Below are positions 1 through 64,000 of a DNA stretch of 64,000 bases, one piece after another. This DNA is from Flectonema sp. DT1601 (taxonomy: Eukaryota). The stretch covers positions 620,001 to 684,000 of the forward strand of contig OZ025806.1 in the NCBI GenBank assembly GCA_964019425.1, in the 5' to 3' direction. The notes beneath the pieces were generated by a model that ran no database searches, was not told the DNA's origin, and saw nothing but the letters and a program-made list of their open reading frames with translations. The position numbers and the translations under genes are program-made. Every line of letters begins with the position of its first letter. The stretch's first letter is position 1.

Positions 1-676
1 ATCATGGATTGCTCAAGCTGCTCTGCGTGAGTTGTACACCGTTGGTGATTCAGCTCCGAGAGGCGAAGTTGGGCATCCAAAAGTTGTTCTGAGAGCTCTG
101 CCGCTTTCTCGTTTGTTTCGAGAGAGTCATCTACTGCTCGACAGTAGTTCTCGAGTAAGTCAATCCTACCCTCGGACCATTGTCTCGCAATAGGTGTATT
201 CTCTTTAACGGAGATAACGTGGCTCTCTTGTCGTAAAATCTTGGTCGGCGTGCGGTCGAGAGCTTCACTCTGCGGCATTGTCGGAGGAATTGAGGCTAGA
301 GGACAAAGAGGGGTGATATAATTAAGGGTAGGGATAAGGGGTTTAATAAGAGGAGTAAAAAGACTACTCGTAGTTGTAAAGAGCGAGAGGTAGTTCTTTG
401 CTATCTTCATCATAGCAACAGATTCATACAAAATAGGGGATCGGGGGGAAACTTGTTGACTAAAGTGGGTCATGTGGGGACGTGCGGCACGCAAACTCTC
501 GACCTCCTGTTGAGTATAGAAAAGTCTTATTTTACTTTCTCTTTCCTCATTACATTTGGTCTCCAATTCGTTCGACAGAAGAACAAACCTTTGATGGTAA
601 TTGAAAAGCGCCATTTCCGATAGGTCTGCTTTCTGAGTCAGATTTGCGAGCTCACGTTTCCTGTAATCTTCCACTA
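1..676 (-). CDS. Partial open frame (~225 codons, runs off the left edge), coiled-coil-like; probably the displaced continuation of the retroelement ORF that breaks at 4765
   Basis: Manual translation gives VEDYRKRELANLTQKADLSEMALFNYHQRF...AEQLEQSM with no stop. It begins exactly at the end of the repeat module at 677. It is absent from the ORF track because no stop lies inside the window. Confidence 0.55.
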
Positions 677-868
677 GAATTTCGATAAAGTGGGAAGTAA
701 CGGACTGGGAGCTTTTGGCTCCTGCCCTATTCCCGATGTAAACTTTCTTTTTATTTTTATTTTTTTTTAACAGGCCCAAAGGGCGACAATGATGGTTGCT
801 GACCAAGGAATAATATTCAAATGAATTTTCGTTTCAAAGAAACGAACAGAATTAAGAGAGAGGCAGAG

Positions 869-899
<31 letters not shown>

Positions 900-1085
900 G
901 AAAAGAGAAAAAAAAATGAAGAGGAAATAATCAAACATGAATAAAAAAAAAACAAAAAAAATATATATATAAATAAAAAACGTTGTATGAAAAAGGAAAA
1001 AAAAGAAAAAAAAAAGACCAGAAAAGGAAAGAGAAAATGAAAAGGTATAATATTATTGTGGGGATATGAGGGATAGCAGGGAGAT

Positions 1086-1089
<4 letters not shown>
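677..1089 (-). repeat. ~410-bp terminal module of the satellite-bearing element (copy B)
   Basis: Near-identical to 9865-10263 (same orientation) and 3723-4123 (inverted). All three end at GAATTTCGATAA on the outer side. Confidence 0.9.
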
Positions 1090-1116
<27 letters not shown>

Positions 1117-1139
1117 CTTATTTATTATTTAAAAAAAGG

Positions 1140-1603
1140 AAACAATCAGTTTAGCGTCTCGATCAGGACGGAAAATAGAAATTAATCGACATAGTTGATC
1201 GATAGAAAAAAAAACAATGATAACATTGTTTATTCATTTTTTTTTTTTTTTTTTTTTTTTTAAATCTTTTTAATTATTTTAAAGAAAAAACAATCAGTTT
1301 AGCGTCTTGACCAGGACGGAAAATAGTAAGTAATCGACATAGTCGATCGATAAAAAAAAAACAATGATAACATTGTTTATTCCTTTTTTTTTTTTTTTAT
1401 TCTTTTTATTTATTTTTAAAGAAAAAACAATCAGTTTAGCGTCCTGACCAGGACGGAAAATAGAAAGTAATCGACATAGTCGATCGATAAAAAAAACAAT
1501 GATAACATTGTTTAATCTTTTTTTTTTTTTTTATTTTAATTCTTTTTATTTATTTTTAAAAAGAAAAAAAATGGAAAATAGAAATTAGTCAACAAAGTCG
1601 AAC
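1140..1603 (-). repeat. Hairpin satellite array (~4 units), the distal part of an array that resumes at 4124
   Basis: Repeats of CAATCAGTTTAGCGTCTTGACCAGGACGGAAAATAGAAAGTRATCGACATAGTCGATCGATAAAAAAACAATGATAACATTGTTTATTC followed by poly(T). Confidence 0.9.
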
Positions 1604-2045
1604 TTTAATTCTTTTTATTTATTTTTAAAAAAAAAAAAAAAAAAAAAGAATAAACAATGTTATCATTGTTTTTTTATCGATCGACTATGTCGATCACTTT
1701 CTATTTCCCGTCCTGGTCAGGACGCTAAACTGATTGTTTTTTCTTTAAAAATAAATAAAAAGAATAAAAAAAAAAAAAAAAGGAATAAACAATGTTATCA
1801 TTGTTTTTATTTTATCGATCGACTATGTCGATTACTTTCTATTTTCCGTCCTGGTCAAGACGCTAAACTGATTGTTTTTTCTTTAAAAAATAAAAAGAAG
1901 GATTTAAAAAAAAGAAAAAAAAAAAAAAAAAGAATAAACAATGTTATCATTGTTTTTTTATCGATCGACTATGTCGATCACTTTCTATTTTTCGTCCTGG
2001 TCAAGACGCTAAACTGATTGTTTTTTCTTTAAAAATAATAAAAAG

Positions 2046-2080
<35 letters not shown>

Positions 2081-2452
2081 TAAACAATGTTATCATTGTT
2101 TTTTTATCGATCGACTATGTCGATCACTTTCTATTTTCCGTCCTGGTCAAGACGCAAAACTGATTGTTTTTTTTCAAAATTAATAAAAAAGAATACAAAA
2201 AAAAATAAAAAAAAAAAGAATAAACAATGTTATCATTGTTTTTTTTTTATCGTTCGACGTTGTTGACTAATTTCTATTTTCCGTTTTTTTTTTTCTTTTT
2301 AAAAAATAAATAAAAAGATTTAAAAAAAAAAAAAAAAAGAATAAACAATGTTATCATTGTTTTTTTTATCGATCGACTATGTCGATTACTTTCTATTTTC
2401 CGTCCTGGTCAAGACGCTAAACTGATTGTTTTTTCTTTAAAAAAAAAAAAAG

Positions 2453-2490
<38 letters not shown>

Positions 2491-3694
2491 ATAAACAATG
2501 TTATCATTGTTTTTTTTTATCGATCGACTATGTCGATCACTTTCTATTTTCCGTCCTGGTCAAGACGCTAAACTGATTGTTTTTTTTTTCAAAATTAATA
2601 AAAAAGAATTTAAAAAAAAAAATAAAAAAAAAGAATAAACAATGTTATCATTGTTTTTTTTTTTATCGTTCGACTTTGTTGACTAATTTCTATTTTCCGT
2701 TTTTTTTTTCTTTTTAAAATAAAAAGAATTTAAAAAAAAAAAAAAAAAAGAGTAAACAATGTTATCATTGTTTTTTTTTATCGATCGACTATGTCGATTA
2801 CTTTCTATTTTCCGTCCTGGTCAAGACGCTAAACTGATTGTTTTTTTTTTCAAAATTAATAAAAAAGAATATAAAAAAAAACAAAAAAAAAAAGAATAAA
2901 CAATGTTATCATTGTTTTTTTTTTTATCGTTCGACTTTGTCGACTAATTTTTATTTTCCGTTTTTTTTTCTTTAAAAATAAATAAAAAGAATTTAAAAAA
3001 AAAAAAAAAAAAAAGAATAAACAATGTTATCATTGTTTTTTTATCGATCGACTATGTCGATCACTTTCTATTTTCCGTCCTGGTCAAGACGCTAAACTGA
3101 TTGTTTTTTCTTTAAAATAATAAAAAGGATTAAAAAAAAAAAAAAAAAAAAAAAAAGAATAAACAATGTTATCATTGTTTTTTTATCGATCGACTATGTC
3201 GATCACTTTCAATTTTCCGTCCTGGTCAGGACGCTAAACTGATTGTTTTTTCTTTAAAAATAAATAAAAAGAATAAAAAAAAAAGAAAAAAAAAAGGAAT
3301 AAACAATGTTATCATTGTTTTTTTTTTATCGATCGACTATGTCGATTACTTTCTATTTTCAGCCCTGGTCAAGACGCTAAACTGTTTTTTCTTTAAAATA
3401 ATTAAAAGGATTTAAAAAAAAAAAAAAAAAAAAAAAAGAATAAACAATGTTATCATTGTTTTTTTTCTATCGATCGACTATGTCGATCACTTTCAATTTT
3501 CCGTCCTGGTCAGGACGCTAAACTGATTGTTTTTTCTTTAAAAATAAATAAAAAGAATAAAAAAAAAAAAAAAAAAAAGGAATAAACAATGTTATCATTG
3601 TTTTTTTTCTATCGATCGACTATGTCGATTAATTTCTATTTTCCGTCCTGATCGAGACGCTAAACTGATTGTTTCCTTTTTTTAAATAATAAAT

Positions 3695-3726
<32 letters not shown>

Positions 3727-4123
3727 ATCTCCCTGCTATCCTCATATCCCCACAATAATATTATACCTTTTCATTTTCTCTTTCCTTTTCTGGTCTTTTT
3801 TTTTTCTTTTTTTCCTTTTTCATACAACGTTTTTTATTTATATTTTATTTTTTTTTTTTTTTTTTTTTTCATGTTTGATTATTTCCTCTTCATATTTTTT
3901 TTCTATTCTTTCTTTTTTTTTTTTTTTTTTTTCTCTACCTCTCTCTTAATTCTGTTCGTTTCTTTGAAACGAAAATTCATTTGAATATTATTCCTTGGTC
4001 AGCAACCATCATTGTCGCCCTTTGGGCCTGTTAAAAAAAAAAAAAAATAAAAAGAAAGTTTACATCGGGAATAGGGCAGGAGCCAAAAGCTCCCAGTCCG
4101 TTACTTCCCACTTATCGAAATTC
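1604..4123 (+). mobile_element. Inverted, truncated copy (C) of the satellite-bearing element: ~15 satellite units plus terminal module, inserted into an opposite-orientation array
   Basis: Reverse-complement units at 1627-3720 and the module at 3723-4123. The flanks ...AAAGTCGAAC (1603) and ATAAAAAAAAACAATG (4124) rejoin a type-II unit minus one G. Bases 1604-1627 duplicate 1535-1560 (filler). Confidence 0.75.
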
Positions 4124-4764
4124 ATAAAAAAAAACAATGATAACATTGTTTATTCTTTTTTTTTTTATTTTTTTATATTCTTTTTTATTAATTTTGAAAA
4201 AAAAACAATCAGTTTAGCGTCTTGACCAGGACGGAAAATAGAAAGTAATCGACATAGTCGATCGATAAAAAAACAATGATAACATTGTTTAATCTTTTTT
4301 TTTAAATTCTTTTTATTTATTTTTTAAAGAAAAAAAACGGAAAATAGAAATTAGTCGACAAAGTCGAACGATAAAAAAACAATGATAACATTGTTTATTC
4401 TTTTTTTTTTATTTTTTTTATATTTATTTTAATTAATTTTGAAAAAAAAACAATCAGTTTAGCGTCTTGACCAGGACGGAAAATAGAAAGTGATCGACAT
4501 AGTCGATCGATAAAAAAACAATGATAACATTGTTTATTCTTTTTTTTTATTTTAAATTCTTTTTATTTATTTTTTAAAGAAAAAAAAACGGAAAATAGAA
4601 ATTAGTCGACAAAGTCGAACGATAAAAAAAAACAATGATAACATTGTTTATTCTTTTTTTTATTTTTTTTTTTATTCTTTTTTATTAACTTTGAAAAAAA
4701 AAAAACAATCAGTTTAGCGTCTTGACCAGGACGGAAAATAGAAAGTAATCGACATAGTCGATCG
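4124..4764 (-). repeat. Hairpin satellite, alternating long (~140 bp) and short (~105 bp) units
   Basis: Same unit sequence. Short units lack the CAATCAGTTTAGCGTCTTGACCAGGA block and carry GTCGACAAAGTCGAACG. Confidence 0.9.
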
Positions 4765-7700
4765 TAGTCATATTGACGAACTAGTGCGGAAAGAGAAGTC
4801 TTCGATTCAGCGCGTTCTACTGTTAACCGTTGAATTACTCCTTCCAGAAGTTCATATTCTTTTCTATCTTTTTCAATAATTAAAACAGGGGGCGCAGGAG
4901 GAAGTGAGGATGGATCCTGGTTGGTAGCTTTGATCTCAACAGGTAATCCGTTTAGTAACTGCTTGTCTTTCTCGAGGGAGGCTGACATCGCATTAAAGTA
5001 AAATAAAAATAGAACATAAAAAATTCGTTCTTTCATTTGTTCTAATTCGTTTTCTAAAATCTGGCATTTCAAGGAAAGTTTCAGCCTTAATCTTCCTTTT
5101 TTTTCTTTGTACAAGGGGGTTTGAGAACCAATGTCAGATTGACATCTTAACACCATAGCAAAATCAGTAGGGAGTGTTTGCGATCCCGTTGACGTGAGTT
5201 CAGGTGGGGGAGTCTGGAAAGAGATGGAAGAAATAGAAGAGAATGACAAGGAGAGTCCAGTGAGCTCATCCTCATCTAACAAAACAGAAGGGGCCGGGGA
5301 GGAAGAACCATTGGCAATAAGTAGAATAGAAAGAGCCGATGCGTAACAAGTTTGCCAGATAAAACATTTCTCAAGCCACGATCTTTCAATGGTGAGCTTT
5401 TCGATCGTTTTCAGTTTTGTTACTTTGTGGATTTTGACTTCTTCTACAGGGAAGATTTCTTTACCATCTTTTATAAAACTTGCAGTGGCAGGTTCTTCTT
5501 TAATGCTGCGCATTAGAGGTCTTGAATGCCACGTGGGGAGGTTCCTCGTCTGGAACAGAACATATGAGCACTGTCTGGCGATTCTGGTGCATTCACAAAA
5601 TAAAGCTTTTGTTGGTGCTAAAGGTGAACCGATGTGACGTGTCCAGATGTTCAGCTGGTCCATGCAGATGTTTCCTCGTACGCCAACTTCAATAGTAAAA
5701 ATGTTACAGTCGAAGCCATTAGCGATGATCGAGTCTCTTAGCTTTAGGTATTTCTTTTCCTTTAAGACATGAGAGGTTTCGAAACGATCTTCATTTGGAC
5801 ACGTCAGCTCCAGAATCAGTGCTCTTTTCGCAAAAAAAGAATAAATAAAAATGTCTGGTCTTAGAGAGGACGAGACATGGCACACTTCAAGAGGAACAAT
5901 TAGGCGGTTATCACCGACATCGTCGAGGATGACCCAATCATTCGCTAGTGAAAGTTCGCCTGTCTCTTTAGAAATTCTTTCTAGGGGTTTATTTTCCCCT
6001 GTTTTTAAAAAAGTTTTAGAGGGAGGCGGGAGGTTTTCTTTTCTTTTGTTGGCTTTTATTATCAACTCTTCCAAGAAGATAACAATGCGTTTTAGAACGC
6101 TGTCATGACGCCACGTGAACCTCCCTTGTGTTAAAGAGACAGGACAGCCTGTTAAGACATGCCTGAGGGTAGGATTCACTTTGCCACACAATACACAATT
6201 TTGGTCCACGTTGGTGATGTTCCACCTCTTTAAATTATCTTGTGAGGGGAGGGTGTTTGTAACCGCTTTCAGTTGAAATGAGATATAGGCAGGATTTCCC
6301 TCCCTAAGTACCTTATTCCAGGTGAAATCGTTTATCATACATTTAGACCACTCCTTCCACTGTCCTTGGACTTGTAATTTATTCAAAGAGTTCAGTAGTT
6401 CATCTGTGGCTTCCACTTCAAAACGCTTAAGGAGATCGGGGCGAGTAGTACGTAGATCGCGCAATCGGTGACCAAGACCAGCTGATTGCTTCGCGAGAGA
6501 ACGGTAAGAAAAAAACTTAATAAGGCGCTCCCATTCAGCAGAAGCTGAAAACTTTTTCGACCAATTGGACGATTTCTCCATAATAACATTGTAGACACCG
6601 TGCATGTCAGAGTCCTGTGAGGATCTGAGTATGTCTAGTTTAATTGATTGCGCTTGTTTATATAGCGTCTCGACTCTTTTGTGTCTGAGACCAACAGTGT
6701 TCTTTGAACCGGTAAAAAGGATGACTGTGTTCGCAGAGCGGACAAATCCCCACCATCTCTTCAAAAAAGGTTTAATAATTTTGTCCATTTTTTTGGCAAA
6801 AGGGAGAGATAAGTCATGGATCATTAAACTCCATGTTAACCTTGACAATAACAAGTGTTGGACAGACCAAGCCTTCTGAGACCCATACAGTGGCATGGCG
6901 TCGACTTTTTTTAAAAAATTCCTGGTAAAAGTGGTCAGGCGCTCTCGCAATTTCTGTTCTTTGGCGTTCGGCTCAAACCAACGCCCGAGGTATTTGAACT
7001 CTCCAGCTTCCTGGAGATTCGTAATCGGAACATTGTTAATCTTCAGGTCCGGGTTAGCTGGTTTCCCTTGTACAAAGCTGTGGGCAATGCATTTCTGGGG
7101 TTTCGCTTTCATACCACGAGACCAGGAAAGAAACTGTTCGAGCGACTTGATTAGCAATTTTGCCCCCGCCTTTGATGACGTGGTAAGTTGTAAATCATCA
7201 GCAAAAGCTGCAACTAATAGTTGGAGGGATTTATTGCTAAACTCGTAGGCTTCCTGTTGATGAACTGCTAAGGAAAAGAGCAGTAGTTGGAATACCAAAT
7301 TAAAAAGGGTTGGGGAGGAAACGCAGCCTTGAAAGACACCAACTTCAAAAGGGATAGTGGGCGTCAGGCCTTCTCCAACTCTGATTTGGACGCGCATGGA
7401 GGAATAATACCTTTTATAGAAACCGATTATTCTTTCGTGAATTCCGAAATATTTTAAAGCAAAGAAAATTAATTGATGTTTGACTGATCCGAAAGCATCT
7501 GCCAAATCCACCCAGACAATTGTTAGGTTTTTCCGGAGAGCTTTCACTTCTTTAAAAAACTCTGAGGTGATCGTGGCATGTTCGATACACCCAGAGACAC
7601 CTTTCCTAAAGCCTTTTTGAAAATTAAATTTAGAAAGAGTGTGGTTTGCGACGGCTTCCTGAATGACCGTATTAAAAATTTTCCCGTCGCAGTTGCCCAC

Positions 7701-8817
7701 AGCTATCGGTCTCGTTTTCGAGATGTCTTTCCCATCGGAGTTGGGCTTTGGGAGCATTGTTACAAATGCTAAGCCCCAACTATCCGGATAGGCCTTGAGT
7801 TCGAAAATTCTCTTTAATACCTTGTAAAGTGCTTCCATAAAAGTTGGGACCTTTTTCCATACAACATAAGGTATGCAATTGGGACCAGGGGCACATTTGT
7901 TTTTTTTCTTTGATAAGAGAATACCAAACTGTTCGAAGCTCGGGAACTGGATATCATCCATTGTCTTGTAGTCAGACTTAGGTAAAAAAGAGGGATGGGT
8001 GAAATCAGTTTTTTTTTTTTCATTGTCACAATAATTGTTTTTAAAATGTTCAATTATTTTTTCCTCTGGAATATCAAGGGAGGGGGGTTGAGGATCTTCT
8101 TTTTGGAGTTCTTCTTTTATGGCAGTAAACGGATTTTGACGAAATTTATCTTGTAATTTTTTGAATAAATTTTTCTTTTCTAAATTCCGATACATTCGGA
8201 AAATCCTTTTCATTCTCGTTCTTGCCTCTTTCCATTTGACAGCGTTCTCTATAGAAGGCCCAGATTTGCGGAGCTCCTGTCTTAGCTGTTTCATTTCCAG
8301 ACGACATTCACGTTTTTCTTGGTCGAGGATGACCTCTTCCCTTGATTTCTGTTTGCGGGGTAAATTCCGCTTTGTTTCTTCAAAGAAACTGCTACAAATT
8401 TGATAAACCGTTTTGAGTAGTTTATCAAGTTGGTCGGCAGGTTTTAAAGAGTTTTCTGTTTCGACGGTGAAAGTTTGGAGTTTTTCTGTAGCAGAAACGT
8501 CGATGTCCTTCCATTCAGTTCCAAAAGATCGGAATTTGAGACGAGACGGGTGTAACGGGGTAAAAGTGGGTGTTGTAGAGTTACAAGGAACGAAAGTTGT
8601 TTGTGAAGTTTTAAAATCTACAGATTCTCCTACAAAGGGAGGTTCCAGGTCTGAATTATTCCCTGTGAGGGGAGACAGAGGTGTACCTTTACATGTACCG
8701 TTAGCACAGTGTTTCGCTCTCGTAGCGATACTTTTGAAAAGCTTACCACATTCTGGACAAGGTAAGTGGTAACAATCTTTAACTTGGGAGTGGGTAGATG
8801 GGGGAAAACGTGACTTA
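4602..8817 (-). CDS. Retrotransposon polyprotein (Zn finger-RT-CCHC-RLE-long C-terminal extension). The last ~54 codons are read-through into the satellite
   Basis: ORF track 4602..8294, manually extended without stops to the MITE at 8817, including CPECGKLFKSIATRAKHCANGTC. Confidence 0.85.
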
Positions 8818-9240
8818 CTGCAACTGGAAATATTACTGCGCTGAATAATTACTGCGGGGAAATATTACTGCGCGGAAAAATTAGTGCGGTTTTTTTGAGA
8901 AAAAATTAGTGCAGTTTTTTCCACTTGGTGGTAGAAAAAAATTTGGTTGTTTTTTTGCTGTATAAGGCACCAGCAGAAAAATGCAGCTGGAAAAAAGTCG
9001 ATTCTGAGCAGAAATATTAGTGCGGTGGAAATATTACTGCGTGGAAAAATTAGTGCGGTTTTTTGCAGATTTGGAAATTAGTGCGGTTTTTTCCGCGCAG
9101 TAATATTTCCAGTTGCAGTATAGTCCTTAAATTCTTTACTAAACTTACAGTTACGTCTAAAATGCGCAACTGGACCTTTGAGGTATGTCTCAAAACATAA
9201 AGGACATTTGGCTACTAAAGTTTTATCCCCATCCAAGTTT
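4765..9240 (-). mobile_element. Non-LTR retrotransposon, RLE group (NeSL/HERO-like), probably 5'-truncated
   Basis: RT motifs (APGPN, TRPI, QKGF, WVDLADAFGSV, GVFQGCVSSPTLF, FADD, FKYLG), CCHC CVLCGKVNPTLRHVLTGC, RHD, RLE RPDI...ILELTCP...KKY...IEVGVRG. The frame stays open upstream of ATG 8294 through two Zn fingers. Confidence 0.92.
8818..9118. mobile_element. 301-bp MITE (Tc1/mariner-like) with TA TSD
   Basis: Perfect 24-bp TIRs CTGCAACTGGAAATATTACTGCGC / GCGCAGTAATATTTCCAGTTGCAG. TA at 8816-17 and 9119-20. Internal AAATATTACTGCG/AAATTAGTGCGG repeats. Confidence 0.9.
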
Positions 9241-9242
9241 CA

Positions 9243-9500
9243 ACAAGGGGATTGGATGCGTTGTGGAGAAGGGATGCAGTAATGGGAAAATATTCGGCGC
9301 ATTCAATAAAGAGGGGCACGATTTCTCATATCATGGGTATCATGTCAACTGGAAGAAGGGTCGACGAGGTGGTGATGGGAAGGCTACTAAAGCATTCATC
9401 GAAGAACGATCCGTTCTCAGGGGTGACGATCCGGTATGGAGGAGATCCGATGTGTATGGCTCGAGCGTTAAGGACGGACGAGATAACAGTATTGTTGTAA
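9243..9500 (+). pseudogene. C-terminal fragment of a tyrosine recombinase (DIRS-order, TATE/VIPER-like)
   Basis: YSAHSIKRG (HxxR box), LLKH and TIRY (catalytic Tyr) occur with tyrosine-recombinase spacing. Confidence 0.7.
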
Positions 9501-9864
9501 GAAAGCACAATATTTGTAGGCGACCGAAGAGGTCGGTATTACCAAGATCATTAGAGGAGAAGAATTCCCCCCTGCATGTAACCAAAATTGAACCCATGTT
9601 AATTTCGTTTGTAAAGGAAAGAATGTCGCAAAAGCGACTGAAAAGATTTGAGTTTGTATGGGATTTAACATTTTTCCACATAAAGTTTGCCACAATACCA
9701 GATCCACTGATTCGCTTGTTTCTCATGCTCCTACACTTGATTTCCATACTGAACTCGATCATGTGCTGAATTTTTCAAAGACGGTTAGACCGGAGAGTTC
9801 ATTTTCTCGTACTCATGCAGATTTACTGGTGGAGAATGGGATCGCACAGAAGACATCGAAGCCT
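9501..9864 (+). pseudogene. Probable start of the downstream RT ORF of the TATE-like element, frameshifted and cut off by the module at 9865
   Basis: PLHVTKIEPMLISFVKERMSQKRLKRFEFVWDL, then in another frame FSRTHADLLVENGIAQKTS. From memory this resembles the pre-RT region of TATE-like elements, and the YR-then-RT order fits. Confidence 0.4.
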
Positions 9865-10259
9865 GAATTTCGATAAAGTGGGAAGTAACGGACTGGGAGC
9901 TTTTGGCTCCTGCCCTATTCCCGATGTAAACTTTCTTTTTATTTTTTTTTTTTTTTTTAACAGGCCCAAAGGGCGACAATGATGGTTGCTGACCAAGGAA
10001 TAATATTCAAATGAATTTTCGTTTCAAAGAAACGAACAGAATTAAGAGAGAGGCAGAGAAAAAAAAAAAAAAAAAAAGAAAGAATAGAAAAAAAAAAATA
10101 TGAAGAGGAAATAATCAAACATGAAAAAAAAAAAAAAAAAAAAATATAAATAAAAAACGTTGTATGAAAAAGGAAAAAAAGAAAAAAAAAGACCAGAAAA
10201 GGAAAGAGAAAATGAAAAGGTATAATATTATTGTGGGGATATGAGGATAGCAGGGAGAT

Positions 10260-10263
<4 letters not shown>
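9865..10263 (-). repeat. Terminal module of the satellite-bearing element (copy A)
   Basis: Near-identical to 677-1089. Confidence 0.9.
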
Positions 10264-10291
<28 letters not shown>

Positions 10292-10404
10292 ATTTATTAT
10301 TTAAAAAAAGGAAACAATCAGTTTAGCGTCTCGATCAGGACGGAAAATAGAAATTAATCGACATAGTCGATCGATAGAAAAAAAACAATGATAACATTGT
10401 TTAT

Positions 10405-10437
<33 letters not shown>

Positions 10438-10692
10438 CTTTTAATTATTTTAAAGAAAAAACAATCAGTTTAGCGTCTTGACCAGGACGGAAAATAGAAA
10501 GTAATCGACATAGTCGATCGATAAAAAAAAAACAATGATAACATTGTTTATTCCTTTTTTTTTTTTTTTTTTTTTATTCTTTTCATTTATTTTTAAAGAA
10601 AAAACAATCAGTTTAGCGTCCTGACCAGGACGGAAAATTGAAAGTGATCGACATAGTCGATCGATAAAAAAACAATGATAACATTGATTAAT

Positions 10693-10725
<33 letters not shown>

Positions 10726-11120
10726 TTTTAATTATTTTTTAAAGAAAAAACAATCAGTTTAGCGTCTTGACCAGGACGGAAAATAGAAAGTGATCGACAT
10801 AGTCGATCGATAAAAACAATGATAACATTGTTTATTCTTTTTTTTTTTTTTTTTTTTTTTTAATCCTTTTTATTATTTTAAAGAAAAAACAATCAGTTTA
10901 GCGTCTTGACCAGGACGGAAAATAGAAAGTGATCGACATAGTCGATCGATAAAAAAAAACAATGATAACATTGCTTATTCTTTTTTTTTTATTTTTTTTT
11001 GTATTCTTTTTTATTAATTTTGAAAAAAAACAATCAGTTTAGCGTCTTGACCAGGACGGAAAATAGAAAGTGATCGACATAGTCGATCGATAAAAAAAAA
11101 CAATGATAACATTGTTTATT

Positions 11121-11154
<34 letters not shown>

Positions 11155-13002
11155 CTTTTTATTATTTTTAAAGAAAAAACAATCAGTTTAGCGTCTTGAC
11201 CAGGACGAAAAATAGAAAGTGATCGACATAGTCGATCGATAAAAAAACAATGATAACATTGTTTATTCTTTTTTTTTTATTTTAAATTCTTTTTATTTAT
11301 TTTTTAAAGAAAAAAAACGGAAATAGAAATTAGTCGACAAAGTCGAACGATAAAAAAAAACAATGATAACATTGTTTATTCTTTTTTTTGTATTTTTTTA
11401 TATTCTTTTTTATTAATTTTGAAAAAAAAAACAATCAGTTTAGCGTCTTGACCAGGACGGAAAATAGAAAGTAATCGACATAGTCGATCGATAAAAAAAA
11501 CAATGATAACATTGTTTATTCTTTTTTTTTTTTGTATTCTTTTATATTCTTTTTTATTAATTTTGAAAAAAAAAACAATCAGTTTAGCGTCTTGACCAGG
11601 ACGGAAAATAGAAAGTGATCGACATAGTCGATCGATAAAAAAACAATGATAACATTGTTTATTCTTTTTTTTTATTTTAAATTCTTTTTATTTATTTTTT
11701 AAAGAAAAAAAAAACGGAAAATAGAAATTAGTCGACAAAGTCGAACGATAAAAAAAAACAATGATAACATTGTTTATTCTTTTTTTTTTGTATTTTTTTA
11801 ATATTCTTTTTTATTAATTTTGAAAAAAAAACAAAAAGTGATCGACATAGTCGATCGATAAAAAAACAATGATAACATTGTTTATTCTTTTTTTTTATTT
11901 TAAATTCTTTTTATTTATTTTTTAAAGAAAAAAAAAACGGAAAATAGAAATTAGTCGACAAAGTCGAACGATAAAAAAAACAATGATAACATTGTTTATT
12001 CTTTTTTTTGTATTTTTTTATATTCTTTTTTATTAATTTTGAAAAAAAAAAACAATCAGTTTAGCGTCTTGACCAGGACGGAAAATAGAAAGTGATCGAC
12101 ATAGTCGATCGATAAAAAAAACAATGATAACATTGTTTATTCTTTTTTTTTATTTTAAATTCTTTTTATTTATTCTTTAAAGAAAAGAAACGGAAAATAG
12201 AAATTAGTCGACAAAGTCGAACGATAAAAAAAAACAATGATAACATTGTTTATTCTTTTTTTTTTTTTTTTTTATATTCTTTTTTATTAATTTTGAAAAA
12301 AAAAACAATCAGTTTAGCGTCTTGACCAGGACGGAAAATAGAAAGTGATCGACATAGTCGATCGATAAAAAAGCAATGATAACATTGTTTATTCTTTTTT
12401 TTTATTTTAAATTCTTTTTATTTATTCTTTAAAGAAAAGAAACGGAAAATAGAAATTAGTCGACAAAGTCGAACGATAAAAAAAAACAATGATAACATTG
12501 TTTATTCTTTTTTTTTTTTTTTTTTATATTCTTTTTTATTAATTTTGAAAAAAAAAACAATCAGTTTAGCGTCTTGACCAGGACGGAAAATAGAAAGTGA
12601 TCGACATAGTCGATCGATAAAAAAACAATGATAACATTGTTTATTCTTTTTTTTTATTTTAAATTCTTTTTATTTATTTTTTAAAGAAAAAAAACGGAAA
12701 ATAGAAATTAGTCAACAAAGTCGAACAATAAAAAAAAACAATGATAACATTGTTTATTCTTTTTTTTTTTTATATTCTTTTTTATTAATTTTGAAAAAAA
12801 AAACAATCAGTTTAGCGTCTTGACCAGGACGGAAAATAGAAAGTAATCGACATAGTCGATCGATAAAAAAACAAGGGTAAAGGGGTCTTTCCTACACAAA
12901 TAGTTTCAGAACTAACCATTTATTACAAAATCCAAAATGGCTGTAAACCGTCCAGTTCGATCCTGGGTGAGGGCATTTTTTTTTTTTCCCGATTTTTTTT
13001 TC

Positions 13003-13485
13003 AGGTTGGACTTTGTACAGGGAGGTTGGCTTTTATTAGTGGCTCCCCCCCCTTGGGGGGGGTTGGGGGGGGGGGCTTGCGTCCCGCCAAGAATTTGGCG
13101 GACGCAAGCCCCCCCCTTGCACTCTTCCCCAGCTTAACATCCATTAGTAGCAAACTTGTTTTTTCAGGTTGGACTTTGTACAGGGGAGGTTGGCTTTTAT
13201 TAGTGGCTCCCCCCCCTTGGGGGGGGTTGGGGGGGGGGGCTTGCGTTCCGCCAAGAACTTGGCGGAACGCAAGCCCCCCCTTGCACTCTTCCCAGCTTAA
13301 TATCCATTAGTAGCAAATTTGTTTTTTGAGGTTGGACTTTGTACAGGACAGGCAGACTTTGTACGGGAGAGGTTGGCTTTTATTAGTGGCTCCCCCCCCT
13401 TGGGGGGGGTTGGGGGGGGGGCTTGCGTTCCGCCAAGTTCTTGGCGGAACGCAAGCCCCCCCTTGCACTATACCCCAGCTTAATA
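13003..13485 (+). repeat. Three tandem ~165-185-bp GC-rich hairpin units inside the MULE-type MITE
   Basis: GGGGGGGCTTGCGTTCCGCCAAG-nn-CTTGGCGGAACGCAAGCCCCCC and CCCCCCCTTGGGGGGG in each unit. Confidence 0.9.
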
Positions 13486-13520
13486 CCTATTCTGGGTGAA
13501 AAAATCCGGTGAAAAAAAAA

Positions 13521-13594
13521 TGACGTTGGTCGGGATTGAGCCTGGGCGTCGGGTATCCAAAGTCAGTGCTCCCTCCGCTGAACCACATCCGCTC
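13521..13594 (-). pseudogene. Degenerate tRNA-like sequence within the MITE
   Basis: A-box-like TGGTTCAGCGG and B-box-like GGCTCAATCC at tRNA spacing, followed by a T9 run. The stems pair poorly. Confidence 0.4.
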
Positions 13595-14436
13595 TTAAAG
13601 ACAGGTGCGGGTCTCGATGCATCCCATATACAGTTTTTGGGTCCCCCAGCCATTTTGGATTTTGTAATGAATGGTTAGTTCTGAAACTATTTGTGTAGTA
13701 AACACTAGTTTGCCCAAAAAACAATGATAACATTGTTTATTCTTTTTTTTTATTTTAAATTCTTTTTATTTATTCTTTAAAGAAAAGAAACGGAAAATAG
13801 AAATTAGTCGACAAAGTCGAACGATAAAAAAAAACAATGATAACATTGTTTATTCTTTTTTTTTTTTTTTATATTCTTTTTTATTAATTTTTAAAAAAAA
13901 AAACAATCAGTTTAGCGTCTTGACCAGGACGGAAAATAGAAAGTGATCGACATAGTCGATCGATAAAAAAAAAAACAATGATAACATTGTTTATTCTTTT
14001 TTTTTTTTTTTATATTCTTTTTATTAATTTTTAAAAAAAAAAAAAAACAATCAGTTTAGCGTCTTGACCAGGACGGAAAACTGGAAGTAATCGACATAGT
14101 CGATCGATAAAAAAAACAATGATAACATTGTTTCATCTTTTATATTTTTTAATTTTTTTTTTATATTTGAAGAAAAGAAAGAAAAAAAAAAAAAAACAAG
14201 CGGAATTGATCATAATGGGTGGCAGGGGTTGATATAACTTCATTTGAAAATTCTTCTTTTTTAATTTCTTTTTTTTTTTTTTTTTTTTTTATTTAACAGG
14301 AGTTAAGATCACTTACATGAGTTAACACAACACAGATACGAGAGTAGCAAACTGAGGTAACACTACCAATTCAACAAAAAATAATCAGGATCGGACACAA
14401 GGAGGAGAGTTCATTCTACCTCTCACTGTCCTTGCT

Positions 14437-14531
14437 GGTATCTTAAGTGTCTTGGTATCTCTTTTGTGTCGGTATCTCGGAAGTGCTGGTATCTCGTATG
14501 TGCGTTGGTATCTCTTGCGTGATGGTATCTC
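14437..14531 (+). repeat. Six GGTATCT(C) motifs at 17/17/17/19/17-bp spacing
   Basis: Copies start at 14437, 14454, 14471, 14488, 14507 and 14524, with variable linkers. Confidence 0.8.
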
Positions 14532-14822
14532 TTGCACATAAGAAAAAATATTGAGTTAACATGATCAGTTTTATTTAAAATTAAAGACAGACCGGAACTA
14601 TTTGAAAATAAAATGTAGATGGGAAACAGTGAAAATTAAAATGAATGATAAAATTAAATGAGATTTATGACATAACAGACCAGATAGAGAGTAATAAAGG
14701 GAAAAGGAAAACGGGAAGGGTTCATTCACTTAGTTAAAGTTAAGACCGATTAGTCAGTTTAAGGTCTTGACTAGGACCAACAAAAAAAAAAAAAAAATAA
14801 ATAAATAAATAAATAAATAAAT

Positions 14823-15016
14823 AACGATCAAGCTGAGCTGATCTTGTTTTTATTAAAATAAGGGGAGCGGGAGGGATGGAAGGAATAAAGGAAAAAAAAA
14901 GAAAAGGTCGATCAATTGGATCTGGTCGTCGAGAAGAAGAAGACAATTATTTTAAAGGTCGATCGGCATAGCCGATCGTTGAGAAAAATAACCAGATATA
15001 AATACAATCAGTTTAA

Positions 15017-15052
<36 letters not shown>

Positions 15053-15245
15053 AACGATCAAGCTGAGCTGATCTTGTTTTTATTAAAATAAGGGGAGCGG
15101 GAGGGATGGAAGGAATAAAGGAAAAAAAAAGAAAAGGTCGATCAATTGGATCTGATCGTCGAGAAGAAGAAAACAATTATTTTTAAAAAAAAATGATCGG
15201 TATAGCCGATCGTTGAGAAAAGAACAGATATAAATACAATCGGTT
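14823..15245. repeat. Tandem duplication (~230-bp period) containing diverged satellite-like hairpins
   Basis: AACGATCAAGCTGAGCTGATCTTG...GGTCGATCAATTGGATC...CAGATATAAATACAATC occurs twice (from ~14823 and ~15053). Confidence 0.85.
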
Positions 15246-15810
15246 TTGGTGATCGACGAGTGGAGCGATCACTTGACAAGAAGGAAAAAAGAAAGGACCG
15301 ATTAATTGGGGCTTTGGTTGTATTCCCAAGGCATGTTTTTTTTTTTTTTTTTTTTTTTATTATTCATTTACATTATTTTTTTTTTTTTTTTTTTTAAATT
15401 AATAATCACATTTTGTTGTACTCTAATATGAAAAATATTTCATATTAGAGTAAAAGAAAAAGAAAAAAAGAAATAAGAGAAAAAAAAAAAAAAAACCATT
15501 GCTGGCCCCCTCACCACTCATAGAGGATGAGGAGGCCAGTAAGGCGTCACTCAAATCTATGCCAAGCCTTGGGAACTTGGATTGGGGTTTAGACCATTTA
15601 CGATTAACAATTGACAATGATGTTTTTGGAAGAGCTAAGCTAAGTGGCAAGGTTTCACTAACAGATCGACTTTTTGTCAGCATCTCAGGCTTCTTTTTGC
15701 CGAGGACGTGCGGCTTTCTTTGTGGTCTCACAGTGACACTTTTAAAAGAAATTATCTATTCCGGTGGGTATAAAAAAGGGGGAGGGGGCGGGTGAGTACA
15801 CCCACAGATC

Positions 15811-18800
15811 TCAGCGGTCATCTTTAAGTCTCTTTCCTGGGCTCAGGCTAGTCCTCCCTGAGTCCGCTGAACTGTATGGCGATATCTTCTTCTTTGTCTT
15901 CTCGTTCGAGGATGGGCACGACCTCGTCCTCCTGTGTCTTGGTGTACTGTCTGGGTGATCCAAGGCTCTGGAGGCGGTCTCCACTCCGGCGGTCCAACAT
16001 CTTCGACAGGTCGTTATCTGGCACTTCGTGCATCTGCTCCTGAACCATTTCCGTTGCAACAATCTATGGCAGAAGTCGCATTTGACCCTTGGTCCCTTTT
16101 GCAACGGCGGTGCATGGTCACATGTCGGTCGGGTATCTTCGGTATCGTTTGTGGAGACATCGGAGCTACTTGTCCCCGTCCGGGGTGGGCTGCTCCTTGC
16201 TCTTCTGGTCTTCGGTGTCGGATCTTCTGTAGAGCTGTTATGGCTGTCGAGGTCTAGCGTTCTGGCCACAGGGGGAGTGTGGGTCTCCTTGTCGTATGCT
16301 TGTAACTGCGATGACGGGCTGGACAAGTCGCGTTCCTCCTTGGTGAGGATGTCTACTGGTTCTTCAGAGGTGTCACACACTTCATTGTCGAGGGCGTCCG
16401 CTAGTTCTCCGGAGGCATCCTGTTCTATTTCGGTAAGGATGTCTGCTGGTTGTTCGGCGGTATCGCGCACTTCTTCGGCGAGGGTGTCTGCTAGTTCTCC
16501 GGCGGCATCCTGTTCTACTTCGGTAAGAATATCCGCTGGTTCTTCGGAGGCATCGCGTACTTCCCCGGTGAGGGTGTCTGTCTGTTCTCCAGGGGCATCA
16601 TATACTTCTTCCTTGAGGGTGTTTACTGTATCTTCGGAGGCATCGTGTTCACCTTTCTCCGGCGGGTCTATGGTTGCAACTATCGTCCTTAGACTGGCTG
16701 ACGGCAGGGGACTGCCTTCGGTGGGCAAATCTGTCGGTTTAGTGACTGGTGTGGCGCTGGCCGTGGCATCTTCCAATTCCTGACTTGCATTCGGCGGTGG
16801 GATGTCGGTTTCCTTTGGCTCCGGCTTACTCTGGCCGACATTGGTTGCAACTGCAGTTTCAACAGGTGAGGCGGTCGGCGCTACATTTTCTATCTCCGTC
16901 GTGACCGTCGGGTTCCGTTGGTTATCTACTAGTGGGGGGCCTTCTGAAGTCACTGAGTCTTCTCGGGCCACTTCAGGTGCGGACGTCTTCGACTTCTTCA
17001 CTGATACAGGCTCGTCTTGCGAATCTGAACCAGGGGACCACTGCTTCTTGCTCCTCGGACTGGCCGATGGCGTTGGGCTTCTATCGGGGTCGGCTATGGC
17101 GGGCGGTGGATGGTCTGCCTCAGCCTTTGGTTTTTTGACCGAGGCAGACTCTCCCTGCGAATCGGAATCTGGGGATCTCGGTTTCTTGGTTAACCGTAAT
17201 CCCAGCTCCCCTTCCAGTTCTGAGGTACGTCTCAACACGTCCATCAGCGAGCAGTAATCTCGAGAGGACACCTCTTCCGCCTTGAACTGCGCACAGTTGT
17301 TGGCGACGTTTGGTGTGTTGAGGAAGCTCCATGTGTCCGGCACAGCCCCCGCCAGTCCCGTCCGTGTTGTCGCACTCCACGTGTTCATATTTCCTCTGCA
17401 ACTCCAGGTGGCATTTCTATCCTGTTGACTCATCTTCTGTATCCCCTTGAGGGCAGCATAGTAGGAGGCTAGCCCGAGGTCTGCAGTGTCGAGCGTCGCA
17501 CCCCAGCTGGCCGTCAACTTGTGCAGTTGCGTGTCCAACAGGCAGGCGGCCGCCCCCGTCCTCCCAGTGTTCAAGTTCCTATGACTGGCAAAGAATAGGC
17601 ACATGCGAGGCGAGTCCTGTTGAGGTCCCCCTGCCATGTGGTCCCACCAGTATAGAGAGGCTTCCAATCGCGAGTTGAAGGCCTTGTACCGGCTTCTGGT
17701 GAACTCGTTTACCATCGAGCTCGCTTCGCGCCAGCAGTCGTACAGACCGGACTTTCGGCCCCTGACTACTGCGTACCATTTGCTGCCCGGCGATGGAGCG
17801 ACTTTGGTATCCCCTGATGGTGGGTTGTACCTCTCGACAAATCGCTGGGCCGACTCGCGGAGGACGAATCTTTGGTGGACGGCGCCTCTGTATTTGTGCA
17901 CCTCCCTCTTCGTTTCCTCCCACGTGGTATAGACTCCCGGGGATCTGCCTTCGGCGACTCCGTAGAAGAAAGATGGCTTCCTGTTGGAGGGTGCTAAAAT
18001 CCGTCTTGGATCCTGGGTGGAGGAGGGTAGCTGCTCTCGTCTCAGGTACAGGGCGACGCAGGGCTTTACTTGTGTGACCTTCGACGTGTAGATTCCCTCG
18101 GCAGAATCGTCTTGTTTCAGCCATCCCCCCCTTCCATTTGTCGTATACGACACATAGTGCCCCGAGACCTCGTTAAATCTGACGTGTTGGATCATTCCAG
18201 TCAGGGTGTAGAGGCGGCTCGATGCGTCTATGAAGGATTCTGGAAGGGTGACTTCATCGGGTTTGGTATCTCCAAAATGTCCCTCTTTGAACCCAAGGAA
18301 CAGCGAACGGGCTGGCTCGTCTACCGATGTAACGATCTCCGCTGAGCACGATTTACAACTCGGGCAGGTGAAGTCTGTCGGGCTTGTCGTCGTTTCGTCA
18401 AGGGCAGACGCTGTCTTTTGGTCAGGTTCCAGTCTGAGGATGGGCGTTCTATACCGTACCGTGTGTATGTCTTCGCAGACTTGACACGTGCGGATTTGCG
18501 TTACCGTGGACACGAAGTCGACTGGTGGAGCTCCCGCCTCAACGATTGCTTCGAGCAGCTCTGACAGTGCATGTTCGGCTTCCGATTGTCCCGGACCGCA
18601 GCGTGGTTTCATCCATTCCCATATCTTCTTCGCTGCCAAAACAGACCCCGATCGCTTCAGCTCCCTCAGGGTGCATAAGACACAGTCTGCTGAGTGTTCC
18701 GGCAATTTGTTGCATTCCGGAAGAGGCATGCCCTTGCATAGGCACTGCAGCGCTGCGTTCATGTAGCAGGAATCCCCGAGATTCTGAATCCCCTCCAGGC

Positions 18801-21450
18801 CTACTCCAAAGGGTATGAAGGTCGGAGGGTGTTCTATTGCTGGATTCTCGGGTTTCGAAGTGAGTGACGGCCCTCTCTGTGTCAAGGGCGTACCCGGGAC
18901 CGACTCCGGTTCCTGCCATCGTCCGGCAGAAGTTGTTATTGGGCCAGGAAGGTGCATGACGGCAGAGTCTGGAACAGACAGGGCGTCTTCGTTCGGCGTT
19001 ATCTCTCCACCGTGCGTAGCGATTGGATCAGTGGGCGATTCATGCGGCCTCAGCCCGGTCTCCGATATCTCTAAACCTCCGGCAGTGGATTTGGAAGGGC
19101 CAGGGGGCATAGGGACAGCAGCGGCTGGGTCGATCAATATGAATACATTCCGTCCGCCTATTGGCAGTGAAGGATTGCCTGTTTCTATTGTGGGTTCAAC
19201 CGGCGCTCCTTGCGGGCGAAAAGACGGTCTCGGCTCCGGCTCCGGTAACTCTAAACTTCCGGCAATGGATATGGTTGGGCCCGGAGGAGTAGGGACAGCG
19301 GTGACTGGAGCGGTCTGATCCGTCTCGGTTCGTTTAGCGGCTGGCGAGGAAGTTACGTCTACAGCTGATGCCGGATCAACCGGCGCTTCTAGAGGTCTGT
19401 TGAGTGGCAGTCTCAGCCCGGGCTCCGATACCTCTAAACCTCCGGCGATGGATGTGGTTGGGCCAGGAGGGGTCGGGGCAGCGGTGGCTGGAACGTACAA
19501 CGTGAACTCGTTCGGTCCAACGGCTGGCAAGGAGGCAGCTGGAGCGGACACTGGTGTGGCTGTCGGGTCGGGTCCTCCGTCGTCAGTCGTGTACGGTAAC
19601 GGGGTCGGCACTGGTGTTGATTCGTACTCACACGGCTCTCCGTCTTTGTGTAGTGGAATTGCGGCACTCGTAGCGGGTTCTGCGGGCAATCTTTGCGGAC
19701 TAGTCGACGGACTCGGCGAAGGCTCCGATATCCCTAAACCTCCGGCGATGGATATGGTTGGGCCAGGAGGGGTCGGGGCAGCGGTGGCTGGTTCAGTCGA
19801 TGTTTTCTCGTTTCTCCCTCCAGCTGGTAAGGAAGCCGTCGGAGCGGACACTGGTGTGGCTGTCGGGTCGGGTCCTCCGTCGTCAGTCGTGTACGGTAAC
19901 GGGGTCGGCGCTGGTGTTGATTCGTACTCACACGGCTCTCCGTCTTTGTGTAGTGGAATTGCGACACTCGTAGCGGGTTCTGCGGGCAATCCTTGCGGAC
20001 TAGTCGACGGACTCGGCACAGGCTCCGATATCCCTAAACCCCCGGCGATGGATATGGTTGGGCCAGGAGGGGTCGGGGCAGCGGTGACTGGTTCAGTCGA
20101 TGTTTTCTCGTTTCTCCCTCCAGCTGGTAAGGATGCCATCGGTGCGGACACTGGTGTGGCTGTCGGGTCGGATCCTCCGTCGTCAGTCGTGGTCGGTAAC
20201 GGGGCCTGCGCCGGCACTAGTTCGAGCTCTCTCGGCTCTCCGGCTTTGTGTAGTGGAGTTGTGAGGCTCATAGTGGGTTCGGCGGACACCCCTTGCGGAC
20301 TAGTCGAAGGACTCAGCACAGGCTCCGATACCTCTAAACCTCCGGCGGTAGATATGATTGGGCCAGGAGGTGTCGGGGCAGCGGTAGTTGGATCAATCGA
20401 TGCGGTCTCGTTCCGTCCTTCGGTTGACAGGGTAGCGGCTGGAACGGACACCGATGTAGCTATCGGAACGGGTCCTCCGTCGTCAGTCGTGGTCGGTTGC
20501 GGGGCCGGCACTGGTGTTGAATCGAACTCCCTCGGCACTCCAGCTTTGTGTTGTGGAGTTACAAGACTCGTTGCGGGTTCCTCTGGCTTCGTGGCCGGCC
20601 TGGTAACTGAATCCCCGTCGGGTTCCGCTGACCGGCCGATCCCTCCGGCATCCGGTGTGGTTGGGTCTGGAGTTGGATCCATAGGTTGTGGGGTCGATGC
20701 GGACAATGGCACGTCATCGGATGTGCTCGGTGCAGGCGGCATGTGTGGCGTGTGCGGCTTACTAGCGGATAACGCTGCCTGGTGTATGAGCGATGCTCCT
20801 CTTGCCCTGAGGGCTTCTGCAGTGCAGACCACCACTTGGGTTGAGACCCTCCTGGCATACAGGCCTGCAACCTCCCGTAGGGGTACTGTTGTGGCAATGG
20901 CTCGCAGCTGCGACAGTCGGCTCAGGGTCCTCACAGCTTGTGGGCCTAAACCTCCATAGACTTCAAGTGCAATCGGGGAAAAGTTTAATCCGAACTTTGC
21001 ACATAGGGCCGAGTATTTGCCTGACTTTGCGGCTTCTGCTTCACTGGCTGCTTGTCCCGGCTTGTTGTAGTTTCTAGAAGCCCCCGGGTTGACGATCGTC
21101 ACGTCAAAGGCCCGCCCGACCCCCTCGTTCAACCCTTGCGGACAGTACCAATCTGCGGGTCGCTGCTTGTTGTATCCAACGAGGTATTTGGGTTCCCTCA
21201 TCGTTGCCAAGCCCGCCGAACGACAGATGCCGATAAACTCTTCCCTTACTTTGTCATGCCTGCGGTGGATATCCCCTCCGTCAATGCATACAGAGGCGTG
21301 GTACCCGAATGCGTCCTGCGTCTTCTTGCAGGCACGGCAGGCCTCATCCTCTGAGAACAGGGCTGTCCCGAGACGTAATCCGCAGGCGATACGGAATATG
21401 TCGGAGCCTATGTAGCACTCCTCATCTGGACATTGTAAGAAAACGAACAT
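15811..21450 (-). CDS. 5'-truncated CRE-like non-LTR retrotransposon ORF: CCHC-RLE, P/T repeats, USP (C19) protease, 2x RNase H1 hybrid-binding domain, degenerate RNase H, acidic repeats, Cys-rich Zn finger
   Basis: RLE region: FRIACGLRLG, CRAC..HASVC, RRHD, REP..RPAD..DVT..AEAAKSGKY..LEVYGGLG. USP: GIQNLGDSCYMNAALQCL and GMIQH..SGHYVSY..WLKQDDS. Hybrid-binding domains: FYGVAEGRSPGVYTTWEE and WYAVVRGRKSGLYDCWRE. 1879 codons without a stop, and GC-rich relative to the host. Confidence 0.85.
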   Translation of the reverse strand: MFVFLQCPDEECYIGSDIFRIACGLRLGTALFSEDEACRACKKTQDAFGYHASVCIDGGDIHRRHDKVREEFIGICRSAGLATMREPKYLVGYNKQRPADWYCPQGLNEGVGRAFDVTIVNPGASRNYNKPGQAASEAEAAKSGKYSALCAKFGLNFSPIALEVYGGLGPQAVRTLSRLSQLRAIATTVPLREVAGLYARRVSTQVVVCTAEALRARGASLIHQAALSASKPHTPHMPPAPSTSDDVPLSASTPQPMDPTPDPTTPDAGGIGRSAEPDGDSVTRPATKPEEPATSLVTPQHKAGVPREFDSTPVPAPQPTTTDDGGPVPIATSVSVPAATLSTEGRNETASIDPTTAAPTPPGPIISTAGGLEVSEPVLSPSTSPQGVSAEPTMSLTTPLHKAGEPRELELVPAQAPLPTTTDDGGSDPTATPVSAPMASLPAGGRNEKTSTEPVTAAPTPPGPTISIAGGLGISEPVPSPSTSPQGLPAEPATSVAIPLHKDGEPCEYESTPAPTPLPYTTDDGGPDPTATPVSAPTASLPAGGRNEKTSTEPATAAPTPPGPTISIAGGLGISEPSPSPSTSPQRLPAEPATSAAIPLHKDGEPCEYESTPVPTPLPYTTDDGGPDPTATPVSAPAASLPAVGPNEFTLYVPATAAPTPPGPTTSIAGGLEVSEPGLRLPLNRPLEAPVDPASAVDVTSSPAAKRTETDQTAPVTAVPTPPGPTISIAGSLELPEPEPRPSFRPQGAPVEPTIETGNPSLPIGGRNVFILIDPAAAVPMPPGPSKSTAGGLEISETGLRPHESPTDPIATHGGEITPNEDALSVPDSAVMHLPGPITTSAGRWQEPESVPGTPLTQRGPSLTSKPENPAIEHPPTFIPFGVGLEGIQNLGDSCYMNAALQCLCKGMPLPECNKLPEHSADCVLCTLRELKRSGSVLAAKKIWEWMKPRCGPGQSEAEHALSELLEAIVEAGAPPVDFVSTVTQIRTCQVCEDIHTVRYRTPILRLEPDQKTASALDETTTSPTDFTCPSCKSCSAEIVTSVDEPARSLFLGFKEGHFGDTKPDEVTLPESFIDASSRLYTLTGMIQHVRFNEVSGHYVSYTTNGRGGWLKQDDSAEGIYTSKVTQVKPCVALYLRREQLPSSTQDPRRILAPSNRKPSFFYGVAEGRSPGVYTTWEETKREVHKYRGAVHQRFVLRESAQRFVERYNPPSGDTKVAPSPGSKWYAVVRGRKSGLYDCWREASSMVNEFTRSRYKAFNSRLEASLYWWDHMAGGPQQDSPRMCLFFASHRNLNTGRTGAAACLLDTQLHKLTASWGATLDTADLGLASYYAALKGIQKMSQQDRNATWSCRGNMNTWSATTRTGLAGAVPDTWSFLNTPNVANNCAQFKAEEVSSRDYCSLMDVLRRTSELEGELGLRLTKKPRSPDSDSQGESASVKKPKAEADHPPPAIADPDRSPTPSASPRSKKQWSPGSDSQDEPVSVKKSKTSAPEVAREDSVTSEGPPLVDNQRNPTVTTEIENVAPTASPVETAVATNVGQSKPEPKETDIPPPNASQELEDATASATPVTKPTDLPTEGSPLPSASLRTIVATIDPPEKGEHDASEDTVNTLKEEVYDAPGEQTDTLTGEVRDASEEPADILTEVEQDAAGELADTLAEEVRDTAEQPADILTEIEQDASGELADALDNEVCDTSEEPVDILTKEERDLSSPSSQLQAYDKETHTPPVARTLDLDSHNSSTEDPTPKTRRARSSPPRTGTSSSDVSTNDTEDTRPTCDHAPPLQKGPRVKCDFCHRLLQRKWFRSRCTKCQITTCRRCWTAGVETASRALDHPDSTPRHRRTRSCPSSNEKTKKKISPYSSADSGRTSLSPGKRLKDDR
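19060..20580 (-). repeat. Coding tandem repeats: ~4 units of 300 bp (100 aa) plus ~2 shorter 180-bp variants
   Basis: TTDDGGPDPTATPVSAP...PTPPGPTISIAGGLGISEP recurs at 300-bp intervals (e.g. 19430, 19730, 20030, 20330). Confidence 0.9.
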
Positions 21451-21462
21451 AACAATAAAATT

Positions 21463-21616
21463 CTAAGTGAGAAACACTTAGCAGAAACACTTAGCAGCTT
21501 TTAAGGAGCTGAAAAGCAAAAAAAGAATCTAAGTGAGAAACACTTAGTAGAAACAATTTGTAGCTAATTAAGCTGAAAATAAAAAAATAAAAAATTTCTA
21601 AGTGAGAAATACTTAG
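21463..21616. repeat. Three copies of the palindrome CTAAGTG-AGAAA-(C/T)ACTTAG
   Basis: Copies at 21463, 21529 and 21598. A further 11-bp perfect inverted repeat AACCTGTAATG..CATTACAGGTT lies at ~21646-21674. Confidence 0.75.
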
Positions 21617-22198
21617 CAACTTTTAGAACAAACATTTCAGTAAATAACCTGTAATGATTAAACCATTACAGGTTTGATGCCAAGACTGACAAGGACTGAG
21701 TTGAATTTACCGGGTGAGATTTGGACTGTTAGCTTTTGGCTAAGGCCCTCCCTGAAGAGCAAGAACAAAAAAACTACTCACACCTGAAGAAAACATACAC
21801 AAAGAACACACTGTAAGCTGTGTGTGTATTTTGTGTTTGTCACAACAGGAGAGAAAAGAAAGAATGTCAAGGTTGGTCACCTTGCCTATCAACGCACAAC
21901 ATTGGTGGTCTCTACTAGACCCTGAGTGATCCCACTGGATCTCTCATCGTTCATAGTACCCTGTGTGAAGTTATAAAATCAAAGGTAAACTATGAACTAC
22001 AAATGACTTAGCCTGTTATTATAATGCCACAGGCAGGCCATGCATTCAGCAACTATCCAGCAGTGCTTGGATGTCCTGATCTTCTTCTAAAAAAAAGAAA
22101 GAAAAACAAAACTGTAGCTGGGATCACTCAGGATCAACAGACTACCAATGCTACCTGTTGTACTTGCTCACTATGGGGGGTGATGCCAAACACCCAGA

Positions 22199-24307
22199 TG
22201 AGGCGATCGGCAGGGTGGAGGTGTTCACGATTTTTCACTTTGCTACACGAAAATTCACGATTTTTCACGATTTTTCACGATTATTCACTTAATTTTTTGC
22301 TGCTTTCTGGTAGTGAAATCCCGTGAAAATGTGTGAAAATGTGTGAATTCTAGTGAAAAAAGTGAGTGACATCCAGATGGTACCGTTGGTGCTGTGCAAT
22401 GTCAAACCTGTTCAGTTTGCCATACATGTCACTTTGACAACTAAATGGGCATCGCTTGTGCCCAGTGACCCATCACCCTTTCTGACCATCGCTTGTGGTG
22501 AGGTTCCGGACTTTGGACCGGCGCATCGCGTGTGCGGTGGGTTTAATCACTGAGGGGACTCATTCTCGTTCAGACTGTTCTGTTCTGTAACAACCCGACC
22601 ATGATCATTCAGCAAATATGAGATGTCAATTGTGGCTGCCTCTGACATGTCACGTGCAACCTCTGCCCAAAACTGGAGAAGTTGCCGCGGAGTGCGATGC
22701 TCCCGGGAGAATGAGATGAGACGTCTGAGCACACCATTCACAATACTATATTGTGCACACATGAACTCCATGATGTTGCCCATTTCCTCGTTACTGAGAG
22801 ACATCAGGTAAGCATATGCCCGCCTGCGACGATGAGAGTACTTGATGAGGCGCTTGTTGCGCTGCAAGAATGTGAGAATCCACCTGAGGAATGGAATACC
22901 TCGAAGCGGGCATGATAACACATAGCATGCAAATGCTAAGGTTCCGAAGCGCCCATTCGTAACCTTCTCTTTAAATGGGCACGCCCTAAAAGAGATGCGG
23001 TGCTTGTTGCGAAGCAAGTAAGCAAACGACCGATTCCCACGTATGAAGAAGCACAGTGTTACTATGAACGGAGGAAGTCACTGAGGCCAAAGTACTTCGC
23101 AATCCAGGAGGCAATGCAATGAACTCGGTGTGTAGGCTCCGGGATGAGGCAGATATTGCCATCTTGGTCAAATAATTTAAACCCCCTGTATTCTGATCCA
23201 CCCCGATCACTGAGCGCAGAGGTAATCGTGCAAGTTGACAGAGGTGGTGGTGCCAGATCAGTGATTAAGATTCCGAGCTGCTGGAAGTGGTGCAGCGCAC
23301 GTCGTAGTGTGTCACAGAATGATTTACTTTGAGCTTGGTGGCTCTGTGTCAGTCTGCATGCAAGACTATAGCATGCAGTCGTAGCTGTAGCAGCAGTGAT
23401 GTGTAGCGCTGACGAGTTTTCTGTCACAGATGTTGCGTCACTTACTAGGCAGAAGGTACTCTCCCGGTTGCGAATGAGAAACACACAATCCTGCACATAC
23501 AACCACCGGATCATCTCTCTTCGTGCAGCCCAATAACTGACGGAGTCAAGACCATGAAGCTGGCGGGTAAACTGCGGAATGCGGCGCATGGCGATGTGCT
23601 GCAAGAGGATCGGGACAACTGTACTTGGTGGCTGTGGGCGGAGGTCCCAGCAACAGTGTATTGCGATACACCGTCAACCTCACCAATCTTCTCATCGCAC
23701 CAGATCAGCATGCCATCCGTGCCAGCAACACGAGCCCTAACCTCCAAGTCATCTTCAACTTCTAGTCCCATACCACCCAATACATCTAACAGCTTTGATC
23801 TGCTAGTCACATACAGCAAGATCTCTGCTGGCAAGGAATCGCGAAGTTGCACTGTTACTCTTACGAGAGCCATGTGAATGCATTACCACAATAAACTTTA
23901 GAGAACGATAGGATTAACAAGCACCACCACTTCAACGATCACCACACATGCCTATCAACCCACCTGTGCTAGAATAGTTCAGCAACCACATGAAACTGTA
24001 ACAAGAGCTGGATTAAAGAGAAGTAGTATTAACAATAAACTGTAGAGAACGATAGGATTAACAAGCACCGATGACAACTACGAAGCAGTGCAGTTCAGGC
24101 CCCCCCTGAGTAGTTTTTTTTAACAAACCACAAATCTCAATATCAAAATTCACGAAAATTCACGATTATTCACGAAAATTCACGATTTTTCACCATGCTT
24201 TTTGGCAGTGAATTTTCGTGAATTTTCGTGATAGGTAGTGACAACTCGTGACAAACCGTGAAGGATCGTGAAAATTCGTGAAACCTCCACCCCTGCCGAT
24301 CGCCTCA
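22199..24307 (-). mobile_element. 2.1-kb TIR DNA transposon (TG...CA ends, 5-bp TSD CCAGA), defective
   Basis: TIRs TGAGGCGATCGGCAGGG(G)TGGAGG. CCAGA lies on both sides. Many subterminal TTCACGA motifs at 22225-22285 and 24149-24282. Confidence 0.85.
22547..23873 (-). pseudogene. Frameshifted hAT-like DDE transposase
   Basis: Three overlapping ORFs in different frames. Motifs FCLVSDATS (D1), ALSDRGGSE (D2), EPTHRVH (CxxH-like) and NGRFGT (TRW-like). The third acidic residue was not found. Confidence 0.55.
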
Positions 24308-24491
24308 CCAGAAGTACTAAACTGCTTTCCTTCTTGCTGCCCAGGAGTTTCTGACCAGAACTAATAGAAAATAAAAAGTAGATGGGAAACAATAAAAAGT
24401 AAAATGGATATAACTGAAGTTAAACAAGACAAATGAAGTAACAGACCAGAACAGAAAGAGGATTGTAATAGAAGATTACAAATAAAAAATT

Positions 24492-25194
24492 GTGTTGTGT
24501 TGTACTTCAAGTCCGAGGATAACGCATGCAGGATGGAAACCGCCATTAGGGGTGCAAGCGAGAAATATGATAATTCGGCTGTTCAGTCCTCAATTGTGGA
24601 AGAACCTGACCACACCTGCACCACGAGGGTATTTAAAGGACACTACAATAACGAAACTCCTTCTCCATCACGGGATAATTGGGGTACCTCAGCCATCGAA
24701 ATTCCTGATGAATCGCGATCAAAATCATACACTACAATCCTTAATCAAGAACGCGTTAAGAATGAATCAATCATCGATAGAATGCTATGAAAACTACAGT
24801 TGGAAGCCAATAGGCTGTCACATAAGGCCAAAAGCAAAATACCCAAAATCAGCGAAGGATTCAAGCAATTTTCTAATTATGGATGACACTCTACACCGAG
24901 CGTGGGATGACAACGTGCCTTCTGTCACTTTTTACTACGCCGAGAAGTCTTGGGAGGCAGGTTCCTACAAGCCTGTGGCTTGGAGCAATCTTTAAATCTC
25001 CTAAGATGGCATCATATTACGCCAAGATTATTTGATCTCCAATGCAAGATGGATGCACATTGACATTTACCATCAACCACAAGGATCCAAAGGCATTGAA
25101 AGAATATCTGGACTGGAGGCATGAGCAAAACAGCAGGAAGATGGGACTCAAAAGCGATGATGATGACGACGGTGACGACGACGATGATGAATGA
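24492..25194 (+). pseudogene. Decayed HNH (His-Me finger) endonuclease gene
   Basis: CHIRPKAKYPKSAKDSSNFLIMDDTLHRAWD. After a frameshift and an in-frame stop comes DPKALKEYLDWRH plus an acidic tail. Confidence 0.5.
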
Positions 25195-26101
25195 TACCGG
25201 CAACCCCGTACAGATAATCCAAGTAGATGAAAACCTTCTAGCACTTCACCATTCTTTTTAGAGAACTTCCTGAGCAGATTCTTCAATCTGCCGAGTTATA
25301 CATATAGTGTGTAAGCCATCTGGTTTCTTTTGATGTATATCTCTTTCGGATAACTTGTTAAGTTTCTTTCTTCACTGTTGGGCAGTGTTCAAAGGTTATG
25401 TCCTTGGTACAAAGTGTTGGAGTTCAGATTTGGCCCTATTAAGTAAATCAATTATTTCTCCACAGGAACCTAAAGAATATTTAAACGCGAGGTCAAGTGA
25501 TGTAAGGCAATTGTAGCTTCAGTTCTCAAGTAAGACAGGATGGAATACCTTTTTTCTGTTTCTTAGGTAAATAAATTTGCGGTGTCTTTCCTCAACTTCT
25601 TTTCAGTGGGGGGGTTTTTCTGCACCGCCTCATATGAAAGATTGGGTTCTTTTTGATTGGAATGTTCTCCGTCACCACATGAGAAGTTTAGGTTGATCTA
25701 CAGTGGCATTTCTGCCTTCCATTCGCACTTTATTAGCGTTTAGTTACTGTCTGTTTTAGTTCAACGAGTAGTTCAGGTGGTTGTCTGAAGATTCTGAGAA
25801 TGACTATTCCTTACTCAACAATATCAGTGTGTTGGAGTTTATTAAAGGAGATTTTAATTAGCTGAATTGAGCAGATGGTTGATAATTGTCGTTGGGTCAT
25901 TTGTGGTTTCCTTCTCTTTGGTATTATTTTCGTTTTTTACCTGGTAAGAAGTCGTATTATTAACATTCCCAACAGATGACATAAAATGGTATCCACATAG
26001 GATTTGAATCTAATTACTGTATTCGTAAGGAATTGTGTTCTGTTTTTTATCAGCTTAACTTCCCACCACAGCTTTCTCTACAAACCGTTAAAAACTCTAA
26101 C

Positions 26102-26371
26102 ATGACTGAACGCAAGGCAGTCATCAAGAATGCTGACATGTCGGAAGACATGCAGAGTGATGCTATCGACTGTGCCACCCAGGCACTAGAGAAGTTCAAC
26201 ATCGAGAAGGACATTGCCGCCTACATTAAAAAAGAATTTGACAAGAAGTACAACCCAACCTGGCATTGCATTGTTGGGAGAAACTTCGGATCGTATGTGA
26301 CTCATGAAACAAAGCATTTCATATACTTCTATCTGGGTCAGGTCGCCATCTTGTTGTTCAAGAGTGGATAG
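26102..26371 (+). CDS. DYNLL1: Dynein light chain LC8
   Basis: [18 protein letters not shown]...[42 protein letters not shown]. Confidence 0.98.
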
Positions 26372-27561
26372 GAATGGCGAGTACTTAAAGTGAACCCGAT
26401 TAACAGAAACATGAAACTCCAGCCGGGCATTTCCTTTCTTGATTATTTATTTTTTTTGTTTTAGATTTGGGAAGTTTTTCCCAGAAGCCCAGCTGAAAAG
26501 AAAAAAGAAAGAAATGGCTCCAGTGAGCAAACGCTTCGGTTCGCTGCCAAGTTTACGTAAAACCATATTGTATTACCAGGAACTTTTATCATATCAGGGG
26601 CTGCTGGCCTACAGATCTCTGGTCTATCTGTTTGTCGAGCTCCTGTTCTTGGCGTCGAGTGTTTGAGTTGCTATGTCCATTCAAGGAGCCGCAAAAAAAA
26701 AAAAAAAAAAGAAAAAAACAAGAGAGAGAAGATAATATACTAAGGAAAAGAAAAAAAAAGAAAAAAAAAAAACAAATAACAAGTGAGAGAAGGAGTGATA
26801 AGTTAGGTAGCAAAGTAACCCATCCCGTGATGTGCTTCGTTTTCATAGGCATTTCACCTAAGCTATGAGGAGACTGTCAGCACACGTAGTTCCCCTCGTT
26901 CCTATCGTCCGTCGTTTTCTTTTCTTGTCGATTATACCATTGGTAAGGGAATAAAAAAAGGAAAATGGTTGCGTCCTGGGTAAGGAACATATACAACAAA
27001 AAAAAACAAAACAAAAATAATAGAAAAAAAAACAAAAAAAAAAAACAAAAAAACCAGAGAGCGGTAAAGAAACAAAGGACTGCTTCCTAGCCACACCCCT
27101 CCACCTCCGCACATATTTTCTTTCTTTTCTTTTGGGTTCATTTTTTTTTCCTTTTTTTTTTTCCTTTTAATGGTTAAGGCCTTTTAATTTTTCTTTTGAT
27201 GACACCGGCTGGTCTTATCGGCACTAACATTGAAAGCAGGAAGACAGCAAAGACACCAGCTTTCCTCAGCAATCCAAATATCTAATTCGTACCTCATTTT
27301 GTTGTGAACTTAATGTGTTTTGTGCAGGCAGGTGTCATCCATTCCCACCCGTTTTCTTTTTCTCTTCTTCACCCTTTCTAAATTATGTATAGCTACTTCT
27401 GATAATCGTATTTAATATTGTGATTTAACTCTTTTTATCTTTCATAGAGAACAGAACAAATATAATCCATACAGTGTATTCCATGTGAAGAACTTTCTAA
27501 CTGGTGGTCTTATAACGTAACTAATATCTAAATTAAGTAGGAGTATCTGATATTCACAAAT

Positions 27562-29079
27562 ATGGATGGCGGGGTAGCAGATCCAAATGATTATTCGAGT
27601 CTGAAAGTTCATCCAGGAACGGGACTCGACCTGATTGACATCCCCGCTGAGTATGAATCAGAATTTCCAGCGTCGATGCAAGGATCGATTATGCATTGGT
27701 TTTCAAATGTAAAATCAGTTACAAAGAAGGACACAGGCAGAAATCGATTTCTTCTTATAACTGATAACAGTATTTTTATCCTCAAGACTGGGGGGGTGAC
27801 TGATCGATCGAATCCTGTGGCAGAACTGAGGGAAGTTTTAACTTCCCGCGACAATGACATTGGAATCCGGTTCCAAGATAGTCCTACTCGGTACGATATA
27901 ATGGTTATAACAACCGCACATGAACGTGATAAGATCCTCGCTATACTTAAGAAGCTGTACACATTTCATGTTGGAAGCTCGCTTCCCCACAGGGTATGTG
28001 ATCTCTTTGTTTTTTTAAATCCTAGGAAGAAAACACATGTTTTCGTCATTGGATTTAGGTCGCAGAAATGACAATAAATAAACAAACAGCACATGGATCC
28101 AGCGTCACTCAGTGATACCCTGCTACTTCGAAAACCGGAAGGTTGGAAGTTGAAAGTTGAACCGCTAATTACGAAGAAAGTTTTAATGCAAAAAATGGCT
28201 CAGCAGCAGGAGGAATTTGCGAATGAAAAGAATCAACTTAACGAGGAGCTTGTTAGAATTGAAGGGAAGATCACAAGACAATTCGAACAGCAGATATCTC
28301 AAAGGAATGAAGAATTCGCAAATTTTAAAGTCGAATATCAAAACTTACAAATGGCTCACAACAATCTAGTTATTCAATATGATGCTATGGCTCAAGACAT
28401 TGATGCCTATGTGGAGTTACTAAACTCTAAGGATGAAGAAATTGAGCGTTTCAAGGCTGGTGATCATCCCCGCATTCGCGAACTGGAGCACCAGGTAGAA
28501 AAACTTCAACTTCAAAAAGAAATTGAGGATGTAAAATATCGAGGAGACACTACAAAAGAAATTCAAGTAAAGGACCAAGAAATCAGATTCCAGGGCGACC
28601 TCATCCGCCAGAGAGAACAAACCGAACAGCAGCTTACTGGCGAAGTTCGGAGGAGAGAAGAAGAGCTGCAATCAGCAGATCAGGCCCTGAGAGAAAAAGA
28701 TAACTTGTTGCATTCAAAACAACTTGAATTAGAAGAAAAAGAGAAAAAACTGGCGGAAAAGGAACGGGAACTCCGGTACACGAAAAGCTTAATGCGATCG
28801 TCGTTTAAAAAACAAGTTGCTGAGTTGGATTTAATACGCAGTCAGTTTCAGCAATACGACGATCAGATAATTGGTTACATTACTAAAATATTTTCAACTC
28901 CTCCTGTTCCTGGTCCAGGTGGGTCTCTCAATGGATTAGATCAAATAACAAAACCTGCTTTTACCTCCCCTCCGCCTCCAGGACCGACACAGAATTACAA
29001 TACGAACGCTCCTCAAATGCAATTCTCTCACTACCCGCCTGCTGGAGGATCGGCAGCTTCTCAATCAGTTTTTCAATAA
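27562..29079 (+). CDS. PH-like (myosin TH1-like) domain plus coiled-coil protein; one intron at 27994-28089
   Basis: A phase-0 GTATGT...ACAG intron joins ORFs 27562 and 28093 in frame. RFLLITDNSIFIL motif and a long E/Q/K coiled coil. Confidence 0.75.
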
Positions 29080-29194
29080 AGCGGTAAGTTTGTATCGGTC
29101 GTTCACTAATCTGTTGTTTGAATGACAAGTTAAATATTAAATCTGATTTCATTATTGTTCATTGTACTGCTTTTAGTTATGGATTGCGTGTTCT

Positions 29195-29235
<41 letters not shown>

Positions 29236-41783: not shown

Positions 41784-44162
41784 CCTCTCATTATTATTAT
41801 ACGTGCCAAAAAAGTACTCTGCGTTGGATGAAGACAGCACGTGAAGAACTTAGTTGAGGTCTTGCTGTTGATCATTGATGTAGGAGAGCTTTTTTTCGAA
41901 GGCAGTGTTACACATTATTCCCTCTGTATTTGCGATTCTAACGAGTTCGGCCTGCAGATAGAGGAAAAGAAAAAAAAGCAAGGCGAAAAAGGAATAAAAA
42001 GTTTACCCTGACTGGTACTTTTTCGTTCAATTTCGGAATCGTTGTTTGATTTTGATTTTTTTTCCCTGCAGGTTGGCTCGTTTTTTTTTAAAAAATAATA
42101 AAATTTTATTTTCTTTTTCCCTTCTCTCTCTTTCTCACACGAAACAAGGATAATCTCTCTCTCCTGTTTTTTTTTTTTTTTAAAGAAAAAAAAAACATTT
42201 TCACTTCTTCGTTGCAAGTGGGAAGGATGAACCACGGTTCTATTGTCCATGTAGCAGGATAGTGAGGACGCATTGACTTTTTTAGTCACGCGTATTCCGA
42301 AAAAGAATAACAAAATTAAACACGAGAACTTAATATCATAACTCACACTTATCGAACGACCTGAATCTTGCCAATCAGGTTCGAGAAGTTGCATGCGCTT
42401 GCCTTATTCAGGCAAGGAAGAAAAAGAATAAAAAAAAAATTAAGGAAACTTCTTTTTTAAAGAATCATTGTTTCCTGTTGTTTTCTTCTTTTTTTTTCCT
42501 CCTCCCTCCAGTCAAATAGAATTACCCTGCAGGGAGGGTGCGTGGTCTGTTGAGGAAAATAATGAGATGGGGGAAAAAAAAAAAAAAAATGAAAAAGTTT
42601 TTTCTACGAACTCTGAACGCCCTTTCTCACCAGTAAAGAGAGATGTCGCAGTTTTTTTTTTTTTTTTTTTTCCAAAAAAAAATATCTCTTCCTTAGATTC
42701 TTCTTAGCAACACGCACCCTTCCAATTGCCGAACATTCACTACCTACCAAAGGAGGTAGCGTTGTGCGCTTATAATAAACCTTTTCAATTTTAATTCATT
42801 TTTCTTTTTCCCGTTTCCCTTCCCTTATTACATTCTCTGTCCAAAGTGTGTTCTGCACACGGCGGGCAACCACCAGTCCTCATTCTTGTAAAAGAAAATC
42901 CATTTCGACTTTTAAGGAAAAAAAAAAAAAAAAAAGAACAGTTTTCTAAGTCTTCGCTATGCTGCTTTGCATTTCACCTGGTATGCATACATATTGCCGT
43001 CCTTTCTTCCAAAAAAAAAAAAAAAAAAAGTAAGAGAAAACCTCCCTACTTCCCCCCATGCAAGGTACATTTACATGTTGGGACCACTGGTCGCTCATTT
43101 GATTATCAGTTTAAAAAAAGAAATTTCTACATGCCGCCGAGTATTCATTGTCATGAGTGTCGGTGTTGGTGTGAGATGGAAAAAAAAAAAAAAAAAAAAA
43201 AGAAATATTCAAACAAAACAAACAATATAGAAGTAAATGCAATGCCAATTCTCATTCCAATGTGAGTTTGAATATATGAAACTAATTTCTCGTTTGCCTC
43301 AGCCTCCCTTGACCACTAACTCCGACCGTTGTCCTTTTGCAGGATGATTTTTTTTTTTTTATTTTTTTTTTTAGCTATTATTTTTCTTATTAAAAAAATT
43401 TTTTTTTGGCACACCAAATACTGTGTGCTATTCTCCCCGTTGTCATATCTTTATTTGGTTGCTCGTTATATTTTTTTTTTATTCCATGTGTTGTCGCGTG
43501 ATCCACAATTTTTTTTTTTTTTTTTTTGTGGATACTTTGTTATTTTTTCCTCCTCTCCCTTTTACCCGAAAAGAGCTGAAATATTTTTCTAGTTGTTTTT
43601 CTATTATGTCGATGACTGCCAACTGTTTTTCATAAGCCTTCTTGTCAGAATTTTCTTTTTTTTTTCTTTTTTCAAAAAAAAAGGAAAAAAAAAAAAAAAA
43701 TTTCTCTTTTAAAAAAGAGACTTGTTGTAATGCTTTCAAAGTAGTATGATCCATCGTGAATTGAGCTCGGGTTTGACAGGATTTTTAACAAAAAAAAAAA
43801 AAGTAACCTTGCAAGCCTATGATACAATTCACCGGGTTTTAGGTCTCTTTTCACTTCAAGGGCTTTCAGTTAGTCTACAGGTTGATGTATAGGAAGGAAA
43901 ATATCTAGGTTTGTTATCACTTTTTTCGTATATATTTATTTTTTTTTCTCCCTTTGCATTCGTTGTGTCATTTATTTGTTTTTTATGTGTAGGCGCAGGT
44001 ATTTGGTGGATGTCGTTTATTCTGCCTTGAGATTTTCATTTCGTTTTTTACACATAAAAAAAAATATCAATATTAGTTTGTTTTCGCATTTGCTTTGTAG
44101 CAATAACCAGAGATGGTTTTTTGGTAATTGCGTTATCATCACAATGGTTGCAAAAACCCTTT

Positions 44163-44193
<31 letters not shown>

Positions 44194-45075
44194 GAAAATT
44201 GAAATGAGATTACATTTTTTTTTGCTTGGTTTTTTTTTTTTTTTTTTTTTTTTCAAAATTAAAAACATAATATTTTTTTAAAAACTGCGTTGTAATTCTT
44301 TTTTTTTTTTTCTCCTTCGAATTCCGCTCCCTGATTCCCCTAATACTTTATATCCGCAATAGGTTCCTTGCCTGTTATCACACTTATTGGTTGTCAACGG
44401 GCAGTCACTCTGGTATGAGAAGGCTTACTTTACGGACAACATCAACAACAAAGAACTCCTTCATACCGAGCAATTGCCCTGGGTAGATGATTTTATGTGT
44501 AATTTAGTATTAACTTTCCAGATCTATTCCATTTTTTTTTTTTTTTTTTTTACATCATTTGCTTTTTGATTTGGGTATTATTATTTTTTTATTTTTATTT
44601 TTTTTAAAAGGTAGGAAGCTTTCACCGAATTGTTATATTCGTGTGAGGGGCTAGTGCAACTTATGAGGTACTACGGCTCAGAGGTTACTATTAAATGTTC
44701 TACTCATTAATTGTAACCCGCTCTGTGGGTTTAATTATTCTTTGAAACCTGTCTACCTTACCACTTCTTAGCAATTGTTAGAAATGGATTCTGGAAATGT
44801 ATTTATTTTCTTTTTTCACACGAATTATTATTATATTTTCATCTACTGACTTTCAATTTGTATGTGATTTTGATTTTGTTGAACATTTCAACTCACTGCA
44901 GGCTGCCATTTTTTTCTTTCTTAAAATGTTGAAGGTTACTATGCTGGATTCAGTTATTAGCCTCTGAATACTACTGGCAAGAGATGAAAACGTTGTTTTG
45001 TGTTTTTCATCTTTTAAAAACATAAAGTTGTGGGATTCACCCCCCTTTCTGAAGGAAAAAAAAATACTTAGTTTG

Positions 45076-45114
<39 letters not shown>

Positions 45115-45852
45115 ACCTCTAAAATACTACAGAAAAAAAGATGAAAAAGACAGAAAAATTTCAAAAATAAAAAAAAAAAAACAAAGAGAGACCGGATACC
45201 ACGACGAGGAAGGATGTTATCTGGTCCGCTACATTACAGGATCTCTGACATATTTTTTAACCCTTTGGTAGCAAACAAAGTGATTTGTCATTTAGGTTTT
45301 CCCTGTTGGGATAAACTTAATGGTGAGAATGATTGTTTTTCATTACTAACTCTCTCATCATGGGGTTTGCTGATCAGTTTTTTAACTCCCCTCCCCGCCC
45401 CAACTCTTCCCTCTATTTGCTTGTTTTCCCTTTTTCTTTTTCTTTTTTTTTTCTCTTTTTTTGAAATTAGTAGCTGCCAGCAAACTTTAATAAAGGATAT
45501 GATAAGTCAGACAGAAAAACTCTTATCTCTTCCCCTCCCCACAGAATGTGCGTGTCTCTCTTATCTTTGTTGTAGGTACAGAGAGATGTCTGCCGATATG
45601 AATTTCACAGTCCCAAAGATAATCTTATCAATTTATTAAAACGTCCTTTGCCGCTTATTACAGGTAACGCACACATGAATTCCAATCCGTAGACTGACTT
45701 TGATACGTCTCTTGGCACGGTTTCTATGTAGTGAAATTGTGTTGACATCAAAATCGAATCAGCTTTACAATCTGTCAGCACATAAAAGATTATTTAACTC
45801 TTTGCAGGTTTTTATTTATTGTTTTTTTCAAAGAAAAAAAAAAAATAGTAAA

Positions 45853-46290
45853 ATGCCGACACCGAGAAAGCCATCTCACTCTCCTAGGAGTGGATACTCC
45901 CGAAGACCCGCATCGCGAAGACATAACGACAGAGATATCAGAGGAAGATACGACTATGACAGTGACTACATTAGTACTGGGTTATCACAAATAATGAATT
46001 ATCGAACTGTAAACAACAGATCCCTATCACCAATAGCACTTGATTGTGACAGAACAAACAGTGATGGATATCTAACATCAAAACAATTATTAGAATATCA
46101 TCCCAGACAACACCCAGAAGTTGCTCGTGAGCGCTCTGCTTGTCGTCCCAATGCTGAATATGTTATTCGGGGTGATGGTCGATTTAAGTGCGCTTCAACA
46201 TGTCTCATGGTTGATGCTTCTGGTGTCACCAGTAAAGTTCTCAATAATGGAATATACGGAAACTATTCAAAGTCCTCGTGGGATGACTGA
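45853..46290 (+). CDS. Hypothetical protein
   Basis: 145-codon ATG ORF with coding-like composition, preceded by TTTGCAG. Confidence 0.6.
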   Translation: MPTPRKPSHSPRSGYSRRPASRRHNDRDIRGRYDYDSDYISTGLSQIMNYRTVNNRSLSPIALDCDRTNSDGYLTSKQLLEYHPRQHPEVARERSACRPNAEYVIRGDGRFKCASTCLMVDASGVTSKVLNNGIYGNYSKSSWDD

Positions 46291-47692
46291 TTTTTATTTT
46301 ACCGTCTGCTTCAACTAACTGTTTCGTTTGGAGTTTTTTTTTTTTTTTTTTTTTTCTAAATTTAATATTTGTGTTGTACTTCTCAAAAAAAAAAAAAAAA
46401 GAAAAAAAACTTCATGTTGTTGTTAACATCCCAGATGATAGTGCGTCAATAATTCTTCCCTTCAACCCCCCCTTTAATTTTTTCAAACAATAACAAAAAT
46501 AAGTAATTAAGTACCTCTCTGACGTTTCTTTGGAGGGGTAAAATGTTTGAACATATTTATATAAGACATAAATATATGTGTTGATTGCATCAAAGTAATC
46601 TAATATAAACAAACATTAGTAATTTATGATGCGGCGGCTAGGTTATAATTTTTTATTTTATTTCGGAGAAACTTATTTTGCGATGGACTACCTTCTCCCC
46701 AATGTGCGAACTTGGTTACGCAGCGTAATACCAACCTGTCAAACCTATATTTTATTTTATTTTTCTTATCGAGCAGCGGTTTTGTCGTTAGCTCGTAAAA
46801 GGTTTCGTTTTCTACTCAAATTACCATTAGAGGGTAAGATGAAAGTTAATTGAGACCTGATTAAAAAAAAAAAAAAAAGAAATTATTTTTACGCTTTTTG
46901 CAGATTACTTTCTGTTTGCGTTCTCTCTTTGTTTGGCTGTACACACCAATGCTTTCTGAGGGTAACTAACTAGCCTGGAAGGGTCCTTTAGTGTTATGGA
47001 CCAGATACGAGTAGACTCACTCTCCGTCTCTCGATGTCTTTCGAGGGAAGGTACGTTTATTATTTATTACCTCTTTTGGTTTCGAGCAGCTGGTGATGTT
47101 ATTCTGTTGTGTCTTTTTGGTTAAATAAAAGACTCTCGTGAATGTGAGGTGACATTACTTTAATCTGTTGACTGGCTCCTGTGGCTGTTGACTTGCCTGA
47201 TCTTGAGAGAGAGAGGTTCAATCGATCGTTTTTATTTTTACTTTTGTTTCTACTCATTCCACTTGTTGTGTTATTGCCGACTATCACAGAATTCTACCAC
47301 CCCGTTGTGTTCTACACTTTTTTATTCGAACCTTTCTCTAGTGGTAGCTCCCGCACTGGGGGTTATCATTCTTGAAGATCACAACCCATTGTATCAAGAC
47401 TTGTGTTCTATTACCTGATAGGGGCTGCTCGAACTCCCATGTCAGTTTTTTTTTGTTTTGTTTTCACCATTCGGATGTAGATCATCTGTTTGCCGATAAC
47501 AATGAAATGATTGCATTGTACTTCAGAATACTGTAGTACCGTGTGAGCAGCATCTTTTATAGATTTTTTTCTTTTTTAATTACCCTTTTCTTCTTTTTTT
47601 TTGTGTCACATTCAGATAAAGCGAATACTATTGAGAATGATGTAAAGTGTAATCTTACTTAATTCATATCTTAAATCAGGTGTGTGTATAAA

Positions 47693-48835
47693 ATGGCAAA
47701 TTTTCAAAGTTATGATCAAGATTTCACGAGCCCACATTACAGCGCCTCTGTGACATCACCGCAGGGAGTGCATGCTCATGTACCGACTACGACATGGCTC
47801 CCGAGAGACTTTGAACATGAGGCTGAGGAAAATAGTAAACTAGTTATACCCGCAGGTAGCATACAGGATATTTTAAGAGCTACGTGGGGTGCTGGTAGGT
47901 CAGAAGTTGATGTCACAGCTCAGGTGTCCTCAAGATTGAAAGAAGGAGGAGTCGACATCTTAGCGACAACAGAGAGTCTCGGTTGCGAAGATCCAGCTCC
48001 TGGTCAGAAAAAGAAATTAATTGTTAGATACGCTGAGATGTTTTATGTTAATCCTGAAAAAAGATTAGACGGGATTGACTTAACAACACCCGAAGGTAAA
48101 CTACTCCAAGCTGAAGTTCATAATGATAGAATGACTCATGAAATTCAAATGCTTCAGGAAAGTTTAGCCAGAGCTGAGAGACGTGAAAACCATTATAGAG
48201 AAGTCGAGTCACGTTTAAAAAGAGAAATTCAAGAAAAGGCAAAACTTGAACAAGCCGTCTACGATAACGAAGGAGCCCTCGTCGCTACCCGACTACGAGA
48301 ACTAGAAAGAGACGCAGCAAGACTTCGCAGACTTCTCAAAAACGAACAAGACTCAGTTCTCACGGAACAGAAACTTCGCCAACAATCAGAAGATCAGCTA
48401 CAAACAATAAAACAAGTTAAGGGAGGTACTGGTGCAACACTTCAAGGTCAAATAACTGATCTCAGAGAAGAGAATGATCGTCTTGTTAGACAAGTCACTG
48501 ATATAAATAGATTAAATCTCCAACTTCAATTATCTGTTAAAGACCAGGCTGCTAATGAACAAATGAAAGCTGATTTATTCGCACATGACAATACTGATCA
48601 CACGGGTGCGATGACAGTGACGTCTCATGTGAGAGTTCGTAAATCGACTTTATGTCCTCAATGCAAATCTAATGTTGAAATGTGGGAGAGACAGGCTATC
48701 TCACGAGCTCACAGAACTGACAGGGCTGTTCAATATCCTCCTCCGCCATCTCAAAATCAGAATGCGGGATATCCTTCATCAACTAGCCCTCCTCGCTTGT
48801 CATACGGAAGAGGTTTGCCTCCAACTCGAATATAA
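47693..48835 (+). CDS. Coiled-coil protein with a small beta domain (DUF3395/SUEL-like)
   Basis: ILRATWG..VDVT..DPAPGQKKKLIVRY, then a long coiled coil. Confidence 0.75.
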   Translation: MANFQSYDQDFTSPHYSASVTSPQGVHAHVPTTTWLPRDFEHEAEENSKLVIPAGSIQDILRATWGAGRSEVDVTAQVSSRLKEGGVDILATTESLGCEDPAPGQKKKLIVRYAEMFYVNPEKRLDGIDLTTPEGKLLQAEVHNDRMTHEIQMLQESLARAERRENHYREVESRLKREIQEKAKLEQAVYDNEGALVATRLRELERDAARLRRLLKNEQDSVLTEQKLRQQSEDQLQTIKQVKGGTGATLQGQITDLREENDRLVRQVTDINRLNLQLQLSVKDQAANEQMKADLFAHDNTDHTGAMTVTSHVRVRKSTLCPQCKSNVEMWERQAISRAHRTDRAVQYPPPPSQNQNAGYPSSTSPPRLSYGRGLPPTRI

Positions 48836-49328
48836 ATTGATACTTGCCAACCAAGTAACCTGACTGTTGGTTTTGGCAAAATTAGTATCTTGGTTTCCTC
48901 TGCTAATGACCGAAAAGGTTTAGTACGGTCTGTTGTGTTTGTTGATATGGACAAGGGAATCAACATCTTGCATTGTTTGTTATTATTTTATTTTTTTTAC
49001 TTGCCGATATTTCTGCTTAGATATTTTTTTGTGTTTTATAAGTTACGAATCGATGTTATTATTACTTTGTTTAGTTAAGTTATTCACAATATTATTCTCC
49101 CTCTCCTTCCAACAGGTTCTCAACATGTTCACGTGGCCTCCAGCTGCTGCTGACAATTTGGGACTAATTTTCTTTTTTGTTTTCATTTCAGTCGGGCTTC
49201 AGAAAAAAAAAAAAAAAAAAAAAAAACATAACGATTCTGTTTGTTCTGACACTGGCATTTTCCTTTCTTGACGACAAGACTCACTTTATATACATGTCAG
49301 GTACCCCCCTTCGTATTTTATACTAATA

Positions 49329-50218
49329 ATGGGGTTCACGATGAACGCAACTGCGCGTCGCTCAATGAAACGCAGAACTGCAGGAGGTGGAGAACCAGAC
49401 AAACGACACAAAGATGACGGCTGTGAACTCATATTTAATAATATGGTGTTCGAATCAGACAAGACGAGACCAAAGAATCAAAAAGAGAAAAAAATAACAA
49501 CCGAAACTATGCTCAGCCGAGTTCAGAAAGTAAAAGAAAGACTTGCATCCCTAAAAGGAACGGATGAAGGTAAGGAAATGAGCAACAGCATTCACTGGGA
49601 TGAGGCACTGAAACGTGCATCTGGTGCGAAGGTAAAAAATGATCCTACGAAGTTAAAAAAGACCATAAAAAGAGCGGCAAAAATCAAACAACGGTCGAAA
49701 GATCGCTGGGCCACTTATAAAGAAGCAGTCGAGAAAGCAAAGGAAGAGGGCCATGCGATTCCTAAAACTCTAACAAAACCAAAACCGAAAAAAGCAAAGA
49801 AGAAGAAGAAGTCCGACGAGGATGCTCCATCAGGTAAGGGTTCAAAGCGTCACGCAAACAGTGACGATGAATTCGAGCCCTCAAAGGGAGGTAAGAAGGG
49901 TGGCAAGAAATCAGGAGGGAAATCAGGAGGAAAGGGAAGCAAAGGAAGCAGCAAGGGAGGGAAGGTATGCTACTAACGTGTTATTACTATTCTTTATGAT
50001 AAACTGAAAATAAAAACACCCAGACCCAACACAAACAGGGAGAGAAAGGATCAAAAGGAGGTAAGAAGTCAGACAAGGGATCATCAAAGGGATCATCGAA
50101 GGGTTCTAAACCAAAGTCTGCGAGAGTAGGTCGAATTGAAAGACGTCTCGATGACCTTCGCGGTGTCCATTCTCGTAAGAAAGCTACTAATAAGAAACTG
50201 AAGAAGATGGACAACTAA
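49329..50218 (+). CDS. SURF6: SURF6/Rrp14-like nucleolar protein; intron at 49965-50038
   Basis: WDEALKRASGAKVKNDPTKLKKTIKR..KQRSKDRW matches the SURF6 signature, followed by a G/K/S-rich tail. Confidence 0.75.
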
Positions 50219-50825
50219 TTGTAGTTATCAGGTCAGTTGGGAATCCAGTTGAGGTGCTGCTCACTACATCTGCTGGACAGGAGTTCACCTGCAGATCCAC
50301 TTCCGCGGTATGAGTCTGACTGTCTGACGACATAGGATTCATAACAATGATTAATGTGTCGTCTTCACTCGTATTCTTATTCAAATAACAGCAACACATC
50401 CTTTTGAGTGCAATGAGCACACTCTGTAGATTGATATTACCAGTAGTCATGTTTATTGATATCGTTGCCTAGCTAAGGGTAAAGGTTTACTTATTATGAG
50501 ATTCCGGGAGATTTGTTCTTTTTTTTTTTTTTACTACTTTTTACCGACGGTTCGGTATATCCGCATCGCTGGAATCGAATCACCGCCTGACGCAATTACG
50601 ATCACTTTATAGTACTACATCATTGGTATATATCAGTCGTTGGTTGTTAGTAGGTATTCATTTCTACCAGGTAACGTATCAGATATATTACAACACACTT
50701 TGTTAAAAATTGTGATGGGGGTGGGAGGTGTGCCTCGAAGTATGATTTACTTTAGATATTTGTTTTTTAAAAAAGCCATTTACACACGAAAAAAAAAAAA
50801 AAAAAAAAAAAAAAACAAATAAAAA

Positions 50826-53800
50826 ATGATAAAACGAATTCGAAACAGAGCGAGAGAAAAGAAAGAAATCAGTGACAGCGATGAAGAAGAATTCGTATCT
50901 CTCTCAGAGGTGAAGAATCAAATGAATAAAAGTGATATTGGTTCAGTTAGGTCTGGTACTAGTGGAACTCGAACAGTAAAAACAACAACAAGTGTTTACG
51001 ATGATAGTGATGACTCGTTAGACGTTAATGAACCACTTGATAAAATATATCAAGACGGCTGTATCAGAGATGGCAAACCAATTAATACAACTCTTTTAAA
51101 GTTACTAAAACAACTAACAAATCAATTGGAAGTAAACAAACGAACAGGCGGATCTCTCAACCTTGAAAACACCTACATCGGACACAACAACATTATGCGA
51201 GCCATATCTGTATTAGGAATAGCAAACTGCCCGATTCATACATTATCATTAAAAGGTTGTGATATTCATTCAACTGTTATACCAGAGCTTGTTCAAGTTC
51301 TTTCATTGAGTAAATCAAAATTAACATCACTTGACATATCCTCCAATCGACGATTGTCATACATGGCTGGGAGGGAATTGTACAGGTTGGTGAGGTTAAA
51401 ACAAACACTTATTCACATTAACGTTGATGATACAAGTATTCATCCGTCATTGTGTAATAGAATAAAAAATCAAATAGATCGCAACAAGTCTCACACATCA
51501 GTTGGAACTTCGATATTACTTGATTCGATAAAATATCATATTTCGAGATCATTTTTGAGTGTTCATTACCCTCCTGTTTTGGTATCGTTTTGTGGGAGTG
51601 ATTCTGACTATGTGTCGAAACTGTGTTCTAGTTTGAGTGTTATAGATCCGAGGTTAAATGGGGCTTTTTCATTGTTTTATCAATTAAAGACATCTCCTGA
51701 TTATCATTTGTTTATTAAAACTTGTTTTGTTGAAGCTGACTATATTCTTGTGATAGCATCTCAAGCATGGACTGAAGATCATCAATGCCAGTGTGAATTA
51801 AAATGGTTTCATGGAAGAACAACACTCGTCGTGCTTCCTGAATTGACGGATCTAAACATTTCATCTGTGGGAGAGGATCCTTATTCAGATATCCAATCTG
51901 ATGTTGTCAATCAAAACACATCATCCACGATAGCAATTAAAACAGCTCTGTCAGTATGCAGAGAAAAAATGAATTCAATCAGGGATGTATCTGTAGCATA
52001 CGTCCCACAAGCTGAGAATATTACGATCAGAGGATTGTGTTGCGTATCAACTGAGGAGTCTTTCAGTGATAATGTTCGTCTTCCGAATTGTTTAAACCAC
52101 GTTGATGTTTGTAATAGATTCTTTATCCCATTAAAAGATGTTGTTAATTGCTCTAAGATAATTCAAACTGATTCTGTTGGTCCGAAATCAATCATTAAAC
52201 TAGCCACGGCATTAGCTACGGAGTTGTCTTCTTCTCAATCATTTACACTTCCTCCGAAAGGAGAAACTGCAGCTCTCTCAAAATGGTCAAAATTATTTGT
52301 TCTGGTGACGCAGTCTCTCTCACCAGATAACGTGACACATGTTTCTCTTTATCCACGTCTTGTAAAGAGAATGCAACAACATAGAAGTGATAATACTTGT
52401 ACTCCATTTTATCCCAAAATACGAATAAAGTCAGCAATAGAAGACGTCATAGTCTCCGCAATCGAAGCTTTCGGAGGAGGGAGGAAGGGAGCTGTCACAA
52501 CAGGACAGTCAAGCAGTAAGAAACCGACTGCGAATGTCAGAGTACGAGATCAGAAAGAATCAAAGAATGTCTTAAGTCCACCCAATCAGGTTAAGGATAA
52601 ACGTTCTAGTCAAGTCAACAACATCCACTTCGATGTTGATAAAGAAGGAAGACTGTTCTATCACAGAAGTTGGAGAAATAGAATCTGTGCAGCAACAGAA
52701 GACCCTACTCCACTTTATCACAGGGATAATTTATTTATCTCAAATCCTCAAAGAGTTTGTCTCCGGCAATCCCTCGTTGATGAGGAACTTCGAGTCTCAA
52801 GAGAACGAGCAGCTTTACAAAAAGAAAGCCGTTCTTTGAGAATATCTCAGCGAAGTCTTGCCTCTAAAGTAAGGCTCATAAATCGAATAGAAAACAGAGC
52901 AGAATTAGATAAATCGAATGCTGTTGAGCCATTACAATTATTAATACCTCACATGGACTGTTCAATGATAAGAGAAGTCAGACTAATGAAGGAACCCAGA
53001 CTGACTGATAGCGTTCGAATGTGTGCTAAGGCTGTCCTCATTCTCATCGGAGATGATTTGATTGATGAAGAAGGCGGTGGTGGTGTTGAGACGTTAGACT
53101 ACTGGTGGAGAATACTTCAAAAGTCATTTGCGATGGAGTCTCAAATACTTTACAGAATGACAAGTCTGATACCACAAAGAGTTCGTCGACGACAATGGAA
53201 TAAAATAAGAGACTTTTTAACAAACAGATCTTACAAATCTGATTCTGCGAGTATCCCACACTGTGAATGGTCTCAAGAAGCCCTCATTGGTGTCAGACCC
53301 CGAGGAGCTATTGCTCTTTTAGCCAGATGGGTTCATTGCACTTATTACCAATACTGTGTAAGTAAAAGACTAGAAGGAGACGTGTATACTTTTATTGACG
53401 AATGTCACGAAGATTATAAGAATCTTTCATTACTTGTTACAGATCAAGAACAGAGAGTTAGTTTACTTCAAACGGGAGTTGAGTATCTTCAACAGCATGC
53501 GAGTGAAATAATCCAATCATATTCATCTTTTGATCCAACGGATCATAATAACATTTCATCAATTAAAAGTAACTTCGATTTGATTGACATCCCAATTGAT
53601 AATACTCCTCTCACAGCAGTCAGAAGAGATTGTCTTCGGATCTTATTATCATGTCCTCTATTGAGGGGGCTGCCTACTGCAGTAGTTGAATTCTTAGCTA
53701 GAACGGGTCAAGTTCTCGGAGTTGAGAAGAAATCGTTGTTACCGCAGCTTATCGATGACTCTGAAGGATGTTTGTATATAATCATAACAGGTAGATTTCA

Positions 53801-56800
53801 AGTAGTTCATGATATTGCCTTGTATCCGACATCTGCATCTGTTGGGTTTAGAGAAATATCACAACCCCAACCACAGCAAGACTTATCAACAAGAAAACTA
53901 AAGAGTAACACCAGAGCATCGTTTGCGTCTTCTTCTCACGATCCAAATGACAGAACTTTTCGAAAATATAGCAGAACTGTATCTAGTAAACGATCTACTA
54001 CAAGTCTTGGAACTGATTGTTCTGAGACTGATAGTGGTCATGCGTCTCTTCTTTATACAGGTCATTGGTTTAACGAACTGTCTTTTATTAAATCGAATAT
54101 CACATCGGATGATGGAACGCCTTCACCAATTGATGAACACTCAGAACCGAGAGCCGTGTCAATGGGTTCTCATAGAGGAAAACCATCAACGGTATTTAAA
54201 ATAGTCACGTCGCAGTGGTCTGATAATGATTCAAATTTAATAAAAAAATTAGTTGAAAAAAATAGATCGTTATTAATCACAAAGTCAAACAAAATAATGT
54301 ATTGGCAACACGCATCGTTTTTGAATAGTATTGGGTTGGAGGTTCTTTCTGCTGTAGCAAGTGCTAGTATTGAAGAGATTTCTCAACCTAATGTTGAAAT
54401 ATTATCACCAGGTCAACCATCTGATGGGATACGGTTATTAGTTTCAGGAACGGTGCTAATCAATGGTGAAATCTTTTCTTATGGGTTCTTTCCTCAACCA
54501 GAACATGTCATAACTTCAGCAATAGTCATTCACAAAGTTGTTTCAGGCAATGATGGATGCACTGTTTTAAAAATATCAAAACAGCAACTACTGGACCTCA
54601 GTTCTACATTTTCAACTTTAAGAAGTCGATTTAATTGTGTTCTAGAACCCTTACTCGATACTGTTGAACGTATTCCAGGACATATTAAAAATATTTGTTT
54701 TGATTTTAATGAGCAATTTCAATGTCTTATTGGGGAAAATCCGTCTAGCCAAGAACATGCAAACAGAAGGTTAAAAAGTTTAATTTCATTGAGAGACCAG
54801 TTTTTAGCAATAGCAAAGCCGCTTGCTGATATTCTCATATCTGAAATTCACAAACCGATGACGGAAAAACTTCTTCCACCAATTGACGCCGCTATGAACA
54901 GTACAGCCGCAGGAGGTCAGAGATATGTCGTGAATAAAATATTTTTTGAACTCGCAAACAACAAAGGAAACATCTACGGCAACAAATCAAATGCTTGTAA
55001 GGCATTGAAAAAAGAATTTCGGGCATGGGAAGCAATCTTGTCGGTCTCAAAAAAGGGAATATGCGTTCCCCTATGTTGCTTAATAACATGTAGAGGCTAC
55101 AGAGTAAAGGTTATGCCTATTCTTCCAGTAGGTGATAAATCGACTATTGTACATGGGGGATCCTCTGGTATTGGACCTCGCAGTCAAATAGGTAAAAATT
55201 TAAAGGAATCTCCGGAGGTCACATCAATACTACGAAGTATATGTGCTGAACTAAACATAAAAGGCCATCGGATGCCAGGTAGTAACAGGCTTCACTATGG
55301 TCCAGCTGATATGGAAATTCGTCGTGGATTTGACGGTCGATTGTACGTTCTTAGACCTGGGAGACTGTTCCCATGTCAAAAGATTAATATAAAAACACAC
55401 AGTCAAGGTGATTGGCTGGTGCAACAATTAAGACCTGAGGCAGTCAAGCAGTTCAAACATTCCCTTTCTTCTGATGCGTTAACCAAATGGGGACTATCAG
55501 ATATTGATAACAGTCACGTATCTGAAGCATGTCACCAACTTTACATTTCAGTAATCCCAAAACTTTCTCGTGAACTAACTGCTCTGTTTGACAATACTCC
55601 AGTCCCGACATTCGAAGGCATGTTGTCTCAACCCAATCTAACTAAACCTTTTGAAATGTTGTGTGAAAGAGCTCACAGTTTCGGAGTTAACATCCGACTT
55701 TTGGCAGCCATAATTGCCCTTCTGCCTGAAGATGCTGTCTTCGCATGTAGAATCCTTCACATGGAACTTATCGCAAGGACTTTTCGATCTAATTTATGGT
55801 CATCGTTGAGAAGTTTACCGAAACTGTCATCAGAAAAATGTGAATCTGAAGTTGTTAAGTATCTTGGAGAACTTTGCGGAAACGGACCAACATCTGCAGC
55901 TTATTGGAGGGATACTTTGTATCAAAAATGTAAAGTAAAATTCGCATTTGCTTCATTGGAATCGTATTTTTCAAATTTGCCCACCATGGACATCCGTATG
56001 GAGGGTGTTGGGAGGATAGAGTATTTGGGATTCACTTCTTCATTGTCTGCTATAAAAAGAGATCCCGACCTACACATGATGATGCTCGCAAGAATATGTC
56101 AGTTGTGTGGAATTAAAATAAGCCAATCAGACATAAGCAATCACTATGATAAGTTATTAAGTGAAGTTGATACGGATAATTGTTATCGACCGAAGAGACA
56201 ATCACGTCAGCTTAGCATCGCAAGTAGTCATTCATCAGGTTCAAGGAGGGGTAAGGCATCGATTGGTAAAAGTGATCAAAATTCGAAATTTGGAGTTTAT
56301 TTTTTGGATGGATTTGATTCTATAATTCACGTCATCGCACTACCACAACCTGATCTGATCACAATGTACAGAACAAGAGGACGGTTAGACTTAGCTGTTG
56401 AGTCAATTAATAATCAAATCAACCAACTTGAAGAATCCTCCACTGAGAACAATCGAATCTCAATAATCAAATTATCATCAACACTGTCAGAGTTATATCA
56501 AGAATGGGGAAGAGATACAGAAGAAGGTGAATGTCTAATAAAGGCCCTTACTCTGTGTGTTGACGATCTCACATTTGACGATTCCACTAACCAAGTTTTA
56601 CATTCTTTAGACGAGGCATTACTGCTTATGAAGGTAGCTGTTTTTGAAATGAAACATTCAAAACTTGGAATTTCACTTTATCGACTTCGGTCAGCACAAC
56701 GCATCTTATCATTGTTAGAGTTTGACTTAAATAGTTCGATAGTCCAACAGTGTGTTTTAGTTATTGGACAGGTAGAAGACTTACAGTTAAATCATTCAGT

Positions 56801-57479
56801 CTCTCTTGATCTATTTAATTCGATACGTGAATGGGGATTGACGAAATCACTTTCACCGACTTCAGACCTGATGATAAAAACCACAATTGGTATTGCTACT
56901 GCTCATCAGGGATTACATAACTTTGATGATTGTGATAAAGAACTACGTCAGTCTCGACAACAACTTTTAAATGATACGAATTCTTCTCAAATATTAGTAG
57001 TGAAGGTGGTGATGACACAAATAAGTTTATTAAAGTTAAAGAATGACAGTGAAGGACTGTGTCTTACGATTATCGAGGTAGTTTCGTTATGTTTAAAATT
57101 AATGGAATCTGAATCACTGGACGAGTTATCAGAAGCGATTGATACGACCATTGCTGCTCTAACTGAATATGGACACCTCTATGTGAGTAGTGGAATCCCT
57201 TCATCTCGTGGTGTTGTTAAGTTAGATGAATTGCTTCAAACTGTTGTTTCTTTTGTTCCGGAACTCGTTCCTCTCTTGAAAAGTCAACCTTCACTGTGTG
57301 ATCAGAATTCATTGGTTGCTGTAGATCAGGTTGATTTCAATGATGTTCTAAATTCTGATGTTCACGTTCATCGTAAGAGAGTAGCTCTCTCACTTTTAAT
57401 CAAACAACTAAAACATGAAAACGACTTTCCTCAAATTGAAAAATTAATAGAACGCTCACTCGCAATGAAACTTTTATAA
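50826..57479 (+). CDS. 2217-aa multidomain protein: LRR, TIR-like, dynein-stalk-like, 2x cNMP-binding-like, CLU domain, TPR-like
   Basis: LSLKGCDI/LDISSN LRRs. VSFCGSD..ILVIASQAW..CQCEL. LYIIITG/IRLLVSGTV. CLU motifs AGG.RY, VPLCCLITCRGYRV, GPADMEIRRGFDGRLYV, LRPE. Confidence 0.8.
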   Translation: MIKRIRNRAREKKEISDSDEEEFVSLSEVKNQMNKSDIGSVRSGTSGTRTVKTTTSVYDDSDDSLDVNEPLDKIYQDGCIRDGKPINTTLLKLLKQLTNQLEVNKRTGGSLNLENTYIGHNNIMRAISVLGIANCPIHTLSLKGCDIHSTVIPELVQVLSLSKSKLTSLDISSNRRLSYMAGRELYRLVRLKQTLIHINVDDTSIHPSLCNRIKNQIDRNKSHTSVGTSILLDSIKYHISRSFLSVHYPPVLVSFCGSDSDYVSKLCSSLSVIDPRLNGAFSLFYQLKTSPDYHLFIKTCFVEADYILVIASQAWTEDHQCQCELKWFHGRTTLVVLPELTDLNISSVGEDPYSDIQSDVVNQNTSSTIAIKTALSVCREKMNSIRDVSVAYVPQAENITIRGLCCVSTEESFSDNVRLPNCLNHVDVCNRFFIPLKDVVNCSKIIQTDSVGPKSIIKLATALATELSSSQSFTLPPKGETAALSKWSKLFVLVTQSLSPDNVTHVSLYPRLVKRMQQHRSDNTCTPFYPKIRIKSAIEDVIVSAIEAFGGGRKGAVTTGQSSSKKPTANVRVRDQKESKNVLSPPNQVKDKRSSQVNNIHFDVDKEGRLFYHRSWRNRICAATEDPTPLYHRDNLFISNPQRVCLRQSLVDEELRVSRERAALQKESRSLRISQRSLASKVRLINRIENRAELDKSNAVEPLQLLIPHMDCSMIREVRLMKEPRLTDSVRMCAKAVLILIGDDLIDEEGGGGVETLDYWWRILQKSFAMESQILYRMTSLIPQRVRRRQWNKIRDFLTNRSYKSDSASIPHCEWSQEALIGVRPRGAIALLARWVHCTYYQYCVSKRLEGDVYTFIDECHEDYKNLSLLVTDQEQRVSLLQTGVEYLQQHASEIIQSYSSFDPTDHNNISSIKSNFDLIDIPIDNTPLTAVRRDCLRILLSCPLLRGLPTAVVEFLARTGQVLGVEKKSLLPQLIDDSEGCLYIIITGRFQVVHDIALYPTSASVGFREISQPQPQQDLSTRKLKSNTRASFASSSHDPNDRTFRKYSRTVSSKRSTTSLGTDCSETDSGHASLLYTGHWFNELSFIKSNITSDDGTPSPIDEHSEPRAVSMGSHRGKPSTVFKIVTSQWSDNDSNLIKKLVEKNRSLLITKSNKIMYWQHASFLNSIGLEVLSAVASASIEEISQPNVEILSPGQPSDGIRLLVSGTVLINGEIFSYGFFPQPEHVITSAIVIHKVVSGNDGCTVLKISKQQLLDLSSTFSTLRSRFNCVLEPLLDTVERIPGHIKNICFDFNEQFQCLIGENPSSQEHANRRLKSLISLRDQFLAIAKPLADILISEIHKPMTEKLLPPIDAAMNSTAAGGQRYVVNKIFFELANNKGNIYGNKSNACKALKKEFRAWEAILSVSKKGICVPLCCLITCRGYRVKVMPILPVGDKSTIVHGGSSGIGPRSQIGKNLKESPEVTSILRSICAELNIKGHRMPGSNRLHYGPADMEIRRGFDGRLYVLRPGRLFPCQKINIKTHSQGDWLVQQLRPEAVKQFKHSLSSDALTKWGLSDIDNSHVSEACHQLYISVIPKLSRELTALFDNTPVPTFEGMLSQPNLTKPFEMLCERAHSFGVNIRLLAAIIALLPEDAVFACRILHMELIARTFRSNLWSSLRSLPKLSSEKCESEVVKYLGELCGNGPTSAAYWRDTLYQKCKVKFAFASLESYFSNLPTMDIRMEGVGRIEYLGFTSSLSAIKRDPDLHMMMLARICQLCGIKISQSDISNHYDKLLSEVDTDNCYRPKRQSRQLSIASSHSSGSRRGKASIGKSDQNSKFGVYFLDGFDSIIHVIALPQPDLITMYRTRGRLDLAVESINNQINQLEESSTENNRISIIKLSSTLSELYQEWGRDTEEGECLIKALTLCVDDLTFDDSTNQVLHSLDEALLLMKVAVFEMKHSKLGISLYRLRSAQRILSLLEFDLNSSIVQQCVLVIGQVEDLQLNHSVSLDLFNSIREWGLTKSLSPTSDLMIKTTIGIATAHQGLHNFDDCDKELRQSRQQLLNDTNSSQILVVKVVMTQISLLKLKNDSEGLCLTIIEVVSLCLKLMESESLDELSEAIDTTIAALTEYGHLYVSSGIPSSRGVVKLDELLQTVVSFVPELVPLLKSQPSLCDQNSLVAVDQVDFNDVLNSDVHVHRKRVALSLLIKQLKHENDFPQIEKLIERSLAMKLL

Positions 57480-57767
57480 ACTGTTTTTGATATTTCTGTT
57501 TTTTTCTCTCTTTACCTTCTTCCTTTAAGTTTTTGCCGTTCGCTTTAGTTTAACGCTACGCGAAATATTATTATTGTTAGTCGTTTATGGTTTTCTTTTT
57601 TATTATTATTATCATTTGAATATCTTGCGTCAGAGTAGATAACAATTCAAATGAAATGTACGGCAAACTTATATTACCTTTTGGGTGGAGTCTGTGGTTG
57701 GTTTCCCTTAACAATTTTCTCAAAATAGGAAAATACGAAAAAAAAAAATTTTTTTTTTAACAACCAA

Positions 57768-59204
57768 ATGTCGTACAAAGACAAAGTTGCTTCAATCGAA
57801 GAAGACATCAACAGCACGTGGGATGCGAGTTGCACACCTTCAATGATTGAGTATTTAAAGATTCCAAATCAGTCTCCCAACTACGACTCAGAAGAGAGAA
57901 CAAATGGTCTCACTGAGAAGGCATTTCAAGTTCTAATTGATTGGGCTAAGGGTTCAGGTGTTGTTGGAATGAAGATGGAGTACATGCAAGAAAAGGGAAG
58001 AACTCCTTTCTTACTAATTGACATCGCAGCTACCGATACCAACTCAAAAGGAAACACTCTACTAATGTACGGACACATGGATAAACAACCTCCAATGGAG
58101 CCTTGGTTAGAAGGTCTTGGACCATACTCTCCAGTGATTAAGGATGACAAGTTATATGGAAGAGGTGGGGCAGACGACGGATATGCGATTTTCGGAGCAG
58201 TTCTCGCAGTACGCGCTCTTCAAAAGGCTGGTATCCCTCACGGACATATCTGTGTCATGATTGAAGCATGTGAAGAATCTGGATCATTTGACTTGGACTT
58301 CTACATCGAGAAAGTAAAGAAGACACTTGGGGATGTCGATCTCGTAATTTGCTTAGACAGCGGCACCCTAGACTATGACACAATGTGGTGTACAACTTCA
58401 CTTCGAGGTGTAGTAGGAGGAAAGTTAACAGTGTCCCTCTTAAAGGAAAGTATGCACTCAGGATTAGGAAGTGGTATCGCTCCAGATGCCTTTCGAGTTC
58501 TCAGAATGGTTTTAAATAAAATTGAAGACGTCAATACCGGAGAAGTCACTTGTCCAGAACTATGTTGCGAACTTCCAGAAGACGTAAAGGGCAGCTTCGA
58601 CTACCTAGACGGCCTTCCTACTAAGTTAGTATCACCAACTGTCCCATTTCATGATTCTGTGGACCTCAATTTAAAAGAATCTGAACTCGCCTTACTAAAC
58701 ACATGGAAGCCAACCATCACAGTGACTGGTCAAGATGGATTGTTTCCTTGTAATAAAGCTGGTAATGTTCTTTATGATAGTTTGAGTGTTATGTTATCAG
58801 TTAGACTACCACCAACTGTTGATCCTGATACTGCAAGTGCTGGTCTTAAAAAAGCATTGATAGACAGTCCACCGTACGGAGCGAAGGTTAAGTTCGAACC
58901 TGAGTTCGGAGGTCCGGGTTGGAAAGCACCAGCATTACAACCTTGGTGTGCTGATGTGTTGGAAAATGCATCGGTTGTTGGGTTTAAGAAACCTCTCGCT
59001 CGTATGGCTCTTGGTGGATCTATCCCATTTATGGGAATGCTTGGGGCGATGTTTCCATCTGCTCAGTTCTGTATCACTGGCATTCTGGGACCTCAGAGCA
59101 ATGCTCATGGTCCAAATGAGTTCCTTCACATCTCTTACACAAAGAAATTAATTCTTTCCTTAACTAGCATCATTGCTGACCACCACACTGTTGACAGACG
59201 GTAG
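57768..59204 (+). CDS. Peptidase M20 family (ArgE/DapE/CNDP-like)
   Basis: YGHMDKQP, GRGGADDG, EACEESGS, CLDSG, HSG, GGSIP, AHGPNE. Confidence 0.95.
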   Translation: MSYKDKVASIEEDINSTWDASCTPSMIEYLKIPNQSPNYDSEERTNGLTEKAFQVLIDWAKGSGVVGMKMEYMQEKGRTPFLLIDIAATDTNSKGNTLLMYGHMDKQPPMEPWLEGLGPYSPVIKDDKLYGRGGADDGYAIFGAVLAVRALQKAGIPHGHICVMIEACEESGSFDLDFYIEKVKKTLGDVDLVICLDSGTLDYDTMWCTTSLRGVVGGKLTVSLLKESMHSGLGSGIAPDAFRVLRMVLNKIEDVNTGEVTCPELCCELPEDVKGSFDYLDGLPTKLVSPTVPFHDSVDLNLKESELALLNTWKPTITVTGQDGLFPCNKAGNVLYDSLSVMLSVRLPPTVDPDTASAGLKKALIDSPPYGAKVKFEPEFGGPGWKAPALQPWCADVLENASVVGFKKPLARMALGGSIPFMGMLGAMFPSAQFCITGILGPQSNAHGPNEFLHISYTKKLILSLTSIIADHHTVDRR

Positions 59205-59559
59205 TAGTTTCTTAAGAAGTCAATACATTCTGTCGAGGAAAAAAAAAAAGAAGAAAAAAAAAAAAGAGGAAAAAAAAATTCTGATTTTAGTTTATTCAGT
59301 TGCTGTTCTTGCTGCTGAAGAAAGTACTTAGTAACTTCAGGCGTACGATATATTGTTTTATTTAGCCACTCCAAATAGTGACTTGCCGTGTGCTGTGAAA
59401 AGCTCCGATTGTGGGGGATTTAAAAAAAAAGGTCTATTGACCGCGACGTGACGGTACACTCGTGAAGGTATTTAGCAACTCTGAAAATCTATTTAATTAT
59501 TTGTAGTTTTTTTTTGGTTACTTTTTTTTTATCGTTTTTCTTTTCACAGTTCAGCTGAG

Positions 59560-60921
59560 ATGTCGTCTCCCGCAGCAGCATGGAAGCGATTTTGTAAATT
59601 AGTAGCCTCAGATATCCCTGAATCGGAACTTGCGATGATGCCTTTGGAAGACTTACAGGCCGTCATGAATGCTTTCAATCTATCATCACCAGTGGAGATG
59701 GCAAGAATAGAAGTTCAGTGGAAAGTTCTTCAAAAACAAAACTTATATACGGCACCGGCAGTTAGACGAGAGATATACGATCGGGTTTTAACAGATAATA
59801 TCGCTCAGTCAATAACTGATTGTCAAGAAGCTCTTTATGTTGATGAGCACTTAAGGCAAACTACGCACATCTTATCACCTCCTAGACCAGATCATTGTGC
59901 TGTTTTTAGTTATGGATTTAGAGACATTGAACTGATTGAAAATAACATGTCGCCGCCTCCAACTGTGTCGAGGGTTGAATTTAATCAAAATGTTCCGATT
60001 TTCTCACCTGATAGAAAGCGATCTGCGTCGGTTGGGAGGAAATCAAAATCGATGATTGAAAAAAAACCATTACACGACTCAGACTTTGAAATACCAATAC
60101 CGCAGTTGGAAAAGTGTTTACAAAAAAAAAAACTTCTTGGATCTGTTGAACAAGGACATTCAGATCCAAATTACTGCGTCAAACTTCAACATAATTCACA
60201 AAAGGAAACAGGAAAAGGATGCTTTTCACCAGTAAAGTGTTGGGGAGAGACATCACACTCTACTGAATTATCGGAAATAAAATTATGTTTAAAAAAGATA
60301 CCAGACCCTAAAACAAGAAGAGGTAATCCAAGCGAAATGGCGACGGATGCGATTGGTATTCCAAATCTAAACAAACATCCTGTGACTGGGAATCCTAATG
60401 CGACGAAATCAAAGCAAGGAGAGCCTTTACCTAAAGCACAGAAGAAAACTTTTTGTGAAAAGAATCTTCCCCTTCAAGGAAAGAATGATCAGTACGTTCG
60501 AACTGGCAAAGTTGTCTCAGATGACCTCCCTCGCCCCAACATTACAATTCCTCATAAAGTTCCACTTCAGGCTGCTGGTGTAGTTGGACAAGGTGATCCA
60601 AACATACTGGGACATAATATAAAGGATTCGACTACTGGGAGGAAATTAAATTTATCTCATCAGGATAACACTCAAACACCTCCTTGGTTTGGAGTAGGTC
60701 CAAAGCCACCAGTACCAAACCCACGTGGAAAACCAGAAGAAGGAATAATGCCGTGGGATAATAACACTATCCCAATGAGAACGAATAAAGCTCATTTAAA
60801 AGGTAGACCTGATGCTTCAATTGTTGAAACTAATCCACCTGCTCCTTCACAAAGAAGACGTGCAGTCACTCGTAATGATTCAGGAGTCATGCCTGGTGCT
60901 ACAGGATGGGCTCTTGGGTGA
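59560..60921 (+). CDS. Hypothetical protein
   Basis: 453-codon ATG ORF after a polypyrimidine tract and AG. Confidence 0.75.
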   Translation: MSSPAAAWKRFCKLVASDIPESELAMMPLEDLQAVMNAFNLSSPVEMARIEVQWKVLQKQNLYTAPAVRREIYDRVLTDNIAQSITDCQEALYVDEHLRQTTHILSPPRPDHCAVFSYGFRDIELIENNMSPPPTVSRVEFNQNVPIFSPDRKRSASVGRKSKSMIEKKPLHDSDFEIPIPQLEKCLQKKKLLGSVEQGHSDPNYCVKLQHNSQKETGKGCFSPVKCWGETSHSTELSEIKLCLKKIPDPKTRRGNPSEMATDAIGIPNLNKHPVTGNPNATKSKQGEPLPKAQKKTFCEKNLPLQGKNDQYVRTGKVVSDDLPRPNITIPHKVPLQAAGVVGQGDPNILGHNIKDSTTGRKLNLSHQDNTQTPPWFGVGPKPPVPNPRGKPEEGIMPWDNNTIPMRTNKAHLKGRPDASIVETNPPAPSQRRRAVTRNDSGVMPGATGWALG

Positions 60922-61719
60922 GTTGTGTAACATCACAGGGATAATTTCGGGTTAAGGTAAATATTTTTCCCTTACTTGGGGTTTCCTTTGTCAAGCAAAT
61001 CTTGTGAAGAAAATCCTCTCGGGAATTATTCTCATTTCCAGTACCTTCATAACCATCCAGCGTGTTTGTTGTGTAGGATGTATTTTTTTTGTACGTTTTC
61101 CTTTGTAGACTTATTATTGTGCATTTTGTTTACCCTGTACACGGATGTGAAAGTTCTTGTTCTTCATCTCGTGGGAAAAAATAGATTTTTTCCTACTTTT
61201 GTTTTAGTTTCCTTGTAGTAGTAGATGCTGAATAAATATTTGTTATAAATAGTTCCTTTTCATGCCTTCATTCGGTTGGATCAACTGCGGTGGTCTCGTC
61301 TACTTCAGGTTGAAATATTCTCTACTGAAATGTTGTAGCATCTTTTTTTGTACTTTTTTTTTCTATGTAAAGAACGTTTTTTTCTCTCTTCGGAACACAG
61401 TTTCAGCAACATCAAGTCAATACCTTGTCATATATAGTTTATTTGGCAAAAAAAAACAAAACAAAAATTTCCTTTTCTTTTTCTGCTTTTCTTTGTATTG
61501 TATCCTTTTTACTAATGAATGAATGTGATGACGGAGAAACTGAGTTCAAAGCTAATTATATATTTCTTTTAAAAATTCCTACAGCATAATAATCTTGATA
61601 TGAGAAAAAACTGCATGCGACTTGCGAAAAAGTTTCTTAAAAGGGGTTTTCTGATTTCTGACAGCACACTTCAAAATCAATTTTTTTTTTATAAAAAGAG
61701 AATCACAAAAAAGAAAAAA

Positions 61720-62304
61720 ATGGTTTCTGGGATAAAGATTGCTGTTTTTATTGGACTGGTTGTTGGGGGGACATGTCTGGGAGTTGGTATCTGGCAAAAG
61801 GTCTACTCCGATGACATGAGAGATCACAGCACGAAAGAAGTCTGTCAAGTAATTAGTTACCAGAGTCATTTTTGTACGTACAAATGCGACTGTTCTGAAG
61901 ACAAGAATGGAAACAAACATTGCCATACCTGTTCTGGTACTTCATATCATTATAATTATAACGTCACATCAACTGATCGTTGTTTTGGAATTCAATACCC
62001 CAGATCGCAATCATGTTCTGATCATAATGGTCCTCGTTGGCATATGTATTCTTATACCACATGTTACGTTTGGGATAATTGCTCAAAGGTTGATTTTTAT
62101 TCACCAACATATCATCTGGTGTTGGCAATCGTGTTAATGTCTATTGGAGGATGTAGTTGTCTGTTTCCATGTTGTCTTTTTATTGTTTATGAGGGTGTTT
62201 GTATCGGTAATTGTATTCGGGGAATACGAAACATGTCTTTTGGGATGTCAGGATATTCAACTGTGAATGCTACTCACTCAGAGAAGTTTAATTCGTATGA
62301 TTGA
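61720..62304 (+). CDS. Two-TM membrane protein with a Cys/His-rich loop
   Basis: Hydrophobic segments IAVFIGLVVGGTCLGVGIW and LVLAIVLMSIGGCSCLFPCCLFIV flank a Cys-rich region. Confidence 0.75.
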   Translation: MVSGIKIAVFIGLVVGGTCLGVGIWQKVYSDDMRDHSTKEVCQVISYQSHFCTYKCDCSEDKNGNKHCHTCSGTSYHYNYNVTSTDRCFGIQYPRSQSCSDHNGPRWHMYSYTTCYVWDNCSKVDFYSPTYHLVLAIVLMSIGGCSCLFPCCLFIVYEGVCIGNCIRGIRNMSFGMSGYSTVNATHSEKFNSYD

Positions 62305-62785
62305 AATATACGAAATTAAACTTTTTTTTTTTTTTTTGTTTTTAAAATCTTTGGTGACTTAGCTGTCACGACTGAGACTCTTCGTTTGTTAAATGATTGT
62401 GGAGTATCTTTAACCGACCAAAAGGGATAACGAAATTCGAGTTGTATGTTTACTGTTTTTTTCTCTCTTCTCTCTTCTTTTTTTTTTTTTTTTGTCGGTT
62501 TAGTTCCCTGATTGATGCTTAGCTGTGTTTTATTATTTCTTTTTTTTTTTTGCACAGCTAACGCCAACCGGAATTCGTGCTAACTAAAAAAAAAAAAGAA
62601 AAAAAAAAAAAAACTTATAATTCTAACTATCGAGTATTTTTCTTCGTGACGTAGTTTGTCATATTTCCTTTTCTGCTTCGGTAGTCAATAGACATGTTGA
62701 GCTTCAGCCATGTGTACTTAATAATACTTAAAGTTCGTTACTGATTTTACATTGTCAAAAAGGTTTCAAAAAAAATAAAAAAAAT

Positions 62786-64000
62786 ATGAATTTCCTAAAA
62801 AACAAGGAATGTACAACGAGAATAGCAACCGGACTATTCAAAAGTGGAATGGAAAATTCAAAGAAAGAAGAGTTGACAGGGAAGAAGAGAAAAGAACGAA
62901 TTGAAAGAATTAAAAAAGAAGTTCTTAAGAGATGGGGTGAGAAAGCGTTGATCCTTTCATTCGCTTCTGTATTTAGTGAAGGTGAAATATTTACTGTATT
63001 AGAATACAGCGTCAATACACATTTTGAAGATATACCAACTCTACTACAAATCTGTAAACTAATGATAACTTGGAGAGAAGCAGAAGAAGATAATGTAGTT
63101 CTGATTCACGGAGCACCATCGGAATACGTCTCTATGTTGACAGCTTGTTATTTAAGTTTTGTGTGTTGTCAGGAAACAAGTCCTAATGAAGTATTTAAAA
63201 TGTATCACAAGTCATCAATGAATTTCAGAACAGCACCGTCTGTTCTTCGATTCACAAACTGGTTTAGTAAATTAGTGAAAGCAACTCGAAGCTTTGAACC
63301 TCCTCCGAGAAGAATAGGAATCCGTTTGGTTTCTATAAAGCTGTCGGGTGAAATCGACTCAGACCTTCGTGACTACTCAATGATGCTTCATGTTTCTCAA
63401 GGGGCTTCAATTGTACAAACCATTTCTGGTGAGCGCTCTGCAGATTCCAAAAGCGTTGTTTTTCATTCAAATCCGTCTCAAGGAGGATTCATCGCCGATC
63501 TTGTTGGAGATTTCACCCTAACTTGCTTTTACGTTCTCAGATCGTCAACACCTCACGCGTTCCGTATTGCGTACAATAGTTACTTTGTAAAACAATCAAA
63601 GATAGAGTTTTCTGGTAATGAACTTGATTATGTGTGTTGTAAAAAGACTGCATCTGATGTTACTGTGGATGTCAATGTTCAACTACCGACCCAAAGCCAC
63701 TACTCAGGTAAGGAACAGCGTTATTGCTTGCTTCCAGAAAACTTGAAAAAGAAAGAAGAAGAATACATTGCGATGGTAGGCAACACGGTAAATCAATGTG
63801 CTAATAACATAAAGGGTAATATGGCTGGATGGTATCCGGAACTTAAACAGAAAAGTAAGAGTCGCAGTAGAACAGTTGGAGCTCGTCGATCCAACCGTCA
63901 GGCTCGTACGAGATCAGCGGGAGCTCCTTTGGTAGCGTCGACTGAGTTCTCATTTGCGAAGAGAATATCTCCTCCCAGATCACCAACTGCCAGACCACAG
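62786..64000 (+). CDS. PTEN/tensin-like pseudophosphatase plus C2 domain protein (partial, runs off the right edge)
   Basis: Manual translation gives ICKLMITW..DNVVLIHG (no CX5R)..TACYL..PSVLRFTNWF..LVGDFTLTC..FRIAYNSYFV..ELD. Confidence 0.75.
   Translation, partial: MNFLKNKECTTRIATGLFKSGMENSKKEELTGKKRKERIERIKKEVLKRWGEKALILSFASVFSEGEIFTVLEYSVNTHFEDIPTLLQICKLMITWREAEEDNVVLIHGAPSEYVSMLTACYLSFVCCQETSPNEVFKMYHKSSMNFRTAPSVLRFTNWFSKLVKATRSFEPPPRRIGIRLVSIKLSGEIDSDLRDYSMMLHVSQGASIVQTISGERSADSKSVVFHSNPSQGGFIADLVGDFTLTCFYVLRSSTPHAFRIAYNSYFVKQSKIEFSGNELDYVCCKKTASDVTVDVNVQLPTQSHYSGKEQRYCLLPENLKKKEEEYIAMVGNTVNQCANNIKGNMAGWYPELKQKSKSRSRTVGARRSNRQARTRSAGAPLVASTEFSFAKRISPPRSPTARPQ

What the first reader, a model, noticed from the sequence alone, without database searches (positions are those of the whole stretch)
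15811..21450. CRE-like retrotransposon carrying a USP deubiquitinase and tandem RNA:DNA-hybrid-binding domains after its endonuclease
Seen: one uninterrupted frame links a CRE-type CCHC-RLE (~21340-20790) to a ~650-aa P/T-rich linker and a compact USP domain (~18800-18040). The USP retains the Cys box (QNLGDSC), the finger CxxC pairs (CQVC, CPSC), the His box (GHY) and the downstream acid (QDDS). Two hybrid-binding domains, an RNase H-like fold and a terminal Cys-rich finger follow. Known: RLE is usually the last domain, and the proteases I know in non-LTR elements are Ulp1 (NeSL) and Josephin-like (Dualen). I know of no C19/USP domain placed C-terminal to RLE, though I cannot search to confirm this. 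Inference: an element-encoded deubiquitinase tethered to the RT-endonuclease and to the RNA:DNA intermediate could protect the RNP from degradation or strip ubiquitin marks at the insertion site. The RT is missing here (5' truncation at ~21445).
Basis: partly seen in the sequence, partly recalled or inferred. Interest (0 to 1): 0.88.

Follow-up and report, generated by a model that had tools for sequence, protein, structure and literature searches.

The report
Retrotransposon carrying two deubiquitinase-type proteases
This is the 3' part of a multi-copy jumping gene, likely from a diplonemid protist, whose single giant protein adds a ubiquitin-protease (USP) domain and RNA:DNA-hybrid-binding-type domains behind its endonuclease (whole relatives also carry a second, OTU-type protease in front), a layout that likely lets the element strip ubiquitin-like tags from itself or nearby proteins while it copies itself into the genome.

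Summary
Confirmed and extended. Window 15811-21462(-) is one 1883-codon frame: CCHC knuckle and RLE with catalytic residues kept, a 663-aa Pro/Thr linker, a USP (Pfam UCH above cut-off; model matches USP36; Cys899/His1102/Asp1118 intact), two hybrid-binding domains, an RNase H fold lacking its catalytic acids, and a weak Cys-rich finger. It is a headless copy. Database relatives supply the RT in the same frame and define three families (A, B, C) on at least 35 contigs. These RTs group together (SH-aLRT 95). Control: 51 of 55 CRE-like metagenome ORFs stop within 29 aa of the RLE, and none of 80 loci has USP, OTU or HBD. Caveat: the USP lacks the ubiquitin-Arg72-binding Glu and the KRF motif, so its substrate may not be ubiquitin. 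OTU, Ulp1 and Josephin domains in transposons are known, as is one C19-DNA-transposase fusion; I found no paper on a post-RLE USP or a two-protease retrotransposon. Activity, target site and Repbase precedent are untested. New variant of a known kind.

The parts
15811..21462 (-). Single open frame, 1883 aa stop to stop (P0001); 3' part of a CRE/SLACS-like retrotransposon ORF, family A
   Evidence: about 98.5% identical to P0002 and P0008 and 96.6% to RT-bearing P0014; GC3 53-71% against 27-29% in four host-type ORFs
21436..21441 (-). Approximate 5' break: homology to intact copies starts here; RT, OTU and N-terminal fingers are missing
   Evidence: alignments to P0008, P0014 and P0022 start at aa 8; no target-site duplication above chance, best 8 nt
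21286..21339 (-). CCHC zinc knuckle (C42, C45, H55, C59)
   Evidence: invariant in 8 of 8 aligned elements
20797..21435 (-). Restriction-like endonuclease region; R68-H69, D104, D120, K146 (KxxKY) kept
   Evidence: motif meaning from PMC5678591 passages; 95% identical to family B, 60% to C, 38% to D. papillatum
18808..20796 (-). 663-aa Pro/Thr-rich linker with a 300-bp tandem repeat (3.9 copies, 19421-20580) and a recurring T/I-A-G-G-L motif
   Evidence: dN/dS among repeat units 0.49-1.3; length 55 aa in family C and about 1020 aa in family B
18031..18807 (-). Compact USP (peptidase C19) domain, 259 aa: N894, C899, H1102, D1118 and four finger Cys kept; Arg72-binding Glu replaced by H964; KRF motif lost
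   Evidence: Pfam; AlphaFold2 pLDDT 87.6; Foldseek USP36 8bs3 E 9.2e-18, TM 0.76; column comparison with 130 other USPs
17827..17976 (-). Hybrid-binding domain 1 (RNase H1 N-terminal, Cauli_VI)
   Evidence: phmmer to yeast 1qhk E 4.5e-7 and human 3bsu E 6e-5
17638..17787 (-). Hybrid-binding domain 2
17194..17613 (-). RNase H1-like fold without catalytic acids (likely a pseudo-nuclease)
   Evidence: model pLDDT 85.7; Foldseek archaeal RNase H1 4e19 E 1.6e-5; VIA Z 12.1, rmsd 2.9, 115 aligned to 4h8k; no D or E in strand 1 or helix A, E. coli E48 aligns to Ser
16123..17193 (-). Acidic, low-complexity tail with 45/90-bp repeats (16342-16645)
15997..16122 (-). Cys/His-rich segment, ZZ-like; present in families A and B, absent in C
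   Evidence: Pfam ZZ_ADA2 E 0.0025, below cut-off; 47 of 55 aa identical in family B; atlas hits 0.81 or lower

Best explanation
The frame is a 5'-broken copy of a multi-copy, CRE/SLACS-like RLE retrotransposon whose single polyprotein places a USP protease domain behind the RT-endonuclease (and, in whole relatives, an OTU domain in front), and these domains likely act as element-tethered isopeptidases that remove ubiquitin or a ubiquitin-like tag from the element's own protein or from proteins at the insertion site. Shown: domain order, multi-copy state, intact triads, and the same layout in D. papillatum. Inferred: the RLE nicks the target and the RT copies the element RNA (standard target-primed reverse transcription); the two hybrid-binding domains and the inactive RNase H fold would grip the RNA:cDNA hybrid without cutting it; the long flexible linker would let the USP sweep the neighbourhood and reverse tags that send the protein to the proteasome or that recruit repair factors. 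The altered tail-binding residues suggest a changed substrate preference. This copy cannot move by itself.
For: RT+RLE+USP in one ORF in families A, B and C; OTU+RT+USP in P0056, P0064 and D. papillatum P0067. Catalytic C/H/D are kept across USPs only 20-30% identical while the linker varies from 55 to about 1020 aa. OTU Cys and His motifs are kept in A/B, C and D. papillatum. USP-bearing RTs are one side of a branch, SH-aLRT 95, 6 of 81 rows. Two D. papillatum families with 56% identical RT-RLE share a 94% identical USP part, pointing to exchange of the module. Control: no USP, OTU, HBD or RH profile hit in 1861 ORFs of 80 CRE-like loci. Precedent for host ubiquitin control of retrotransposon proteins: TEX19.1/UBR2 on L1 ORF1p (PMC5570191, abstract).
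Against: No activity, expression or substrate data. The Asp of the Q-x-D-A-x-E box (100% in 130 comparators) is Glu in A, B and C; the following Glu (91%), which binds ubiquitin Arg72 in USP28 (PMC8983731 passages), is His or Gly; the KRF motif is lost; D. papillatum lacks the oxyanion Asn in this alignment. D. papillatum has no HBD or RH, so the USP does not depend on hybrid tethering. The USP tree does not join D. papillatum with A, B and C (long branch). No dN/dS on the USP was possible: DNA of other copies was not available.
Confidence: 0.6

Rival explanations
1. The USP fold is a self-processing protease that cuts the polyprotein at diglycine sites in the linker, releasing the USP-HBD-RH module from the RT-endonuclease.
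For: 14 GG pairs in the family A linker against 4.6 expected and 20 against 8.8 in family B; T/I-A-G-G-L is the best-kept part of the repeats in both. Ubiquitin-specific contacts are altered. Recalled, not from a call: USP-fold viral papain-like proteases cut after LxGG.
Against: The family C linker has no GG yet keeps the triad; the GG excess partly reflects amplification of one repeat unit; D. papillatum P0067 shows no excess (6 against 8.1).
Confidence: 0.12
2. The extension is a host-manipulating or targeting module: the HBDs and dead RNase H fold bind host R-loops or other hybrids and steer insertion there, and the USP edits histone or repair-factor marks rather than protecting the element.
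For: Two HBDs plus one (A, B) or two (C) RNase H-like folds; no fixed flanking target was seen, and copies lie on at least 35 contigs.
Against: No insertion-site data; D. papillatum elements lack HBD and RH.
Confidence: 0.15
3. The USP, HBD and RH are captured host fragments carried as neutral passengers and are decaying.
For: The RNase H active site is lost; several USP consensus positions are lost; element USPs sit on long branches; the D. papillatum P0045 copy has an internal USP deletion.
Against: The triad, finger cysteines and a 2.6-2.8 kaa open frame persist across families whose USPs are only 20-33% identical.
Confidence: 0.1
4. A single chance fusion, assembly artefact or domesticated host gene.
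For: The window copy lacks RT, a clear poly(A) end and a target-site duplication.
Against: Clusters of 22, 16 and 35 members on many contigs; the same layout in a second species; GC3 unlike host genes.
Confidence: 0.02

Closest known systems
CRE clade (SLACS, CZAR, CRE1, CRE2 of trypanosomatids)
   Same: Single ORF, N-terminal zinc fingers, RT, RLE, internal repeats (PMC12278014 passages). The nearest named proteins are auto-annotated 'SLACS 132 kDa' in D. papillatum; that orthogroup includes 3 T. brucei members.
   Different: ORF about twice as long; more than 1300 aa after the RLE; OTU, USP, HBD and RH domains; no spliced-leader target seen. The words 'protease' and 'ubiquitin' do not occur in the main text of that mobilome paper.
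NeSL and Utopia RLE elements
   Same: RLE non-LTR elements with a captured cysteine protease (Ulp1) or an archaeal-type RNase H (PMC4640811 passages).
   Different: There the protease is N-terminal, and the RNase H is upstream of RT and keeps its conserved acids; here a C19 protease and a dead RNase H fold lie downstream of the RLE.
Dualen/RandI (Josephin) and a Symbiodinium ORF2p with OTU
   Same: Non-LTR proteins fused to N-terminal DUB domains (PMC13405545 passages).
   Different: One DUB per protein in the passages read, N-terminal, not USP.
Ginger1, Mutator and Helitron proteases; T. vaginalis XP_001314237.1 (transposase_11 + peptidase C19)
   Same: Transposons carrying OTU, Ulp1 or C19; the authors already proposed a role of de-ubiquitination in transposition (PMC2836005 passages).
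   Different: DNA transposons; Ginger1 carries OTU or Ulp1 'but not both', whereas these elements carry two classes at once.
USP36, USP18 and USPL1 (compact USP domains)
   Same: Fold and triad.
   Different: About 20% identity or less; ubiquitin-tail contacts are altered, as in the SUMO-specific USPL1, though USPL1's own signature residues are not shared (Tyr after the catalytic His and Gln959 are ubiquitin-type).

Membership tests
CRE clade non-LTR retrotransposon | RT and RLE in one ORF | tested here: met
   In relatives P0014 (96.6% to the window), P0035, P0056, P0064; RT absent from the window copy
CRE clade non-LTR retrotransposon | CCHC knuckle and RLE catalytic residues (RH, PD..D, KxxKY) | tested here: met
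CRE clade non-LTR retrotransposon | N-terminal zinc-finger-like motifs | tested here: met
   Pattern matches in P0006, P0056, P0067; not in the window copy
CRE clade non-LTR retrotransposon | RT groups with reference CRE elements (SLACS, CZAR, CRE1/2) | tested here: inconclusive
   No reference CRE sequence was held; the tree has only unnamed CRE-like RTs and auto-annotated SLACS-like D. papillatum proteins
CRE clade (trypanosomatid members) | Site-specific insertion in spliced-leader RNA genes | tested here: inconclusive
   No SL-type Rfam match in 12800-26000; no tool-derived SL sequence and no DNA of other copies were available
CRE clade non-LTR retrotransposon | 3' poly(A) tail and target-site duplication | tested here: inconclusive
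   Best duplication 8 nt, chance level; the 3' end is unmapped, A-runs lie about 420-470 nt past the stop
USP / peptidase C19 | Cys box, His box, triad, oxyanion Asn | tested here: met
   N894, C899, H1102, D1118
USP / peptidase C19 | Palm-thumb-fingers fold | tested here: met
Ubiquitin-specific USP | Glu that binds ubiquitin Arg72; conserved Q-x-D box and KRF motif | tested here: not met
   H964, E961 and K-E-G in family A (meaning of the Glu)
USP / peptidase C19 | Isopeptidase activity | not testable with these tools
   needs an assay
RNase H1 | RNase H fold | tested here: met
RNase H1 | D-E-D-D catalytic acids | tested here: not met
   No acid in strand 1 or helix A; E. coli E48 aligns to Ser in a weak alignment (probability 5%)
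RNase H1 hybrid-binding domain | Cauli_VI profile above cut-off; Trp and basic pair | tested here: met
   90 bits against cut-off 21; Trp kept, the Lys-Lys pair only half basic
OTU protease (relatives only) | Profile above cut-off; catalytic Cys and His | tested here: met
   P0006 E 2.4e-12, P0056 E 1.9e-12, P0067 E 4.5e-5

The most novel reading that the evidence does not exclude
A lineage of diplonemid retrotransposons has built a counter-surveillance machine: an inactivated RNase H1-derived module (two hybrid-binding domains plus a dead nuclease fold) reads the RNA:DNA hybrid and parks a re-specified USP there, while an OTU guards the other end, so that two isopeptidases with different substrates, one possibly not ubiquitin, erase host marks at the moment of insertion; the USP module is exchanged between families as a cassette.
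Probability: 0.25. Interest if true: 0.88.

Novelty: new variant of a known kind. Interest (0 to 1): 0.7.

Why it matters
RLE retrotransposons normally end at the endonuclease (51 of 55 controls). A lineage that keeps more than 1300 extra residues with an intact USP, and an OTU at the other end, is strong comparative evidence that ubiquitin-type signalling is a pressure on retrotransposition. That idea was raised for DNA transposons in 2010 (PMC2836005), and I found no test of it. The 259-aa USP is small enough to express, has a changed substrate groove and may be a protease of new specificity. The related element lies in D. papillatum, a model species with a public genome, so the question can be tested directly. 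For R2-type genome-writing work it suggests that large C-terminal cargo after the RLE is tolerated in nature.

Tried and rejected
No whole genome is held for the window, so copy DNA, termini, target sites and USP dN/dS were out of reach. No sequencing run was listed; this is no evidence on expression. No earlier scan findings. Sequence searches for the RNase H-like part gave nothing (Pfam; PDB, best E 1.1); only structure identified it. The USP profile search of 1.84 billion representatives returned 150 rows: one is the D. papillatum element P0045, the top scores are tandem multi-USP proteins inflated by summed scores, and 0 of the other 149 matched my RT-RLE profile. USP-like motifs seen by eye upstream of RT in P0088, P0049 and P0050 were not supported by profiles (P0088 and P0049 independent E 4-9; P0050 no hit). 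The first RT tree was distorted by a very long outgroup, so drops that row and L080 (81 of 83 rows kept). The USP tree (70 of 130 comparators used) could not place the donor. One host ORF row was read on the wrong strand and dropped from the GC3 comparison. No USP-ubiquitin complex was predicted: no ubiquitin sequence was among those searched and a pass would follow from likeness to solved structures. Literature searches with no paper on this layout: 0 papers; listings; the relevant ones read as passages. Kojima's review (doi 10.1266/ggs.18-00024) was not held. Repbase and Dfam could not be searched.

Full report
OBSERVATION. The frame 15811-21462(-) is open for 1883 codons; 200 shuffles of the region gave at most 387. 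Pfam gives UCH (aa 891-1121, 39.1 bits, cut-off 23.9) and two Cauli_VI domains. The element is 54-60% GC with GC3 53-71%, against GC3 27-29% in four host-type ORFs of the window.

IT IS A MULTI-COPY RETROTRANSPOSON. The USP-HBD region found a 22-member cluster, further clusters of 7 and 16 and, through the RT, a 35-member cluster. They form three families: A (the window), B (RLE 95%, USP 76% identical to A) and C (RLE 60%, USP 33%). The listed members lie on 23 distinct contig lengths for A/B and 15 for C, 3 shared, 35 in all (only 15 members per large cluster were listed). Broken copies run into repeats that also occur in the window, so they are likely from the same species. RT, RLE and USP lie in one ORF in P0014 (A), P0035 (B) and P0043/P0057 (C). 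P0056 and P0064 (2840 and 2836 aa) are whole: fingers, OTU, fingers, RT, RLE, short linker, USP, RH-like, two HBDs, RH-like, tail. For A/B the OTU is in N-terminal fragments (P0006, E 2.4e-12) linked to the RT only by overlap (P0006-P0015 92%, P0015-P0010 100% over 58 aa, P0010-P0014 94%). That link is inferred. The window copy starts at about 21438; nothing upstream of it is in the window. Whether it was cut during insertion or by a later deletion is unknown; no target-site duplication was found.

A SECOND SPECIES. The nearest named RTs are from Diplonema papillatum. KAJ9440845.1 (P0067, 2636 aa) has OTU, RT, RLE, a 690-aa linker and a USP (E 4.8e-8), but no HBD or RH. A second D. papillatum family (P0045) is 56% identical to it in RT-RLE but 94% in the USP part and beyond, which suggests exchange of the C-terminal module. 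In an RT tree of 81 rows the 6 USP-bearing rows are one side of a branch (SH-aLRT 95, quick search, midpoint root). That the host is a diplonemid is inferred from this kinship; I did not test host genes. The USP tree joins A, B and C (92) but leaves the D. papillatum USP on an unresolved long branch, so a single capture is plausible, not shown.

CONTROL. 51 of the 55 end within 29 aa of the RLE, the longest tail is 292 aa, and no ORF of 1861 hit USP, OTU, HBD or RH profiles at E 0.01. Most contigs are short, so N-terminal absence is weaker evidence than C-terminal absence.

THE DOMAINS. RLE: CCHC, RH, D104, D120 and KxxKY are kept (motif roles from PMC5678591 passages). USP: the model has pLDDT 87.6 (its alignment held 39 other USPs among 44 rows, which favours that fold) and matches USP36 at E 9e-18. 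Against 130 other USPs it keeps N894, C899, Q959, H1093, H1102, Y1103, D1118 and four finger cysteines. It changes the invariant Asp to Glu961, the 91% Glu to His964 (Gly in C, Glu in D. papillatum) and loses KRF. The corresponding Glu binds ubiquitin Arg72 in USP28 and is replaced in the SUMO protease USPL1 (PMC8983731 passages; mapping it to this column is my reading). It is therefore likely an active protease of uncertain substrate. RH-like: five strands and four helices in RNase H order, best matches archaeal-type RNase H1 (Z 12.1, rmsd 2.9, 115 aligned). Strand 1 and helix A hold no acidic residue and E. coli E48 falls on Ser (a weak alignment), so it is likely inactive. HBDs keep the Trp and half of the basic pair. 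The terminal finger is weak and confined to A and B.

MECHANISM. Shown: architecture, copy number, conservation. Inferred: ordinary target-primed reverse transcription by RLE and RT; hybrid binding without cleavage by HBD-HBD-RH; removal of ubiquitin or a related tag by USP and OTU, from the element's own protein or neighbours (0.6). Hosts do restrict retrotransposons by ubiquitination (PMC5570191, abstract only). Rivals: R-loop targeting or chromatin editing (0.15); self-cleavage at the linker's diglycine repeats (0.12; enriched in A and B, absent in C); decaying passenger (0.1); artefact (0.02).

COMPARISON WITH WHAT IS KNOWN. It works like a CRE/SLACS element; formal clade membership and the spliced-leader target were not settled. 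Known captured proteases: Ulp1 N-terminal in NeSL and Utopia (PMC4640811 passages); Josephin and OTU N-terminal on ORF2p proteins (PMC13405545 passages); OTU or Ulp1 in Ginger1 and one C19-transposase fusion in T. vaginalis (PMC2836005 passages); OTU in Helentrons (PMC6431247 passages). RNase H capture is described in PMC5348765 (passages). The D. papillatum genome paper only lists SLACS-type RTs and calls for rigorous TE analysis (PMC10161547 passages and 7 supplementary files searched); supplements not held as text may say more. Searches found no USP after an RLE and no retrotransposon with two protease classes. Repbase, Dfam and subscription journals were not searchable.

VERDICT. Real, multi-copy and shared with a second species. 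A new variant of a known kind: proteases of this sort in transposons are an established theme, but this class, position and combination appear undescribed. Interest 0.70.

Noticed in passing
window 22199-24307: About 2.1-kb element with about 90-bp terminal inverted repeats (78%) and ORFs without a significant Pfam match, 760 nt upstream of the broken 5' end.
   Followed up: partly
window 22466-22549 (-): Twister-P1 ribozyme-like sequence just after an ORF inside that element; 33.8 bits, below the gathering score 67.2, but the core and pairings align with a 22-nt insert.
   Followed up: partly
window 688-4113 and about 9866-14200: Foldback-like element with long inverted ends and internal 140-bp tandem arrays; its end sequence also interrupts copies of the USP element on other contigs (P0021, P0041).
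   Followed up: partly
window 4602-8864 (-): A second, distantly related non-LTR ORF (RVT_1, zf-RVT), at most 23% identical to the CRE-like RTs, running into the 140-bp array.
   Followed up: no
window 21457-21618: 66-bp repeat next to the 5' break; the same sequence follows a broken 5' half of the element on another contig (P0012, 96%).
   Followed up: partly
P0006 and P0056, residues 5-20: Families A/B and C both begin with a hydrophobic, signal-peptide-like stretch, the most hydrophobic window of each protein; absent in P0067. Unexplained; depends on start-codon calls.
   Followed up: partly
P0074: JGI names this RT-RLE-only protein 'ubiquitin carboxyl-terminal hydrolase 44/49', hinting that an RT-USP fusion already sits unrecognised in a reference database.
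   Followed up: no
P0088, P0049, P0050: CRE-like elements with USP-like Cys-box and His-box remnants upstream of RT by eye; not supported by profiles.
   Followed up: partly
window 26102-26371 (+): Short intronless host ORF that looks like dynein light chain LC8 (name recalled; translation), marking host DNA upstream of the mobile-element cluster.
   Followed up: no
window 32562-35078 (+): ORF with a ubiquitin-like domain and an AlkB-type 2OG-Fe(II) oxygenase.
   Followed up: no
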